From a virus: a stretch of DNA of 64,000 nt. Under the pieces are notes generated by a model, which was not told where the DNA came from, made no database searches, and saw only the letters and a list, made by a program, of their open reading frames with translations. Location of the stretch: positions 8,115-72,114 of the IMG/VR virus record IMGVR_UViG_3300020347_000003. One strand, written 5' to 3'. Below, one piece after another: positions 1 through 64,000 of the stretch. Both the position numbers and the translations under genes were made by a program. Position 1 is the first letter of the stretch; the number at the start of each line of letters is the position of its first letter.

Positions 1-285
1 AGTCACGACATCATTTAAAGATGGGCTTTCTGAAAATCCATTGGGATGAGAAATTCGTGCCTTGTAGTAATCTGCAATAATTACATCGTAACGAATGATT
101 GGCTTAACACCACCATTGCTACCATCTGTTGACAGTAGGTTTGGAGTAGGGTTACCATAGATACCTACAGTATCAGTTACTACCAAACATTTTGATTCTA
201 CTGTACCCGTGATTTGTACATCTTCTGCCAAAACAGAAGCTGACAGCCCGGCGACTGCCAATGCTATTCCGAGTTTTTTGAACAT
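1..285 (-). CDS. Secreted fimbrial/pilin-like protein (partial, runs off the window)
   Basis: Not in the ORF track. Manual translation MFKNSGIALAVAGLSASVLA-EDVQITGTVESKCLVVTD...; AAGGAG SD at 291-296; signal peptide followed by an alternating beta strand and Cys, as in chaperone-usher subunit N-termini. Confidence 0.55.
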   Translation of the reverse strand, partial: MFKKLGIALAVAGLSASVLAEDVQITGTVESKCLVVTDTVGIYGNPTPNLLSTDGSNGGVKPIIRYDVIIADYYKARISHPNGFSESPSLNDVVT

Positions 286-297
286 GTGTTCTCCTTT

Positions 298-1203
298 TTA
301 TTTTTTATCTGTTGTCTTATCATATTGTAAGTCAACTATTTTATCATGAAGTAAGTCTTGCGCAAAGCTTTGTCGTCTGCCAGACGGATTATCCGGCAAA
401 TCTGAATCCTTTAATTGGGTGGTTTCTACATACTCACCACCTGGAATGGTATCGTAATATGTGGTTGGCATGTAACGAAGACTTGTCAAAGTCGCATGCA
501 ACAGATTAGATCCTTGTGCCAATTCTGTAGTGTTAGTGGTTCCCAGCAATTTCTCTAAATTCTCTTTAATTTCTTTTTTTGTTTCTACCTTTTTTCGGTC
601 CGAATCTTCTTGGTCTTCGTCCTTCATTACTGCTTTTCGATCTAATTCGTCTTGGACATATTGATCATTCATAGGATCGTAAGGATCGGGTTCTGCTACC
701 TCAACATATGGAGGTTTATAACCTGGGCATTCTGGGTTTGTTTGCGGATCAAAACATGGGTCGTATTGAAATGTGTAGACTACCGATGCGTCTTCTACAA
801 GGCCAAAGCCTTCAACTTGAATTGAACCATCACCCCATCGATCAATTGGTATCGCACCCACAGGCACGATCTTTCTTATTGTATTACTAGGAAGGCCAGA
901 CCAATCGTCGGTCTCTCTGAAAATATAACCTTCGCCCTGTGCGTCTTCATTCTGCACATGTACAATCATTTCGTCTTCAGTTTGTTTTACAGTATCATAC
1001 TGATAAATTACAGTACCAACTGTGAGGCCGGCTTGTTGGGGTAGGACGTTTTTCATTACCCACTCCATTGCAGGATTCACTGCGTTTGGTGTGATTCCGT
1101 AAACTGTGCTCGTGTCTGATTGTGCGCTAGACTCTTTAGAGTAGAATAAGCAGGAGAAGCAGACCAGCAACACCACTGCCGGCAATAAGTGTTTTCCTTT
1201 CAA
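298..1203 (-). CDS. Secreted hypothetical protein (beta-rich N-domain, Cys pair in DPCFDPQTNPECPGY, charged C-terminus)
   Basis: ORF 298..1260; likely TTG start at 1203 after GAGGA, followed by a hydrophobic signal segment. Confidence 0.7.
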   Translation of the reverse strand: MKGKHLLPAVVLLVCFSCLFYSKESSAQSDTSTVYGITPNAVNPAMEWVMKNVLPQQAGLTVGTVIYQYDTVKQTEDEMIVHVQNEDAQGEGYIFRETDDWSGLPSNTIRKIVPVGAIPIDRWGDGSIQVEGFGLVEDASVVYTFQYDPCFDPQTNPECPGYKPPYVEVAEPDPYDPMNDQYVQDELDRKAVMKDEDQEDSDRKKVETKKEIKENLEKLLGTTNTTELAQGSNLLHATLTSLRYMPTTYYDTIPGGEYVETTQLKDSDLPDNPSGRRQSFAQDLLHDKIVDLQYDKTTDKK

Positions 1204-1732
1204 TGTCCATTTCCTCTTTCTCACCCTTTTCACCTTCTTCAAGTGGGGTGTCTTCTGCATTTACCTTCCAAGCTGCTTTCGCCTCTTGACCGATTAAACC
1301 ATCATATGGACAGGGAGTTCCTGCATTCATCATCGCGTCAAAAACCCGTTTATCTTGACACATTAAGGATACTGCTGCAACCTTCATGCCCATATCATAT
1401 AGAGTTTTCGAATTCTTTAGTCTTTCACAATTATCATCAGTTATCTGGGTTCCCGTAGAAATACCTAGAATCTGAGTTTGAATTGCTCCCGCAACACCAA
1501 ATGTACACAGATCCGAGTTCGACGTATTAATAGTCGGGGATATTGCACTTGCTGGAGGTGACTTAAGAGTAGTGGTTGTGTTGCCGTTTGTGGTCACTGT
1601 ACTAGTCGTTGTCGCCTCGGACCTTATAACATCATCAATTGGGTCTGGGGTTGCTGGATCCGCATCTTGTGAATAAGCGCTGGAAACAAAACCAAGACTT
1701 AAAATAACGAATATCACTTGAGATAATTTCAT
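1136..1732 (-). CDS. Secreted, membrane-anchored Cys-containing hypothetical protein
   Basis: Signal peptide (MKLSQVIFVILSLGFVSSAYS), Thr-rich linker, four Cys, C-terminal TM (GVAGLLLLLILL). Confidence 0.75.
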   Translation of the reverse strand: MKLSQVIFVILSLGFVSSAYSQDADPATPDPIDDVIRSEATTTSTVTTNGNTTTTLKSPPASAISPTINTSNSDLCTFGVAGAIQTQILGISTGTQITDDNCERLKNSKTLYDMGMKVAAVSLMCQDKRVFDAMMNAGTPCPYDGLIGQEAKAAWKVNAEDTPLEEGEKGEKEEMDIERKTLIAGSGVAGLLLLLILL

Positions 1733-1768
1733 TCTAAATTTATACCTTTTCAATGTTCACCAAATTTT

Positions 1769-1776
1769 TATTTATA
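1769..1776 (-). promoter_or_regulatory. T4-type late promoter TATAAATA
   Basis: Exact TATAAATA on the minus strand just upstream of the secreted-protein operon. Confidence 0.7.
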
Positions 1777-1881
1777 ACCAGCTGGCCTCTCACAGATACC
1801 AAACCATCGTTAACATCGCTAAGTGAGATGAAAGTGTCATTTTTTCGACACATCTCACACGAGCTATCGCGAGCTATCGCT

Positions 1882-1903
1882 AAAAAGGGGGCCGGAGCCC
1901 CCA
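1882..1903 (-). terminator. Rho-independent terminator
   Basis: GGGGGC-TCCG-GCCCCC followed by TTTT on the minus strand, downstream of the early gene block. Confidence 0.75.
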
Positions 1904-1929
1904 TAAAGAGTAGAATGCCTGGGTGGGCT

Positions 1930-2133
1930 TTAACTTTTCTTGTTAAAGAAAACTGACCGGGTGAGCCCGCCGAAGATGTAACACATGAATATCAAAGAGG
2001 TTGCGAGAAGTGCAGTAGCTGCAATCTCCTTGTCACCCACGATTGCGGTACCGATCATAAGGAACAATTGAGTACCACCAATAATCAATCCCATCGTGGC
2101 AAGACCGACTGCCATATTTTTTAACATTTCCAT
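1930..2133 (-). CDS. Small two-TM membrane protein
   Basis: AAGGAG SD; two hydrophobic helices. Confidence 0.7.
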   Translation of the reverse strand: MEMLKNMAVGLATMGLIIGGTQLFLMIGTAIVGDKEIAATALLATSLIFMCYIFGGLTRSVFFNKKS

Positions 2134-2167
2134 AATTTCTCCTTAATCAAAGAAGGTGAAAGGTGGC

Positions 2168-3124
2168 TTACGCCACCTCCGCCATTTCCACAGCCGTTTC
2201 CAAAGCAGTCAATTTACGCTTTGCATTGGCTCCGAACCAAGCCGATGCAGTTCGAGCATCAGCCGACCGACCCAGTTCATGGTCAGTCAAGTAGGTGACT
2301 GCATTATATGCATTCCACCAGCTACCAGGTCGGAATTCAGCACCTGGCTGGGTATCAACAATTTCAAAAGCACGTTCAGCAGTACGACTGAGTACCTTGT
2401 CACGCTTTGTAGACTCACCGAACACTTTTGCAAGAAACTGTTGGAAAGAATCATTAGTGTAACGCTTTGAACCCAACAGTTCAGCTGCCTGTTTGAATTG
2501 TTCCACACGAGTGTGTGAAATACCGAGGAGCGTCTTGACCTTCTCAGCGTCGAACTCGGTACGGTGGGAGAGTCGGACTGCAGGCATGCCCTTCTCAGTT
2601 AAAGCCATGGTCAGAGTATTATTACACACCACACGAGTCATTACGAATTTAACGTCAATACTCTTCCCATATTGGTGCGGATTTGAGAATAGAAGGTAAC
2701 CCTTCACCTCGTCACCACCGAACAATGAGAACCCATCGTTCACATCAGCCGCAGCCCAAACAAGACGACCATCTTGTAGAGATCCAGCTGTATCCATTAC
2801 CATGTCGCCATTAGAGACAAACTCGGTAAAGAATTCAAAAGCCTCTGAGTTCTGGCAGGGATTCCAACCCTCACCGACCATAGTAAGAATCTTACCATCG
2901 GTGTTACGAACCAGAGCCTGAGACCCAGTTTTTTGGTTATCGCCACGATAGCGAATAAAAGTGTCAACCTTTTCGACCTCCCAGTCTAGGCCAGCAGCAA
3001 CCTGCATTTCACGTGGAGTCATGCCATCATTGACAGGGACACCCATGCCGTGCCAAGGCACACCAGAAGACAAACGATATGCCATTTGAGCTTCACCATT
3101 TACAATTTCAAGATTATGAGCCAT
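2168..3124 (-). CDS. DUF932 / TIGR03299-like phage protein
   Basis: MAHNLE, PWHGMG, AGLDWEV, TAGSL, RVVCNNT and WxAYNAVT motifs. Confidence 0.85.
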   Translation of the reverse strand: MAHNLEIVNGEAQMAYRLSSGVPWHGMGVPVNDGMTPREMQVAAGLDWEVEKVDTFIRYRGDNQKTGSQALVRNTDGKILTMVGEGWNPCQNSEAFEFFTEFVSNGDMVMDTAGSLQDGRLVWAAADVNDGFSLFGGDEVKGYLLFSNPHQYGKSIDVKFVMTRVVCNNTLTMALTEKGMPAVRLSHRTEFDAEKVKTLLGISHTRVEQFKQAAELLGSKRYTNDSFQQFLAKVFGESTKRDKVLSRTAERAFEIVDTQPGAEFRPGSWWNAYNAVTYLTDHELGRSADARTASAWFGANAKRKLTALETAVEMAEVA

Positions 3125-3136
3125 AATATATTTCCT

Positions 3137-3274
3137 TTAAGAGTTTTTGTGTTGTTGAATTAAGTTTTCGATCTCGCTGATTTGCTTCTCGATTTGAGCG
3201 TTACCATCTTCTGATAACTCTCCACGTACCTCGCAGAGGCAGATTAGTTCGTTGTACAGTTCTTCAATTTCCAT
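3137..3274 (-). CDS. Small hypothetical protein (45 aa)
   Basis: Manual translation MEIEELYNELICLCEVRG...; TAATG overlap with the upstream gene. Confidence 0.55.
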   Translation of the reverse strand: MEIEELYNELICLCEVRGELSEDGNAQIEKQISEIENLIQQHKNS

Positions 3275-3702
3275 TATGCAGCCTCGTACATGTAGGGCTT
3301 TTGAAAACGACCAGCGTCGATATCAATGTAATGTGACCGATGAAAGTAGTCAGACATCGCATCATCGTTGTTGAAGAAGTCAGGTCCTTCCATAGCTGAT
3401 ATCAATTCAGAGTAAAAATCGGCAATTTCTTCTTCACCAATGATGCGAGAGTTTTCTTCACACCAGTAATGGTTAACTTGAAGGTAATCACCAATCTGGT
3501 AAGAAGGTCGACCTTCACGCTCTGCGATTCGGTCATTTGATTTTTGAGCAGCTCCGAGTAGATCAAGCTGACCAGACTTAAGAGATACACAAAGAGTTGA
3601 ATGATTCTTTACAGAAATGGTACCCTTCATCTTGTACTTCTTCAACACAGCTTTGATGCCGGGAGCCAGAGTTTTCTTGTCTTCTTGTGAAACAAACGCC
3701 AT
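3274..3702 (-). CDS. Conserved early phage hypothetical protein
   Basis: First gene after a sigma70 promoter; C-terminal DDAMSDYFHRSHYIDI motif. Confidence 0.75.
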   Translation of the reverse strand: MAFVSQEDKKTLAPGIKAVLKKYKMKGTISVKNHSTLCVSLKSGQLDLLGAAQKSNDRIAEREGRPSYQIGDYLQVNHYWCEENSRIIGEEEIADFYSELISAMEGPDFFNNDDAMSDYFHRSHYIDIDAGRFQKPYMYEAA

Positions 3703-3736
3703 ATCAAAATTTCCTTCTCAATTAATTTATGTGACC

Positions 3737-3765
3737 ATTATATCAAGTAAAAGCATCTTTGTCAA
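3737..3765 (-). promoter_or_regulatory. sigma70-type early promoter
   Basis: TTGACA-17 nt-TATAAT. Confidence 0.85.
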
Positions 3766-3784
3766 CACTTTTTTTAAAATAATT

Positions 3785-3949
3785 TCAACTTTTTTCGTTA
3801 AGATTCTGAGTCCAAGCAAAAAAGATTTCTCGAGCCTCTTCTTTAGAAAGACCAAAGGTTTCGTGCAGATGTTGTGGAGCACCAAACATGTTGATGGTAC
3901 CACCCTCCCTCAGAGCATCGAGGTACAAAAAGTATTGCTTCAAATTCAT
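3785..3949 (-). CDS. Small hypothetical protein (54 aa)
   Basis: Manual translation MNLKQYFLYLDALREGGTINMFGAP...; coupled to the upstream stop codon. Confidence 0.6.
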   Translation of the reverse strand: MNLKQYFLYLDALREGGTINMFGAPQHLHETFGLSKEEAREIFFAWTQNLNEKS

Positions 3950-4230
3950 TACGCTACCACCTGTACACGGTTATCAAAATCAAAATCCATTTCAAAGGGG
4001 ACGAAACCAACATCACCAATCCGAGAATCTTCCTCACGATCAGCACCAGTAATTTCAATGTGGAAACCTTTGAACATCACTACACCAAACTCTGGGTGAA
4101 CCACGTCACCTTTCTTAATGACACGACCAACGATAAAGCTGTCATCGCGACCTTCCATAGGCTGGAAGTCTAGAGCCTTGATTGTTTCACCAACCTGAGC
4201 AGTGTTTTCAAATTTCAATAAATCGTTCAT
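3949..4230 (-). CDS. Hypothetical early protein
   Basis: ORF directly downstream of an early promoter. Confidence 0.7.
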   Translation of the reverse strand: MNDLLKFENTAQVGETIKALDFQPMEGRDDSFIVGRVIKKGDVVHPEFGVVMFKGFHIEITGADREEDSRIGDVGFVPFEMDFDFDNRVQVVA

Positions 4231-4263
4231 GTTTTTAGTCTCATTGCATTAATTTATGTGACC

Positions 4264-4292
4264 ATTATACCATGTGAGGGGGGTGCTGTCAA
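4264..4292 (-). promoter_or_regulatory. sigma70-type early promoter
   Basis: TTGACA-17 nt-TATAAT; leader GGTCACATAAATTAAT shared with the promoter at 3737. Confidence 0.85.
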
Positions 4293-4369
4293 CGATTATT
4301 TTCAGTTTTTTTAGATTATTTTGGAATAAGAGCTGGAAGCCTTATAACTTTTCAGTATAAGGCGCGAGC

Positions 4370-4732
4370 TTAGTGGACTGTGGCGTTTTCCATGTCTTCA
4401 AAGAGACCATCTAGCATATCGTATATGTGGTCGCCATAGCCAGATTTGATGATATCGACAACGTCTGGGTATTCTTCATCAGATTCAATTGGCAACGCTT
4501 CAAGTTCTTCCCAACGTTTTGGAGCGAATACATCTTTGATATAGGACTGAGCCATATTTTCAGACTCGAATGAGCAAGCCTTGGTGATATAGAACGGATT
4601 ATTGCTTGCAAAGAGGGCATATCTCTTATCTGTGGTTTCCGTGTTTGAATCTTTGCCCACATCTTCGTCAGTGTACGTGCCTAAGAATACGCCTCTATTT
4701 TGATCAATTATTATGTACCTGGGGTTTTTCAT
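4370..4732 (-). CDS. Hypothetical protein
   Basis: 120-aa ORF overlapping the exonuclease 3' end. Confidence 0.65.
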   Translation of the reverse strand: MKNPRYIIIDQNRGVFLGTYTDEDVGKDSNTETTDKRYALFASNNPFYITKACSFESENMAQSYIKDVFAPKRWEELEALPIESDEEYPDVVDIIKSGYGDHIYDMLDGLFEDMENATVH

Positions 4733-5390
4733 GAAGAGCCCTATATTTTTTTCTCACTTGTACCAAATGTTCTAGGTAGTCGTAAGTGTTAAATTTAAAC
4801 ACCTGAGGCTCAGAGTCATCTACAGCGATAAGGATGACACCTTGTTTGATCGGGATCCCGGTCATTTCATAGAAGGCTGCGGCATAGAACGAGATTTGCA
4901 TAAAGTAGTTTTGAATGTTATCTTCGCTCTTTACACGTCTCGATGTCTTAAAATCGATTACCGAGAGTTCACCTTCGAACTCTGCAATGCAATCGACCTG
5001 GCCGGCAGTCTTCAGCTTATCACTATAAAGATATACTTCCTGAAACCATATGTTATTTATTTTTTTATCTAACACGGGTTTCAGCGTATTGAACATGAAA
5101 AGATTGGAAGGCTGGTGTTTGCCCTTCCAATTTTCAACATTGTCGATATAATCTTCGCAGATCTTGTGGACGGCAGTACCTCGACCAGAGGCCTGCCTAG
5201 AGATACGATTAGCCTCTTCTTCACCAACACGCTTACGCCATTCTATGATGGCTTGTTTGCTCAGAATACTGAGTACTGTGGTGATGGATGGATAGGCTGA
5301 ACCATCGGGTGTAAAGTATCTACGACCCTCTTCGGTTGTTTTGCGTGTAAGTGTGGGTAACTCAACGCCGTGCTCTACGTGATCAAACAT
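4704..5390 (-). CDS. PD-(D/E)XK exonuclease (Cas4-like fold)
   Basis: YPSITTVL, AGQVDC, IDFKTS and QxxxY motifs. Confidence 0.85.
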   Translation of the reverse strand: MFDHVEHGVELPTLTRKTTEEGRRYFTPDGSAYPSITTVLSILSKQAIIEWRKRVGEEEANRISRQASGRGTAVHKICEDYIDNVENWKGKHQPSNLFMFNTLKPVLDKKINNIWFQEVYLYSDKLKTAGQVDCIAEFEGELSVIDFKTSRRVKSEDNIQNYFMQISFYAAAFYEMTGIPIKQGVILIAVDDSEPQVFKFNTYDYLEHLVQVRKKYRALHEKPQVHNN

Positions 5391-5416
5391 GATATATTCC
5401 TTTCAATTAGTCGTAC

Positions 5417-5445
5417 ATTATATCACAACTGATATCGTTTGTCAA
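5417..5445 (-). promoter_or_regulatory. sigma70-type early promoter
   Basis: TTGACA-17 nt-TATAAT. Confidence 0.8.
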
Positions 5446-5714
5446 ATCGAGAGCTGAATGCCAGAAGTGACCTCAAGGTATTTTTTGGCAATCTCTTCGA
5501 TTGTCTCACCCTGTGCAATAATAGAGTTTCGGTTGAATTCCATCTGGCCATCTTGAGCGGACATCATCCACGGGATCATCCCAAAGCCTTCCTGACCTGG
5601 TGTCAGACATACAGGCTTACACATTGTAATATCACCATTTGATTCTTCACCTATGACTCGGCCAATGACCTCTTCACCGGAATTTAGTTTAAGTGTAATT
5701 ACGTTCATAATCAA
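5442..5714 (-). CDS. Sm-like/SH3-like small phage protein
   Basis: LKLNSGEEVIG ... PW ... Y pattern common in T4-like phages. Confidence 0.6.
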   Translation of the reverse strand: MIMNVITLKLNSGEEVIGRVIGEESNGDITMCKPVCLTPGQEGFGMIPWMMSAQDGQMEFNRNSIIAQGETIEEIAKKYLEVTSGIQLSI

Positions 5715-5729
5715 TGTTCTCCAAAGTAT

Positions 5730-5954
5730 TTAATCATCTAAAAATTTAGCAAACTCTTTTGCGAAAAGTTTGTTCTCAAAATAAAATGTATGCTCATAGA
5801 CATCAGTCCATTCTTTGAGCTTCCATTCCCATTTATTCAGGTTATCTAGGCACCATGCCTTTGCCTCTTCACTCCAATCAGAGTGTACTTGAACAAAGGC
5901 AGCGGAATCTCGCATCCACCTCATTTTATAATCTGAAATTTGTTGTGGTGTCAT
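5730..5954 (-). CDS. Hypothetical Trp-rich protein
   Basis: 74-aa ORF with ATGA coupling. Confidence 0.65.
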   Translation of the reverse strand: MTPQQISDYKMRWMRDSAAFVQVHSDWSEEAKAWCLDNLNKWEWKLKEWTDVYEHTFYFENKLFAKEFAKFLDD

Positions 5955-6265
5955 CCCATTAATACCTGTGCAGCACCCGTAATAATTGCACCATCTACCT
6001 CTACAAGATCACCTACTCTTGCAGCAGGAAATCCGGCAATAAAGACCTTTGCGGATCCTGCGTTTACGGTACCGACATGAGGTACACAGGCTTCGCCCAC
6101 CTTAATTCCGTGTGGTGCAGTGACAGATCCCATAATTGCTGCGGGTGAACCTGCGATCATTACCTGAGGCATTCCGTTAGTGGCTATGGTAGAGACCAAA
6201 GAGCAGCCGTGTGTGGCTGGGGTTCCGGTCGCGACCTGATCACCTATTCTTGCTGCTGGGGTCAT
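5951..6265 (-). CDS. PAAR-repeat spike-tip protein (T4 gp5.4-like)
   Basis: PAARIGD, PAAIMG and PAARVGD repeats with His/Cys metal ligands. Confidence 0.9.
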   Translation of the reverse strand: MTPAARIGDQVATGTPATHGCSLVSTIATNGMPQVMIAGSPAAIMGSVTAPHGIKVGEACVPHVGTVNAGSAKVFIAGFPAARVGDLVEVDGAIITGAAQVLMG

Positions 6266-8013
6266 TCGTTGTCTCCAAAAAGGTCTTCGGCATTTTGTAT
6301 TGTCTCATTATATGTATTAGCAAATAGGTAATAATCTTGCTGAACCTGACTTATCGTCGGTGCGAATAGATCCTCAAATGCACCATTTGCTTGTGGTGTT
6401 TCGTCAATGACATTTTCAAAAATGCCACGGCCGGGATCTGTCGACCAGTAGTGACGCTGTTTAAATGTAACTTGTTGAGTTTCAATGGGAACATCGACAC
6501 CATCACCAGTATTCATTTCGAAAACATAATCGTATTCTTCCACCGAGGTTCGATTGTTTCTCTCGTCGTCGGGAGCAACCCATTCTTTTAATATTGTAGT
6601 GTCACCATTGGCTGTGTTACTATAGAATGCATTTGCTTCTTCAAAGGTGACATTGGCAGTCGTGAGTGCAGAAGATTCGAATACAGAATTTGCATATGTC
6701 TGAAATATGTACTTTTCTTCAGGCCAGATTTTTGTAGCATTTTTCGTAAATCTGACTCTATTCGGTGGTGTAACGGTGATATCTACATACTGAGTTGGAG
6801 AGCTCACCATGGTGATAGAATTCACATCAGCATTGGCACTCGGCGCATCGATATCTCGTACAATCCACCTTAGCGGTATATCCGTACCAAGGTTTGGATC
6901 TGGGTTATCCATTATCATTTCAAAAGTGTCACCGATAGCATAATTCTTACCACCATCTGTTATGTCAATTCTTGAGCCATACCACTCATAGTTTAGGCCA
7001 TTATCATGCGCTGCTCCATTGTCAGATAAGACTCGGAAAACATATGCAGAACCGTTAAAATCCTTACCAGTCACAAGAGCATTTGTATCAGGATCTCTTC
7101 GTGGGCCATCGGATTGAACGAAGGTAAATGTTGGTGTGTTTGGTGCAGCAATCCAATCTGACTTTGGAGTCGCATTGAAGTACCGATTGTAATCAGATCC
7201 AGTTGCCGGATTGGGAAACTCACCATCCGTAGCCTCAGCTCTTAATGCGGCTGGATGATCATTGGGTAAAAATTCAAGTCCAGTATTAGACGAAGAATTG
7301 TATTGAAGTGGGTATGGGTTCAATACCTCTACTCGTGAAATTGCTCCAGTTGGTATATTGTACGGGTTGCCACTAGAGTAATTGGCAGTATTAGCTTGAG
7401 GTGGTATGAAATAGGGTACTGTGTTCGCTACAGTAGTGGAATATGATGCATTAATTTCATTATTGGCCACACCATATGCACCATAAACTACAATTTGTTC
7501 TGGTAGAACACCAGCATTATATTTAGTCCAAAAGTTCACTGTCGGAGAAACAAAGAAAGCCAAATCAAATGGCTGAGTCCAATTTGCCCATTCGACATTT
7601 TCCCAGCGTATCTTGTGATCGTAGACTGTAATCGTACCATAGAGACCGGCAACACCTGAGAAGGTATTAGCGACTCCATTGACAAAATCGGTATTATTGA
7701 AATCATCCCAATATGCTACGAGATCGTGTGTCGATGTTGCATAACCACCACCAGCGTTTGGGCTTACATCGATTCCGATTGTTTGATTGGGGTTTGGTGG
7801 CTCACCAGTCGTCACATCAAATGTGAATGGTTCGACTGGATCACCACCAGTGTTGGCTAGTAACAGGTTGCCTTCAAAGGTTAGCTCATATTCAAATGGC
7901 TCATTGCCATACACAGCAGGAAATTCATTGTGAGGTTCGTGTGGGAACGTATCTCTCTCAATGTACTTATCGTTTGTGTAAGTAAGTTCATAATCTATAA
8001 CTGTGTTCGCCAT
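6262..8013 (-). CDS. Putative virion structural protein
   Basis: 583 aa, Asn/Thr/Gly/Pro-rich, GxNYxxGD motif; coupled to the PAAR gene in a late-promoter operon. Confidence 0.6.
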   Translation of the reverse strand: MANTVIDYELTYTNDKYIERDTFPHEPHNEFPAVYGNEPFEYELTFEGNLLLANTGGDPVEPFTFDVTTGEPPNPNQTIGIDVSPNAGGGYATSTHDLVAYWDDFNNTDFVNGVANTFSGVAGLYGTITVYDHKIRWENVEWANWTQPFDLAFFVSPTVNFWTKYNAGVLPEQIVVYGAYGVANNEINASYSTTVANTVPYFIPPQANTANYSSGNPYNIPTGAISRVEVLNPYPLQYNSSSNTGLEFLPNDHPAALRAEATDGEFPNPATGSDYNRYFNATPKSDWIAAPNTPTFTFVQSDGPRRDPDTNALVTGKDFNGSAYVFRVLSDNGAAHDNGLNYEWYGSRIDITDGGKNYAIGDTFEMIMDNPDPNLGTDIPLRWIVRDIDAPSANADVNSITMVSSPTQYVDITVTPPNRVRFTKNATKIWPEEKYIFQTYANSVFESSALTTANVTFEEANAFYSNTANGDTTILKEWVAPDDERNNRTSVEEYDYVFEMNTGDGVDVPIETQQVTFKQRHYWSTDPGRGIFENVIDETPQANGAFEDLFAPTISQVQQDYYLFANTYNETIQNAEDLFGDNE

Positions 8014-8025
8014 TTTTTATCACGC

Positions 8026-8778
8026 CTATGCTGCCCTTAGGTAGCTACTACAACTCTCCTTTGCTAGTATATATTCTTTGACCAAGCCTGATCGGACGAT
8101 ATCGTCGGTACCAAAATTGATAATATCGAATGATTCAATCTTATCAAGGACCTTAAGAAAATCAGGCAATCCTGTTACGTCGTGTTTGTGTCTTGTTCCT
8201 GCCAAATCATCTTGGAAGGTGTCTCCGCAGAAAATAATCTTAGACGACTCACCAACACGAGTAATAATACTGTCGAGTTCATGGTATGTCATCGATTGGC
8301 ATTCGTCTACGATAATGATAGAATTATCAAATGTCAGTCCCCTTACGAACGACGAAGTCATAAATTCTACCATGTTTTTTGTTTTGAGTATTTCCCAAGC
8401 ATCTCCTCTTTGAAATAGGTCGTTGGTAATATCGGCATAGGGTACCGTGAACACGGCCTCTTTTTGAGCCTTAGAACCGGGCATGAAACCCTGTTCTCGT
8501 GTTTGTACTGCGGATCGTATTACAATAAGTTTTTCATATTCAGATCGGGTGAGAACATCGGTAAGCCCTAGGTACATTGCGCACATTGTCTTCCCTGTTC
8601 CAGCAGTCCCAATTGCTGCTATGTTATTATCATTATCGTAACTGTCAAACATATCCTCCTGTGTGTCTGTAATTGGCTCTATCTTTCGCATTGAGAACTT
8701 ATTGTTCACAACATCATTGACATTTCTGTCCTGCCTTCGTTTTTCTTTGCGGGACATACGCCGACTTGCTTTGGCCAT
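8026..8778 (-). CDS. phoH: PhoH-family ATPase
   Basis: GTAGTGKT Walker A, RGLTF, IVDECQ, GDxxQxD, DIVRS. Confidence 0.95.
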   Translation of the reverse strand: MAKASRRMSRKEKRRQDRNVNDVVNNKFSMRKIEPITDTQEDMFDSYDNDNNIAAIGTAGTGKTMCAMYLGLTDVLTRSEYEKLIVIRSAVQTREQGFMPGSKAQKEAVFTVPYADITNDLFQRGDAWEILKTKNMVEFMTSSFVRGLTFDNSIIIVDECQSMTYHELDSIITRVGESSKIIFCGDTFQDDLAGTRHKHDVTGLPDFLKVLDKIESFDIINFGTDDIVRSGLVKEYILAKESCSSYLRAA

Positions 8779-8801
8779 GGAACCTCCTTCGAAAACTTCT
8801 C

Positions 8802-9053
8802 TTAGAAGTCATTGATTGTGTTTTTAGTATGACGAGAGCCAGGATGATGGCTCTTTATGTTTTTTAACACATCACGAAAACTATCTGAAGGCTTTTTAAG
8901 CCCCAGACGGACCGGGTCACCGATTCCCGGCGCGGAAGTAATAATAGGTTCGAGGTGGGGGTGTTCTTCTAGGAAGACTAACTTATCAGAATAAGACATG
9001 AGCTTATCAAAAGTTTCTTGTGTTTCTTTATCTCTAAAAGAATAGGTAGGCAT
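8802..9053 (-). CDS. FmdB-like small protein (Cys-less variant)
   Basis: MPTYSF N-terminus; typical gene upstream of phoH in T4-like phages. Confidence 0.6.
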   Translation of the reverse strand: MPTYSFRDKETQETFDKLMSYSDKLVFLEEHPHLEPIITSAPGIGDPVRLGLKKPSDSFRDVLKNIKSHHPGSRHTKNTINDF

Positions 9054-9073
9054 TGTTTCTCCACGTATGATTT

Positions 9074-9081
9074 TATTTATA
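9074..9081 (-). promoter_or_regulatory. T4-type late promoter TATAAATA
   Basis: Exact octamer 21 nt upstream of the ATG at 9053. Confidence 0.65.
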
Positions 9082-9661
9082 CAAAGTTGTGGTACAAGTC
9101 AGCCCAATTTTCTACCATAGGGATGTCTTCGTTCTTATAGTTCTTGTTTTGTTCATGTTTCATTATTATGGATCGCAGACCTAGGGCAGAACCAACCTCA
9201 GCATTTGCAATCTTATCTTCAACCCATATGCAGCCAGAATCTTTATATTCGGCCAAAGCCTCGTCCTTATCAGCACCGCAATCAAGGATTACATACCGTT
9301 CAAAGACAGATGGCCCAAATAATTCGCATAGGTTTTTGATTCTGAGATGTTGTGCGTATTCGTCGTTAGTCTGACTGGTTATCGCATGAAAGACAAAACC
9401 TTTATCAGAGTGTAGTTTCTTGACGTATTTGATAGCATCTCGTAGGGGTGGGAGTCTACGAACCGTAGCACTCTCGTTGAACATTCGAATGAGTCGTTTC
9501 ATTTCGAATTTATCGATGTCATAAGCATCAGCCATATCGTATATGCCCTCATGCTTCTTTTCGTAATGATGACGCTTCATCCACTGATCAAATGCATATT
9601 CCCAATCAAGTAGAACACCATCACAATCAACTAGAATGACCTTATCAGCTAGACTGGTCAT
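9077..9661 (-). CDS. HAD-family phosphatase / 5'(3')-deoxyribonucleotidase-like (T4 30.2-like)
   Basis: DCDGVLLDW motif I and WVEDK motif IV. Confidence 0.85.
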   Translation of the reverse strand: MTSLADKVILVDCDGVLLDWEYAFDQWMKRHHYEKKHEGIYDMADAYDIDKFEMKRLIRMFNESATVRRLPPLRDAIKYVKKLHSDKGFVFHAITSQTNDEYAQHLRIKNLCELFGPSVFERYVILDCGADKDEALAEYKDSGCIWVEDKIANAEVGSALGLRSIIMKHEQNKNYKNEDIPMVENWADLYHNFV

Positions 9662-9691
9662 ATTTTCCTCACAGATCAATTCAACCCGATA

Positions 9692-9720
9692 ATTATAACA
9701 CGGGCAAAGTGCTTTGTCAA
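9692..9720 (-). promoter_or_regulatory. sigma70-type early promoter
   Basis: TTGACA-17 nt-TATAAT. Confidence 0.8.
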
Positions 9721-9723
9721 CAC

Positions 9724-9888
9724 TTATTTGTCATTAAATTCTTTAAAACCAACTTTATCGTCTCTACGACGACGCCGATCTTTTTTCTTTGACTGATTCT
9801 TACGCTTTTCTTCGAATCGGCTCTCATTCTTTGAACCCCAGTCGTCATCATAAGGATCTTTACGATAATTCTTAAATCGCTTAGCCAT
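9724..9888 (-). CDS. Small basic protein (54 aa)
   Basis: Manual translation MAKRFKNYRKDPYDDDW...KKKDRRRRR. Confidence 0.55.
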   Translation of the reverse strand: MAKRFKNYRKDPYDDDWGSKNESRFEEKRKNQSKKKDRRRRRDDKVGFKEFNDK

Positions 9889-9892
9889 GGTG

Positions 9893-10330
9893 TTATCCTA
9901 TCTTGCTCCTGTAAATATCAGGAAAGGCCTCTACTAGAGTCTTTTCCGTTAATCCCTTAATGGGTTTTTGTGAAATCACATGATTGGCCAAAAGGTCTGC
10001 ATCATTGTTATCAATATCTTCCAGAAGACTAATAAACAAACCTTCACGCTTGATCTGGTTTAGGTTATCATAACCACCACCTTTCACAAAAATTCTGAGT
10101 CGACGGGTCTCCTTATAGAGCATACCCTCAGTGCCCACATGTGCATTCTTTTTCCAAGGTGGTGCTGTACTTGGTAAAAGAAACGACACACTCTCTTTAT
10201 CGTAAGTAAGACGAAGAATGGATCGCAGAGGACCTGTGTCGTTCTTGCGCAACCATTCTATCTTTTCATCTTTCTTTTTGAATTCAGAGACCTTGTCAAG
10301 TATCTCTGAAATCGACAATCTTATAGCCAT
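9893..10330 (-). CDS. Conserved T4-like phage hypothetical protein next to RNase H
   Basis: ISEIL...LPxxxPP...KRExLFIxLLE pattern. Confidence 0.75.
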   Translation of the reverse strand: MAIRLSISEILDKVSEFKKKDEKIEWLRKNDTGPLRSILRLTYDKESVSFLLPSTAPPWKKNAHVGTEGMLYKETRRLRIFVKGGGYDNLNQIKREGLFISLLEDIDNNDADLLANHVISQKPIKGLTEKTLVEAFPDIYRSKIG

Positions 10331-10331
10331 C

Positions 10332-11189
10332 TTAAAAATCCTGTATATCAGTAAGTAGATTTTTCAATTTCTTTTTCATAAAGTAATTGAACAAATGCTC
10401 TCGACCAACTTCTTTTTCCTCATCATAAGCAACAAGAATCTGATCTTTGTACTCTTGCGGAATTTGACTGAGATCGATCATCATACGATTACGTTCGTAG
10501 TTTCTCAATACATCCTCAGGCATATTCTCGCGAGACGAATATTCGTGCAACTTCTTTTTGGTCATTGGTCTTTGTCTTTCACCAACAGCCAAACAATTGT
10601 CTGCACTTAATACATTTGGAACACCATCACCGGCATCGCCTTTAAGTAAGTGTTCACTAAGGTATTTATCAGGATTATCATTTCTTATCCATCGTTTTCG
10701 AACCGGATCGTATTGGTCAACGTTGCCATAACCTTGTAATTGAATGTAATCCTTATCACCCGATAGTACCAAGTATTTTTCGGAACCAGTATTCAGCACG
10801 GTGCCTTCCTTGTGAATGATTGTACCGATGATATCATCAGCCTCACATCGTTCGATGTCAATCACCTTATAGGGAAAGAACTCTCGTAGTTCGTCTTTGA
10901 TTTTGTGCAGACACTCAAACAGCGCATTCCAATCAAGGTCAGAAGTGTCTCGATTCTTTTTACGATTTGCCTTGTAATAAGGATAATAATCTCGACGCCA
11001 GACATTCTTGTTATCTGCGCATATGATGATCTCACCATACTCTGCCGTGAACTTCTTTCGATTCATCCGCAGAGAGTTGAGAAACATATGCCGAATTAGA
11101 TTTTCATCTAGGTCGACGTTGGTGTGGTTACCGATACTAGCGAATAAAGATGCCAGCATCACCTGGTTGTAGTCTACAAGTATTGCCAT
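10332..11189 (-). CDS. rnh: T4-like RNase H (5'-3' exonuclease)
   Basis: LVDYNQ, WRRDYYPYYKANRK, EADDIIG, SGDKDYIQL and GDAGDGVPN motifs. Confidence 0.95.
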   Translation of the reverse strand: MAILVDYNQVMLASLFASIGNHTNVDLDENLIRHMFLNSLRMNRKKFTAEYGEIIICADNKNVWRRDYYPYYKANRKKNRDTSDLDWNALFECLHKIKDELREFFPYKVIDIERCEADDIIGTIIHKEGTVLNTGSEKYLVLSGDKDYIQLQGYGNVDQYDPVRKRWIRNDNPDKYLSEHLLKGDAGDGVPNVLSADNCLAVGERQRPMTKKKLHEYSSRENMPEDVLRNYERNRMMIDLSQIPQEYKDQILVAYDEEKEVGREHLFNYFMKKKLKNLLTDIQDF

Positions 11190-11223
11190 AATTAATTACC
11201 ATTATTTAATCTGAACCACCATT

Positions 11224-11583
11224 TTAATCTATTTCGTCGTCAAAGTCAACCATTTTTTCGTCTATTTCTTCAATGGTGATATGTTCTATCGCGAAAGTCT
11301 GCAATGGGTGTTCAATACCACTGGTCTGCAAGTGTAACGATCTAATTGACTCTAATATCAAAACCATCGATGGATAATAAGAATCCATATCCTTTTCGAA
11401 ATCACACCCAGCCCGGCCGAGTTCATTGATCACATGCTGCCAAAGAATGTCTGCAACATCGGATGCATAACTTTCCTTATACATCCGAAGGTGCTCTTGT
11501 ACCTCTTCCATTGACTGGGGTGGAGTATCGATTTTGATGTTCGGAAACTCAATTATATTGTTGTCATTAGACATTCGATTCAT
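11224..11583 (-). CDS. Hypothetical protein
   Basis: NNIIEFP N-terminal motif. Confidence 0.65.
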   Translation of the reverse strand: MNRMSNDNNIIEFPNIKIDTPPQSMEEVQEHLRMYKESYASDVADILWQHVINELGRAGCDFEKDMDSYYPSMVLILESIRSLHLQTSGIEHPLQTFAIEHITIEEIDEKMVDFDDEID

Positions 11584-12535
11584 ACTCAGCGATTACGTTT
11601 GCCAGTGTTGCATCCCAGATGGTCTTGAATGAGCCGATACTGTTACGAGCAAGATTGAACCTATCTGAATAGGTAAACTTAGTAAAGTATTGATCATCGG
11701 CATTGATTACCTGAACCAATTGCTTTGCCACTGAGAAAGCATAATTAGCATGTTCATTGTTATTTTCTCTGAAGTCATACGTAATCGTAGCGTTTGCACA
11801 GGTCTCAGGCAATGCACCAAAATTTGGGTGAATGCAAATTACCTGGCTCTTGATAGCCTCAATGAGAGCGATGCACGACGTTTCCTTCCAAATATTGGGG
11901 TATAAGAAAACATGAGCCTTATCAAGTGCCTCGAGCACTGTAGCGTTATCCACTGCACCGTGATAGGTCATCTGTGGGTGTGACTCAATCTTCTCAAACA
12001 GATCCTTATAAGGCTCGTCACGAGATTCCCAGCCGTAAATACCAAATGATGAATACACATCCAAATGTATATTACTGAACTCTTTGGCGAGTGCTTCGAA
12101 CACAGGCACAAGAAGCTCAAGGCCTCGGTGAGGAGTCGTGTGATAAATGAATCTTACAGTTTCCAAATCCTTTTCTTTTGGCGAATACTCTTTCTCTACT
12201 GCATTGTGAATCACGATACAGCGTGAATAAGGAATGCCATAACGCAAGATATATTGGTCTCGTTGCCACGCTGATACGAAGACGAGTCGGTCAAATTTCT
12301 GCCAACCACCATCTACCAGTACTCGGTTTTCTGGGTCTTCTGCAAGATCATGACACCACAAGATATTAGGAACATCATCGTACATCTCGCGGGTTCGTGA
12401 AAGGTGAACAGCGACCTTACCCAACAAATCGGGGTTGGCATTATTGACAAGGCGTTGCCTCATCATTTCGGTACCACCATTTGAATTTTTAGAAAGCTCG
12501 GTATTGATCACCTCACCTTTATAAACCACGCTCAT
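11567..12535 (-). CDS. Glycosyltransferase, GT4-like
   Basis: GGTE, YHTTPHRGL and ETSCIALIEA (Ex7E) motifs. Confidence 0.85.
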   Translation of the reverse strand: MSVVYKGEVINTELSKNSNGGTEMMRQRLVNNANPDLLGKVAVHLSRTREMYDDVPNILWCHDLAEDPENRVLVDGGWQKFDRLVFVSAWQRDQYILRYGIPYSRCIVIHNAVEKEYSPKEKDLETVRFIYHTTPHRGLELLVPVFEALAKEFSNIHLDVYSSFGIYGWESRDEPYKDLFEKIESHPQMTYHGAVDNATVLEALDKAHVFLYPNIWKETSCIALIEAIKSQVICIHPNFGALPETCANATITYDFRENNNEHANYAFSVAKQLVQVINADDQYFTKFTYSDRFNLARNSIGSFKTIWDATLANVIAEYESNV

Positions 12536-12538
12536 ATT

Positions 12539-12793
12539 TTACTCCACAATTGTAATCGAATTTACATTTTCGACCCGAAAAGAACGCCAACCATTAGCCT
12601 CTAAATCCCAGGCAGCCACGACGGCTTCATTGACCGGCTTGGGTGAGAATTCACCATCCGATGTCACTGGGGTTTCAGGTATTTGGTCTGCGACTAGGGT
12701 ACACTTCATTAATCGATTCTCACCATTTACTTTGGTGAAATCAACAATGCATACATTTTCCGACAGGGTTGTTTTCAATTTATCATAAGTCAT
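12539..12793 (-). CDS. WYL/SH3-like protein (DUF2693-like)
   Basis: FTKVNGENRLMKCTL ... WDLEANGWRSFR. Confidence 0.8.
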   Translation of the reverse strand: MTYDKLKTTLSENVCIVDFTKVNGENRLMKCTLVADQIPETPVTSDGEFSPKPVNEAVVAAWDLEANGWRSFRVENVNSITIVE

Positions 12794-13476
12794 AATGCTA
12801 TTTTTTCTCCACGTATAGGATGATCAAATTGGACCTGCGCAAGCCTTTCTATGCATCTCAACCGATATTCAATACTGATTAACGATTGGAAGAAATCATG
12901 TATCGTACCATTATTATGTATACGATATGTCAAAAGCTTTGCAGGCATATCTAACACGAAATCATTTTCGATTTCGGTTTCATAATTGATGACAATTTCA
13001 CTAGACTCACCAGCAAACTTACCATCAAAATATCTACGAGAATCACCTCTAAAATCACAGCCCTGGCGAGTCAATTGTACGATCGCCACATTCTCTGCAC
13101 CTACCTTATCAATGATTGGCTCTAATTCTTCAACGAACCCTCCATCACTGATTACGTAGTTTTTATTCAAGTCTATTTCTTCGGCAACCTGTTGACCAAA
13201 GTAGTCGTTGCCTTTATTTGGTTTAATAACGGATTCTGAGGTATAAATCATTGCAGTGCGACGAGAATGATTCTTAAGAGCCGGTTCTTTGGTTTCTTTT
13301 TTAGAACGATTATTGTAGCCGTCCATAAACCAAGATTCTTTCACACCAAAATACTTGATCGTCTCTCTGAACAATTGCTTTTTAAAGCTTAGGTGTTCGA
13401 AGTTAAATTGATTGCAGAAGAAGGCTGCAGCCTCGTCTTTACCAGTGCCGGGTGGTCCATTAAAGATCAGTATCAT
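12790..13476 (-). CDS. Deoxynucleoside monophosphate kinase (gp1-like)
   Basis: NGPPGTGKD P-loop and VISDGGF. Confidence 0.75.
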   Translation of the reverse strand: MILIFNGPPGTGKDEAAAFFCNQFNFEHLSFKKQLFRETIKYFGVKESWFMDGYNNRSKKETKEPALKNHSRRTAMIYTSESVIKPNKGNDYFGQQVAEEIDLNKNYVISDGGFVEELEPIIDKVGAENVAIVQLTRQGCDFRGDSRRYFDGKFAGESSEIVINYETEIENDFVLDMPAKLLTYRIHNNGTIHDFFQSLISIEYRLRCIERLAQVQFDHPIRGEKIAL

Positions 13477-14023
13477 TATGTTTGTTTTCCTCAAAAAATC
13501 CAAATTTTGCTATGTAATAGGCATCAATGATATCACTGATGGGGTTCCAATTCTTAGGGGACATTATATCAAGTCTAGCTCGAATGTCAACCCCTGTTTC
13601 AGCAATAAATGCATCATACATCATTTCTTTACTGGCGTTGCCCTTACCAGTAGCAAATTTCTTAATTACAGTAGGGGCAGGAACCTCAAATGGAATACCA
13701 CACAACCATAATCGCTGTTTTAGATAACCACCATTCTCGGCTATATTAAATACACGCCCAACAGCGCCAAATGCGTATCCCTCAATATAAGCATGCGTAA
13801 CGTCTCCGTAGAAGCAGATGTCAAGGGACCAGGCTGAGAGATTTTCGTATCGTTGTTGGTCACTGTGCCACTCGGGGTAGTCATATCCAATGAATTCTTG
13901 TCCGTCGAGCTGTTTCTTTTTTCTGAAAAAATGGAATCTACAGTTTTCATATTTCCATTCAGCTCCGGTATGTACACAAATTGCAGGACTAGTTAAACTG
14001 TAGTCCACTCCAGCTATCACCAT
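13460..14023 (-). CDS. RuvC-like (RNase H fold) nuclease/resolvase
   Basis: GVDYS, IEGY, KFATGKGNASK and DIIDAY acidic motifs. Confidence 0.8.
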   Translation of the reverse strand: MVIAGVDYSLTSPAICVHTGAEWKYENCRFHFFRKKKQLDGQEFIGYDYPEWHSDQQRYENLSAWSLDICFYGDVTHAYIEGYAFGAVGRVFNIAENGGYLKQRLWLCGIPFEVPAPTVIKKFATGKGNASKEMMYDAFIAETGVDIRARLDIMSPKNWNPISDIIDAYYIAKFGFFEENKHNDTDL

Positions 14024-14063
14024 AACACTTCTCCATAATCAATAATCATATGGTGATATTTAT

Positions 14064-14588
14064 TCAATCTGCTCTATAGAAAATATGCGAACCAATTCGC
14101 CCAGTAGAATGAAATGATTTTCTCCAAGATGGCTCCACATAGGTGGCATGATAATGTGTAGCCCCTTCGGTAATACCTCTAAACAATTCCTGCTGCAACA
14201 TTTGACTGGCAATCAGACGAGACTGGTACCAAGAATCCATGTCGGTGGGTGTGTCTTTCTTACCATCACAATACCAACTGAATTGACACTTATTGCGAAC
14301 AGGGACCTCTTTGCCTCGTTCTTCAAGATGCCATTTGCTCAATACGGCTTGGTGTACCACATCACATACGGTGTCAGGATACCGAGAACTTTCTACACGA
14401 TTCATCACAACGTCTGACACAGCGTACATTCCAGCCAGATTCTCGCTTCTTGCTTCGTGGTAGATATTCATTGCAAGACAATATTCGGCTTCTGGAATCG
14501 CTGGAAAGATAATAAAGGGTTGTTCTCCTTCATTTGCCAGTGCAAACATGGCTGACACGCTGACTAATAGAGTGATCAAATATTTCAT
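14064..14588 (-). CDS. Cell wall hydrolase (SleB/Hydrolase_2) with signal peptide
   Basis: CLAMNIYHEAR, VMNRV, CQFSWYCDG, GATHYH and HIFY. Confidence 0.9.
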   Translation of the reverse strand: MKYLITLLVSVSAMFALANEGEQPFIIFPAIPEAEYCLAMNIYHEARSENLAGMYAVSDVVMNRVESSRYPDTVCDVVHQAVLSKWHLEERGKEVPVRNKCQFSWYCDGKKDTPTDMDSWYQSRLIASQMLQQELFRGITEGATHYHATYVEPSWRKSFHSTGRIGSHIFYRAD

Positions 14589-14589
14589 A

Positions 14590-15483
14590 TTAAATAGGCC
14601 TTCGTTTTAGTACAGTAGTTAAACCTTGGCGTTTCTGGTCTTTCTCAGTTTCTGGTGCATGATCCCAGTCAATGGGTTGTTCATCTTCTACATCCATTCG
14701 CATAATCTGTTCTTCATCAACCAATGGATTCATTGTTTCGCGATCTCTTTTAAACATACCAACAGAAACAACGAGTAACATTATGGCAAGAGGATCGAAT
14801 ACGACAACAAGCATTATAATGATACCACGTACAGCAGTATCAAACATGTCTTTGGCATCCTCACCATAAACTAGTTCCGCAATGTATTTGAGAGGCCCAA
14901 CCTCTGCCTCAAGAGCGAAGGATTGTTTCTGTAGAGGGATGAGCTCATCTTGGATCTCTTCGATAGTTGTGTACGCAGTGTCGATCTGAGTGTTGAGAGC
15001 TCTCCTTTCCTCTGCCTGCCCTTCACGAACTGCAAGCGAACCCGAGGGCCCTCTGATCCTATCGTACTCAATGAGGGTCTGTACGGCACCATCGAGCTGA
15101 GACAATACAGTTTCTGCATCTTTAATAATAATCTGTTGACGATTAATCCTGCGTTCAAAGTTTTGTATTTGAAGCTCATTATTACCTCCCTGCAGAATAG
15201 TTTGATCAACGTGAGCCTTTGAAAGATAGCCAAAAATGCCCATGCTTGTGATAAACATGAGTACCAGAATTGATGTCATAAAATATGTTTTAACTAGAAA
15301 TGTAACTCGATCCCACTCATGGTGTAGCCATGCTGCTGATACAAGTTTACCAACTTCTAAAATACCAGCCATGACAACGACTGATAAAAAGGCTCCAGAA
15401 AAAATGGTAGCCAAACCTACAATTGAGAAGTAGGCTGCCACCGATGCGATTGCGATTGACGTTGTAAGTGTTAAGTACTTCAA
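14590..15483 (-). CDS. Membrane protein with coiled-coil
   Basis: Three N-terminal TMs, coiled-coil, C-terminal TM (VFDPLA). Confidence 0.75.
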   Translation of the reverse strand: MKYLTLTTSIAIASVAAYFSIVGLATIFSGAFLSVVVMAGILEVGKLVSAAWLHHEWDRVTFLVKTYFMTSILVLMFITSMGIFGYLSKAHVDQTILQGGNNELQIQNFERRINRQQIIIKDAETVLSQLDGAVQTLIEYDRIRGPSGSLAVREGQAEERRALNTQIDTAYTTIEEIQDELIPLQKQSFALEAEVGPLKYIAELVYGEDAKDMFDTAVRGIIIMLVVVFDPLAIMLLVVSVGMFKRDRETMNPLVDEEQIMRMDVEDEQPIDWDHAPETEKDQKRQGLTTVLKRRPI

Positions 15484-15500
15484 ATGAAGATCCTTTAATC

Positions 15501-15950
15501 TTAACGACCCATCCTAGATATTTCGGTTGCCTGTTCTTTATTAATAATGGGCACAGCATTGGATTTGTGCATAGTGCTGATTCCTTTTACTAAGGTACCC
15601 GTATATCTTTGGGGTTCTTTTCTGGGCGTTGGGTTTGTTCCTCTTTGACCTGAAGACGCATTAGGTCGTTTCTTCGTAGGGCTTGCCGATGGGTAATTTG
15701 GCGTTGGGCGCGTATACGGCTCATGTTGCGTCTCATAAGGTTTAAATTCCTTTTTAATTTTTACATTTCCGTAGACATAATCTATATATTCAGCGAAGGT
15801 TCTTTGGTCGCGATGCATATGATTCTGGCGTAGACGTTTATTGTCCTTAAGCCACTCTTTTTCGAGTTCGTTAAGTTTGGCCTTGGTGATTTTAGGTTTG
15901 GGCTTCTTCGTGTTCAGTGACGAATAGCCCTTCAATAGATGCATTGTCAT
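15501..15950 (-). CDS. Conserved basic phage hypothetical protein
   Basis: YTGTLVKGISTMHKSNAVP motif. Confidence 0.75.
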   Translation of the reverse strand: MTMHLLKGYSSLNTKKPKPKITKAKLNELEKEWLKDNKRLRQNHMHRDQRTFAEYIDYVYGNVKIKKEFKPYETQHEPYTRPTPNYPSASPTKKRPNASSGQRGTNPTPRKEPQRYTGTLVKGISTMHKSNAVPIINKEQATEISRMGR

Positions 15951-15965
15951 AATAAATTACCTAAG

Positions 15966-16049
15966 TGGTGGAGAGGGGTGGATTCGAACCACCGAAGCTT
16001 TCGCGTCAGATTTACAGTCTGATGGGTTTAACCACTCCCCAACCTCTCC
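15966..16049 (-). tRNA. tRNA-Tyr (GTA)
   Basis: GGAGAGG acceptor stem, TCAGA-CTGTAAA-TCTGA anticodon arm, long variable arm, GGTTCGAATCC T-arm, encoded CCA. Confidence 0.95.
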
Positions 16050-16053
16050 AAAA

Positions 16054-16116
16054 AGAACCCCAGCGCAGTGATGCCTCCTCATCCGTCGATGGGCCGGTCA
16101 ACAGTGATAGGGTTCT
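16054..16116 (-). ncRNA. Putative structured RNA element upstream of tRNA-Tyr
   Basis: AGAACCCUA/UGGGGUUCU closing stem enclosing a CAUC-GACG-GAUG hairpin. Confidence 0.3.
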
Positions 16117-16288
16117 AAAACATAGAAATCCTCTTTTCTAAAATTTCGATCTCGGCGTCCTTGCGGGCCTGCCACTTCTCTTGTGTACGGGCAACACCTT
16201 TTGCGTTGACCTTTTCAAAGAATTTAGACTCTTTGAGTCTGGCCAATGCACCTTCACGGCGCGTACGAATTACAAATCTACCTCTCAT
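16115..16288 (-). CDS. Small basic protein (57 aa)
   Basis: Manual translation MRGRFVIRTRREGALARL...; AGGAG SD. Confidence 0.6.
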   Translation of the reverse strand: MRGRFVIRTRREGALARLKESKFFEKVNAKGVARTQEKWQARKDAEIEILEKRISMF

Positions 16289-16476
16289 AACTTCTCCTTT
16301 GTTAAGGTGTCTCTGATCTCAATAATCGTATTTTTCAATATGTCATGATGTACACGATCTTCGTCTATGATAACGATTCTATCACTAGCAGGATTGTTGA
16401 AAGCGGCTAGCATACTACCGACAACCTCGTAGACTACTTCTTTCTTTTTCCAGTGGTGATAAGTTACATGAACCAT
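16285..16476 (-). CDS. Hypothetical protein
   Basis: 63-aa ORF resembling 60036..60218 in pattern. Confidence 0.6.
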   Translation of the reverse strand: MVHVTYHHWKKKEVVYEVVGSMLAAFNNPASDRIVIIDEDRVHHDILKNTIIEIRDTLTKEKL

Positions 16477-16494
16477 ATTGGTACCTTAAATTAG

Positions 16495-16560
16495 AGAGAG
16501 AGCCGAGTCTTATTTGGCCGTTTTCGGGGTATATGGCAGGCTCACCACTCGGCATCTCTC
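16495..16560 (-). ncRNA. Putative structured leader or small RNA
   Basis: GAGAGA-U-GCCGAGU pairs with ACUCGGC-UCUCUC; internal CCG-AAAA-CGG hairpin; directly downstream of a promoter. Confidence 0.4.
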
Positions 16561-16587
16561 GCCCCCTTGTTCGCAAATTAGAATGTA

Positions 16588-16616
16588 ATTATAACATGAC
16601 TAGTTCAAATTGTCAA
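16588..16616 (-). promoter_or_regulatory. sigma70-type early promoter
   Basis: TTGACA-17 nt-TATAAT. Confidence 0.8.
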
Positions 16617-16623
16617 CAACTAT

Positions 16624-17064
16624 TTAAAGAAATTCTGCTTCGACACCCGATTCAACAAACAGATTAAGTGACTTGGAGAAAGCAGCAACCCATTTTTCTG
16701 GTATGTCAGTCTCAGTAGACATCACGACCCTTTTAATACCAACTTGAATGATGCCTCTTGCACAATCATTACAGACAGGTAATCCCCAAACATATATCGT
16801 AGAATCCCTCAATGGAGTTCCGTTATATGTTGCATTATATATTGCATTCATTTCCGCATGAATGACATGATCGTACTTAGTTGGCTTATCAGCGTATCGT
16901 TCGGGTGAATCCTCAATACCTTTAGGAAACCCGTTGTAACCAGTAGCGAGGATTCTGCGATCGTCGTTAACAATTACTGCTCCAATTTTTGTACTTGGAT
17001 CCTTAGACCAGGTAGAGATCTCTCGAGCAAGGCTCACAAATCTCTTGTCCCACTTAGTAGACAT
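16624..17064 (-). CDS. cd: dCMP deaminase
   Basis: SKDPSTKIGA, GYNG, HAEMNA and PVCNDC zinc motifs. Confidence 0.92.
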   Translation of the reverse strand: MSTKWDKRFVSLAREISTWSKDPSTKIGAVIVNDDRRILATGYNGFPKGIEDSPERYADKPTKYDHVIHAEMNAIYNATYNGTPLRDSTIYVWGLPVCNDCARGIIQVGIKRVVMSTETDIPEKWVAAFSKSLNLFVESGVEAEFL

Positions 17065-17326
17065 AATCTTTTTTACCCTTAATTTGCCACTTCTCGGTGA
17101 CTGGGTTACCGTGTTCATCTTCGTCGACGACAATGTAAGCCACAGTCTTTTTTACCAGAGCATATCTCCAGCCAGTCATACCACAAACGCCCTTACCACC
17201 GACCCAAACCTTGTGTGGGTAATCATTGAATTGTGACTCTTCGTTTTTAGAGAATTCAAACATATTACCAACATCTTTCTCAGTGAAAACGCCGATTGGG
17301 TCCTTGGTGTAAGTGTAATATCCCAT
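17054..17326 (-). CDS. Hypothetical protein
   Basis: RYALVKKTVAYIVVDEDE motif. Confidence 0.7.
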   Translation of the reverse strand: MGYYTYTKDPIGVFTEKDVGNMFEFSKNEESQFNDYPHKVWVGGKGVCGMTGWRYALVKKTVAYIVVDEDEHGNPVTEKWQIKGKKDYVY

Positions 17327-17327
17327 A

Positions 17328-17513
17328 TTAAGAAACCTTTAAGAAACAGTGAGCTGCATTAGAAAAGAAAGAACCAACTTCATCAAAACCATACAAGACA
17401 GCACCATCTAAGGGATCAGTACCCTTGGGGTATTCGACCAGATCAAATCCAGCAGGGATGGAACCACGGAAAGTGTTCATGTTGATTTCAATAATTTCAG
17501 TATTCATATTCAA
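17328..17513 (-). CDS. Hypothetical protein
   Basis: First ORF after an early promoter. Confidence 0.55.
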   Translation of the reverse strand: MNMNTEIIEINMNTFRGSIPAGFDLVEYPKGTDPLDGAVLYGFDEVGSFFSNAAHCFLKVS

Positions 17514-17537
17514 TTCCTTATCTCAATTTATGTGTAT

Positions 17538-17566
17538 ATTATAGGCTACTTTACGCCTGCTGTCAA
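17538..17566 (-). promoter_or_regulatory. sigma70-type early promoter
   Basis: TTGACA-17 nt-TATAAT. Confidence 0.85.
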
Positions 17567-17622
17567 CACTTTTTTTGAAAATAAATCAAATTTTTTAGAA
17601 TATTTTGGAATAAGGACCGAAC

Positions 17623-18585
17623 TTATATGATTTCTGGGTTATAAGGCAAGAAGAACCTAGATAGCTCCTCGTCTTCCAGCAATAGATCCGGCAAATTGTC
17701 TGTTGGGTAATGCTTCAGAAACTGGTTAGTATTACCATTGAGGGCTGGGTTTCCTGCCTGAGGTGTCATTTCCTCTAGCCAGTTCTGATACTTTTTGTCT
17801 TGGAATCCACCCTCGTAACCCATTTCTTTGAAGTTATCGTGAGCATGAGCAAATGACGTAGCCTTTGCCTTTCGAGTATTCTTGTTACCCATCCATGCAA
17901 AATGCCAACCCATTTCGGGGATACCTTTACCATGCGATCGGGGCCACACGGTCTTATAGTTTACATTGCCACATCGAATATTACTTACGCTTGACTTGGA
18001 AAGTTGAGCCTTGGTCGCAAAGAATGTAGAACGATCCCAAGGAAACCATGCACCATTCTCACCCCGACTGATATCCCATACTCTCAGATCAGCCCTACCT
18101 TGTAAAAAGACCAATGGTATTTTGACCACGATATTATTTCTTGCTGCTTGGTTGATTGTGTTGGCGACCCACTTGATATGGATCGGATTGATGATTTCGT
18201 CGGCATCACCATAAATGAACACATCGTCATCATTGAACATGTGCAAGGCCTGCAGGACACCATCTTTCTGAAGTCTTTCACGAATCCGAGCTCTGACCGA
18301 ATCAGGGTTTGATGCATTCACACCTGCATTATTGATATCAACTTCCAATGGCTCGAGCCACTCTGAATCATTAATGTGCTGTGGTATGTAGATAATTTTA
18401 TCCATCGGAAGCTTCAGCTCATTTGCGATTTCTTCAAATCTAAATGGTACTGGTTTTCCACTGTGTGTCTTATTGGATTCTACAATGACAAATTTATCAA
18501 CTATGTCCTTGTATAGATTTACTCTCAGCTTTAAGAGTTCTTTGCCGGTTGGAGCGAAGAATGGAAATGAATCAATTATTTGCAT
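17623..18585 (-). CDS. Glycosyltransferase, GT17-like (GlcNAc transferase family)
   Basis: VDKFVIVESNKTHSGKP, DADEI (DxD), GWHFAWMG, SFAH. Confidence 0.85.
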   Translation of the reverse strand: MQIIDSFPFFAPTGKELLKLRVNLYKDIVDKFVIVESNKTHSGKPVPFRFEEIANELKLPMDKIIYIPQHINDSEWLEPLEVDINNAGVNASNPDSVRARIRERLQKDGVLQALHMFNDDDVFIYGDADEIINPIHIKWVANTINQAARNNIVVKIPLVFLQGRADLRVWDISRGENGAWFPWDRSTFFATKAQLSKSSVSNIRCGNVNYKTVWPRSHGKGIPEMGWHFAWMGNKNTRKAKATSFAHAHDNFKEMGYEGGFQDKKYQNWLEEMTPQAGNPALNGNTNQFLKHYPTDNLPDLLLEDEELSRFFLPYNPEII

Positions 18586-19151
18586 CGTTCGAGTACTGTC
18601 AGCCCATTGTTATTAGTGTAATGCTTTTTGAATCTCCAGTGAGGATTATCAATCATAAAATCAATAATTGCTGGAAGTAGACCTTCACCTGCAATTGGCT
18701 TCTTTGGATACTGACCATCCATTCTTTCATCACGAGTACCGAATGTTTGTGTATCATGGAATGCAAGATATTTCTGAGCCTTATTGCCGTGAAGCCTAAG
18801 CTCTTGTCGAAGCTGACCATTGGTGTGCAGAGTGTCAATGAATAATAAATCGACCTCGGGTATTTCAATCTTAAGTACATCAGCCTCGATGTACGCGACA
18901 TCTCTACCATAGCCTTCTGACAAAAGCTTAAACATTTCAACAAGTCTTTGGTTTAATACGATATCATAGCATGTTAATTTAGCCTCAGTGTTCATAAAGG
19001 CCCGTGTACTCATACCTGACCGAACACCCATTTCAATAATCGTATCACACTCCCGACCCAGTTCGAGTAGAGTAGGGATATGTTCATTGATATCCGTTGG
19101 TGCATTTCGAGCAAAATTCAAAGCATTTTCTAAGAATACATCAAGACTCAT
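18576..19151 (-). CDS. Class I SAM-dependent methyltransferase
   Basis: EMGVRSGMS, DLLFIDTLH, AFHDT. Confidence 0.85.
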   Translation of the reverse strand: MSLDVFLENALNFARNAPTDINEHIPTLLELGRECDTIIEMGVRSGMSTRAFMNTEAKLTCYDIVLNQRLVEMFKLLSEGYGRDVAYIEADVLKIEIPEVDLLFIDTLHTNGQLRQELRLHGNKAQKYLAFHDTQTFGTRDERMDGQYPKKPIAGEGLLPAIIDFMIDNPHWRFKKHYTNNNGLTVLERCK

Positions 19152-19905
19152 GATTAATCTCCGTGTTTATTCTTTGTCTCTTTCTAAGGTTTATCAGTTC
19201 TCTGACTTGTTTATCATCTCTCTGATCTGCCGAGGGCAGGAAGTTTGCCTTGAGGTTTACCATCGGGGTGTTGTCGTTAACTAGATAGTACATGGCCAGA
19301 CTATATCTGTCATTTTGACTCACGTTAGCTAACCCATGATAGCTGTTTTCGGAGTTTTCAAATATCATACAAGTATTATACTCTGGGTTTACTACCTTGT
19401 TGGGTTCTTCGCATGCCGATGCACGGTCTTTATCCCACAGCCCCAGTTGACCTCCATCGGTTATTTGCCAATCTTTGTTAAGATAGACCAGTACACTGAT
19501 TTTACGCCTGTATTTTAACTTAGGGTGGTGACTATAATCAATGTGTGGATTCAATTTACCACCCGGTGGGTAATAATGCAACCCACCACCATGAAGTCCC
19601 ACATCAGGTTCTAACCCAGGTATCTCTAAGGTTTCAATCAGATAATCCGTGAATACTCTACTCGTTAGATACGTAAAAGCCTGATATAACTTACTATCAA
19701 ATTTATCCCATATGTTCATAGTCTTTTTGTACTCTATGGGATTGTTATAATAGCCGTTCCACTTGTGAGAATTCGGCACAGGCAATTCATCGTGTAATTC
19801 CTGGCAGAAGTCAGAATCCCAAAAATTTTCCAAACATGCATGTGGAAAGGGATCTGCCTGCCAGAAATTGCTCAGATTTGACCTGTGCTTTTGGAGATCG
19901 ATCAT
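19141..19905 (-). CDS. 2OG-Fe(II) oxygenase
   Basis: PFPH, GGGLH, HxD (HID) ... H (SYHG) ... RxS. Confidence 0.9.
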   Translation of the reverse strand: MIDLQKHRSNLSNFWQADPFPHACLENFWDSDFCQELHDELPVPNSHKWNGYYNNPIEYKKTMNIWDKFDSKLYQAFTYLTSRVFTDYLIETLEIPGLEPDVGLHGGGLHYYPPGGKLNPHIDYSHHPKLKYRRKISVLVYLNKDWQITDGGQLGLWDKDRASACEEPNKVVNPEYNTCMIFENSENSYHGLANVSQNDRYSLAMYYLVNDNTPMVNLKANFLPSADQRDDKQVRELINLRKRQRINTEINHES

Positions 19906-20927
19906 ACCTCAAGCCATCTCGTATTCTCAAGTGTCCACTGTACGACTTCTTTAATACGATCTTCAACCGGCTGTGGTTCCCAACCCATCTGTTTCATTCT
20001 CTCACCACTCAATGCGTAGCGAAGATCATGCCCAGGTCGACTGCTGTGGAAGTCCATAAACTGGTAGTTCAATTCTTTGCCTTGTGCATCAGCAATCATT
20101 TGTGCAAGCTCGAGATTATTCAGCTCGGTAGCACCGCAGATGTTGAACTTCGGACACTTAATGCCATTGTTCTCTTCTGCGTTGAGTGTATGCTCATTCT
20201 GGAGCAAGAAAAGAGTAGCATCAGCAACGTCTTCAGCATGAATATAATGTCGTGACCCTGGTATTGTCTTTGTCTCGTCAGAGTGAATCGTGATCATATC
20301 ACCATCTCTGGCTCGACGAATACACAATGGAATAAACTTTTCGGGGTGTTGGCGTTGGCCAAATACGTTCATTGTATGCGTAATGTAGATAGGCATATTA
20401 TAGGTATTTTGATATGCAACTGCAAGTTCTTCACCACCAGCCTTCGATGCGCTGTAAGGATTCGTGCTGTTATACCTATCATATTCATCATACTTGACGC
20501 CATTTGGTGCTGGGCCAAATACCTCATCAGTAGAGAAGTACACAAATCTTTCTAGGTTTGGTTGCTTTCGAGCGAATTCAAGAATATTACAAGTACCGAC
20601 AACATTATCCATCACGAACTCCATAGGGTGATCGATACTGCGATCTACGTGAGATCCTGCTGCGAGGTGAGCAACGATTTCACACGGACCAATATCAGCA
20701 ACAATCTGAGGGTTCAGTTCTGCCTTGAGATCGTGAAAAATGGTTCGAACTCTTTTGCGTTCCTCTGCTGTACGATCTTGCAGAAGATCATGCAGACGGT
20801 TGAGATTACCACTATAATCTAAACGATCAATAGTGACCACATTCCAGTCTGTACGCATGAGTACTTGGTTGATTAGATGGTGGGCAATAAAACCACCGCC
20901 ACCGGTTATGAGAATTGTTTTAGCCAT
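19902..20927 (-). CDS. NAD-dependent nucleotide-sugar dehydratase (dTDP-glucose 4,6-dehydratase-like)
   Basis: TGGGGFI, SHVDRSI, STDEVFG, YSASK, RPGHDLRY. Confidence 0.92.
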   Translation of the reverse strand: MAKTILITGGGGFIAHHLINQVLMRTDWNVVTIDRLDYSGNLNRLHDLLQDRTAEERKRVRTIFHDLKAELNPQIVADIGPCEIVAHLAAGSHVDRSIDHPMEFVMDNVVGTCNILEFARKQPNLERFVYFSTDEVFGPAPNGVKYDEYDRYNSTNPYSASKAGGEELAVAYQNTYNMPIYITHTMNVFGQRQHPEKFIPLCIRRARDGDMITIHSDETKTIPGSRHYIHAEDVADATLFLLQNEHTLNAEENNGIKCPKFNICGATELNNLELAQMIADAQGKELNYQFMDFHSSRPGHDLRYALSGERMKQMGWEPQPVEDRIKEVVQWTLENTRWLEV

Positions 20928-20964
20928 TTCGATTCCTTCATCAAAAACATTATATTGATTTTAT

Positions 20965-21159
20965 TTATGTGTTGTCACCATCACGATATTCGATATCAGA
21001 CTTGTCAAAAGGCTTGATCCGGTTGCCATAATAATCGTGAGTACCTGCTCGGTAATTCCGCTTACGTTCATCTAGCATCAGAGTCGATTCCCAAATCATT
21101 GCTCCCAGAAAAACACAAACGGCAATTCCCAACACAAACTGTAATACGTCTAGTAACAT
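20965..21159 (-). CDS. Small membrane protein
   Basis: N-terminal TM helix. Confidence 0.6.
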   Translation of the reverse strand: MLLDVLQFVLGIAVCVFLGAMIWESTLMLDERKRNYRAGTHDYYGNRIKPFDKSDIEYRDGDNT

Positions 21160-21189
21160 AAGAAAGATCCTGTGATAAAATACCCTACC

Positions 21190-21218
21190 ATTCTATCACA
21201 AGATCCATATGATGTCAA
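21190..21218 (-). promoter_or_regulatory. sigma70-type promoter
   Basis: TTGACA-17 nt-TAGAAT. Confidence 0.7.
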
Positions 21219-21219
21219 C

Positions 21220-21711
21220 CTATTTTTTCTTTTTCTTTGCCATCAAAGCAACTGCTTTGTCGTAATCGGCTTGAGACACTACACCTTCCTTGAGCAATTT
21301 CTCACGGTTGGCTAGATGCGCTGTCTGTGTCTCTTCTTTTGAACCACCATAGTAAGGTACACAATGACCCTCGTCAGCCATAACTGCTGTCACTGCTCTC
21401 CAAGCATCATGTTTGGGATCATAGACATCAAAATCGCCTAAGACACGACCAAACTTACCCTTCATATCCTCACCATCTTTGGCGACCTGGGTCTTCAATA
21501 CACAAGTCTTGCCGAGCAAAGACTTAAGTCGATTCTTGGCTGCAAGACCAAAAACCTTTTCTACCTTATCACTTGTTCTTGATTCGGGTGTATCAATGCC
21601 CATGATGCGAACACGCTCATCAGACAGGACTATACCAAAACCAAGTTCAATATCTACATCAACAGTATCGCCGTCAACGACACGGTTAATCTTTGCTCTA
21701 TATTCGTACAT
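21220..21711 (-). CDS. Thermonuclease (SNase-like)
   Basis: RVVDGDTVD, RIMGIDTPE, GKFGRVLG. Confidence 0.9.
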   Translation of the reverse strand: MYEYRAKINRVVDGDTVDVDIELGFGIVLSDERVRIMGIDTPESRTSDKVEKVFGLAAKNRLKSLLGKTCVLKTQVAKDGEDMKGKFGRVLGDFDVYDPKHDAWRAVTAVMADEGHCVPYYGGSKEETQTAHLANREKLLKEGVVSQADYDKAVALMAKKKKK

Positions 21712-21733
21712 TGTGGTTCCCTTTTTTTTATTA

Positions 21734-21955
21734 TTAGAATATTTTACCTATTAGATAGACGAACCCCATTAGAAAGAACATACTAAGTGCAGATTCAAAA
21801 CCATCTAAAACCCATACAACTGGAAATCCCCCAAACCATACAGTCTTAAATGCATAGTCTTTCCAATTCCAAACGATGTAGAATAAACCTTCCCACGATC
21901 GCATGTTGTCTGGCCTTTCGGGACCAAAGTCAAGCTTTGGTTGTTTATCTCCCAT
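21734..21955 (-). CDS. Small membrane protein
   Basis: Hydrophobic C-terminal half. Confidence 0.6.
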   Translation of the reverse strand: MGDKQPKLDFGPERPDNMRSWEGLFYIVWNWKDYAFKTVWFGGFPVVWVLDGFESALSMFFLMGFVYLIGKIF

Positions 21956-21957
21956 AT

Positions 21958-22263
21958 TTATTCCCTTGGAAAGCCTTCTTGTACGAATACACCCATTGTA
22001 CCGATTTGACCATCAGTAAGCTGCATGGCTTGTGGCCACATCATCTGCGACTGGGGACCTACTATCTCACCATTCTTATAGAGTGTGAGCTTGGTGATGA
22101 TTTCATCAGCAGATTTGTCATAGAGAGAAGGGCCAATGCCACCCTCACCACGAGCTCCATGGCAAGCTGCACATGTATTCCACTGTTGACGAATTTCATA
22201 GAAACGATCTGCACTTGCGGGGAGTGCGAAAAGAATGCAAGTAAAAGCGATCAAATATTTCAT
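21958..22263 (-). CDS. Periplasmic monoheme c-type cytochrome (c553/c4-like)
   Basis: Signal peptide, CAACH heme-attachment motif, GPSL, distal Met in MMWPQA. Confidence 0.9.
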   Translation of the reverse strand: MKYLIAFTCILFALPASADRFYEIRQQWNTCAACHGARGEGGIGPSLYDKSADEIITKLTLYKNGEIVGPQSQMMWPQAMQLTDGQIGTMGVFVQEGFPRE

Positions 22264-22431
22264 AAAGGTTATCCTCATTTTGTATCATAATAAATGCATG
22301 TATATGTATGGCGATTATCAGTCTCACCACATACCATACAACGGTTTTGTTGCTCTTTGTAATCAAACTGCCGGTGGTGTTTATCTTCCCACACAGCGCG
22401 TTCGGTTAATTTCTTTTGATCTTCAGTTGTA

Positions 22432-23577
22432 TCAGTCATTTAAGTATTTCACGATTCTCTCGGCCAAATGTGCAAACCAAATCTCATCGCGTCCTCTTGT
22501 TGTCTCAGCGGCAGTGCCGATTCGTATACCAGATGTTTCCATAAATGGTCGGGGATCATTTGGTATTCCATTTTTGTTGACTGTAATCCTGCGACCCTCA
22601 AGTCTATCGGCCGCTTCTCTACCCGAATATTTGCTTTTACTCAAATCGAGTAGAATGATATGGCTGTCAGTACCACCTGTAAGAATATCAAAACCAGCTT
22701 CAGTAAAGATACCAGCCATGGCCTGAGCATTCTTAATTACCTGAGCTCCATATTTCTCAAAGTCGACAGTAGAAGCCTCAACAAAAGCTTGAGCCTTGGC
22801 AGCAATAATATTCATCAATGGACCACCCTGTGTACCAGGAAAGACAGAACTATTAATTCTTCTACTGTGTGCCTTATCGTTCCATAGGATAATGCCACCT
22901 CGTGGACCACGTAATGTCTTGTGTGTCGTACTGGTAACAACATCGGCATATTCAAGAGGGCTGTCGTATACACCAGCTGCAATCAAACCCGAATAGTGTG
23001 CCATATCAACCATCAGGAGGGCTCCGGCTTGATCAGCAATAAATCTAAATGCCTCCCAATCAATTTGCCGAGGGTATGCTGACGCACCAGCGATAATCAT
23101 TCTTGGTCTATAACTACATGCCAATTTCATAACTTCTTCGTAGTCGATATATCCATTTTCGTCCACACCATATGTCATGGCATCATAGATCTTACCGGAC
23201 ATATTGACTGGAGCCCCATGTGAGAGGTGACCACCAGATGCGAGATCCATACCTAAGATTCTATCACCGGGCGTTAAGAAAGCTTGAAAGACAGCACCGT
23301 TAGCATTTGCACCAGAGTGAGGTTGGACATTGGCAAATTCACAATCATAAAGAGATTTGAGCTGTTCGATTGCAAATGTTTCAATCTCGTCCATATGATC
23401 ACAGCCATTGTAATAACGCCGGCCTGGGTAGCCTTCAGCATATTTGTTTGTAAACACTGAGCCACATAGTGCCATTACCTCATCACTGGCAAAATTCTCA
23501 CTCGCGATTAACTCTATAGTAGTTTCTTGACGTTTCATTTCATTACGCCATATTAAATCAATCTCGGGGTGTAACAA
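22432..23577 (-). CDS. glyA: Serine hydroxymethyltransferase
   Basis: ELIASEN, NKYAEGYPG, GGHLSHG, TTHKTLRGPRGG (PLP lysine), SGIRIGT. Confidence 0.97.
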   Translation of the reverse strand: MLHPEIDLIWRNEMKRQETTIELIASENFASDEVMALCGSVFTNKYAEGYPGRRYYNGCDHMDEIETFAIEQLKSLYDCEFANVQPHSGANANGAVFQAFLTPGDRILGMDLASGGHLSHGAPVNMSGKIYDAMTYGVDENGYIDYEEVMKLACSYRPRMIIAGASAYPRQIDWEAFRFIADQAGALLMVDMAHYSGLIAAGVYDSPLEYADVVTSTTHKTLRGPRGGIILWNDKAHSRRINSSVFPGTQGGPLMNIIAAKAQAFVEASTVDFEKYGAQVIKNAQAMAGIFTEAGFDILTGGTDSHIILLDLSKSKYSGREAADRLEGRRITVNKNGIPNDPRPFMETSGIRIGTAAETTRGRDEIWFAHLAERIVKYLND

Positions 23578-23821
23578 GACTTGTGTCCTCCATCATTAAT
23601 TGTGTTTGAACCGCTGAGTAAAACTCTCTGTAGTGACCGATATATTTATCGTCCCACCATATGTGAGGTATCTTTTGCATGTCGACATGTTCTGAACGAA
23701 GTTGCCTGTAGTATTTGGACAGACCAATATCTTTATATTCGTACGGGATTCCGTACTTCTTTGCAAGACTTACTGCATCATGGCAGAATCCACACTGCGC
23801 TGTGCCGTAAATTGTGATCAT
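23558..23821 (-). CDS. Glutaredoxin
   Basis: CGFC motif, IPHI, YIG. Confidence 0.8.
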   Translation of the reverse strand: MITIYGTAQCGFCHDAVSLAKKYGIPYEYKDIGLSKYYRQLRSEHVDMQKIPHIWWDDKYIGHYREFYSAVQTQLMMEDTSLVTPRD

Positions 23822-24174
23822 GACTTAGGTTTCATTTCTTCCCAATTATCGATGAAGGCTAACTTCTTTTCTTCACCCCAACCATCTGGACCTTCGACGA
23901 GATATCTATTATCAGTGTCGAAAATATTTAGCATTGCCTCTCGGTCAACGAGTGTCATATCAACCACGTGCTGACCTAAAAATGACTGAGAGAATTCCTT
24001 GGCTTGTTCAGCCACGACACATTCTTCGAGCCACACTAATGCGGTCTCTTCGTCCAAGTCGTGATCTTTGTTTAGTTCTTGTAGTCTTTCAACTGGAATA
24101 ACATATCTTTGTCTGAAGGTAGACACTACCGTTGCGACTGCATACTTGCCTTCAATTTCACTTTTCATAATCAA
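23818..24174 (-). CDS. Hypothetical protein
   Basis: VSTFRQRYVI and KEFSQ motifs. Confidence 0.7.
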   Translation of the reverse strand: MIMKSEIEGKYAVATVVSTFRQRYVIPVERLQELNKDHDLDEETALVWLEECVVAEQAKEFSQSFLGQHVVDMTLVDREAMLNIFDTDNRYLVEGPDGWGEEKKLAFIDNWEEMKPKS

Positions 24175-24269
24175 ATCACCTTTTTTAAATGAATAATAAA
24201 CCTACAAAGAATCCTATATTTAGCCCTAATGAGCAGGCCAATATAAAATCCTTCGAAAAACTAGACTTC

Positions 24270-24437
24270 TCAAACGTTACTGCGTGGCTCTCGTCCACTA
24301 CCCTGTAATGTATTTTGCTGTTTTCCATCCGATTTGATTAATACCCTTGTTCTAATATCAGATCCAAAGTCTCGAGCATAAACCGTTTTACCACGGTCGG
24401 GTGACTCGTAGATTTTTGGTGCGTTCGTATCTTTCAT
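24270..24437 (-). CDS. Small hypothetical protein
   Basis: Manual translation containing KIYESPDRGKTVYAR; AGGAG SD. Confidence 0.55.
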   Translation of the reverse strand: MKDTNAPKIYESPDRGKTVYARDFGSDIRTRVLIKSDGKQQNTLQGSGREPRSNV

Positions 24438-24448
24438 TTCAACAACTC

Positions 24449-24703
24449 CTACATATTTTTGACATTATCTTGAATTCTTGCCCAGATATATTCTGCTTCT
24501 GGGAATTCGACCATCTCGTCCACTTGCATGTCGATATAGTCTAGCTCGTCTAAATTGGATGTGGTCACCTCTAGTTTCCACATGTCAATAATAGCCTGGC
24601 TAAATGCTGCGTTATTCAATGCTTGAGGTCCAAAAGCTCTCACGAGATCTTCCAGTGAATACTCACGTGGGGGCTGTTCATTTCTTCTATCCTTTTTGGC
24701 CAT
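24449..24703 (-). CDS. Hypothetical protein
   Basis: 84-aa ORF with GGAG SD. Confidence 0.6.
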   Translation of the reverse strand: MAKKDRRNEQPPREYSLEDLVRAFGPQALNNAAFSQAIIDMWKLEVTTSNLDELDYIDMQVDEMVEFPEAEYIWARIQDNVKNM

Positions 24704-25130
24704 GTGCAGTGTCTCCTTTCAACCAACCGATCTTTTCACCGGCTTTTACTCGACGATCATACTCTTCTACAGAACCTGGATATCTCCAAGCCCAAACAAG
24801 CCAGAAAAGCATGAATAAACCTATACTAATTGTAGCAACTAGCTTTAATTGTAAATAAAGAATCCAACTAAAACTGAATAGACAACAAGCCAACATGACA
24901 TATTTAGCTTTCGTTGGATAAATTCTTTTATTTGTCCAATTCTGTACATAAGGTCCAAATGTGGGATGTTCCCACACCCATTTTTCTAGTTTAGGTGAAC
25001 TTTTACTAAAACACCATAACGCAAGAAGTAGAAAAGAAGTGGTCGGAATGCCCGGTACGAGGGCTCCTATGTAAGCCATTCCCACCGATAACAGTCCTGC
25101 TGCTCTCCACAAATTTCTACGTATGTTCAT
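24687..25130 (-). CDS. ybaN: YbaN/DUF454 inner-membrane protein
   Basis: [26 protein letters not shown]...HPTFGPY. Confidence 0.88.
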
Positions 25131-26316
25131 TAAATACTCCCTTCAAAGCTGTGACCAAGTCATGCATCATGCCATCATCATGTAATGGTGTTGGTGTAAT
25201 TCTCAATCGTTCTGTTCCCACATCTACAGTGGGGTAATTTATTGGTTGAATGTATAATCCATATTTATTTAACAAAGTATCACTTATCGATTTACATTTC
25301 TTTGCATCACCCACCATTACGGGGACAATGTGTGTACATGCCGAATCGTGTACTTTCAATCCAGCATTTTTGATCATTCTTTTCAAAGTAGCAGCACGTT
25401 CTTGATGCTGTTCTCTTAGATTGTCATGATCTTTTAAATAACGTATTGACGCAATGGCTCCTGCACAAACGACAGGTGATGTTGAGGTGGTGAAGATGAA
25501 GCCGGACGCAACAGACCGAATTGCATCAAGAACATCACTATCACCAGCAATATACCCACCGTGGCAACCAAACGCCTTTCCAAGTGTTCCATTTATAATA
25601 TCTACCCTATCTTCCTCTATTCTCTCACAAAATCCAGCTCCTGTCAACCCATAAAGACCGACTGCGTGAACTTCATCAATATATGTGATAGCATTATACT
25701 CTTCTGCCAGATCACAAATTTCCTTAATCGGTGAGACGTCTCCATCCATACTGTATACCGACTCAAAGACGATGCAAGGTGTCTTACCTTCCATCTTGGC
25801 CCATTGTAAATAAAATCTCAGTTCACGTAGGTCATTATGTTGCCAGACTTTCTTATCGGCACCACTGTGTCGAATACCTTGAATCATGCTGGCATGATTT
25901 TTCGAATCACTCAGATAAACAAGATTGGGAATGATTTCTGCCAGAGCAACCAATGACCATTCATTGGCGACATAGGCTGATGTGAATAGAACGGCAGATT
26001 CTTTTTTATGTAATTCTGCCAATTCTTTTTCCAAAGTTACATGGAAATGAGATGTACCACCGATGTTACGTGTACCACCACTTCCAGCACCTGTCTTATC
26101 AAGAGCAGTATGCATGGCATCAATCACATATTGATTCTGACCCATACATAGATAATCATTTGAACACCAATTTACGATATTCTTTGGGGCGTATTTTCCA
26201 TACCAAGTAGCGTTAGGAAATTCACCCCTCGTTCTTACAATATCATTAAAGACTCGATACTTACCTTCGTCTTTTAATGTTTTAATTACATCATTAAACG
26301 GTGTCTTGTCGATCAT
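25117..26316 (-). CDS. hemA: 5-aminolevulinate synthase (Shemin/C4 pathway)
   Basis: [54 protein letters not shown] (PLP lysine), GFIFTT. Confidence 0.95.
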
Positions 26317-26674
26317 TAACTTTGTCCCAAATATTATCGGCAGTAAACCGATAAGCCCCAATACATTCATACCGAGTCCAATTCTCAATTAGGCTCAGCA
26401 TATATCCATTTTCTGCATTATACAGATAATATATATGCCCAACCTTTGGTACAAAATTGTATGTCGCACAATACACCATCTCTGTTTGTTTTGCTGCTTC
26501 TACCAACTCTTCATATTCACGATTGAGTTGATTCAGCCTTTCTTCAAAATATTTGCTGGCATTTGCTCCACGTTCTGTTTTGAAGAGGTCAGTGTCCGGC
26601 AACTGAATAGCCGGAGCACTGACATTCGAACCATAAGGTAGGAGCCCAGGGGCACTAGGCAGCGTATGCTTCAT
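26294..26674 (-). CDS. DUF2452-like protein
   Basis: [13 protein letters not shown] ... [12 protein letters not shown]. Confidence 0.7.
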
Positions 26675-27857
26675 CCCAATTACCCGATAAGCCAGCTACT
26701 TCATACTCTGTCACTCTGTTCTCAAAGAAGTTGGTATGGTCTGCACCATTCAGTACCCATTCGAGCCAAGAAAGTGGGTTGTCTTTTACCCTAAAGTTTG
26801 GTTTCATACCTAATTGAATCAATCGACGATCTGTGATATATCGAATGTATTGCTTGACCTCTGTCATTTCAAGGCCTTCAATTTGACCCATCTTATAGGC
26901 TAACTCGACAAATTTGTCTTCTAACTTAACCACCTGACGAGACATTTCATAAATCTCAGCCTTGAATTCATCGTCTACAATACGAGGATGTTCTTGGCAG
27001 AAGACCTTAAACAGTTTAGAGTTACCTTCTACGTGCATTGATTCATCACGGATAGACCATTCGACGACCTTACCCATCCCTTTCATCTTACCAAACCGTT
27101 GAAAGTTCAGCAACATTACGAATGATGCAAAGAGAGCAACACCTTCATTGAAGACAGATTTTGCAAGAGCGAGACCAAGACCACGCATGGTATTAACGTC
27201 TGCCTCCATCATGTATTCAATCTTATCAGCCATTTCTTTATACTCCAGAAACGCGTGATATTCTTCATTTGAAAGACCTAGTGTCTCATTCAAAAGAGCA
27301 TAAGCTCTCTGGTGAATACCTTCCCGAGCAGCAAACGATGAAAGCATATTGCGAACTTCGTTGTTCTTAAACTTGGGAATGAACTGATCAAAATAGTTTT
27401 GGCCAACAGCGACATCGCTTTGTGTAAAGAGACGAAGAATGTTGGTGATGTATTCCTTTTCGACATCGGTGATCTTACCACCTTTCCAGTCAGATACATC
27501 TTCAGAGAGGTCGAGCTCGTCTTCAATCCAATGGGCTTTTTCGTGTCGAGTAGTGATGTCAATGGCCCATGGGTAATGAAAAGGCTTATACGTCTCAGAA
27601 AACTCCATTAAACCACCGGATGATTTCTTAATCAAGGTATCAGCAATTTTCATTAAGTCATTATATGTTCCAATTTGCTTGTCGTCGATAAAGATTTGAG
27701 GTACCGACCGGACGTTTGGATATTTCTGGTAGAATGACATTCGTTGCTCTTCATCATCCAATTTAATTTCTGTAAAAGTAAAATTATGTAGTTTGAACCA
27801 TGCCTTTGCCTTATCACAAAACGGGCAAAATGATTTCGAGTAGATTACTACTTGCAT
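26655..27857 (-). CDS. nrdB: Class I ribonucleotide reductase beta subunit with N-terminal glutaredoxin domain
   Basis: CPFC/VPQIF Grx domain, then KPFHYPW, D..EGIH..Y, EG, RDESMH and NFFE. Confidence 0.95.
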   Translation of the reverse strand: MQVVIYSKSFCPFCDKAKAWFKLHNFTFTEIKLDDEEQRMSFYQKYPNVRSVPQIFIDDKQIGTYNDLMKIADTLIKKSSGGLMEFSETYKPFHYPWAIDITTRHEKAHWIEDELDLSEDVSDWKGGKITDVEKEYITNILRLFTQSDVAVGQNYFDQFIPKFKNNEVRNMLSSFAAREGIHQRAYALLNETLGLSNEEYHAFLEYKEMADKIEYMMEADVNTMRGLGLALAKSVFNEGVALFASFVMLLNFQRFGKMKGMGKVVEWSIRDESMHVEGNSKLFKVFCQEHPRIVDDEFKAEIYEMSRQVVKLEDKFVELAYKMGQIEGLEMTEVKQYIRYITDRRLIQLGMKPNFRVKDNPLSWLEWVLNGADHTNFFENRVTEYEVAGLSGNWDEAYAA

Positions 27858-27868
27858 TGGGGGAATCC

Positions 27869-28453
27869 TTATTGAGATAGTTTATAGTTTGTTTGTGAAT
27901 GATGCTTCTCGTCTTGTTGTACTCTATAGACCATGTCATAGAGCTTTGCATCAGATTTTAGATCATAATAATCAATTGCCAGTTGTGGGGCTGGACTGTT
28001 ATCTATATCACCATGAGCAATCATTTGGAGATAACTTTCATAACTACGTACTGCCTCTTCCTCAAAATAATGTACCATTAGGTGTGCTGTTTTGGGGAAG
28101 AAAATATAAAATATTAAATAATAATGCCAGAATATACATTGTGCCAAGAGAATCAAAGTTCTCTCAACCACATTGGGCTGTGCAATCTCAATAAAGAACA
28201 TGAGATGCATTCTTTCATTTTCGGCTTCGGCTAGAAGTTCTCTAATCTGAGGACCATATCCGGTCTTCAGACTACGAAGGCTGCGAAGGTGAATCCACAT
28301 ACCAGCGACCATCCCTGGCACACCGGCAATTGTTTCAAGCACTACAGCCCTGTGTCCGTATCTTTTGGCAAAGAACGTATCTGCAAAGAACCGAAAGAAT
28401 TTTGTTTGACCATAGGCAAATGAATGGCTCAGCCTCTCTCTTACCCCTGGCAT
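27869..28453 (-). CDS. aox: Alternative oxidase (ubiquinol oxidase)
   Basis: RAVVLETIAGVPGMV, EAENERMHL, YFEEEAV and DEKHH di-iron motifs; start codon uncertain. Confidence 0.93.
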   Translation of the reverse strand: MPGVRERLSHSFAYGQTKFFRFFADTFFAKRYGHRAVVLETIAGVPGMVAGMWIHLRSLRSLKTGYGPQIRELLAEAENERMHLMFFIEIAQPNVVERTLILLAQCIFWHYYLIFYIFFPKTAHLMVHYFEEEAVRSYESYLQMIAHGDIDNSPAPQLAIDYYDLKSDAKLYDMVYRVQQDEKHHSQTNYKLSQ

Positions 28454-30225
28454 GCCACACACTCGTCTTGATTATCTTCTTTGCCATTTACAAAACTACC
28501 AGGAGTCACCAGGTTGTCTAGCTTCTCTCGCTCAACCTTTTGTGAGACGTTTTCAGCCTTGTTTGATGATTCTGTGCGAAGATAATATAACCCCTTGCAG
28601 CCCTGTTTCCAAGCTTGATAATGTACCTTATGGAGATAACCTTTGTCGGCTCCAGCAGGGAAGAATATATTCAAAGATTGCCCTTGGCATAAATGTTCTT
28701 GTCGATCACCAGCCAATCGAATGAGCCACAACTGATCAAGTTCAATTGCCGTTTTAAATACATCTTTTACATGATCAGACAAGAAGCGCAAATGTTGTAC
28801 TGATCCACCATTCGTAATAATTGATGACCAGATTTCATCGGTATTCTGACCCAGACGATCTAGTTCTGCCTCTAGGTATGGGTTCTTGTTTAGATGTGAT
28901 CCCACACGAGTACGAGACGTGAATGCATTGGCTTTCCAAGGCTCGATGCTGGGTGATGTATCTACAATCATTGAAGAATTTGCATTCGGAGCAATTGCCA
29001 ACATATGTGCATTACGTCGACCCGTGCCTTTCATGTCTGGAGCCTCTCCTTTTTCTGCACCCATCTGCAGTGTAGCTTTTACGGCTCTTGTTTTCATCAA
29101 CGAAAAGATCTCGTCATTCTTTTCTACTGCTTCCTGTGAAGCGAATGGGATCATGTTCTTTTGAAAGTATGAGTGCAGACCCATAGCCCCAAGACCTAGT
29201 GATCTCTCACGCTGTGCACTGAATCGAGCTCGGTGAATTTCATCACCAGCATGATCAATGAAAAACTGCAGTACATTGTCAAGATAGACTATAAGGTCTT
29301 CGATCATTTGCGAATTTTTCCAATCGTCGTATCTCTCCACATTGACCGAAGATAGACAACACACAGCAGTACGATCTTCACTGGTCACGAGGTGAATTTC
29401 ATTACATAGATTAGAACCACGAATCTTCAGGCCGAGATCTTGTTGTGATTGCGGTAGCGCTCTATTTGCAGTATCGATAAAGTTTAGGTAAGGTTCACCT
29501 GTTCGATATCGAGTTTCTAATAGATGTTCCCACAATTTACGAGCCTTGGTTGTATCTCTCACTGAATCATCATCGGGATCAATCAAATCCCAATCAGCTC
29601 CGGCTTCAACAGCTTCCATGAACTTATCAGTTATATTCACAGCGTGATGTAGGTTGAGATTCTTACGATTCACATCACCAGTTGGAATTCTCATGTTTGC
29701 AAATTCAATGATGTCTGGATGGTCACAGTCGATATAGGCTGCATAAGATCCCTTTCGAGTTCTACCTTGACGATACGCAACCATATCTGCATCAACCGTA
29801 TGTAGAAATGGCATCGGACCAGGAGCCTTCTTTGATACTGCTCGAATATCAGACCAATGACCACCGACACCACCACCCTTGACCGACAGCCACCGAAGCT
29901 CGGCACTATGGTCAATCAGACCCTCTAGTGAATCTGGTACGTAAGTAAGAAAACACGAAATGGGTAACGCCTTTACAGGCTCACCTTCGATAGGAGCGTT
30001 TGAGAGAACTGGTGAAGCAAACATAAACCAACCTTTCGAAACGTAATCATAAATGCGTTGTGCAAGTTCTAAATCACCATAGGAATAAGCCACTGCCGCG
30101 CGTGCAAATGCTTGTTGTGGAGTCTTCTCGTCTTCACGGCAGTAATAATCTTTCAATAACTTTGCTGACTGCTCCGATAGCAGTCTATTTCTTCTATTAT
30201 CAATTCGGATACCTAGGTGATCCAT
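28441..30225 (-). CDS. nrdA: Class I ribonucleotide reductase alpha subunit
   Basis: PISCF, QGRTRKGS, SNLCNEI, APNA, GLYY and C-terminal CVAC. Confidence 0.97.
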   Translation of the reverse strand: MDHLGIRIDNRRNRLLSEQSAKLLKDYYCREDEKTPQQAFARAAVAYSYGDLELAQRIYDYVSKGWFMFASPVLSNAPIEGEPVKALPISCFLTYVPDSLEGLIDHSAELRWLSVKGGGVGGHWSDIRAVSKKAPGPMPFLHTVDADMVAYRQGRTRKGSYAAYIDCDHPDIIEFANMRIPTGDVNRKNLNLHHAVNITDKFMEAVEAGADWDLIDPDDDSVRDTTKARKLWEHLLETRYRTGEPYLNFIDTANRALPQSQQDLGLKIRGSNLCNEIHLVTSEDRTAVCCLSSVNVERYDDWKNSQMIEDLIVYLDNVLQFFIDHAGDEIHRARFSAQRERSLGLGAMGLHSYFQKNMIPFASQEAVEKNDEIFSLMKTRAVKATLQMGAEKGEAPDMKGTGRRNAHMLAIAPNANSSMIVDTSPSIEPWKANAFTSRTRVGSHLNKNPYLEAELDRLGQNTDEIWSSIITNGGSVQHLRFLSDHVKDVFKTAIELDQLWLIRLAGDRQEHLCQGQSLNIFFPAGADKGYLHKVHYQAWKQGCKGLYYLRTESSNKAENVSQKVEREKLDNLVTPGSFVNGKEDNQDECVACQG

Positions 30226-30234
30226 GTCTGCTCC

Positions 30235-30903
30235 TTATTCTGTTACGTATTCTTTCGCTAGTGGAAAGATTCGATAAATTGCGATTGCACAAGCCCGTGC
30301 AAGTTCCATATGTTCCTTTTGAGTACCATTATCACTACGTAATTCAATGTAGTGAATCCAAGATCGTATGGTACCATTGACATAGAGTCGAGACACTGTA
30401 AGGCCTTCAGGCAGTACTGATCTGGCCTGTTCTTTTGCGATCCCATTTTCTATTGCCCATTTATAGGCTAGTTTGGCTTCATGAATAATACTCAATTGTT
30501 TCATCTGCCAATCTTTTTTGAGTTCTGGGTCAGTGGTCGCGACACTATTTTGTCGATTTTTCTCATCTTGTAATCTTGCTTCACGGACTACAAAGTCAAG
30601 ATCCTCGGTGGGATCTGCATAACGCTGACTAAATTCTTGGAAACTAAAACTACGGTGTCGTAATAATTGTCGGGCTATATCACGTGTAGTTTCAATTTCA
30701 AAACATGCAGACGCCATTTCAAATGGTGACCAATGTTTGTGTTTTGCGAGATACCTAAGAAGTTTATCACTTGTTTCAGTATTCATCTGGTTGGTTGGGT
30801 TTGAAACCCTTGCACAGAATGCTATAAGATCCTGAATATTTTCAAGACCTTCCTGTTTCGTGGCTAGTGTAGGCTGGGAATAGCTGATCAACCTTGCTTT
30901 CAT
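30235..30903 (-). CDS. thyX: Flavin-dependent thymidylate synthase
   Basis: HWSPFE, RHRSFSFQEFSQRY, TQKEH. Confidence 0.97.
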   Translation of the reverse strand: MKARLISYSQPTLATKQEGLENIQDLIAFCARVSNPTNQMNTETSDKLLRYLAKHKHWSPFEMASACFEIETTRDIARQLLRHRSFSFQEFSQRYADPTEDLDFVVREARLQDEKNRQNSVATTDPELKKDWQMKQLSIIHEAKLAYKWAIENGIAKEQARSVLPEGLTVSRLYVNGTIRSWIHYIELRSDNGTQKEHMELARACAIAIYRIFPLAKEYVTE

Positions 30904-30906
30904 TAT

Positions 30907-31929
30907 CTAAGTCCTTCTCCATTGTTGTAATTTTAATTTGGCCTCAAGCCCGCTGTAAATGTTATTTTTAATAACACCTTGAACGTCACTGAAACCTGCC
31001 AATATCATCTCGTTTATATCCTTACCTGGCACATTATGTGGCCATATACAAATTTTATATCCCTGTCCTATAAGTTTTTCCATTCGTTTATGGATTTCCT
31101 TATTACGAGGTTCAGCATCAAAAACAAAGACAGCATTTTCTTTCGCATTTTTAAGGGCTGATGTTCCACCATCCGCACCGGCCATTGCCACGGAATTGCG
31201 TAGGAAAAAACTATCAATAGCACCCTCAACCACATAGTACTGTCTAGTAAAATCAACTGTGTCAAGGCCAAAGATCTTAGGTCGGTCATCGAACATAATA
31301 GTAAGATAACGCACTCCCTTGGGATCAAAGCCTCGGGCAGATACACCAAAGACATTGTTGTCTTTGTCTAAAAATGGTATTACCAATCGTGGTTCGTCTT
31401 TACCTACGTTTTCGAACTTATTTGGGATGATTGAGTTGATCCATCCTTTGAATTTTTGTGCGTAGTAAAGCCGATAGTGCTGATTCGGAGGAATCTGCCT
31501 CTGGTTTATATATCCCTTGACGGCGTGATCCCACTGGAGTTGACTAACTTTTTTAATTGCTTTTAAAGGGTTATTTTTCTTATTGAACTTCGGAGCAGCA
31601 GTTTTGAATTTGCTGTCGTCAGTGGTTGTCGTGATAGAGTTATTTGCCTTTTTGATGAACTTCTCAGCGACATAATCATTATACATCATCTGGTCTTGAC
31701 CCTTCAGAAAGAAAGGAAACGACATGCTGGCACCACAGTTGTGGCAATAGTAGAGAAGTCCATTGTCTTTTTCTAGGAGCCAACCTCGAGATTTGGAGCG
31801 AGACTTCTGCGAGTCTCCACAGATAGGACATCTGAAATTGATCTTGTACGGGTTGGTCGAACGGATCTTGAAATTTTCCAATCTCGCCGAAAGAAGCTGG
31901 GCATATTGGATATCAACAAAATCTAGCAT
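30907..31929 (-). CDS. DNA primase (T4 gp61)
   Basis: RCPICGDS / CHNC zinc finger, VEGAIDS, DxEPRN, KDIN TOPRIM motifs. Confidence 0.95.
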   Translation of the reverse strand: MLDFVDIQYAQLLSARLENFKIRSTNPYKINFRCPICGDSQKSRSKSRGWLLEKDNGLLYYCHNCGASMSFPFFLKGQDQMMYNDYVAEKFIKKANNSITTTTDDSKFKTAAPKFNKKNNPLKAIKKVSQLQWDHAVKGYINQRQIPPNQHYRLYYAQKFKGWINSIIPNKFENVGKDEPRLVIPFLDKDNNVFGVSARGFDPKGVRYLTIMFDDRPKIFGLDTVDFTRQYYVVEGAIDSFFLRNSVAMAGADGGTSALKNAKENAVFVFDAEPRNKEIHKRMEKLIGQGYKICIWPHNVPGKDINEMILAGFSDVQGVIKNNIYSGLEAKLKLQQWRRT

Positions 31930-31963
31930 AATCTAAAGCCTATAAGGTTTAATTCATAGAGCC

Positions 31964-31992
31964 ATTATAATACAAACTCATATGATTGTCAA
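31964..31992 (-). promoter_or_regulatory. sigma70-type promoter for the primase-thyX-nrd block
   Basis: TTGACA-17 nt-TATAAT. Confidence 0.8.
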
Positions 31993-31997
31993 CCGAT

Positions 31998-32471
31998 TTA
32001 TACAATAAATCTCTCTAAGCCGATGAATGCAACAGCAGCACCCAGACCCATCATGTAATACTTCCAGTTCTCAAGTGCTCTTAGCCGGTCACCCTGATCA
32101 TCCATTGTGTCAGTGACTTCTTTGGCTACCTTATCAATCTTATCAAGTATTACTGAATCATGCTTTGAGCGATTCTTGGCATTGTGGTCTGCCAGTCGTT
32201 TGTGATCTTCACGAGAAGAGTCTCGGTACTCATCAAGTTTTTTGTGTACTGCTACCACACGAAATTCATCCTCTTTTCGATGACTTTCGATACGATCCTC
32301 AAGATCGTCTAATCTTTCGCCTGCTATTCTGAGGACTTCTTCTTGCACTGCTGTCATTTTAGAGACGTCAACCAGGGACTCCATGCTGCTCTCAACGCGT
32401 GAAAAGAATTTCTCAATCTGCTTAATGTCTTTTTTAATGAGTGCGATATCTGTGTTTATATCGTCTGCCAC
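31998..32471 (-). CDS. Coiled-coil protein with C-terminal TM (possibly lysis-related)
   Basis: GTG start with GAGG SD; RLRALENWKY followed by a TM. Confidence 0.65.
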   Translation of the reverse strand: MADDINTDIALIKKDIKQIEKFFSRVESSMESLVDVSKMTAVQEEVLRIAGERLDDLEDRIESHRKEDEFRVVAVHKKLDEYRDSSREDHKRLADHNAKNRSKHDSVILDKIDKVAKEVTDTMDDQGDRLRALENWKYYMMGLGAAVAFIGLERFIV

Positions 32472-32550
32472 ACTAATACCTCTTAAGTATGCCTTGCAGC
32501 TAAGTCTGCATTGCCAACTATTTATTAGGATAATGTTTTGAGATGATAGA

Positions 32551-32579
32551 ATTATAACACTTTAGCCGAGTAATGTCAA
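32551..32579 (-). promoter_or_regulatory. sigma70-type promoter
   Basis: TTGACA-17 nt-TATAAT. Confidence 0.75.
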
Positions 32580-33332
32580 CTATTTTTTAGGAGTGAGATA
32601 TATCATAAATTCTGGTGGGAGTTTGCCGTATCGATCTTGAATGTTATCGGCCAGTGCAAAGCCATCATTCCAAATGTCTTCTCTGATACTGGAGAATTGG
32701 AATTGAACACGACCCTCATCCCAATACTTTTTCAAAAACTCATCACGAAATCTTACAAATTCATTTGAGCCAGATCCACCAAAACTATCTGTGTGTCTTC
32801 TATGTATCTCTAAAGCGATAAAATTCACATTCTCGTAAATCCAGTCTAAATTTTCTTTGGTGAGGATATCATATTCCCCACCTTCGCAATCTATTTTTAA
32901 ATAATCGATGTGGTCAATATTATAGTAATCAATGAATTCTGCAAATGTGAGCTTTTGATATTCTCCAGCTTCTTGTTCATCATAGATGTAATTGATATGA
33001 TCAGCTTGATTCATGATTGCTGCGTGAACTGGTACGATGGGTGATTCCTTTGCGTTAATCACATAATCGCTCACATTCTTCATAGCTGTCTCTAGTAGAC
33101 CCCTATTAGGTTCTACCATGTAAACTTTACGGGCTCCACTATCAAGAGCCAACGCAGTAAACATACCAATACACGAGCCTATATCAACACACACATCGCC
33201 CGGTTTTATCTTGTGAAACCACTCGTACGTGTTATCCCAAAAGAATTCTTTGCGCATATTGGCGACATGGTCCATACAAAGAGAACCAGTATCCATATTT
33301 TTGTGAAGTGCATGGCGATTCACATAATCCAT
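32580..33332 (-). CDS. FkbM-family methyltransferase
   Basis: VDIGSCIG, VEPN, LKIDCEGGE. Confidence 0.88.
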   Translation of the reverse strand: MDYVNRHALHKNMDTGSLCMDHVANMRKEFFWDNTYEWFHKIKPGDVCVDIGSCIGMFTALALDSGARKVYMVEPNRGLLETAMKNVSDYVINAKESPIVPVHAAIMNQADHINYIYDEQEAGEYQKLTFAEFIDYYNIDHIDYLKIDCEGGEYDILTKENLDWIYENVNFIALEIHRRHTDSFGGSGSNEFVRFRDEFLKKYWDEGRVQFQFSSIREDIWNDGFALADNIQDRYGKLPPEFMIYLTPKK

Positions 33333-33350
33333 AATATAAAAACCAAGTTG

Positions 33351-33914
33351 TTACGGTGTGGGTGTTTCTTCTTGCTCTTCTTCGGCTTTGGGTTTCTTGA
33401 CTGTGACCTCTTTATAGTACACAATCACCTCACCAAGTTCACGAATGTATCGACGAAGCTCTTGAACGTTACCAGACATCAATTCATAATCTTTAATTGT
33501 AGATGCAATAAAGAGGACATCGCCTCCAGTAGCAACTTTAATATCTGACATGAATTTATCTAGGTAAGTATATCCGGCGGGCCAGTTTGGATTTTCTTTA
33601 TCTTCCTGAGCACAGACCTTAGGTCTACGCGTCTTAGGTGTGCCATCTTCGTTGAGTTCTGGCTCACCTGTCTCATCTAATCGAGGTACCTGTTTACAAA
33701 GATTAGGTACCACGGCTTCTGAGACTACATACCACTGTGGACTCTCCAAACTGAGTGGTCGTGGCATTGTTGGCTGAATGATTTCAATCTCTACGGGCTT
33801 TGATACGACCTGAATTACCTTCTCTGGTTCTGCACCAATTCCCCACTTACCAAGAACTGAACAACCACTAATCAGGCTTATAGTCATTAAGATCAGCAAT
33901 GTTCTTGCTATCAT
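33351..33914 (-). CDS. Lipoprotein, probable o-spanin
   Basis: Lipobox LISGC; Pro-rich; DYELMSGNVQELRRYI; overlaps the i-spanin gene. Confidence 0.7.
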   Translation of the reverse strand: MIARTLLILMTISLISGCSVLGKWGIGAEPEKVIQVVSKPVEIEIIQPTMPRPLSLESPQWYVVSEAVVPNLCKQVPRLDETGEPELNEDGTPKTRRPKVCAQEDKENPNWPAGYTYLDKFMSDIKVATGGDVLFIASTIKDYELMSGNVQELRRYIRELGEVIVYYKEVTVKKPKAEEEQEETPTP

Positions 33915-34269
33915 TCTCTATCTCCTCAAAAATCTTTTTTGTCGCTTTATTGGTTCGATTCGTTATCAGACCTGGCTTGGCAAGAGCAAGTTTATCCAGA
34001 TTGTGACGAGCAAAGATTGCCATATAACGATCTTTCTCTGCATTGATTTCAGAATTCTTTTGCGACAGGTTTGTAAGGGCTGCAGCTTGTGTCTCAAATG
34101 CTTCCTTCATGGCACCCATTGCAGCCTTCTGTTCTTCGACTGCGAATTCCATCTTTTCGACATTACCCTTTAGAACTAGATTGTTGGCCTCGAGGATTTG
34201 GTTTTGTTGATAGAACCAACCAGCTGCACCACCCAAAGCCATTATAATTACAAATAATATTTGATACAT
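33868..34269 (-). CDS. Probable i-spanin
   Basis: N-terminal TM plus long coiled-coil, LAKPGLI motif. Confidence 0.7.
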   Translation of the reverse strand: MYQILFVIIMALGGAAGWFYQQNQILEANNLVLKGNVEKMEFAVEEQKAAMGAMKEAFETQAAALTNLSQKNSEINAEKDRYMAIFARHNLDKLALAKPGLITNRTNKATKKIFEEIENDSKNIADLNDYKPD

Positions 34270-34577
34270 TACTCTTCCTCAATCCGATAATTTAAGCCAC
34301 CGTTTGCCTTGATGTTAACAGTTTTCTTCTCGGCTGTGACGAAGATGAGTTCTTTCCAAGTAGATTTGACCACCTTAGGCACATGTTCATAAACAACATC
34401 GTCTAGGTTACCAAACTTGGAGTCATACGAGACTGTGACCTTAAACGTAGGCTTTGCAGTCCACCATTTCCATAGCCAGGCTATCGCTTGAAACGGAGCG
34501 GTAGCGATTACTACCAACCCCGTCCAAAACTTCTTAAAGAAAATGTCAACCCAAGGGTATAACTTATTCATAATCAA
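34269..34577 (-). CDS. Hypothetical protein with N-terminal hydrophobic segment
   Basis: 102-aa ORF. Confidence 0.6.
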   Translation of the reverse strand: MIMNKLYPWVDIFFKKFWTGLVVIATAPFQAIAWLWKWWTAKPTFKVTVSYDSKFGNLDDVVYEHVPKVVKSTWKELIFVTAEKKTVNIKANGGLNYRIEEE

Positions 34578-34586
34578 AGACCAAAG

Positions 34587-34835
34587 TTACTTCTTCTTTT
34601 TGGACTCTTCTTTTTCTTCTTCGTCCTCATCAGACTCGTCTTCAGCTTCATCTTCTTCAGCTTCTTCCTCGTCCTTTTCTTCTTCTTCCTCGTCGTCCAT
34701 CTCAGCCTTTACTTTGGCGTTGACTTTCTCTTCAAGGGCAGCAGAGATGCGAGTACGGACTTCCTCTTCGAAAGCCTCTTTCATTTGGACTGGATTCTCA
34801 GCGAGAGCCTCAGCGATAATTTTTTCAACGGACAT
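34587..34835 (-). CDS. Acidic prohead-core-like protein (gp67-like)
   Basis: Helical N-terminus and poly-Glu/Asp tail; late promoter upstream. Confidence 0.55.
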   Translation of the reverse strand: MSVEKIIAEALAENPVQMKEAFEEEVRTRISAALEEKVNAKVKAEMDDEEEEEKDEEEAEEDEAEDESDEDEEEKEESKKKK

Positions 34836-34871
34836 GATTTTCTCCTTTAGATTTATATTAAACTAACTTAT

Positions 34872-34879
34872 TATTTATA
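34872..34879 (-). promoter_or_regulatory. T4-type late promoter TATAAATA
   Basis: Exact octamer overlapping the lysozyme stop codon. Confidence 0.65.
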
Positions 34880-35318
34880 CAGCTTCTAATCTTTCCATGA
34901 GTCTATTGGCACGAGGACCAACCTGACGAGCCCAAAGAGAGTCCAATCCTTCTGGAGCTGCACCGGCGTAATCGCCTTCAATAAGCTTTGCGTTAAAATT
35001 CTTAAATTTACTTAGACGTGGTCGTCCAAGATTGAATAACATGTTGACGAGAACCTCTTGTACTTCGCCTGGGAACCCTTCCCAGTCATCTCCGTATAGA
35101 GTAACACACTCATCAATTGCGATGTTAAGGTCACGTTCAAAGCATTCTCGAACTCTTTCTTCAGTAACAGGAGTTCCGACATCTTGTCCATGCTCTGGGT
35201 CGGACTCGAGTACCAAGTGGCCCACTCCGAAAGTAGGATATCCAAGGTGATCTTCGTAGATTTCATAAACGACACCCTCATCTACTTTTAGTTGTTCAAA
35301 TACTGATTCTCTATTCAT
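34875..35318 (-). CDS. Phage lysozyme (GH24, T4 gene e-like)
   Basis: DEG...YEDHLGYPTFGVGH catalytic E-D-T triad; NMLFNLG; WARQVGPRA. Confidence 0.92.
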   Translation of the reverse strand: MNRESVFEQLKVDEGVVYEIYEDHLGYPTFGVGHLVLESDPEHGQDVGTPVTEERVRECFERDLNIAIDECVTLYGDDWEGFPGEVQEVLVNMLFNLGRPRLSKFKNFNAKLIEGDYAGAAPEGLDSLWARQVGPRANRLMERLEAV

Positions 35319-35917
35319 TTTGTTTCCTTTGAGGTTTCTTTGAACGATTTTAACGTTCTCTTCTTGTGTCTCTTTTGTGCTGCCTTGGACATGTGATTAC
35401 CATCCATACCAGCAATATTACCACTACCCACGTTATTGGCAGGAGCCTCTTCATCTTTAGGTACACAATTGGGAACCATCTTGTTTCCCTTTTTCTTCAT
35501 ACCTACTTGCTTATGAGAGTCCCAGCAAGGATCTCCTTCCTCTTCTAACTCTATGTAGTTCAAATACCACTCTTCAAAACCTTCACATGCCAAATTTAAA
35601 TCTTCGTCGGTATGGCTCTCGTTCAAGACATTTTCGTTTGAGAATGTTTTATATTCTTTGATGAGCCACAATGCAGCTGCATAAGACCCAAGACGCGAGG
35701 AACCGCCTGGCAGTTTTGCCAAGAGCTTTTTAATATTCAGTATCATCTGGTCAAACACACCAAAGGCCTGTCGTTGAGCCTTTTTGGTGAATTGTTTACG
35801 CTTGATCAGAATATCACCTTTTTCGTCAATAATTCCCTGTTCGAAAGCAGGCCACTTATTGAATGGAGTGACCAGTTTACGAATGAATTGAAAGACTAAA
35901 AATAAGTCTACGACCAT
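35315..35917 (-). CDS. Putative head-associated protein
   Basis: GIIDEKG, AAALWLIKE, PCW...VPNCVP, PANNVGSG; C-terminal KSFKE. Confidence 0.7.
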   Translation of the reverse strand: MVVDLFLVFQFIRKLVTPFNKWPAFEQGIIDEKGDILIKRKQFTKKAQRQAFGVFDQMILNIKKLLAKLPGGSSRLGSYAAALWLIKEYKTFSNENVLNESHTDEDLNLACEGFEEWYLNYIELEEEGDPCWDSHKQVGMKKKGNKMVPNCVPKDEEAPANNVGSGNIAGMDGNHMSKAAQKRHKKRTLKSFKETSKETK

Positions 35918-35918
35918 G

Positions 35919-36293
35919 TTAGATCCCTATCAGCGTATCTACTATTTTTTGATCAGACGAGATACTATCAGCATTAATGTTAAGTTCTTCGTACATCACA
36001 ATCCTTGGCATATAATTAAGGTATACTACAAATGGTTTTAAATATTCATGAAACTCTTTTAGTTTCATAAACAGCATATTCGTAGCAGCCGGGCCAAACA
36101 CATTATACAATACAATTAAATGATTAAGAATCAACCTTTCTTTTAACTCATCCTCATGTCTGTAACGACCAAAGAGTTTTCTGAGGTATTGAAATCGTTT
36201 CAAATCCTCTTCGAACTCAGTCATCTCAGTACACTGAGGATTGTCGTAATGCTTCATAGCGTATAGCAGAAAGGTCGATTCTGTCAAATTCAT
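35919..36293 (-). CDS. Conserved T4-like phage protein
   Basis: YDNPQC...EFEEDLKRF...ERLILNHLIVLYNVFG. Confidence 0.8.
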   Translation of the reverse strand: MNLTESTFLLYAMKHYDNPQCTEMTEFEEDLKRFQYLRKLFGRYRHEDELKERLILNHLIVLYNVFGPAATNMLFMKLKEFHEYLKPFVVYLNYMPRIVMYEELNINADSISSDQKIVDTLIGI

Positions 36294-36311
36294 AATAAAG
36301 AAAAAAACTTT

Positions 36312-36620
36312 TTAGTCAGCAACGATAGCGTCGTCAGTCACACCTGTAACACCAAGGTCACCAGCATCACCAGCAGATACCTTAAATACACAAAGTGGCT
36401 CTGCCTTGTGACGGACATTACCATTTTGATCGGTATAAGTGTGATACAAGTTCCAACCGGGTGTATTGAGACCTTTTGCACGGTTACCCGCAACTTGTGC
36501 CTCAGTTACGTCGACTAATACTGCATTATCAATGTCATTGGACTTATTAGTATTGTTGGCATCATCTTCAAGCCACTTAGGTGCGCCTGCAAGATTATCC
36601 GTTTTTGCCCATGAAGCCAT
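36312..36620 (-). CDS. Putative virion structural protein
   Basis: GLNTPGW...YTDQNGNVRHKAE...DD motif seen in T4-like late regions. Confidence 0.65.
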   Translation of the reverse strand: MASWAKTDNLAGAPKWLEDDANNTNKSNDIDNAVLVDVTEAQVAGNRAKGLNTPGWNLYHTYTDQNGNVRHKAEPLCVFKVSAGDAGDLGVTGVTDDAIVAD

Positions 36621-36658
36621 TGTTATTCTCCTTTATGTACTTGGGTTTGGTTTACTAT

Positions 36659-36850
36659 CTATGATTCTTTTTTGGCCGGAGCCTTCTTCTTAGGAGCTGC
36701 TTTCTTCTTAGGGGCTGCCTTTTTCTTGGGTGCAGCCTTCTTCTTGGGAGCAGGCTTCTCTTGCACAGGAGGTGTCGGAGGAACAACAGGTTCCCTAGGA
36801 TCGTCTGTGCCAAAGCATCGTGCAAACAGTTCTTTCAAAAACGTAATCAT
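36659..36850 (-). CDS. Small histone-like protein with PKKKAA repeats
   Basis: Four tandem APKKKA units with synonymous codon variation. Confidence 0.7.
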   Translation of the reverse strand: MITFLKELFARCFGTDDPREPVVPPTPPVQEKPAPKKKAAPKKKAAPKKKAAPKKKAPAKKES

Positions 36851-36861
36851 AATGTAACTCC

Positions 36862-37572
36862 TTAGTATTTTTTACTAGCGCGAATTTCCTTGCCCATCTT
36901 TTTGATCTTACTAGCGGACACGGTACCACATGAATCTTCGTCGACCAAATCAGCATCTTCGACTTTATATTCTTTACCGGCGAACATGAATTTTTCATCG
37001 CCCTTTTCTTTTGCCATCTTAGCAGCATACATGAATTGCTTCTTGTCTTCTTTCTTGACAGCCTTAGAGATTGCAGCTCTGCGCTTCTTTAGATACTTAT
37101 CTGAAGAATCTACATCACCGTCATTGTCGACATCATCGTCTTCTTTGCCTACGGGATCTAATGCTTCTTTCATGCCCATGCCTTTCTTTAGCGCTGCAAG
37201 CAGATCGTCGAGTTTCATTTTCTTATTAGTGAGTGCTTTAGATACAACAGTTTTTCCATTATGAACAAGATCGGCACCATCAAAGTCAATTGAATTTTTG
37301 TGCATTTCGCCTGATTTTATACCGACCTCACCTGTAAGCCATCTCGTAATAAGAACCTTTCCACCGGGCATCTGCGCGGCCTTAGTGACCAAATCAGATC
37401 CCTTAAGATTAGCTTTTGCTTCAGCCATATGATAACCTTTGTCATCACAGTGATCACAGCCTTTGCCTTCACACTTGGGACACTCTACCTTTTCACCTTC
37501 ATCTTCAACGGTTACCTTTTTGCCTTCAAGAAGGTCTAGTACCATTTCATCGATTCTATCTTTAAACGACAT
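36862..37572 (-). CDS. Putative internal head protein with zinc finger and EF-hand-like motif
   Basis: CPKCEGKGCDHC; DVDNDGDVDSSDKYL; MSFK N-terminus. Confidence 0.65.
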   Translation of the reverse strand: MSFKDRIDEMVLDLLEGKKVTVEDEGEKVECPKCEGKGCDHCDDKGYHMAEAKANLKGSDLVTKAAQMPGGKVLITRWLTGEVGIKSGEMHKNSIDFDGADLVHNGKTVVSKALTNKKMKLDDLLAALKKGMGMKEALDPVGKEDDDVDNDGDVDSSDKYLKKRRAAISKAVKKEDKKQFMYAAKMAKEKGDEKFMFAGKEYKVEDADLVDEDSCGTVSASKIKKMGKEIRASKKY

Positions 37573-37602
37573 TTTTTATCTCCGTAAGATCTTTGTTTGA
37601 GT

Positions 37603-37890
37603 TTATTTATCTATTGGCGTGATTCGAATAACGAGATCATCGACACCTTTTATAATTCTATGGTACTCACCAGGATCTATTCTAAATTTCTGACCTGGTA
37701 CCAGTAACCAGGGTAAGGCATTTTGCCATTGGAATTGCCAACCATTACCTCGCATTACTTCAATTTCACGATATTCTTTGTCTCGATGCCAGACGTAATG
37801 AGAATCCTCTGCATCAACACTAAATCTTCTAAAATTGTATTTGTCAACCCGTTCATCAAAGTACGGTTTACCAGAAGTAGTTTCCACCAC
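37603..37890 (-). CDS. Cupin-like hypothetical protein
   Basis: WHRD...E...W...HRIIKG. Confidence 0.65.
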   Translation of the reverse strand: MVETTSGKPYFDERVDKYNFRRFSVDAEDSHYVWHRDKEYREIEVMRGNGWQFQWQNALPWLLVPGQKFRIDPGEYHRIIKGVDDLVIRITPIDK

Positions 37891-38251
37891 CTTTCAACCC
37901 CAAATCACTAGCATATTTCGGTAATCGGCAGGCCCAATAGCCGGGCGTCATCTTATCCGATTTCGTATCACAACTGTGTCTTGCAGCAAATGATGCAGCT
38001 GCACCTTTATCATTTATCTTAGAGGTAAGACCACCTTTCTCATCACCAAATTCAATCTTTTTAATATTTCCGGTTTTGGGATTCTTTACATAAACCACAT
38101 ATTTCTTTTTACCGGAGCTACGCTTTGGTGAATTTAATTCTGGTTCTTTCTCTTCCTGAAATTCAATCATCGGTCGCTCGAGCGGAACAGTGATGCCCTC
38201 ATAGAGACCAAACTCTGTCTTTAAACCCGAGTGTTCGCCGAATGATTTCAT
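37868..38251 (-). CDS. Putative head-associated protein
   Basis: MKSF start; KKYVVYV...FG...SFAARHSC...GYWAC. Confidence 0.7.
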   Translation of the reverse strand: MKSFGEHSGLKTEFGLYEGITVPLERPMIEFQEEKEPELNSPKRSSGKKKYVVYVKNPKTGNIKKIEFGDEKGGLTSKINDKGAAASFAARHSCDTKSDKMTPGYWACRLPKYASDLGLKGGGNYFW

Positions 38252-38676
38252 CCGAATTTCTTGGCGAATGCCTTTAGATCGAGAGTTTCGAAACCACCAA
38301 ACTCATCTACCACTCTAAATGCAAGTCTTCCTTTATTCTCAACTGGCTTTGCAGAATAAGATGTCAATCCAGATTTAAGGCCAGAGATCTCATTGCCCTT
38401 GATAACCATTTTCTTAATCTTAGGAGCCTTGGCTTCTTCCAATTCCTCAAAGGTCTGGGCAACTACTTCTTCAATCTCTTCGTGAATGCCAACCTCTTTC
38501 TTTGAAAGCTTAGTGAGAACGTCCAAAATCTGTGGAGCCCGTGTTCCAGTCTGCATCAGTGCTTGGTTAATATCACCCCACTGATAGAGTTCCTTGTCGC
38601 CTCTTTTCTTGTACTTACCAGGTGCCTCAGAGAGATCTTCCGGTGCCTCAGAGATGAATGTGGTGAAGTTTTTCAT
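38248..38676 (-). CDS. Putative internal head protein
   Basis: MKNFTTFISEA, similar to the T4 capsid-targeting sequence. Confidence 0.65.
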   Translation of the reverse strand: MKNFTTFISEAPEDLSEAPGKYKKRGDKELYQWGDINQALMQTGTRAPQILDVLTKLSKKEVGIHEEIEEVVAQTFEELEEAKAPKIKKMVIKGNEISGLKSGLTSYSAKPVENKGRLAFRVVDEFGGFETLDLKAFAKKFG

Positions 38677-39779
38677 TTTTTGCTCCGTGTATATTCTTTA
38701 AATGATTGTGTTCCGGGAGTGTCTTTCTTAAGCTTCTTTGTAAGCTCTGGAGTACCTTCGTCTCCGGCTCCATGCTCTTCTTTTGTAAACCCTCGGTAAT
38801 TCAATAGGTGTTTTGGCATGATACCATCCTTCACCATATCTTTAAATACCTTATCTAAGGCTCTAACATCAAGATCATGAATTTGGGCAGTCTTGACGAG
38901 ATTTCTTTCTGCATTGTGTGGATTCTTTTTGCGAAGATCTAAAAATGTACGAACGGCTTTCTTGTATGCCCTACCATTTAATTTTCTATCTAGGTATCGT
39001 ACTAGATCTGGCATCATAGTCTTCATTGTACTATCGCTACCAAAGGCTCTTTCATCAAGCTTCTCGTCTAATGTTTCTTCTTTAATTCCCCGAGCCTTCT
39101 TTTGAGCTGAAATCCATTTCTTAGCAATAGGTGATTTAGGATCTTTTGCAGCCCATTTACCCACGTCTTTATATGCTTTCAGAGCAATAGCTTCGATATC
39201 AGTGTCACTAGAATTATCTAATATGATTAGGCTATTTCTGAAGAACCCTTGAAATTTTCCAATATTATTTTGTACTGATTTCCACATGTTTATTACCTGG
39301 TCGTCAGGCAATGATCGTGGTCGCATTTTATTTCTTCCTAATGCAGTGTCTAAGTCTGTATTTACAAACAGCATTTTAACCTCATAGCCTAGAGCTCTTA
39401 GGCCCTCTGCTTGAGTTTTGATCTTATCGTAATCTTTACCAGTACCATCAATGACCAAACCAAGTCGGCCGTCGATTGCCTGCTTTAATTGCATACCGGT
39501 TAATTTCTTTGCTTTTGCTCTGGCCTTCTGACCCTGAGGGCTCATCAGACCTTTCGGTGTGAGATCCACTCCAGCCTTGGCAAGAGCAGCCTCAAATGCG
39601 GGGTCGGAATTAATAAGTTTAAATCCGTGTGCAAGTAAAGATGCCTTACCAACAACAAATGATTTACCAGAGCCTGGGCCACCAGCTAAGAAAACAGCCT
39701 TAAAGATTGCTGGGTCATTAATACCCTCTTCAAGTTCTGGTGTTTCGGATTCGTAAAAGTTTTTGAAATTAGAAATCAT
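38673..39779 (-). CDS. P-loop kinase (zeta-toxin/AAA_33/Pnk-like), probably capsid-packaged
   Basis: LAGGPGSGKS, VIDGTG, RxxxRxR lid; N-terminus FKNFYE...LEE. Confidence 0.8.
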   Translation of the reverse strand: MISNFKNFYESETPELEEGINDPAIFKAVFLAGGPGSGKSFVVGKASLLAHGFKLINSDPAFEAALAKAGVDLTPKGLMSPQGQKARAKAKKLTGMQLKQAIDGRLGLVIDGTGKDYDKIKTQAEGLRALGYEVKMLFVNTDLDTALGRNKMRPRSLPDDQVINMWKSVQNNIGKFQGFFRNSLIILDNSSDTDIEAIALKAYKDVGKWAAKDPKSPIAKKWISAQKKARGIKEETLDEKLDERAFGSDSTMKTMMPDLVRYLDRKLNGRAYKKAVRTFLDLRKKNPHNAERNLVKTAQIHDLDVRALDKVFKDMVKDGIMPKHLLNYRGFTKEEHGAGDEGTPELTKKLKKDTPGTQSFKEYTRSKK

Positions 39780-39782
39780 GTC

Positions 39783-41540
39783 CTATTTAACCTTAGCAGC
39801 AAGATCCTTATCTGCCTTGCCCCATGTTCCTTTAGATTTAGTAGCAAAACTATTTACTCTTGCAAGACCCCATTGAGTTGGAGTAGTGCCAGGTCTGTGA
39901 CCTGTTCTCCAAGCTGCAACACCCCGATCAAATACTTTCTTTAAAATTCCATAAGGCATTCCTGATTTTGCAGCCTTATCTTTTAATGCTTTTTCTGGGT
40001 TACTCTCAAAGATGAACTCGACAGATTCTGCAAGATCAAGTACCTCTGACATAATATCAAATTCTTCGGTCTTGGTTGCTACGAGTACCTTTTCGAATTC
40101 AGCCTGTTGCTTGAGCCACTTTTCTTTCCATGCCTTATAGACCTTAAAGCGATTATCGAATTTAACTCCGCCCTTTCCAGCCATTAGCATGTGTGGTCGC
40201 TTTTTTGGCATCATATCTCTCTTTGAAGCCTCCGTAACCTCATTGCGTTTGCTTTTCTGATATGACTTATATTCTTTACGTCTCTCTGCATCTGCTTTCT
40301 TCTCTGCAGGAGTCATCTGCGATACTGGTTTCTTGCGCTCTCCATACATATCCTTAAATCTCTTGGTATGCTTAGATGGTTTGGTTCCTTTTTCTCGAGC
40401 TTCTTTATCACCAGGTGCATCAGTGTATGCTGCCGGATTGTCATCATCTACCTTGGTCTTTCTTTTGAAATGTGCCTCACGATCGTCTTTCTTATCTTGT
40501 GCGACACCTGTGTAGTACTTAGAGGATTCTTCAACGTCAATTTTCTTTGACATTCTTTCTTTCTCAGCCGCTTTTACAGCAGGTAATTTCTTCTTGACCA
40601 TATTCTTAATTTTGGCACCAGAAATTTTCTTAATCTTTTTTTCGATTGCTTGTTTCTGAGATATGGAAAGATCAGCGTAATTCTTACCCTTTGCAAACTT
40701 ATCCTTTAGGGCCTTCTTTACCTGCTTTTCAGCACGACCTTTTAACTTCTCCTTTCCAGCCTTTTTCTTCATTGATCGAGCTCTTGCACGAGCAATCTTC
40801 TTGCCATGTTTCTTCATGACGATGGCTCTCTTTCGTCTTTGAGCCATATCCATAACCTCGTCTAAGGTCATTTCTTCGTTAATATCTTCATCGATACCCA
40901 TACCATTCCTCACTGCATCGAGTACTTGTTGTGCTTTAGATTGTAATCTTTTGGGAAGACCTTTCTTAAATGTATTAAGATCATTATCTGCCGCTAGAGC
41001 TCTCATTTTAGAGGCTGACATACCAGATACGTCATCGGCGTCTGGGTCTCGTTCTCCCGCAGAAATAACTTCTATTGAATCAAATGTGTAGTCTTTACCG
41101 TTATACTTATTTAAGAGTGTTTTAAACTCTCCCACACGATCTGAACCCACGACCAAGACCATATTCTTATATTGTCTTTGCAATTGAGCAGCAACTTGAA
41201 TAATGGTCTTTGCAGATGATTTTACAACGATTTTACCAAATGCTGCTTGAGCAAACTTGATCTTATCATCGTACGAAAGGGGGTTCTTTTTGGGATCTGA
41301 GGAATGCGAAAGATAGATTGCTGGGACAGCCTTTCTGGCTTTTGCCTCTGAGGCTACCTTAAGGGCTAATTTTTCATGCCCTGATGTTACGGGGTTCATT
41401 CTGCCCCACGATACTACAACAGTATCCGATTTGGCTGCCTCATCAAGTTCTGGTTTCGTGTTAATATACTTCGAACCACTTTTGATAGCATCAGCATCTT
41501 TCTTTTTGGACGATTTCTTTTTCTTAGCTTCCGGTTCCAT
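39783..41540 (-). CDS. HIGH-superfamily nucleotidyltransferase (cytidylyltransferase-like) with Lys-rich C-terminal extension
   Basis: GRMNPVTSGH, KNPL, VGSDRV, SAGERDPD, MSASKMR; C-terminal GHRPG..QWGLARVNSF domain; start set by the late promoter at 41581. Confidence 0.85.
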   Translation of the reverse strand: MEPEAKKKKSSKKKDADAIKSGSKYINTKPELDEAAKSDTVVVSWGRMNPVTSGHEKLALKVASEAKARKAVPAIYLSHSSDPKKNPLSYDDKIKFAQAAFGKIVVKSSAKTIIQVAAQLQRQYKNMVLVVGSDRVGEFKTLLNKYNGKDYTFDSIEVISAGERDPDADDVSGMSASKMRALAADNDLNTFKKGLPKRLQSKAQQVLDAVRNGMGIDEDINEEMTLDEVMDMAQRRKRAIVMKKHGKKIARARARSMKKKAGKEKLKGRAEKQVKKALKDKFAKGKNYADLSISQKQAIEKKIKKISGAKIKNMVKKKLPAVKAAEKERMSKKIDVEESSKYYTGVAQDKKDDREAHFKRKTKVDDDNPAAYTDAPGDKEAREKGTKPSKHTKRFKDMYGERKKPVSQMTPAEKKADAERRKEYKSYQKSKRNEVTEASKRDMMPKKRPHMLMAGKGGVKFDNRFKVYKAWKEKWLKQQAEFEKVLVATKTEEFDIMSEVLDLAESVEFIFESNPEKALKDKAAKSGMPYGILKKVFDRGVAAWRTGHRPGTTPTQWGLARVNSFATKSKGTWGKADKDLAAKVK

Positions 41541-41580
41541 CTTTCCCTTGGCCTTATTGTTTGAATAGAGGTAACTGTTA

Positions 41581-41588
41581 TATTTATA
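41581..41588 (-). promoter_or_regulatory. T4-type late promoter TATAAATA
   Basis: Exact octamer 41 nt upstream of the ATG at 41540. Confidence 0.7.
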
Positions 41589-41601
41589 ATAAAATGAGTC
41601 T

Positions 41602-42345
41602 TTATTTCGATTTTGTGGTGTTGACAGGGTGATGAGTTGCGCCATCTCCCTTATAGTTCTGTCCAAACGATTCAACCCACTTATAATTCATCACAGAAGA
41701 ACATTCCCATATCGTAGAGTCGCGGATCCAACCAATTGCAGCAGTGGGGTCCATGATTGCCATCGGTACCTGTGTGAAACCTTTCCTGCTACCAAGAAAG
41801 TACATATTATCAACAGCAGATACGACACCATGCATTTCGATTTCATCTAGCATATCTTTAGCTGCATGCCATGAGATGGCATATGCGTGTGCCCCCTCGT
41901 GTCCATGAATTCTTCGCAGATATCTTGGTGGTCCTGATTCCACGTGATCAAAGTTTTCAGGATCTGGAGCCTTATAACCAAGAACAATAATTTCACCATT
42001 GCGAATGGGTACTGGTCTTGGGTCATGCAACATAATTGCATCATGCTCAAGAATCACAGCTGTTTCTTTGTTATCACGAATTTTCTTCCATATCTTCGCG
42101 TGACCGGCAGTACAAAGTTGTGCTGCAGCTACCCAGGTGGTTCGATTAATATGTCTCTTTAGACCAATCGAATTCCATGCTGCATTAGGATCTACCTGAT
42201 AGAAACCTTCAAAGTATTCCCACGGTAATCCTACTTTATCGCAAGATTCTGCTGCAGTCTTTGCATAGGCATAAGATGTCTCAGTCGGTACCCTGAGAAT
42301 ATAAGCCTTGTCAATTGTACTTCTACCTCTATCTACGTCTGTCAT
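41602..42345 (-). CDS. Glycosyltransferase, GT25-like
   Basis: CxxGHxxIW, VILEHDA, GAHAYAI, VD. Confidence 0.75.
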   Translation of the reverse strand: MTDVDRGRSTIDKAYILRVPTETSYAYAKTAAESCDKVGLPWEYFEGFYQVDPNAAWNSIGLKRHINRTTWVAAAQLCTAGHAKIWKKIRDNKETAVILEHDAIMLHDPRPVPIRNGEIIVLGYKAPDPENFDHVESGPPRYLRRIHGHEGAHAYAISWHAAKDMLDEIEMHGVVSAVDNMYFLGSRKGFTQVPMAIMDPTAAIGWIRDSTIWECSSVMNYKWVESFGQNYKGDGATHHPVNTTKSK

Positions 42346-43013
42346 GATAATTGCAGTCCTGTTTCCAATTCAATAATTTTTTCAAAATCTTTTTCATAAT
42401 ATCTTTTCACTGCGTCCATTGTTTTCTGGTCGTAGTATTGATCAATCAAATCAGCGTCTTTTGGTGTAAACCCCGATTTAAATTTTTGGAGATCATTCTG
42501 TGGTACTACATTATGCTGTTTGGCAAATGCATCTACATATCTGTCTAGTTTATTATATAACCACCAATCGCCATAGTCAACATCACCCACACGGGCATAA
42601 TCCGTCTGTAGTATTCTATTCGATGGATCTGATTCGTGTCTACCCTCTTTGAACAGATGTCTAAATTCACTGACACTCTTTTCTCGGCCTCGTCTCAAAA
42701 AGAAATAGAGGCTTAGTTGTCTCATCAACGGATCACGAATTACTGATATAACTCGCTTACTGGCCAATTCACTTGGGCCGACAACGTTATTACGAAATAA
42801 CTCATCGAGCGTTAAATGAATGAATCGATAATTCAACTGGTATTTTTTAAGGAGTCGAGGGTCAACATTATGACTTGGAATGCCGCAGTCGTTGACCTCA
42901 GTCCATTTATCATTCATATCACAGAAATTTTGTATAAAGAATTGAGCAAGACTAGAGCTTGCATTCTTTGGGATTCTGAGATATACAAAATTGTATCGTT
43001 CACATATTACCAT
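42342..43013 (-). CDS. Sulfotransferase family 2-like protein
   Basis: RIPKNASSS (5'-PSB), IRDPxxRxLS (3'-PB), YEKDF. Confidence 0.8.
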   Translation of the reverse strand: MVICERYNFVYLRIPKNASSSLAQFFIQNFCDMNDKWTEVNDCGIPSHNVDPRLLKKYQLNYRFIHLTLDELFRNNVVGPSELASKRVISVIRDPLMRQLSLYFFLRRGREKSVSEFRHLFKEGRHESDPSNRILQTDYARVGDVDYGDWWLYNKLDRYVDAFAKQHNVVPQNDLQKFKSGFTPKDADLIDQYYDQKTMDAVKRYYEKDFEKIIELETGLQLS

Positions 43014-43015
43014 TA

Positions 43016-43567
43016 CTACCTCATTTTTGTCATAGAAGGCGAGTCCAATGCACTTGTAATGCATTGTAAGCTATCATATCTGATTTCACCAAACAGATGC
43101 CGTTGCAGCCCATCAATCTTACCAATGTTCTTATTTATCATGTCATTAAAAGACAGCACGTAGACATCATTTTGCTTACCCCATAGTTCAATTTCGTTTA
43201 AACGAAGGGGTGGGGTTTTTCTACCCGTGGCCTCATTCCATCGCTCATACGATTCTAAAATTTCTTCTCTATCTCTCAGCAGGAGAATCTTTTTTGTATC
43301 CTGCAGTAAGGTTTGCCTTTGACTATCATAAGGTAGGTGGGATACAGCAAAGGTATCATCCCTCAGATATGTGATTGCGTCTTTGAATTTGAGCTTTCGT
43401 GTGAACTTACCTGGATTCGTTCTGGCCTCATCCATCTTATCAGCTTTGTATTTCTGAAAATTGTTTGGGTTGAAGTGCATGTAGCTCTGTTCTATACCAA
43501 ACTCTACTAATAGATTGCTACACAGATAGGTACCTGCTTTAGGTAGACTAATAATCAGTGTCTTCAT
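43016..43567 (-). CDS. Sulfotransferase-like protein
   Basis: SLPKAGT, SHL, LRDxxExxxS. Confidence 0.65.
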   Translation of the reverse strand: MKTLIISLPKAGTYLCSNLLVEFGIEQSYMHFNPNNFQKYKADKMDEARTNPGKFTRKLKFKDAITYLRDDTFAVSHLPYDSQRQTLLQDTKKILLLRDREEILESYERWNEATGRKTPPLRLNEIELWGKQNDVYVLSFNDMINKNIGKIDGLQRHLFGEIRYDSLQCITSALDSPSMTKMR

Positions 43568-44054
43568 GGTATTTTAACCCAACGTTTTTGTTATTTTCAA
43601 TGTGAAGTCGGGACCCCTTTGGTGCATGAATTATTGTAGATACATCAATTAATTCATTCCAAAAGCGAATCCATTCGGTATTCAAGTCAGCTGCAATTGC
43701 TTGTCTCACCCAAGAATCTTTATTGAATACTCTATCCGTAGATGATACCCAATTATTTGAGAACAATAAATCAAAACCATACAGTTCAAACTCATCATAT
43801 CCTTCTGTTCTCAAATGATTATATGCATTATGACCAGTATTCCAAGCCACATTGATACCACCTTTCTGTGTCATAAATGGCTTAGGTAATACCTTTAATT
43901 TTGGATTGTTCTTTTGTCTCTTTATGACCTTTTGATCACTGGCAAATATCACATCGACATCTGCCTCTGTCATATTAAAGCCCACCTTATACCCCTCTAA
44001 ATCGGACGAATAATACTTACTCGATGGGCCATTGCCTAACAGAATTGCTTTCAT
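43548..44054 (-). CDS. Putative glycosyltransferase-like protein (GNGPS...GFD, sialyltransferase/Maf-like)
   Basis: LLGNGPS, NTG, LYGFD. Confidence 0.55.
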   Translation of the reverse strand: MKAILLGNGPSSKYYSSDLEGYKVGFNMTEADVDVIFASDQKVIKRQKNNPKLKVLPKPFMTQKGGINVAWNTGHNAYNHLRTEGYDEFELYGFDLLFSNNWVSSTDRVFNKDSWVRQAIAADLNTEWIRFWNELIDVSTIIHAPKGSRLHIENNKNVGLKYHEDTDY

Positions 44055-44575
44055 GCGAGCAAATCACGCTCACGATACCGACCAGTCGTCCTCACTACAG
44101 TAGGAATATCACCACGTAAATCCTCAATGATATCTACCCACTCCTGATGTGATTTCAGAGTACAGTGTGCGTTCTCACCATTGGGTAATATGGCTTTGGC
44201 AGGTGAGGTTGCGATTTGGAAATACACAAATTTGGTAGCGTAACTGTAAATTTCTTTGATGACATCACGGACATACATTTCGGGTATGTGTTCCAATACA
44301 TCTGTATTAATCACAGCATCCCATTCACCTATTGGTTTATTGTTGAACATTCTAACGCCCGGATCATATCGATAGAGCTCTACAAGACCCCAATACTGAT
44401 GTAGATTATGTGGAGGATTATATTGGGTGCCATGACCACAGCCATAATCAATCAAAGATTTGCAACGAAACTGTTCTAGCATTTCTTTAATGTCATCCTT
44501 TGCTCTAATGACCGGATCATTATTTTCATATCCGCCATTGTCATAGAACTCTTGGTATTGCTCTAAGTATTTCAT
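44051..44575 (-). CDS. Class I SAM-dependent methyltransferase
   Basis: LIDYGCG, YDPG, DVLEHIPE, NAH. Confidence 0.85.
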   Translation of the reverse strand: MKYLEQYQEFYDNGGYENNDPVIRAKDDIKEMLEQFRCKSLIDYGCGHGTQYNPPHNLHQYWGLVELYRYDPGVRMFNNKPIGEWDAVINTDVLEHIPEMYVRDVIKEIYSYATKFVYFQIATSPAKAILPNGENAHCTLKSHQEWVDIIEDLRGDIPTVVRTTGRYRERDLLA

Positions 44576-45294
44576 TCTGGTCCTTTTAATATATGATGTA
44601 GATCAAAATCAACTTTCATCTTATCTTTGTGATTTCGGTGATAGTGGATAAGGCTTGCATCAAAGCGTTTTTCGATTGGATTCAGTCCCAAATGATAATT
44701 AAACTGTACTGGTAATGCTGAGTGCTTACCCTGATTACGAATCAGACTGTTTATTATGCCTTGATCAAAACCACCCATTTGATTCTCTAGGCTGGTTCTT
44801 TGCTTGTCTCTTTCTTCAATTGTTTGTGCAAATTCGAACATCTCGTCGTACATGCTTCGAGGGAATATTACGACACCCGAATTGATATGACCATGTTTAC
44901 CGAACCACTCCAACCCAGGCTTATTTTTCCACCGATTTGTCGACATCATCCACCAAGCAGAAATTGCATTGGTATCTGCATGATCGAAAACATTTTGAGA
45001 CTTTTTTGTGGCGAGAATATCACTATCGATGAAACAAAGATAGTCAAAATTATGAAACCATTCACGTGTACCCTGGTCCATAAAGGGGGTAAAGATGCCG
45101 TAAAAGGGAGGGATGTTATTAGGTAAATCGTGATCGAAAAAAGAATATGTAGCCCCGACTCTTTCTGCATATGCTGATATGGATGCTCGGGACATTTTAT
45201 GGTAACCAGTGCCTGTTTTTACATACGCACCGGCTCGAGACTTTACAAGTACTTCTTGGTTTGGATCTCTATAATATTGGTAAATTAAATTCAT
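44572..45294 (-). CDS. GT-A glycosyltransferase (GT8/GT34-like)
   Basis: FIDSDIL (DxD), NSGV, DQGxIN, IHY. Confidence 0.75.
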   Translation of the reverse strand: MNLIYQYYRDPNQEVLVKSRAGAYVKTGTGYHKMSRASISAYAERVGATYSFFDHDLPNNIPPFYGIFTPFMDQGTREWFHNFDYLCFIDSDILATKKSQNVFDHADTNAISAWWMMSTNRWKNKPGLEWFGKHGHINSGVVIFPRSMYDEMFEFAQTIEERDKQRTSLENQMGGFDQGIINSLIRNQGKHSALPVQFNYHLGLNPIEKRFDASLIHYHRNHKDKMKVDFDLHHILKGPE

Positions 45295-45411
45295 AACAAA
45301 AAAATATTCAACCTTTAGATATTAATATTGTCAATCCCATAATACAACGCACCGAAAAAGAGTAGAATCAATGCTAAATCTTTCCAATCTTTAGGACTCT
45401 TAGGATCAAAC

Positions 45412-45600
45412 TCACTCATTTTCATCCGATTCTGAATACTGATCAGGGAATTGTTCTCTATGTGCTGTAAGCATTAGTTCCTCAGTATCAAACTCCTGTA
45501 CAGTAGCGTCATCACGATACGATACAACAGTAGATTCGCTTAAAGAAAATGCTCCATCGTTGATGATAAAATGACCTTCTGTTTTAGTTAATATAGCCAT
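45412..45600 (-). CDS. Hypothetical protein
   Basis: Coupled to the DUF285 gene (TAATG). Confidence 0.55.
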   Translation of the reverse strand: MAILTKTEGHFIINDGAFSLSESTVVSYRDDATVQEFDTEELMLTAHREQFPDQYSESDENE

Positions 45601-46766
45601 TATGCTGATCCTCCATCATAGAATGTCCAGTTATCGTTAGTGATCAAACTAGTTCTTGCCGTCTCGGCCGCACCACCTGCTGTATATTGACTGGATCCAA
45701 AGAAGGCTTTAGCATTAGTAAACCCTACATTTTGAGCTTCCCAATTAATTAACAGTGCATCATAACGTGCTGTGGGCAGAGCAACAGGCGCTACTACAAA
45801 GTCGGAGAGGGATGAGTAATATGTGTTTAGAGCTGATATATCAAGGTTCTCAACGCCAATAACATCAAAAGTAGCAGCATCTCTACCTGTAAATTCAAAC
45901 AAACCATTCATTGATAGAACACTTGAGGTATCCCAACCACTCACATCAATCGATGCACAATTATAACAATTTCTAAATAACTCATTCAAGAATCGGAAGG
46001 ATGAGGTATCCCAACTACTTAAATCAATCGATGTAAGACTATAGCAACTGTAAAACATCAGATCCGCCCGAGTAACATTTGATGTATCCATAGTACTTAG
46101 ATCAACCGATGTTAGATTGTCACAATTTCGAAGCATATAGGTCAGACTATCAAGAGATGAAGTATCACAAACACCACTAGTAAAGCTAGTCATGTTAGAG
46201 CATCCACTAAATGAGTACCTAAGATCCTGCCAGCCTACTTTACCAAGGTTAGTTACTGCAATAACTTTCGTGCAGTCAGCTCCGGTGTGCCCGGAAAAGA
46301 CTCCGTTGCCAGCGTTGAACTTTATGCTAGGGAACGTGCCAGTGATACTGATTGAGTGATCTCCAGCAGATGCATATGTGTGTATTAAACCGGAGTCAGT
46401 GTATGACGTAGCTGTTGTTGTTGAACCATCACCCCAATCGATAGTTGCATCAATTGTTAAATTACTGACAGGTATAGTCATTGACTCATTAGATGTTGTA
46501 GTCCTAACAGTCATTTGAAATGGTGCTACATCATCCTCATCACCTTTTGCGTCCCAAAATCCTTTACTTAATTCACCTCTGTTTATATCACCAGTATCAC
46601 CAACTTTACGAACTTTAATATAAGTTAGTTGGGCAGTGCCGCCTGGAGGTGTAAATGTTCTAATTCCTGCTGCCACTGTTCCGTTTGCATCAGAGTATGT
46701 GTCTGCTGCTGTAGCTGCATCATCATATTCCCAATTAGGGTTGTTTGGAATTGCTACGAATGCCAT
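45600..46766 (-). CDS. BspA/DUF285 leucine-rich-repeat protein with PKD-like domain
   Basis: IDWGDG PKD motif; repeated LSSWDTSS/DTSNVT..MF units. Confidence 0.85.
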   Translation of the reverse strand: MAFVAIPNNPNWEYDDAATAADTYSDANGTVAAGIRTFTPPGGTAQLTYIKVRKVGDTGDINRGELSKGFWDAKGDEDDVAPFQMTVRTTTSNESMTIPVSNLTIDATIDWGDGSTTTATSYTDSGLIHTYASAGDHSISITGTFPSIKFNAGNGVFSGHTGADCTKVIAVTNLGKVGWQDLRYSFSGCSNMTSFTSGVCDTSSLDSLTYMLRNCDNLTSVDLSTMDTSNVTRADLMFYSCYSLTSIDLSSWDTSSFRFLNELFRNCYNCASIDVSGWDTSSVLSMNGLFEFTGRDAATFDVIGVENLDISALNTYYSSLSDFVVAPVALPTARYDALLINWEAQNVGFTNAKAFFGSSQYTAGGAAETARTSLITNDNWTFYDGGSA

Positions 46767-48004
46767 TATTTTTGCCAGCCTTTAATGTATTTGTCTGAGA
46801 AGTTAGCAAGACTGAATTGTAGACGATCGACCAATTTAAGTGAACCTGTACCTAAATGGTCGATCGCTACGAACCCTTCTTGACCTGTCACTTCAAAACC
46901 TTTCTTAGTCTTGAGCAAAGTCCTTAAACCTCCAACAGTATCGAGTTTGGCTATTACCAACAATTTCGCATCGACCAAAATATTATATAGGGTGAACACT
47001 TTTTGTAGCTCTTTTAGATTGCGCTTGGTAAAGATTGAAAGCGCGGCATCTCGTTTTGCAGTTTGTGCATCTTTCCCTTTCTTCGTTTTTTTACTGTCGA
47101 TTTGACCTTGGTAATATTCTTCAATATCACGTTGAAGTTCGATCACAAAGCCAGCGGCATCACCGATACGGGAGCCCTGTCTGACTTTCTTGTTAATGAA
47201 TACATTGGTTCGGCTGTTTAAATCTTCATTCGTGCCGAGTTCGTTGAGTACTTTTGAATTAATAGATCTGAATAGGGTCCCAGCTTGGGACAAGAGTGAA
47301 GTGAATTCTGCAGTCTCTGTACCGGTAAATGTGGCTGTACCAGAGCGATCTTCAAATGTAGCATCTACACTCCAAACAGAATTTACTGTTTTGAGGCTTG
47401 GGACAATCGCCTTTCCAAAACTTGCTTGCATTGATTCAAAGTCTGATCCTCGGTATGTTGTGTGCCAAACCACACCAATTTTGGATCGTTTAATTTGTTT
47501 AGCAAGAGCGCTTTTCGCTGGTATCGCATAAACAATCGTATTAGGATGGAAAGTAATATGCGATTCTCCATCAATAGTTTCCGTTTTAATATCTTCTGAC
47601 GTATAGAGGAAATCACCTTGAACTACTCCTTCACTAATGCCAAGTTTACTCAACTCAGCCAAGGCGACCTTGAATTTAGCATTCAGATCACCAGATAAAT
47701 CATTATCAATTTCATCGTCTGTTTTATAAATCTTGGGAGTCTTATTAAAAACACCCTTCTTCGCAATAAAGAATTTATCATCGCTTGGATCGACTCCAGC
47801 AAAGATTGCCGGAGCCCCATCCCACTTAACCGATATTGTCACCGGTGCCGAGGCATTACCAGCCAACATATCACGAAGAGCTCGTAAATAGTTAATGACG
47901 TTTCGGGTTCCTTTTACTCCACCATCAATTACTGCATCTTCAAGATGCGTCATGTGTAGGTTCTTACCCGATGCTTCTTCCAGATATTGCCTAAATTTAA
48001 TCAT
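46766..48004 (-). CDS. DUF6267-like protein with ATP-dependent ligase-superfamily motifs, probably capsid-packaged
   Basis: MIKFRQYLEEA; KNLHMTHLED; VKWDG; QGDFLY; EGFV; KLVDR. Confidence 0.75.
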   Translation of the reverse strand: MIKFRQYLEEASGKNLHMTHLEDAVIDGGVKGTRNVINYLRALRDMLAGNASAPVTISVKWDGAPAIFAGVDPSDDKFFIAKKGVFNKTPKIYKTDDEIDNDLSGDLNAKFKVALAELSKLGISEGVVQGDFLYTSEDIKTETIDGESHITFHPNTIVYAIPAKSALAKQIKRSKIGVVWHTTYRGSDFESMQASFGKAIVPSLKTVNSVWSVDATFEDRSGTATFTGTETAEFTSLLSQAGTLFRSINSKVLNELGTNEDLNSRTNVFINKKVRQGSRIGDAAGFVIELQRDIEEYYQGQIDSKKTKKGKDAQTAKRDAALSIFTKRNLKELQKVFTLYNILVDAKLLVIAKLDTVGGLRTLLKTKKGFEVTGQEGFVAIDHLGTGSLKLVDRLQFSLANFSDKYIKGWQK

Positions 48005-49008
48005 ATCTTTTTACTTGTCCTTGACAGCTTTGCCTTCGGGAAGATACCAACACGGGCATTCTTCACTACCTGCCCTGCTGCTCTAGCATCACCTCGTCGG
48101 GCTTGATATCGAATAAAGAAATAAGCCTCATATTCGCCTCGTGGGAAATCACCATTATTACCCTTGTGAGTTGATACGATCTTATAAGGTCCGGCACCAG
48201 AACCTACCAGAGACATATTGCCTAGGTGGAATTCATCGACGTTACTAATACTGGCAGCACCACCGTATTCGGGTCCATAGATTGCTTCGAAAACAAGTTG
48301 TCGGTCCTTAATCTTACGATAGAAAGAATCACCTGATTTGAGACCATCTGGTCGGGCTGCTGCTACATCCTTCATAAAACTTTGGACATCTCTATTTGCC
48401 TTATATCGCTTAGAAGATAAACCACCATATTGTTGATAATCTTTTGCAGATTTACCAGCCTTATGTGAGATATATGCCTGAGGATCACCTTGGACATTCA
48501 CCAATGTAAAATCTGATTTTGGTTCTTTGCCTTCAAACTTACCACTTGTACTGGCAAGGTGAGCTGCATCAACTGTACGACCATTGATTTCAATTTGTAT
48601 TGAAGGAAGATTCTCTTTTGCAAGTATGACTGCCAACTTATCGTTGAAATCAGCCCTTGCAAGTTCTTCTGCACTGGTACCAGATCCTTGACCCTTACCA
48701 CCAAACGATGGAGTCTTCAAGAAGTCTTTAGGTATGACCAAAGGACCTCGGTTAGTGTTGACTGTCATTTTTGATTTATTGGCAGGAAACTTACCATCAT
48801 CGGCAGTCATGAAATCAGTAACATCTTGTAACTCAGTTACGTCAATAATGACCTCTCCGTTGTCAACAGTGGCGAAAGGTGAGGCAGTGGCCACTTTCTT
48901 AATGAAGTTTTTTGGCCGGTTCTCGTCTTTGCGGAGGTCTGGTATTGTCAATTTCCGATATGGAATTGCAGCCTCAACGAGTTGTGAGAACCTTCTAAAG
49001 CGTAGCAT
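48001..49008 (-). CDS. Putative PD-(D/E)XK-like nuclease, probably capsid-packaged
   Basis: MLRFRRFSQLVEA; E...KSD...ISHK...QQYGG. Confidence 0.55.
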   Translation of the reverse strand: MLRFRRFSQLVEAAIPYRKLTIPDLRKDENRPKNFIKKVATASPFATVDNGEVIIDVTELQDVTDFMTADDGKFPANKSKMTVNTNRGPLVIPKDFLKTPSFGGKGQGSGTSAEELARADFNDKLAVILAKENLPSIQIEINGRTVDAAHLASTSGKFEGKEPKSDFTLVNVQGDPQAYISHKAGKSAKDYQQYGGLSSKRYKANRDVQSFMKDVAAARPDGLKSGDSFYRKIKDRQLVFEAIYGPEYGGAASISNVDEFHLGNMSLVGSGAGPYKIVSTHKGNNGDFPRGEYEAYFFIRYQARRGDARAAGQVVKNARVGIFPKAKLSRTSKKI

Positions 49009-49044
49009 TGATTATCCTATTATAGTATAGACCCATATTGAATC

Positions 49045-49052
49045 TATTTATA
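49045..49052 (-). promoter_or_regulatory. T4-type late promoter TATAAATA
   Basis: Exact octamer upstream of the ATG at 49008. Confidence 0.7.
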
Positions 49053-49058
49053 ATCATT

Positions 49059-50501
49059 TTATCTTAATTCAACACTGTCGTCAAACACACTACGTCTTTT
49101 TTTACCTCTCATGCTGGAACCAATGTCAGTCTTATCGAATACAGGAGGATCGTCATTACGTTTGTATGAGGAAGAACCACCAGAATTTCCACCACCATCT
49201 ATATTGATGTTCTGCTGTGCACTTTCTTCAAGATCGTAAATCTTCATTTTGGCACGATCAATACCGACAAGGAATCGTCGATAATATCCAAGGTCACCCC
49301 ACCGATTCTTCAGCTGTTTGAGCATTACCTGCCCAAGTTCATCTAAATGTTCGGAAGTAACAATGCCGAGGATGCAATCTGCTGTATGAGTAATACCCAT
49401 TGACTCAGAAGTGTTTGTAAGATCCACGTCTGAATTACCATAGCCATCGCGATTAAACTGAGAAGAAGTGACAATCGCACAATTGAATTCCATTGCAAGT
49501 CCACGTATTTCCTCCGCAATTGATTTGACAAGTGTATATGAATTTGCTGCCGCAGCCCCACGAACTCTGGAGGATGCACAAATATTTAGATAATCAACAA
49601 ACACAACGTCAGGTACGAAGCCTTTTTTCATTCTCAATTCATTCAGTAAGTGCCTCATGTGACCAGCGTGAGCCGATCCAGTGGGGTACTCTTTAATCAC
49701 AAGTTTACCAGGAGTCTTGGTCTTGTATCTACCCATTCGTTTCTCATAAACATCTCGTGGGCAATCAGTGAGTTCATCTAGCGTGATGTCCATAATGTTG
49801 GCATCAATACGCCGACCGATTTCTTCTTCGGCCATTTCCATAGTAACATACAGCACATTCTTACCGTACATCAAATGATTGGCAGCGAAGTGGCATTTCA
49901 ATAGAGATTTACCACCACCAGTCGTGGCCAGTAATACAGTCATTGATTTGCGAGGCAGACCACCCTTGGTGATCTTGTTCAGGATATCAATATCAAAGGG
50001 AATTCTTTCCTCTTTTCTATGATAATAGTCATAGCGATCTTCAAATTGTTCCAAGAAGTCGTGACCGACACTCGAGTCAAAGTTGATGCCGAGCGAATCA
50101 GATAAGATTTTCGGTATCGAGCCTTTGTCAGTGTCTTTGTCTTGGCCATCTAAGATTAGAATAGCCTTACGTATTGAATTATACAAATCTTTGTCTTGAC
50201 AGAACTTCTCAGTCTCTGTAATCAAAAATTCATTACTCGTATCTTTGTCGACCTGTAATTCGTCAACAATACCCATCACCTGGGCATAGGTGTCTTCGTT
50301 TAGATCTTTACGCTTGTCGATGGTGAGTTTAAGAGCCTCCGTTGAAGGAGGCTCTCTGTATTGCTCAACATAATCTACAAACGTTGAAAAGACCTTTTGA
50401 AGTGCGTTTTCATCGAAATATTCTTCCTTAATGTAGGGGTATACCTTTCGGTAGTAGTCCTCATTAAGTACCAAATTCGACAGTATCGTCTTCTCTAGCA
50501 T
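49059..50501 (-). CDS. Replicative DNA helicase (T4 gp41)
   Basis: ATTGGGKS, TMEMAEE, KEYPT, VDYLNIC, AEEIRGLA, QLKNR. Confidence 0.95.
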   Translation of the reverse strand: MLEKTILSNLVLNEDYYRKVYPYIKEEYFDENALQKVFSTFVDYVEQYREPPSTEALKLTIDKRKDLNEDTYAQVMGIVDELQVDKDTSNEFLITETEKFCQDKDLYNSIRKAILILDGQDKDTDKGSIPKILSDSLGINFDSSVGHDFLEQFEDRYDYYHRKEERIPFDIDILNKITKGGLPRKSMTVLLATTGGGKSLLKCHFAANHLMYGKNVLYVTMEMAEEEIGRRIDANIMDITLDELTDCPRDVYEKRMGRYKTKTPGKLVIKEYPTGSAHAGHMRHLLNELRMKKGFVPDVVFVDYLNICASSRVRGAAAANSYTLVKSIAEEIRGLAMEFNCAIVTSSQFNRDGYGNSDVDLTNTSESMGITHTADCILGIVTSEHLDELGQVMLKQLKNRWGDLGYYRRFLVGIDRAKMKIYDLEESAQQNINIDGGGNSGGSSSYKRNDDPPVFDKTDIGSSMRGKKRRSVFDDSVELR

Positions 50502-51528
50502 CTTCAACCTCATCAGCCATTAGCAGTTTAAATTTACTTTCAATATAATTATTGAACCGAGGATCAGCAACCAGACCTTCAAAGAACTCATCGTCCTGTT
50601 CAATGTCTTTAGAGCGTCTCTTAGGTTCGATAACCTCGCCAGTATCCATGTTGACTATATTATACCATCCTTGATTGGCCTTTGTCAAGTGCCCTGATTC
50701 AAGTGCGAGTTCAAAAAGGGAAGACCATTTCTGAATACCCGAGTCATATAATACTTTAAATGGAAGTTTTGATTTCTCTTTTACATAACGAGATTTTTCA
50801 ATATTGATTGTGAATTTGAAGCCTGCAAGATCAGTACCATCTTTTTCTTGTGCCTTAGAGATAATAAAGATCTGATTGGCTGAGTAGTAAATACCAGTAC
50901 CACCGGATACAATATTCTTAGGGAACAGACCAATCTCCTTGTAGGTATGATTGATTGCGACCAATGGAATATCTTTACCTGTGACCTTGGGAGTTACAAT
51001 GCGGAAGAGTGATTTGAGTTGTTTAGCACGTGACATGTCAGCAACAGATTTCTCATTCTCAGCATCTTCTACCTCTTTACGAGAAGCCAAGTTACCAACA
51101 GAGTCTATCATAATAAAAACTTTATCACCTTTATCAATCTCATTCAATCGCTTGGTGAGGTCAAACTTGAGTTGTTCGACATCTTCAATCGGTATGTGCA
51201 ATACACGATCCGTATCGATACCAATGCCTTCAAGGTATTCAGGCGTGATACCATATTCCGAATCATACAGCATTGCAATACTGTCTTTGTACTTCTTCAA
51301 ATATGCTTTCATACAATAAAGTGACAAGAGAGTCTTGAAACTTTTTGATTCACCAGCGATGACAGTCAGACCAGGGATCAGACCACCATGAAGTGAGCCA
51401 CTGAAGGCAATATTCACGATTGGAAGTTCAGTTTGAATGGGATCTTTCTCACCGAAGAACGAAGATTTTGACAGGACCGAAGAGCCCTTGACCGAACCGG
51501 CCTTTAACATTTTATCAAGCAAACTCAT
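50464..51528 (-). CDS. uvsX: RecA-like recombinase UvsX
   Basis: AGESKSFKT, YDSE, IDSVGNLAS, DMSRAK, SGGTG, KSRYVKE. Confidence 0.95.
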   Translation of the reverse strand: MSLLDKMLKAGSVKGSSVLSKSSFFGEKDPIQTELPIVNIAFSGSLHGGLIPGLTVIAGESKSFKTLLSLYCMKAYLKKYKDSIAMLYDSEYGITPEYLEGIGIDTDRVLHIPIEDVEQLKFDLTKRLNEIDKGDKVFIMIDSVGNLASRKEVEDAENEKSVADMSRAKQLKSLFRIVTPKVTGKDIPLVAINHTYKEIGLFPKNIVSGGTGIYYSANQIFIISKAQEKDGTDLAGFKFTINIEKSRYVKEKSKLPFKVLYDSGIQKWSSLFELALESGHLTKANQGWYNIVNMDTGEVIEPKRRSKDIEQDDEFFEGLVADPRFNNYIESKFKLLMADEVEDAREDDTVEFGT

Positions 51529-51530
51529 AA

Positions 51531-51809
51531 TTAATCTCCTTTCAATATCTGATATAGCTTATCAGCAAATGCATCAAGTTTATCATAACGATCCGGCCAA
51601 TAGATGTAATCTTTTTCGGGATTCGCTTTGAGATTATTGAGCAGAGGTACGACTGCATCATAAATGAGTTGAGCCTTAGCAGCATTAGATTCAGCAGTTG
51701 CAGTAGTGGTTTCGGCCACTTGCTTTGCTTCTCTTACTACGTCTAGTTCATCAGCATCTACCGCAGTAAAGCCAAAATCAAAATCGAGTATAGTTTCTGG
51801 TTTATCCAT
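51531..51809 (-). CDS. Conserved T4-like hypothetical protein
   Basis: DFGFTAVD...PLLNNLKANPEKDYIYWP. Confidence 0.75.
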   Translation of the reverse strand: MDKPETILDFDFGFTAVDADELDVVREAKQVAETTTATAESNAAKAQLIYDAVVPLLNNLKANPEKDYIYWPDRYDKLDAFADKLYQILKGD

Positions 51810-51832
51810 ATGGATCTCCGTTATAGAAGAAT

Positions 51833-51898
51833 GGGGCAGAGGTGAGACGCGCTGTACGGACGATGTTCAACCGAGCGCTTTTAAAGCTCACTTACCCC
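51833..51898 (-). ncRNA. Long imperfect hairpin between gp32 and the next gene
   Basis: Nested stems GGGGUA/UGCCCC, GUGAG/CUCAC, GCGCU/AGCGC, CGG/CCG; no U-tract. Confidence 0.4.
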
Positions 51899-51909
51899 GA
51901 TGACCTTAT

Positions 51910-52833
51910 TTAACTTCTAGCAAGTTCTTTAAAAATTGATAGATCGTCGTCGTCATCTTCTACAACACTAGATGCCATTGGAGATTCTGCAACCGGAGTC
52001 TGGGGTTCGGCCGTAGCCAAATTGCCAAGATCTAAGTCATCAGTCGTGTCTTCCATGGGAGAGGATGCGACTGGTGCATCTGCAGTAATATCAAGTACCC
52101 GATAGAGCTTAGTCTTCAACTCGGTGTAAGACTTGAAGTTCTTAGGATCAATAACCTCGTCTAGCGAGTGTTCTTTTGACCACACTTCTTCCATTTCTGA
52201 ATCATCATCAGAGAGAGGAGTCGGTGCATCGAACTCAGACTTATCGTAGTTGGGATAACCTTCAAACTGTCGAATCTTCAAACGGAAGTTTGCGCCTTCC
52301 CAAAGATCGAATGGGTTTACTGGATCCTCATCTTCAAAGCTAGGATTCATTAAATCATTCAACTTATCAAAGATCTTTTTACCGAACTGATACATGAATA
52401 CTTTACCTTCGTTTTCGGGATTTGCAGAATCCTTCACAACGTAGATATTAGAAACATACTTGAGTCGACGTTTCTGCTTTCGGGCCTGCTCTTTGTCAGC
52501 ATCGATACCTGTGTTCCAAAGCTTAGAGTTAAACTCAGAAACAGGGTCATCGTTACCAAGAGTGGTCAGAGAGTTTTCGATGTACCAAAGGCCAGTAGGT
52601 CCTTGGAAGCCATGATCCCAGATACGAACGAAGGGCATTTCTTCACCATTTGGTGCAGGCAAGAAACGAATGATCGCGAAACCATTGCCAGCCTTGTCAC
52701 GGACAGGTTTCCAGAATTTACCTTCATTAGGATCTGAATAGCTTTTTGTTTGGATTTTTTCAAGCTGTTGATTTAGCTTGTCGAGGGATTTGCTACGGTT
52801 TTTCTTAAGTGCAGCGAAGTCTGTAGGTGCCAT
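51910..52833 (-). CDS. Single-stranded DNA-binding protein (T4 gp32)
   Basis: IRFLPA, WYIENSLTT, ANFRLKI, NYDKSEF, acidic tail. Confidence 0.95.
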   Translation of the reverse strand: MAPTDFAALKKNRSKSLDKLNQQLEKIQTKSYSDPNEGKFWKPVRDKAGNGFAIIRFLPAPNGEEMPFVRIWDHGFQGPTGLWYIENSLTTLGNDDPVSEFNSKLWNTGIDADKEQARKQKRRLKYVSNIYVVKDSANPENEGKVFMYQFGKKIFDKLNDLMNPSFEDEDPVNPFDLWEGANFRLKIRQFEGYPNYDKSEFDAPTPLSDDDSEMEEVWSKEHSLDEVIDPKNFKSYTELKTKLYRVLDITADAPVASSPMEDTTDDLDLGNLATAEPQTPVAESPMASSVVEDDDDDLSIFKELARS

Positions 52834-52878
52834 ATGATGTTTCTCCTTTGTATAGCGTTATATGCGATATATTTCATA

Positions 52879-53481
52879 TCAAATAAAGTGTTCGCGGACA
52901 ATGTCTTTGAACCTCTTTTCATCAATAGCCAGAAAGGGTCTATACTTTCTAGCAGTTCTTATTATATCACGCGAAACTATTTTGTCAACCAATATTTTGT
53001 CCCAATAACCAAAAATATTTGCGAAATGAACTAATAGAGTAAAAGTCTCTAATGAGATCTGTTTCCGCAGATACGTCGTCATCAAAATAGGATGTTGACC
53101 ATCGCGTGATACAAAATTAGCCTGATAACTATCATCAAGCTGTTTCAGATCAGACTTGAAAATGTAAGAGAGTGACTCTTGTTTTCGTTTCCAATCTACA
53201 TACACTTGTTCACCTTCGTGTTCAAGTATATCCTTTATCCAGCAGTTGGGTTTCACCAACATATTGGACATAATTCTATTGATGTAATCCTCTTTTTGTG
53301 CCAGTTTGGCAAAGAAGAATGCATCGTTTCGGGCTCTAAATGAATCCATTGAAGCCCTAACTTTACCATGGTATTTATGAAAATCGTAACCGTCTGTTGT
53401 AAAATGCTTCTTTAGAGCAAGATATTTGACGTAGGCCTCAAATGAGGCTTCATTCACATAGGTCGGTGATTGTAGGCTCAT
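52879..53481 (-). CDS. Helicase loader (T4 gp59)
   Basis: YLALKKHF..YDFHKYHGK, RND..FF.KLA, ISLET, KY.PFL. Confidence 0.9.
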   Translation of the reverse strand: MSLQSPTYVNEASFEAYVKYLALKKHFTTDGYDFHKYHGKVRASMDSFRARNDAFFFAKLAQKEDYINRIMSNMLVKPNCWIKDILEHEGEQVYVDWKRKQESLSYIFKSDLKQLDDSYQANFVSRDGQHPILMTTYLRKQISLETFTLLVHFANIFGYWDKILVDKIVSRDIIRTARKYRPFLAIDEKRFKDIVREHFI

Positions 53482-53689
53482 CTTGTTTTACCATTCTCAA
53501 ATCAATAGCTTCAGTTCTTACTTTTTCTTTCAATATCGACGACTTCTTAACGATGTCAGCGATAGATTCGATCTCAAGATTGTTTTTCTCGGCGTAGTGT
53601 ACGAGAGCATCGATGTACGGAACACCACGCGCAATCATGTTTGAGATGTCATGGTGGATCTTTTCGGGGGTCATTTTCACAACCGACAT
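53450..53689 (-). CDS. Late transcription coactivator (T4 gp33)
   Basis: YIDALVHYAE..LEIE...LKEKVRxEA; synteny gp33-gp59-gp32; AAGGAGG SD. Confidence 0.85.
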   Translation of the reverse strand: MSVVKMTPEKIHHDISNMIARGVPYIDALVHYAEKNNLEIESIADIVKKSSILKEKVRTEAIDLRMVKQDEPTITDLCE

Positions 53690-53717
53690 TAATACCTCCT
53701 TGATTTTTGAAGTGACC

Positions 53718-53746
53718 ATTATATCAGGACATGCATACAATGTCAA
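53718..53746 (-). promoter_or_regulatory. sigma70-type promoter
   Basis: TTGACA-17 nt-TATAAT. Confidence 0.85.
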
Positions 53747-53760
53747 CCAATTCCGCAAAT

Positions 53761-53795
53761 AAAAAAACGGCCTGAACATTCTCACATTCAGACCG
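53761..53795 (-). terminator. Rho-independent terminator
   Basis: GCGGTCTGAA...TTCAGGCCGT followed by a run of T. Confidence 0.7.
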
Positions 53796-53797
53796 CC

Positions 53798-53826
53798 ATT
53801 ATATCAAAGTGCTATCACTCTGTCAA
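53798..53826 (-). promoter_or_regulatory. sigma70-type promoter (tandem with 53718)
   Basis: TTGACA-17 nt-TATAAT. Confidence 0.75.
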
Positions 53827-53833
53827 GGGTTAT

Positions 53834-54007
53834 TTATAACATCGGTACCGGCTGTAGGTACATCATCAACTCTGGGTGGATCATTGGATAGCTTGCTGGA
53901 TTCATTAGGGGCATCAAGCCACCCGCAATAGAGAGCAGAAGTATCACAGACAATGCTATGATAGCAATACGATCCTCTTTTTTGGGATTTGTGGGCTTCT
54001 TCATCAT
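53834..54007 (-). CDS. Small Met-rich single-TM protein (57 aa)
   Basis: Manual translation MMKKPTNPKKEDRIAIIALSVILLLSIAGGLMPLM...; ATGA overlap. Confidence 0.5.
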   Translation of the reverse strand: MMKKPTNPKKEDRIAIIALSVILLLSIAGGLMPLMNPASYPMIHPELMMYLQPVPML

Positions 54008-54138
54008 TGGGCTGCTGCCATTGCAATGATAACAAAGGGTAAGGCTATGGGCAAGGTTACTGCCGACGTGAGGTAGACTGCATCACAGAAAAAACATACC
54101 TTGTCGTTACGGCGAAGGTTAGATATAAAACTGTTCAT
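54004..54138 (-). CDS. Small single-TM protein with CxxC (44 aa)
   Basis: Manual translation MNSFISNLRRNDKVCFFCDAVYLTSAVTLPIALPFVIIAMAAAQ; AGGAGG SD. Confidence 0.55.
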   Translation of the reverse strand: MNSFISNLRRNDKVCFFCDAVYLTSAVTLPIALPFVIIAMAAAQ

Positions 54139-54354
54139 GACCCTCCTGCTCCATTCGGCTACACGCTATAATAAGATTTTTCATCTCAGAAAAACTCCTT
54201 TCATTTTGGGGGATTTAAGGTTGTAAAAGATAGTATATTGTTACAAAAGGTAACAATCTTTCATTTTACGATATTATATATACAGCTAGGTCGTCAGGAT
54301 GCGTTATTTCTTTCATTTATTTTTGTCATACATTGTATTACATAGCGGAATGTG

Positions 54355-55059
54355 TTAGTCAACTGGATATGGCTTTAACTCTTCGAACAGTACATCATTC
54401 ACATATTGATTTATTTTATCTTCGTCCAGGTTCATTGCCCTGAGCGAATTCCACAGCTGTTTATTCTTCTTCTGATTGATGCAATAGTTATTGTGCCAAT
54501 GAATATGATCACCACCATTTGCCCAGAAGTTTTCGTGTTCAATCTGCTGGAGATAGTAGGCAATCAATTTTAATGCAACTTCACAAAACTGCTCTGTCTC
54601 TTCGCCCTCACGAACATTTCCTGCTGCAACCATATGAGGTGAAAATATCTCTTTGGCCCAGTCGGGTAACTCTCGTTCTTTCTTCCACACCAGATCTCTG
54701 GTAGCAAGACCAAAGGTAGTAATAATCGGATGTGTTTCATCGGACACGGGAGAAAAGTCAAAAAAGGAGCCACTGATCTTGTTAGGTCCTGCAACAACAT
54801 CTAGCCCCAAAATGGGGTAATGCATTAAATTGCTTGGGAAGATGTTAATGTGAATCAACCACAGTTTTGGTTTGCCTTCAATCGGCTCTATTATTTTTAG
54901 GTGTGCCTTACGAATAGGACCTGAGGTCCAAAACAGATCTGTCCAACCTTCAAACTCATTGATATGTCTTTCATTATCAAATCGGTCTAGGTGGCTATCG
55001 AAAAGGTTGATAATTTTGTCCGACAGCTCTCGTAACGTATTCAGTAGTGGTGTGTCCAT
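54355..55059 (-). CDS. Ferredoxin-dependent bilin reductase (PcyX/PcyA-like)
   Basis: RKAHL, HINIFP, PILGLDVVAG, FFDFSP, RELPDWAKEIFS, YCINQKKN; downstream of heme oxygenase. Confidence 0.88.
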   Translation of the reverse strand: MDTPLLNTLRELSDKIINLFDSHLDRFDNERHINEFEGWTDLFWTSGPIRKAHLKIIEPIEGKPKLWLIHINIFPSNLMHYPILGLDVVAGPNKISGSFFDFSPVSDETHPIITTFGLATRDLVWKKERELPDWAKEIFSPHMVAAGNVREGEETEQFCEVALKLIAYYLQQIEHENFWANGGDHIHWHNNYCINQKKNKQLWNSLRAMNLDEDKINQYVNDVLFEELKPYPVD

Positions 55060-55073
55060 AATATATTCCGTGG

Positions 55074-55622
55074 TTAATCAGTTGTGGCGAAAAGTGTGTC
55101 CAACTCTTCAAATAATTTTGTTGCGTATTGAAAGCAAATAATTGCTTCGTCGACCATATCGTCATACAGTAACTCTCGAATACCAGAAATCAACTCTCGT
55201 CGATTCTCAAATTCATACATTGAACCCGAACCTGGTACTCTCTTTTTGATAATCTGACCACCGTGCATATCACCGAAGTGTCTGACATAAAGGTGAGCCA
55301 TTAGATCGTCATTATCTTCCAGATTTAAAATGTGATCAATGTATTCATCAACCGATCTTAAATTTTCAGAGATCCATGTAAGATTATAAGACTCTTCCAA
55401 TTCACACAAATCTGCCAAGATTTTCTCTGCTCTAAAAACACCGGTCAGTTCCTGTGCCAGATGAACACGCTCTTCAAGTACCCGGTATATTTCATATTGA
55501 GACTTCAAATAATACTGATATGCAACTGGAGTAATATCCCCACCAATCAGCATTCCGGCGAACCTTGATTGTTCGGCCATATCGTGGTGTTTCTGAGTTA
55601 GTTCTTTTAGACTAGTAGCCAT
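55074..55622 (-). CDS. Heme oxygenase
   Basis: LKELT..HHxxAE (proximal His), YVRHFGDMHGGQII; GAGGAG SD. Confidence 0.92.
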   Translation of the reverse strand: MATSLKELTQKHHDMAEQSRFAGMLIGGDITPVAYQYYLKSQYEIYRVLEERVHLAQELTGVFRAEKILADLCELEESYNLTWISENLRSVDEYIDHILNLEDNDDLMAHLYVRHFGDMHGGQIIKKRVPGSGSMYEFENRRELISGIRELLYDDMVDEAIICFQYATKLFEELDTLFATTD

Positions 55623-55708
55623 AGCTCCTCTCATAATTATTAGGGGGCCTTTTGGAAAGGGGGAAGACCATAACCCTGTAACGAGACTACGAGTGCCTCG
55701 AGTCAATT

Positions 55709-55722
55709 TATTTATATAAATA
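55709..55722. promoter_or_regulatory. Overlapping divergent T4 late promoters
   Basis: TATTTATATAAATA = TATAAATA on the minus strand (55709-55716) and plus strand (55715-55722). Confidence 0.7.
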
Positions 55723-55752
55723 ATTAAAATTCAAATAACAAGAGGGTTTTAT

Positions 55753-56550
55753 ATGCTGAATGAAGCTGCAAAACAATATGAAAAACATGTAGTTACCAGT
55801 TGGTTGGGACAATTGCATGCAAAATTAGCCGCAGCAGCATATGAAGATCCCGATATAGCAAAACCAATCTATAAGGCAGAAGGTTTCACCGGATCGAAAT
55901 TTTTCGAAAAGGATGGAGCCCAAGCATATGCAGTTTGGAACAAAGAATATATCGTTCTTTGCTTTAGGGGCACCGAGCCATCAGAAACTAATGATCTCAA
56001 GGCAGATCTTAATGTTTGGCCGGATTGTGGAGAAGTCGGGGGACTTGTTCACAATGGCTTCCAAAACGAGGTGGATAAGATTTGGGGAAGTGTTCTTAAA
56101 ACAGTTTCTTCAAAAACTCACGCCTCTAAAAAGTTGACCATGTGTGGCCATTCGCTCGGTGGGGCAATGGCCACCTTGGCAGCTTCCAGATTAAAAGATA
56201 GGGTACATTCTCTCTATACATTTGGTTCACCCCGTGTTGGCAATAAAGATTTCGTCAACGCTATTAAAGACCTGACCCATTATAGGTTTGTTAACAACAA
56301 CGACATCGTTCCTACAGTCCCTTTCAGGTGGATGGGTTTTCGACACCACGGTGAATGCATGTACTTTAATTACTCTGGCATCTTAAGGAAGTATACCTTC
56401 TGGGAAGATCGATTGGATAAATTAAAAGGCAAGTGGACGGCTCTTAAAAAAGGCCAAGTCTTTGATGGACTGTATGATCACGGTGCAAACTATTATTGTC
56501 AATATACAGCGAGTAATCATGAGCGTCAAGGAAAGATTAGCAAGAGCTAA
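55753..56550 (+). CDS. Lipase class 3 (alpha/beta hydrolase)
   Basis: FRGTE, VHNGF, GHSLGG nucleophile elbow, TFGSPRVG, DIVPTVP. Confidence 0.92.
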   Translation: MLNEAAKQYEKHVVTSWLGQLHAKLAAAAYEDPDIAKPIYKAEGFTGSKFFEKDGAQAYAVWNKEYIVLCFRGTEPSETNDLKADLNVWPDCGEVGGLVHNGFQNEVDKIWGSVLKTVSSKTHASKKLTMCGHSLGGAMATLAASRLKDRVHSLYTFGSPRVGNKDFVNAIKDLTHYRFVNNNDIVPTVPFRWMGFRHHGECMYFNYSGILRKYTFWEDRLDKLKGKWTALKKGQVFDGLYDHGANYYCQYTASNHERQGKISKS

Positions 56551-56731
56551 AGTATTAATCATCGGTATGTTCGATCCCTCGTGGGATTGGAAACTTGGTC
56601 TAAGTATTAACCAAAGACTCATACGGTTAGAAGAGTGGACTCATCCGCCTGTTGCCCCCGGTGGTGCAACTGAGCTTGATGATAAAATCCGTAAACTAGA
56701 AAAAAGAATAGCAAAGCTGGAGAAAAAATAA
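56519..56731 (+). CDS. Small coiled-coil protein
   Basis: RLEEWTHPP...IRKLEKRIAKLE. Confidence 0.6.
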   Translation: MSVKERLARAKVLIIGMFDPSWDWKLGLSINQRLIRLEEWTHPPVAPGGATELDDKIRKLEKRIAKLEKK

Positions 56732-56928
56732 TGTCAGACGAGACAGATACGCACCGCGAGATAATGAATCACTATAGCAACTACCTAATGGAAGAAGCTA
56801 AGTTTGAAGAGAAGGGTGTCAAGGCCTCAGCAACAAGAGCTCGTAAGCACTTGGGCGAGATCGGTAAATTAGTAAAGGTTCGCCGTGCTGAAATCCAAGA
56901 AAAGAAAAATAGCATGGAGCAGAAGTAG
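56731..56928 (+). CDS. Histone H1-like (Hc1-type) small basic protein
   Basis: KFEEKGVKASATRARKHLGEIGKLVKVRRAEIQ. Confidence 0.7.
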   Translation: MSDETDTHREIMNHYSNYLMEEAKFEEKGVKASATRARKHLGEIGKLVKVRRAEIQEKKNSMEQK

Positions 56929-56936
56929 AATTCTAA

Positions 56937-57152
56937 ATGAAATGGAAATTTTGGGAGGCTGAACCCCTACCCATACCACCCGAAAAAGAAAAAATAGATG
57001 TCATGAAGGATGATACAGATCCTTCCGACGTCAGTATCGAAAACGCGTATAAGACTCGGTGGATTTGGTACCATACAATTTTGGCATTGGAAATTTTGAT
57101 GACGAATATATTATTGATCGCTATACTCATTGTCCTATCAATAAAATTATAA
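56937..57152 (+). CDS. Small membrane protein
   Basis: C-terminal TM. Confidence 0.65.
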   Translation: MKWKFWEAEPLPIPPEKEKIDVMKDDTDPSDVSIENAYKTRWIWYHTILALEILMTNILLIAILIVLSIKL

Positions 57153-57163
57153 GGAATTATCTA

Positions 57164-57487
57164 ATGGCAGAAGAAGAAAGTAAGACGTATCACCCAGCCG
57201 ATACTAACGGTGATGGTAAGGTAACTGATGCAGAAGAGCAAATGTTTTTAGAGTTCAAACGAAAGGAACTTGAAGATGCAGATGCAATGAGAGATGCACA
57301 GAGATCAATGGCATGGTTTGCCTTGTTCGGTATGCTTCTCTACCCATTTGCTGTAGTACTTGCTACATTCGTAGGTCTGGATCAGGCGTCGAAAATTCTT
57401 GGTGATATGGCTGCAACCTATTTCGTGTCGGTAGCTGCAATTGTTGCTGCCTTCTTCGGCGGACAGGCATTCGCTTCAAAGAAATAG
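57164..57487 (+). CDS. Two-TM protein with EF-hand-like loop (holin candidate)
   Basis: DTNGDGKVTDAE followed by two TM helices. Confidence 0.6.
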   Translation: MAEEESKTYHPADTNGDGKVTDAEEQMFLEFKRKELEDADAMRDAQRSMAWFALFGMLLYPFAVVLATFVGLDQASKILGDMAATYFVSVAAIVAAFFGGQAFASKK

Positions 57488-57489
57488 AC

Positions 57490-58332
57490 CTAGTCTATAG
57501 GCATCACATTGCCATATGACTGAGTTTTCGGGCAACAATGTTCATAATCAAATAATTGATCTAATGTCGAATGTTGCCCGACTCTTTCCCACCAACTATT
57601 CACGTAATCATACGATCTCTGTGCTACATGCTCGAGATCTTTTCGGGATCGTCGAACTGGATCAATCGTCTGAAATTTCGGTACATTGTGGTTGATGATT
57701 GGATAAATGTAGAAATAACCCAAACCAAAGACCGTATTCTCAATCGTGGCTTCCCATCTTTCATATGTGCCAGATCGAGGTCCATCAGCTGGTGGCCCTT
57801 GTTTTATGATAAAGGGCATTTTAAAGTGAATCGTATTATCATCGGTGAAATAGTAATCGATAATCTTTTTGGCATAATGTCTTTTGATAATATAACATTG
57901 CAGACCATGATCAAATCCATTTCGATGCCGAGGATACATTACAGCCCAGCCTTCGTGCATTACACAAAGCTGTATGCCATCCCATAGAGGTCCGAATCTC
58001 TCAAGTAGCTGATCGAATCGAAAAGGCCATTTCTTGGTGACTTCGAAATCGGCGTCATCTTCAAAAATTGCAACCATATCTTCGTCGGACTCTTCATACC
58101 AACGCTTTATTGTAAGTAGGTGAGAGGTGGTAGCCCCAAGAGGTAGCATATCTAATACGGCTTGATCCCCAGTCACTTTCACATCGGAATTTTCCCAGCG
58201 CTCATACTGATAAATCTCATAGTCAGTAATACCTAATTTGGCAAATTCTCCTGCCATATATTCTCGGCGATCAGCAGCCTCTTTTACATTGACTACCCTA
58301 CATTGAGGAAAGCCTGTCATTCTTTCAATCAT
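57490..58332 (-). CDS. Glycosyltransferase, GT25-like
   Basis: VNV...DRR, SHL, IFEDD, WDxIQL, CYII. Confidence 0.8.
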   Translation of the reverse strand: MIERMTGFPQCRVVNVKEAADRREYMAGEFAKLGITDYEIYQYERWENSDVKVTGDQAVLDMLPLGATTSHLLTIKRWYEESDEDMVAIFEDDADFEVTKKWPFRFDQLLERFGPLWDGIQLCVMHEGWAVMYPRHRNGFDHGLQCYIIKRHYAKKIIDYYFTDDNTIHFKMPFIIKQGPPADGPRSGTYERWEATIENTVFGLGYFYIYPIINHNVPKFQTIDPVRRSRKDLEHVAQRSYDYVNSWWERVGQHSTLDQLFDYEHCCPKTQSYGNVMPID

Positions 58333-58334
58333 GT

Positions 58335-59156
58335 TTACTCCATTTCAAAAAAGGTAGATTCTCGCTGCATTCTTTCGGTCATCAAAAACTCTTTGACTAT
58401 ATCGATATAGTCTGGCCTATTCTTTGGTACCCACACACCGATTTTTGGTATATCACCAATCTTGTGATAATTATGCTCTTCTAAAAGTTCGGAGGCAGAT
58501 GTAACACCATAATCTTCTAGCATTACGATGGGTCTATATTTGTGCAGAGTTCTGCCAGCCCCTTCCAAGACCTTGCGCTCATGACCCTCCACATCAATAT
58601 GCATTAAGACAACATTTTCCATGTCGTACATATCGACTGTATGCGCGTTTGTGACTTGACCTTTTTTGGCAACGGGTTGGCCATCAATCAGACTGCCTAG
58701 GACATCTTCTGTGTGTAAGACCATTTGACTGTCGACGAAGAACGAACCTATCTCATTCGAAAGAGCCGCATGAAAGAGCATGACATTTGATAGCTCATTC
58801 TGATTAGTTGTCAGCAGACAAGCATAATAATTTTCGTGGACTGGTTCAAATGCATAGACCTTACCTTCTGGGTTTGACTTGGAGAACGAAGGTAGCATAT
58901 CGCCAACGAACGCACCAGCATGAATCACATCTTTCCCTGGTATCTTATTACAGATATGTCGCACCAGCATGTGCGTAATCTCTTCGAATTGAAACCCACG
59001 AAGTAGACACTTGGCTGCAGGTTGAGTCTCTACAACACTAGGTATAAAAAAGGTTTCTGGTATTGCATCGAACAAATTCCACCATTCAATTTGCTTGAAT
59101 TTGATGGGTATCACTTTATCTTTGATGAGTACTCGAAGCATCTGGTGCTGTGACAT
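58335..59156 (-). CDS. FkbM-family methyltransferase
   Basis: HAGAFVG, AFEP, HIDVEGHE. Confidence 0.85.
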   Translation of the reverse strand: MSQHQMLRVLIKDKVIPIKFKQIEWWNLFDAIPETFFIPSVVETQPAAKCLLRGFQFEEITHMLVRHICNKIPGKDVIHAGAFVGDMLPSFSKSNPEGKVYAFEPVHENYYACLLTTNQNELSNVMLFHAALSNEIGSFFVDSQMVLHTEDVLGSLIDGQPVAKKGQVTNAHTVDMYDMENVVLMHIDVEGHERKVLEGAGRTLHKYRPIVMLEDYGVTSASELLEEHNYHKIGDIPKIGVWVPKNRPDYIDIVKEFLMTERMQRESTFFEME

Positions 59157-59167
59157 TTATAATCCTT

Positions 59168-59293
59168 TTAATTATTGTCTTCGTCGAACGTTTTCTTTAT
59201 CAGTGTATATGTAGCCACACCCGTATATACGAGAGTACACATGGTTACAACCATTACTGCTATCAGAAAACCAGAGAGAATTACATCTACCAT
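59168..59293 (-). CDS. Small single-TM protein (41 aa)
   Basis: Manual translation MVDVILSGFLIAVMVV...; GGAG SD. Confidence 0.5.
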   Translation of the reverse strand: MVDVILSGFLIAVMVVTMCTLVYTGVATYTLIKKTFDEDNN

Positions 59294-59294
59294 A

Positions 59295-60032
59295 TCAACT
59301 CCCATGTTTCTCAATGAACTCGTAGTCTTGCCGATAGTAGTCTTTCAGCCAATCTATCTGTTTGGGCGTGAACATGTCTTTGGTGATTTCATATTTGGTT
59401 TTATTATCATGCTTTTGAGTATTGAAAATAGAACATATATCTCGTTTCCAGCCGAATTGAAATTCACTAAAATTCTTTGTATCGACGTACAGAGATTGGT
59501 TGTGAAAGTGGTGTGGCTGATGACCTGAATGCAGGACATCTAAATTATTAAAGAATAAATGCCATCGCTCCTCAAAGGATTTAAATTCTATATCAATGCC
59601 ACAGTTATGTTTGAATGCATTTTGTCCATAACTCCAATAACGACCACCCTCGACAAAATAAGTATTGACGGTAGAAATGAATCGACCAATCGGATCACTG
59701 AAAATGACGTGCGGTTTGTAATTCTTGACCAAGTCCTGATAGACAGGATCTGATCTCAGAATATGTTTTCGCTCTGGGTGGGACTCTTTTATCGTGACCG
59801 AACCACTCCGAGGTATCTCAAACCAACATTGGTAATCAGTGGGGTCTTCATAAAGTTTATACAGCAGTGGCCATTTAATCCTATCACAGTGATAACAGCG
59901 ACAGTCTCTTATGGTTTTGGGAGCGCGCAAGATTGTAGGACCACCAGCAACGTGTTCATCACCAGAGGTCTTTTTGATTTCGGGGTATTTTACCTGCTGA
60001 TAGGCATTCAATAATTCATTACGACTTAACAT
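59295..60032 (-). CDS. Sulfotransferase family 2-like protein
   Basis: EIPRSGS, DPIGRFIS, HFxxQ, YxQDY; N-terminal CxCxxC. Confidence 0.7.
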   Translation of the reverse strand: MLSRNELLNAYQQVKYPEIKKTSGDEHVAGGPTILRAPKTIRDCRCYHCDRIKWPLLYKLYEDPTDYQCWFEIPRSGSVTIKESHPERKHILRSDPVYQDLVKNYKPHVIFSDPIGRFISTVNTYFVEGGRYWSYGQNAFKHNCGIDIEFKSFEERWHLFFNNLDVLHSGHQPHHFHNQSLYVDTKNFSEFQFGWKRDICSIFNTQKHDNKTKYEITKDMFTPKQIDWLKDYYRQDYEFIEKHGS

Positions 60033-60035
60033 ACT

Positions 60036-60218
60036 TTAACTCAATTCAAATACTTCAATAACCTTGTCTTTGGGAACATCGATGACCATGCCATCATGAC
60101 GCTTGACGAAATAGGACGACGTATCATCACCATTCAGTTCTTCTGGCAAGACACCAGCAGTCTCTAGTTCAACGGCCGGTTTCATCGGGTGAAAATAAGT
60201 GATTCTGACCTTACGCAT
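60036..60218 (-). CDS. Hypothetical protein
   Basis: 60-aa ORF, coupled. Confidence 0.55.
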   Translation of the reverse strand: MRKVRITYFHPMKPAVELETAGVLPEELNGDDTSSYFVKRHDGMVIDVPKDKVIEVFELS

Positions 60219-60448
60219 TATACGACCGCTCGATCTACGACCTGACTGGTCGAATAGGTGTACTCCTTGCCATTCACATCGTACATGGTGAACGAATAAT
60301 TCACCTCACGAATATGGTAATTTCCATCGGCAGACTTATATGTCGACTGTGTAGACTTTTCTGTCTGCACGACATTTGCTTGGGTCGCGGGATTGACTCG
60401 GTATGAGTCATTCAGAGCAACCACATTGTTGTTGTTGACACTATCCAT
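60218..60448 (-). CDS. Hypothetical protein
   Basis: 76-aa ORF ending YDVNG...VVDRAV. Confidence 0.55.
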   Translation of the reverse strand: MDSVNNNNVVALNDSYRVNPATQANVVQTEKSTQSTYKSADGNYHIREVNYSFTMYDVNGKEYTYSTSQVVDRAVV

Positions 60449-60659
60449 AATTTTCTAACTCCGGCTTCTCTGTTTTGTTGAAGATATAATGAGCGTAGTC
60501 CTCATACAGTCTGAGCATGGAACCATTCTCTTGGCACATTGCTTGAATTGCTTTGCGTTCGTCACTACCTTTTACATAGTAACGATGGTCGTCACTGTAA
60601 GTGTAATACCAGTCGTGCTTCTCAAGAAGCTCCCAAAGCTTTTCCATGTCTTTAACCAT
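60441..60659 (-). CDS. Hypothetical protein
   Basis: HDWYYxYSDDHR motif. Confidence 0.7.
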   Translation of the reverse strand: MVKDMEKLWELLEKHDWYYTYSDDHRYYVKGSDERKAIQAMCQENGSMLRLYEDYAHYIFNKTEKPELENYG

Positions 60660-60849
60660 TTAGTTGTTGTATCATCCCTGTGTCCCAATTCTCTGAAAGA
60701 TCTTGGGCATAGTAGTAATTGTGCTCAGGCAATTCTCTTGTCTGCACAAGCTTACCATCTTCCCACAAATCGACTACGAACATTTCACCTGATTCCGTTC
60801 GTTGTGTGGGTACTCTTCGAATTTCACTGTGTCTATTGGCCATGGTCAA
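60652..60849 (-). CDS. Hypothetical protein
   Basis: HNYYYAQDLSENW motif. Confidence 0.65.
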   Translation of the reverse strand: MTMANRHSEIRRVPTQRTESGEMFVVDLWEDGKLVQTRELPEHNYYYAQDLSENWDTGMIQQLNG

Positions 60850-60875
60850 TCCCTCTAATCGATTTCTGTAAGTAT

Positions 60876-61010
60876 TTATTCAAGCTCTTCACCTTTGAGC
60901 TTGTGCTTACGATAACCACGTGAGGCCGCTTTCTTGCGATCCTTATGCGTGGCAGGTTTGTTGAACTTATTCAAGTTCTTGGCTACCGGATTTCGTTTGT
61001 TCCTTTCCAT
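60876..61010 (-). CDS. Small basic protein
   Basis: Manual translation MERNKRNPVAKNLNKFNKP..DRKK..RGYRKHK. Confidence 0.55.
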   Translation of the reverse strand: MERNKRNPVAKNLNKFNKPATHKDRKKAASRGYRKHKLKGEELE

Positions 61011-61143
61011 GTTTCCTAAACCTTTTGTTGTAAGATCGCTTAGCGGCCTTGATCATCTGCTTTGAAGGTGCGATGAGTTTTCTCCAGCCAGTGTGAACAT
61101 CATATTCATCACCACCCTTCAAGCGGATCCTTTCCTTTTTCAC
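60967..61143 (-). CDS. Small basic protein
   Basis: Manual translation MKKERIRLKGGDEYDVHTGWRK...YNKRFRK. Confidence 0.55.
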   Translation of the reverse strand: MKKERIRLKGGDEYDVHTGWRKLIAPSKQMIKAAKRSYNKRFRKHGKEQTKSGSQELE

Positions 61144-61412
61144 GAGACAATGGCCTTGACATGTTCTGCAGATATAATCACAGCATCTTGTCTATTGATA
61201 CGAACAGGCATCGATTGATCCCAGGCCAAATAAACCGTATCACCTTGCTGGATCATCCCAGCGCTGGGGCCAACTGCAATAACGACACCAGGTTCTGATG
61301 CAGTCTTTTTGGGTTCACTTGTCAAGATAATACCGCCATCTGACATTGTTTCTTTTTCTTCTTTTGGGACAGCTGCAATTAGCACGTTGTCACCTATCAT
61401 TTGAATAGCCAT
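61140..61412 (-). CDS. groES: Co-chaperonin GroES (functional analogue of T4 gp31)
   Basis: DNVLI, GGIIL mobile loop, GVVIAVGP, GDTV. Confidence 0.85.
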   Translation of the reverse strand: MAIQMIGDNVLIAAVPKEEKETMSDGGIILTSEPKKTASEPGVVIAVGPSAGMIQQGDTVYLAWDQSMPVRINRQDAVIISAEHVKAIVS

Positions 61413-61432
61413 TACTTACCTCATTTTTAGAT

Positions 61433-61509
61433 TGGCCGACCCAGTAGGACTCGAACCTACAACCTACAGCTTAGAAGGCTGTTGCACTATCCGATTGTGC
61501 TATGGGCCG
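61433..61509 (-). tRNA. tRNA-Arg (TCT)
   Basis: ACAGC-CTTCTAA-GCTGT anticodon arm, GGTTCGAGTCC T-arm, encoded CCA. Confidence 0.95.
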
Positions 61510-61516
61510 GAAGTTT

Positions 61517-61957
61517 TTATATGAACTCACCGTCTTCGAAACTTTGAACCAGTTTCAGTTGTAGTCGACGGGCTTCTTTTTCCCATGGTTGATCCCAGTA
61601 TTCTGCATTAGAGAAGTTACGTTTTTTCCAATGAGTCAACTGAGGGTTGAGTTCACCTCGAGCAAACTGTTTGACGTGGACCAATTCATGGGCAAGAATA
61701 CTCATCCAGTTAGAATAGAGAGCCACGTCGATAATGAATGTCCTCTTATCTATACAATCACAGAGACCTTCGGTGGTCGATCCACGTTCTACAACAATAT
61801 TTTTATGAAAGCGAATTTGAATCGATGTTTTCAGACGATGAATGCCCAGTTGTTTACAAAAACTCATAGCAGCCATTGTTGCCATGGCATTGAGAGTGAC
61901 CGGTACTTCGCCACCTTGTGGACCCGAGACCCATATACCCATGTTACTCATATACAT
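61517..61957 (-). CDS. Zincin-like metallopeptidase
   Basis: LAHELVHVKQ (HExxH) and PWEKEA. Confidence 0.8.
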   Translation of the reverse strand: MYMSNMGIWVSGPQGGEVPVTLNAMATMAAMSFCKQLGIHRLKTSIQIRFHKNIVVERGSTTEGLCDCIDKRTFIIDVALYSNWMSILAHELVHVKQFARGELNPQLTHWKKRNFSNAEYWDQPWEKEARRLQLKLVQSFEDGEFI

Positions 61958-62121
61958 ACCTCATACAATTAATATAAACAGAATGAACACTACAAGTATC
62001 AAACCTGCATTATCGAAGGCTGTCTCAGCTACTTTTGCAATAATACCGAGAAACACCGCGATAAGAAAAACGAAGACTAGGAAGCTGAAAAGAAACGTTG
62101 CTTCGATCACCTCTAAGAACC

Positions 62122-62328
62122 TCAATATTCCGCTTCACGGTGGGCAAGATCCTCTCGCCCAATCTCACTGAAATCAAAATCTTCAGCCTTGTCTATATAA
62201 AGAACAAAGTCTGAACTTCTGGACTTGGTCAGTGACTTGAGAGCCTTTGCATTTTTCTTCTTCTCTCGACGATCAGCCAATTCAAGTTCTCTCATGGCAA
62301 TTTGGACATCATCTATTTCGTCATACAT
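62122..62328 (-). CDS. Hypothetical early protein
   Basis: First ORF after leftward early promoters. Confidence 0.6.
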   Translation of the reverse strand: MYDEIDDVQIAMRELELADRREKKKNAKALKSLTKSRSSDFVLYIDKAEDFDFSEIGREDLAHREAEY

Positions 62329-62362
62329 ATTACATACCTTATTTCATTGAGTTGATGGGTAC

Positions 62363-62515
62363 ATTTTAATTGGTTCTTGACGGTTTGTCAACACGTTGGG
62401 GAAAAAATGTTTAGATCTTTTTGGAATATACATATAACCAATTGAAAGGTTGTTTAAAGACAATAATCTTTTCATCCGATAGAAGAATTATAATTGGTTT
62501 TGGGCCCCTTGTCAA
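62363..62515 (-). promoter_or_regulatory. Two tandem leftward sigma70 promoters
   Basis: TTGACA-17-TAAAAT (62363-62391) and TTGACA-17-TATAAT (62487-62515). Confidence 0.8.
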
Positions 62516-62645
62516 CACTTTTTTTCAATTAATTCGAATTATTTTTAGAACCCTATACAAATCAATTGTGTAGCATGATCAAGTGAGATTGAACCTCAGA
62601 TATCCCTGCTAAGTGGTTGTTTTCATTAAAAAGACGAGAAAAGTG

Positions 62646-62748
62646 TTGACATCAGTGTTTTTGCCTGATATAATGGTCGCATGAAATATGAAAAATATGA
62701 AATTAATTTAAAAAAATGGTTGACAGACAGAGCTAGACCTGATACTAT
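62646..62748 (+). promoter_or_regulatory. Two tandem rightward sigma70 promoters
   Basis: TTGACA-17-TATAAT (62646-62674) and TTGACA-17-TACTAT (62720-62748). Confidence 0.8.
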
Positions 62749-62772
62749 GACAGATCTGAAATGGAGCACTGA

Positions 62773-64000
62773 ATGAAAGAAACTGAAGAATTTCGTATTC
62801 TTACCGCAAGACAACACGTTCGTGAGCGCATCGGCATGTACATGGGTTCATCTTCTAAAGAGGAGATAGAACGCTTTGTGCTGGGTCAATGGTCTAAGGC
62901 GACCTACGTTCCAGCTCTATCAAAAATGGTGGACGAGATACTCGATAACGCCATTGATGAGGCAATCCGAACCAACTTTAAGTTTGCCAATAAGATTAAT
63001 GTATCTATAGATGGTAATAAGGTCATCGTTGCCGATAATGGCCGAGGTATCCCACAAGACGAAGTGTTTGATGAACAGACAGGTAAAAAGATTCTACGTC
63101 CTGTTGCTGCGTGGACTAAGGTCAATGCTGGTACTTCTTTTGATGACGAAAGGGTGACGATAGGAACCAATGGTGTCGGTTCTGCTGCCACCAACTTCTT
63201 ATCTACACAATTTATTGGTCGTACCTGGCAGAATGGAAACCTGATTGAGGTGAAGTGTCAACAAGGTGCTGAGGTGACCAAGGTGAACCAGAAACCTCGG
63301 GATGGTAATGGTACAGAGGTCACGTTCGTTGCCGATTTCGATCTGTTCGAAGTGACTGGCCTTGATGAACTGGATACTGTCGCCTTGATTGAGGATCGAT
63401 TGATCAGCCTTCAAATGGCCTTTCCTGAGATTGCATTCTCTTTTAATAAGAGACGGGTTAAGGTATCAGATCTAAAGAAATATGCAGCCCTCTATGATGA
63501 GTCGTGTGTCGTTGAGAAATCACAAGACTTGTCATTCTTCTTCGCACCTTCTGAGGATGGGTTTCGAACCAACAGTTATGTCAACGGTGTGAATACTCGA
63601 CAGGGTGGTACGTATGTTGATTACATTGTAAATGGTGTCGTTGAAGAACTGGTGTCAATGATCAAACGTAAACACAAGGTTGAGGTTGCAAAGACTACCA
63701 TCAAAGGTGGTTTGACCTTTATCAAGTTTGCTCGGAATTTTGTGAATCCAAAGTTTGACAGTCAGACCAAAGAACGCCTCACCAACCCAATGTCTAATGT
63801 ACGTGAACACATGGATAAGGCTGAGGTTAAGGATTTTCAAGCCCTTGCACGAAAGATCATGGCGACCTGTGCCATCATTGACCCGATTATCGAAGCTCAG
63901 TTGGCCAAGAAAATTGCTGCGGACAAACGTGCTGCAACCCTTGCTCAGAAAAAACTTCGTAAGGCAAAGGTTGCCAAACATATCTCAGCTAATCGTGATG
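62773..64000 (+). CDS. DNA topoisomerase II large subunit (T4 gp39-like), partial
   Basis: Not in the ORF track. MKETEEFRILTARQHVRERIGMYMGS; GHKL motifs EILDNAIDE, DNGRGIP, GTNGVGS; FDSQTKERL. Confidence 0.93.
   Translation, partial: MKETEEFRILTARQHVRERIGMYMGSSSKEEIERFVLGQWSKATYVPALSKMVDEILDNAIDEAIRTNFKFANKINVSIDGNKVIVADNGRGIPQDEVFDEQTGKKILRPVAAWTKVNAGTSFDDERVTIGTNGVGSAATNFLSTQFIGRTWQNGNLIEVKCQQGAEVTKVNQKPRDGNGTEVTFVADFDLFEVTGLDELDTVALIEDRLISLQMAFPEIAFSFNKRRVKVSDLKKYAALYDESCVVEKSQDLSFFFAPSEDGFRTNSYVNGVNTRQGGTYVDYIVNGVVEELVSMIKRKHKVEVAKTTIKGGLTFIKFARNFVNPKFDSQTKERLTNPMSNVREHMDKAEVKDFQALARKIMATCAIIDPIIEAQLAKKIAADKRAATLAQKKLRKAKVAKHISANRD

Follow-up and report, generated by a model that had tools for sequence, protein, structure and literature searches.

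Genes for 5-aminolevulinate synthase (ALAS) have been described as phage auxiliary genes under the name valaS. According to the main text of Wegner et al. (2024, Nat Commun 15:8783; PMC11480375), aquatic phages carry valaS either alone or accompanied by hemO and pcyA/X, the cassette being whole or broken, and enzyme activity was demonstrated for the freshwater phage ALAS CB_2, which is not the ALAS studied here. The same text proposed that valaS spares tRNA-Glu in hosts using the C5 route. In this study, we analyzed a 64,000-nucleotide stretch of the virus record IMGVR_UViG_3300020347_000003 (the window), for which the original prediction had proposed a candidate for an undescribed, integrated system of heme supply and respiration. 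Like the published pelagimyophage-like marine contigs, the window carries an ALAS of the same type, which retains the PLP lysine but not the heme-feedback His/Cys; as in the published broken cassette, hemO and the bilin reductase gene are side by side, whereas valaS is on another part of the contig (PMC11480375, main text). The core of the finding, namely valaS, hemO and a bilin reductase in a split arrangement, was already published in 2024, so the system cannot be called undescribed, and the idea that a phage ALAS bypasses the C5 route had also been put forward there. The main text of that paper contains none of the terms DUF454, hydroxymethyltransferase, glyA, alternative oxidase, PTOX, ribonucleotide, "membrane protein" or "neighbo", and its one "cytochrome c" refers to a host oxidase; its Figure 2 or supplement may show the neighbours.

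As shown in Table 1, every named gene of the run from thyX to the cytochrome c gene (21958-30903) is intact, co-directional on the minus strand and close-packed, which confirms the gene content originally observed. The enzyme assignments in the run all hold by Pfam and NCBIfam family matches, and the phage does carry a heme oxygenase and a bilin reductase. When the longest ORFs are taken, there are overlaps of 4-95 nt at 9 of the 13 gene junctions and gaps of 9, 11, 11 and 95 nt at the remaining four. The cytochrome c likely starts at 22263, because its homologs have 101 aa, and ALAS probably starts near 26316, because its relatives align from that point. The promoter match before the primase gene is the single perfect one and may be the start of a transcription unit. 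This match and the terminator-like hairpin, both recognized by pattern, suggest that the genes of the run are probably co-transcribed. The run was also recovered elsewhere: run X2, from another study, contains a contig of 7070 bases that matches 21589-28659 except for 13 letters, run X5 one of 4088 bases (22055-26142), and run X8 one of 13670 bases (20000-29863, minus the ORF at 21734-21955). In an RNA-library contig, 27927 is joined to 28441 and the alternative oxidase (AOX) is missing.

Table 1. Features of the gene run, its borders and the distant heme genes in the window
Feature	Position	Strand	Evidence and remarks
Terminator-like hairpin	21165..21206	-	Pattern match only; 3' of nuclease gene
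Staphylococcal-nuclease-like protein	21220..21711	-	PF00565, 36 bits; backbone gene ending the run, in most relatives
73-aa ORF	21734..21955	-	Variable; unmatched in other loci; absent from X5 and X8 contigs (joint 21748 to 21955)
Small class I c-type cytochrome (c553-like)	21958..22278	-	PF00034, 26.8 bits (cut-off 21.3); N-terminal hydrophobic leader
54-aa ORF	22275..22439	-	Accompanies SHMT in close relatives
Serine hydroxymethyltransferase (SHMT)	22432..23577	-	PF00464, 479.7 bits; NF000586, 551.2 bits; phrog_9968
Glutaredoxin	23558..23821	-	PF00462, 40.5 bits; backbone gene, in most relatives
118-aa ORF	23818..24174	-	Conserved backbone; in most related loci, 37-84% identity
55-aa ORF	24270..24437	-	Conserved backbone; in most nrdB-context loci
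84-aa ORF	24449..24703	-	No Pfam or PHROGs family; close relatives only
DUF454/YbaN-family membrane protein	24687..25130	-	PF04304, 110.6 bits; predicted model pLDDT 86.7
ALAS (valaS)	25117..26316	-	TIGR01821, 569.8 bits (cut-off 338.55); longest ORF to 26388
DUF2452 protein	26294..26674	-	PF10504, 34.4 bits (cut-off 25); variable insert, in part of relatives only
Glutaredoxin-NrdB fusion (reductase beta subunit)	26655..27857	-	NF009398, 680.3 bits (cut-off 649); backbone gene
Alternative oxidase (AOX type, di-iron)	27869..28462	-	PF01786, 214.2 bits; variable insert between nrdA and nrdB
NrdA, ribonucleotide reductase alpha subunit	28441..30225	-	NF006577, 781.7 bits (cut-off 620)
ThyX, flavin-dependent thymidylate synthase	30235..30903	-	TIGR02170, 152.6 bits (cut-off 87.9); PF02511
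DNA primase	30907..31929	-	phrog_47, 259.7 bits; backbone gene, in most related loci
Sigma-70-like promoter match	31964..31992	-	TTGACA, 17 nt, TATAAT; 12/12; consensus match only; ahead of primase gene
Ferredoxin-dependent bilin reductase (PcyX/PcyA type)	54355..55059	-	PF05996, 62.4 bits
Heme oxygenase	55074..55706	-	PF01126, 67.2 bits; ~29 kb from ALAS

Methylophilales phage Melnitz EXVC044M (MZ577097) shares with the window the T4-like order of primase, nrdA, a short ORF and grx-nrdB as well as a tRNA-Arg(TCT), and the two nrdB genes are 74.8% identical in DNA. In contrast to the window, the 25 kb shown of Melnitz have no thyX between primase and nrdA and no AOX, ALAS, DUF454, SHMT or cytochrome c. 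Both glutaredoxins are backbone partners of ribonucleotide reductase and also occur in the ALAS-free Melnitz and in most relatives, which does not support counting them among the parts of a heme module. A tblastn search of 50,697 phage records with the ALAS, DUF454, SHMT, cytochrome c and AOX of the window retrieved no Methylophilales or Pelagibacter phage.

ALAS of the window matches the solved ALAS structures 7x98 (450 bits) and 2bwn (417 bits). The position of His342 of the R. capsulatus enzyme is Lys in the phage ALAS, and the C-terminal Cys is absent. It had to be considered that this PLP enzyme is an AONS/KBL paralog; this was rejected, because the BioF and Kbl models scored under their own cut-offs and TIGR01821 above its own, and the protein is a true, intact ALAS as predicted. 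More than 470 viral stretches bear ALAS of this type, and an ALAS-grade match was found in none of the 50,697 phage records.

Cyanophages carry auxiliary genes for electron transport, such as PTOX, plastocyanin and ferredoxin, and an alternative oxidase is reportedly mentioned for cyanomyoviruses. The window is similar in that small redox carriers and a terminal quinol oxidase occur in T4-like marine phages. However, its oxidase matches mitochondrial-type AOX structures, with four iron-binding motifs aligning to solved AOX 9kun/3vv9, and tblastn against the phage records retrieved Phage C48C1 only and no cyanophage. Its carrier also differs from those of cyanophages in being a heme protein that needs the host cytochrome c maturation system. 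The cytochrome profile matches solved cytochromes c552/c553/c554/c4, and CAACH and a downstream Met are invariant across 12 homologs.

We investigated whether these genes travel together. Each locus scan covered the best 80 of more than 470 matches, and the loci are phylogenetically non-independent. AOX was present in 14 of the 99 ALAS-seeded loci listed (13 full-length), at three different positions, and in most relatives it was missing or located elsewhere. Cytochrome c occurred in only four of the same 99 loci; conversely, ALAS was near cytochrome c in 4/80 cytochrome-seeded loci (best 80 matches), and in 37-39 of these the genes preceding the cytochrome were DNA polymerase B and a glutaredoxin. 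For each of SHMT, cytochrome c and AOX there are hundreds of viral stretches that contain it, mostly with no ALAS nearby. The viral records are fragments of 29-77% estimated completeness, so a gene not seen close to ALAS may still be present in the same genome; on several contigs SHMT or cytochrome c lies far from ALAS. Within the close relatives (ALAS at least 86% identical: L002, L004, L005, L017), the order ALAS, SHMT, cytochrome c was kept in every case, and likewise in independent assemblies, so there may be selection for this set within that clade. Downstream of nrdB there appears to be a hot spot for insertions, and the co-occurrence tests argue that the metabolic genes of the run are separate add-ons and not one inherited system.

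The biochemistry of the thymidylate cycle is well established, and SHMT may mainly serve it by regenerating methylene-tetrahydrofolate for ThyX, with glycine as a by-product. We consider this close to an even chance, though slightly below it. SHMT shares the dNTP gene run with thyX, and it is present in records of Aeromonas T4-like phages within a collection that has no ALAS-grade match. Of 50 loci seeded with SHMT that extend 4.5 kb or more upstream, 46 had no ALAS nearby; however, thyX was also within 7 kb in only 4/50. SHMT was present in 16 of the 42 listed ALAS loci in nrdB context (at least 5 kb downstream) and in 0/15 listed ALAS loci with no reductase nearby. The glycine and thymidylate uses are not exclusive, because both products come from one reaction.

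As a new side result, hemA was located directly upstream of glyA, within 2 kb, in 19 of 83 alphaproteobacterial genomes. This linkage is a cellular parallel for a possible supply of glycine by SHMT to ALA synthesis. In both cases ALAS is upstream of SHMT on the same strand, which would fit such a supply. The bacterial genes are 45-1700 bp apart, often with a DUF6898 ORF and a MucR-type regulator between them, whereas in the window five phage ORFs occupy the 1.5 kb that separate ALAS from SHMT. Identity to the alphaproteobacterial hemA-glyA-type proteins was 54-60% for the phage ALAS and 53-57% for the phage SHMT. Capture of a bacterial hemA-glyA block is unsupported, because this identity is no closer than that of SHMT to other bacteria.

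The only conserved partnership among the add-ons of the run is that of valaS, which nearly always has a neighbouring DUF454 gene. DUF454 adjoins ALAS in 80 of the 83 assessable loci (from the 99 listed), and 49/50 ALAS clusters at 90% identity have it. The pair was seen in four genomic contexts, in one of which the two genes stand alone, flanked by genes on the opposite strand, and it is retained though DUF454 drops to 40% identity and the flanks vary. In Alphaproteobacteria, hemA and DUF454 were within 8 kb in 0/56 genomes with both places listed, and the pairing was thus not inherited from there. In addition, the C-terminal tail of DUF454 is conserved and phage-specific. valaS and DUF454 could therefore be a working pair, in which DUF454 exports or imports ALA or porphyrins, handling the product or toxic by-products, or its tail holds ALAS at the membrane. 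We regard this only as a tentative reading, with odds of roughly one in three. The link is robust but one-sided: ALAS was present in only 16 of 31 DUF454-seeded loci with at least 3 kb on both sides, the ALAS label takes 7 changes on the DUF454 tree (at least 3 forced), and one ALAS lineage (L081, L098, L100) has no DUF454. In ALAS-free loci, DUF454 was downstream of nrdB in 40/52, often behind a PAAR-motif gene; it may therefore be a backbone gene beside the insertion slot. Neither a fold match nor conserved bacterial neighbours pointed to a function of DUF454, and 20 DUF454 loci of Alphaproteobacteria gave no support to the expectation that YbaN often occurs in heme or iron loci.

The original prediction held that the run is a selected, integrated module, in which SHMT makes glycine for ALAS, the host completes heme, the phage cytochrome c uses it, AOX diverts electron flow, and hemO/pcyX provide an exit from the pathway. 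The tight run of intact parts, the set conserved in the nearest relatives and independent assemblies, the absence of heme-feedback residues from ALAS and the hemA-glyA linkage in cells are consistent with this. However, most ALAS relatives have no SHMT, cytochrome c or AOX nearby, and matches to the heme oxygenase or bilin reductase of the window were within 10 kb in 0/99 ALAS loci listed. The genes also do not co-travel in five long ALAS-bearing records (hemO in two, cytochrome c in one, SHMT in three), and the glutaredoxins belong to the reductase. Weakened by these co-occurrence tests in related phages, in which SHMT, cytochrome c, AOX and hemO/pcyX all fail, the module appears unlikely; the gene identities stand by their profile matches, and the undescribed integrated system does not. 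That host DNA was fused to phage DNA by misassembly or binning is practically negligible and was refuted, because although genes such as ALAS, SHMT, cytochrome c and AOX are typical of cells and related contigs were binned under unrelated bacteria, the run is spanned by contigs from three further studies, phage replication genes flank it on both sides (T4-like helicase, UvsX, SSB and primase are in the window), G+C is even over the window (0.38-0.44), and the same ALAS type recurs across viral stretches.

The best explanation, to which we assign a probability of about 0.7, is that the metabolic genes are separate add-ons in a hot spot of a T4-like phage dNTP run. The run would represent the early nucleotide-metabolism genes of an uncultured marine T4-like phage related to Melnitz, with the backbone order primase, nrdA, grx-nrdB, a few small ORFs, glutaredoxin and nuclease. 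The gaps around nrdA and nrdB would be the hot spot, in which auxiliary metabolic genes are gained and lost; the lineage of the window would have gained thyX, an AOX-type oxidase, DUF2452, valaS, SHMT and a periplasmic cytochrome c553 separately, not as a single system, and DUF454, found downstream of nrdB in many ALAS-less phages, would also lie there. Each add-on most likely works in its own host pathway. ALAS would produce 5-aminolevulinate free of heme feedback, SHMT would convert serine to glycine, the substrate of ALAS, and methylene-tetrahydrofolate, the substrate of ThyX, and the cytochrome and AOX may feed or relieve the host respiratory chain. As genes that are probably co-transcribed, they would nevertheless be able to cooperate in the infected cell.

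An unbroken run of 14 ORFs was found on the minus strand at 21958-30903 of the window, and profile searches confirmed every gene name that the original prediction had given in it. Four small ORFs of the run had no family, and PHROGs held no family for the DUF454 protein, the DUF2452 protein, the cytochrome c, the alternative oxidase (AOX) or the small ORFs. Nine of the 13 gene junctions overlapped, and the other four had gaps of 9 to 95 nt. A perfect promoter match, TTGACA-17-TATAAT, lay ahead of the primase gene, and a hairpin followed by T's lay 3' of the nuclease gene. The pattern search showed no terminator-like site on the minus strand between 31964 and 21206. This pattern fits a single transcription unit of about 10.8 kb. 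Contigs of X19, an RNA library, carried parts of the run at 90-95% likeness, although such contigs cannot show transcription.

Features of the window, with strand and basis where available
Feature	Position	Strand	Basis
ThyX	within 21958-30903	minus	profile searches
Class I ribonucleotide reductase alpha subunit	within 21958-30903	minus	profile searches
AOX	27869-28462	minus	profile searches
Glutaredoxin-NrdB fusion	within 21958-30903	minus	profile searches
DUF2452 protein	within 21958-30903	minus	profile searches
ALAS (5-aminolevulinate synthase)	25117-26316	minus	profile searches, TIGR01821
DUF454/YbaN-family membrane protein	24687-25130	minus	profile searches
Free glutaredoxin	within 21958-30903	minus	profile searches
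SHMT (serine hydroxymethyltransferase)	within 21958-30903	minus	profile searches
Small c-type cytochrome	21958-22278	minus	profile searches
Bilin reductase	54355-55059		
hemO (heme oxygenase)	55074-55706		
73-aa ORF	21734-21955		
Promoter match	31992-31964	minus	pattern match only
Hairpin followed by T's	21206-21165	minus	pattern match only
Sugar-nucleotide genes: NAD-dependent dehydratase/epimerase; cytidyltransferase-like protein	19902-20927 and 39783-41675		PF16363, 168.9 bits; phrog_3041
tRNA-Tyr(GTA) and tRNA-Arg(TCT)	15966-16049 and 61433-61509		

The source virus record is 72 kb long with an estimated completeness of 41%. The window encodes a T4-like helicase, UvsX, SSB and primase, and its G+C is even (0.38-0.44). 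At least half of the sampled words of the 6.5-kb core were held by 11 sequencing runs from five studies, all marine; runs with small word shares (X15-X20) were excluded from the habitat assignment. Contigs of three runs from other studies bridged the genes, so the run is not a host-phage chimera. The first had 7070 bases (21589-28659, 13 differences), the second 4088 bases (22055-26142) and the third 13670 bases (20000-29863, without the 73-aa ORF). Contigs from both X5 and X8 skip this ORF, joining 21748 directly to 21955, and it had no relative among the other collected loci. The epimerase listed in the table was also seen directly after ALAS-DUF454 in several other loci.

The window ALAS scored 569.8 bits with TIGR01821, the ALAS equivalog (cut-off 338.55), and the sister models stayed below their own cut-offs (bioF 312.2 against 426.45, Kbl 308.8 against 460). 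Solved ALAS chains matched it with 417-450 bits and Kbl chains with at most 199 bits, and it aligned end to end to solved ALAS structures. Because of the BioF and Kbl scores, the possibility raised in the original prediction that this PLP enzyme is an AONS/KBL paralog was rejected. The PLP-binding lysine (R. capsulatus K248) was present, with GTLGKAFG aligned to GTLAKAYG of 2bwn, and was invariant in eight phage sequences. Both heme-feedback residues were absent, since a Lys replaces R. capsulatus His342 and a C-terminal Cys is missing. SHMT matched PF00464 with 479.7 bits (profile positions 6-397 of 399) and NF000586 with 551.2 bits (cut-off 335; positions 2-379 of 404), which leaves its C-terminus about 25 residues short. 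The TTHKTLRGPRGG stretch, which presumably holds the PLP lysine, was invariant in nine phage SHMTs.

AOX matched PF01786 with 214.2 bits. Its LET, NERMH, EEEA and DEKHH, which we take to be the four iron-binding Glu/His motifs, aligned to the same motifs of 9kun, and the protein keeps the four motifs of solved mitochondrial AOX. The cytochrome c matched PF00034 with 26.8 bits (cut-off 21.3), and its profile matched solved c552, c553, c554 and c4 chains. CAACH, the putative heme-attachment motif, and the downstream Met of MMW, the putative distal Met, were invariant in 12 homologs, and a hydrophobic leader ending in ASA was judged by eye to be a putative signal peptide. Judged from sequence, the enzymes of the run (ALAS, AOX and the cytochrome) look functional.

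A viral ALAS (valaS) is described in the main text of Wegner et al. (2024, PMC11480375) on phage contigs of marine and freshwater origin that group with pelagimyophages. In that text, valaS stands by itself, joins hemO and pcyA/X (bilin reductase) in a three-gene cassette, or lies apart from these two on the same contig (a broken cassette). Activity is demonstrated there for one freshwater phage enzyme only, CB_2; the missing heme-feedback residues are noted, and valaS is proposed to spare tRNA-Glu in C5 hosts (PMC11480375). The hemO and bilin reductase of the original prediction were both present, about 29 kb from ALAS. All three genes of the cassette are present, and the window carries the broken type on a single phage contig. 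Since valaS with hemO/pcyX and the C5 idea appear in that main text, the core of the original interpretation was already in print, and the system cannot be called undescribed. A phage-made heme precursor has likewise been published, which makes the window a further example and not a discovery.

None of the terms DUF454, glyA, hydroxymethyltransferase, PTOX, alternative oxidase, ribonucleotide, 'neighbo' and 'membrane protein' occurs in the main text of PMC11480375. Our literature search returned nothing on DUF454/YbaN as a neighbour of valaS, no paper on a pelagiphage with an alternative oxidase, and nothing on valaS neighbours for c-type cytochromes as auxiliary metabolic genes. The papers listed on alternative oxidase as a phage auxiliary metabolic gene concerned cyanomyoviruses and Acidobacteria genomes, and neither these listings nor those on SHMT in pelagiphages gave anything on valaS neighbours.

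Melnitz (MZ577097), the nearest cultured phage, has a backbone of primase, nrdA, one ORF and grx-nrdB, and in the 25 kb examined it lacks every add-on of the window's run. It shares tRNA-Arg(TCT) with the window. Its annotation calls the large subunit of the reductase vitamin B12-dependent; the window homolog scored above the cut-off of a class I alpha-subunit model and adjoins NrdB, and the Melnitz label may be wrong.

The original prediction had joined the heme and respiratory genes into one integrated system. We examined 99 ALAS-bearing loci from IMG/VR and from phage-like contigs in bins, excluding Melnitz (L001), L020, Phage C48C1 (L021) and the bacterial L029, and queried them with profiles made from proteins of the window. 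The hemO and bilin reductase of the window were found within 10 kb of ALAS in none of the 99 loci, in a phmmer search (E 1e-5) with the window's own proteins only, which divergent copies (e.g., those of the three-gene cassette) could escape. Of the 42 loci that have nrdB immediately upstream and extend at least 5 kb downstream, 16 carried SHMT; none of the 15 loci without a reductase did. The cytochrome was found in 4/99 loci, all with an ALAS at least 86% identical to that of the window, and AOX in 14/99 (13 full-length). The AOX site varied: the gene separated nrdA from nrdB, immediately followed ALAS, or was encoded on the opposite strand, and one RNA-library contig joined nrdA to nrdB without it.

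Reverse searches gave a clearer picture, with more than 560 matching viral stretches per family, of which the best 80 were used. Among the 50 SHMT-seeded loci with at least 4.5 kb upstream (from the best 80 of at least 565), ALAS and thyX were each found in 4, and ALAS was found in 4 of the 80 cytochrome-seeded loci (best 80 of at least 573). Five long ALAS records (29-77% complete) were mixed, with hemO in two, the cytochrome in one and SHMT in three, and in several contigs SHMT or the cytochrome lay far from ALAS. In counts that ignore relatedness and come from fragmentary records, this pattern is that of individual add-ons to a variable region rather than of a jointly inherited module. The original interpretation was partly right and mostly already published, and its integrated-system claim fails the co-occurrence tests. 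Only the co-occurrence of ALAS and DUF454 held up; that of ALAS with SHMT, cytochrome c or hemO/pcyX did not.

A single-protein scan of genome contigs for ALAS returned one fragment only. An alignment scan returned nine loci, eight of them on phage-like contigs in bins of unrelated taxa. Six such contigs with phage-type ALAS-DUF454 (L023, L025-L028, L030) were in bins labelled Polynucleobacter, Vibrio, Neomarinimicrobiota, Crocinitomicaceae and Rhodobacteraceae, and are probably viral contamination.

The add-ons themselves were widespread. Uncultured marine T4-like phages commonly carry c553-type cytochromes (at least 573 IMG/VR stretches), SHMT (at least 565 viral stretches) and AOX-type oxidases. 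In 37-39 of the best 80 cytochrome loci (L363-L442), the gene followed a family B DNA polymerase, a small ORF and an overlapping glutaredoxin. The c553-like cytochrome had no match in 50,697 GenBank phage records and none in PHROGs. As the cytochrome and AOX are nearly absent from cultured phage records and PHROGs, respiratory auxiliary genes of heterotroph-infecting phages are under-described. The wide and little-described spread of the cytochrome, SHMT and AOX is worth pursuing. Among GenBank phage records, a similar AOX was found in Phage C48C1 alone (OQ984149; 58% identity), in which the gene lies between a tRNA-Thr gene and the clamp loader and is annotated as hypothetical. Regarding the host, the nearest cultured phage relative infects Methylophilales, the nearest cellular relatives of the cytochrome were from Halieaceae (44-54% identity) and SAR86 (40%), and the nearest cellular ALAS relatives found were from Alphaproteobacteria (54-60% identity).

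One SHMT reaction yields both glycine, a substrate of ALAS, and methylene-tetrahydrofolate, a substrate of ThyX. Consumption of both products by enzymes of the same run would be biochemically neat. We compared 301 alphaproteobacterial genomes, with 150 of 244 and 150 of 303 places among the matches listed. Both places were listed for 83 genomes; in 19 of these, glyA followed hemA within 2 kb on the same strand (hand count), and the two were 5-8.5 kb apart in four further genomes. The open frames holding them were 45-450 bp apart in 8 of the 19 (e.g., L444, L449, L452, L457), and a DUF6898 ORF and a MucR-type regulator lay between them in most of the other 11 (e.g., L443, L454, L459). The order is partly shared synteny, so these are not 19 independent events. 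Its frequency hints, on comparative grounds, that glycine supply and ALA synthesis are coupled in cells. Identity to these bacterial proteins was 54-60% for phage ALAS and 53-57% for phage SHMT. Since phage SHMT is no closer to hemA-glyA bacteria than to other bacteria, capture of a hemA-glyA block is not supported.

The window DUF454 protein scored 110.6 bits with PF04304 (cut-off 35.1) and 67.7 with NF007818, the E. coli YbaN equivalog (cut-off 163). By these profile scores it is a DUF454 domain-family member and not a YbaN ortholog. DUF454 was beside ALAS in 80/99 loci. Of the remaining 19, 16 break off less than 1.5 kb past ALAS, and three (L081, L098 and L100, one lineage) truly lack it, which gives 80 of 83 assessable loci, or 49 of 50 assessable ALAS clusters at 90% identity. 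DUF454 followed ALAS by at most 100 bp in 36 loci and by 100-3000 bp in 40, and it lay directly upstream in four. The link was kept in four genomic settings; in one of them, on a second phage backbone, the two genes stand as an isolated pair flanked by genes of the opposite strand. In the 301 alphaproteobacterial genomes, DUF454 was above cut-off in 68 and ALAS in 224, and the closest pair was 8 kb apart among the 56 genomes with both places among the matches listed (hand count). On the evidence of these 56 genomes, the pairing was not inherited from Alphaproteobacteria.

The reverse relationship was looser. ALAS was present in 28 of 80 DUF454-seeded viral loci, or in 16 of the 31 that extend 3 kb or more in both directions. 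DUF454 lay downstream of grx-nrdB in 40 of the 52 loci lacking ALAS, and in 28 it directly followed a PAAR-motif gene. On a 90-row DUF454 tree, seven changes were needed for the ALAS label, at least three of them forced by well-supported branches. Because the link is one-sided, DUF454 is older and wider than valaS in these phages. The PAAR-motif protein of those 28 loci (within L104-L183; e.g., L119:2955-4043) has 363 aa and ends 4 bp into DUF454. It was not found beside ALAS; its sole match in the ALAS loci was weak (29% identity) and lay 7.6 kb upstream of ALAS in L040.

Either valaS depends on DUF454, or valaS lands in a slot adjacent to it. We give a genuine functional pairing of the two about a one-in-three chance. 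A complex prediction for ALAS and DUF454, run without controls, was uninformative (score 0.00, below the mark). Foldseek with the DUF454 model returned no PDB match at E <=0.001, and the neighbours of DUF454 in 20 alphaproteobacterial loci included no recurrent gene (largest group, three loci). The phage DUF454 proteins aligned with that of the window share a C-terminal tail beyond the Pfam domain, and this tail was absent from the end of the one alphaproteobacterial DUF454 protein compared. A wider reading of the valaS-DUF454 pair, which we consider unlikely, is that valaS needs the phage-type DUF454 in a membrane-bound unit for making or handling ALA or porphyrin, and that in this clade the same early transcript has also taken up SHMT, AOX and a periplasmic cytochrome c553. 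The conserved tail would then set phage DUF454 apart from bacterial YbaN, and the run would form a supply line from serine through glycine, ALA and heme to the cytochrome, with a heme-free overflow oxidase. If so, the phage would rebuild part of the host respiratory chain during infection.

The valaS-DUF454 link is worth pursuing. It suggests that the published valaS enzyme was studied without its usual DUF454 companion. As valaS almost never occurs without this membrane gene and DUF454 often occurs without valaS, the link offers a testable lead on a family that has no function assigned.
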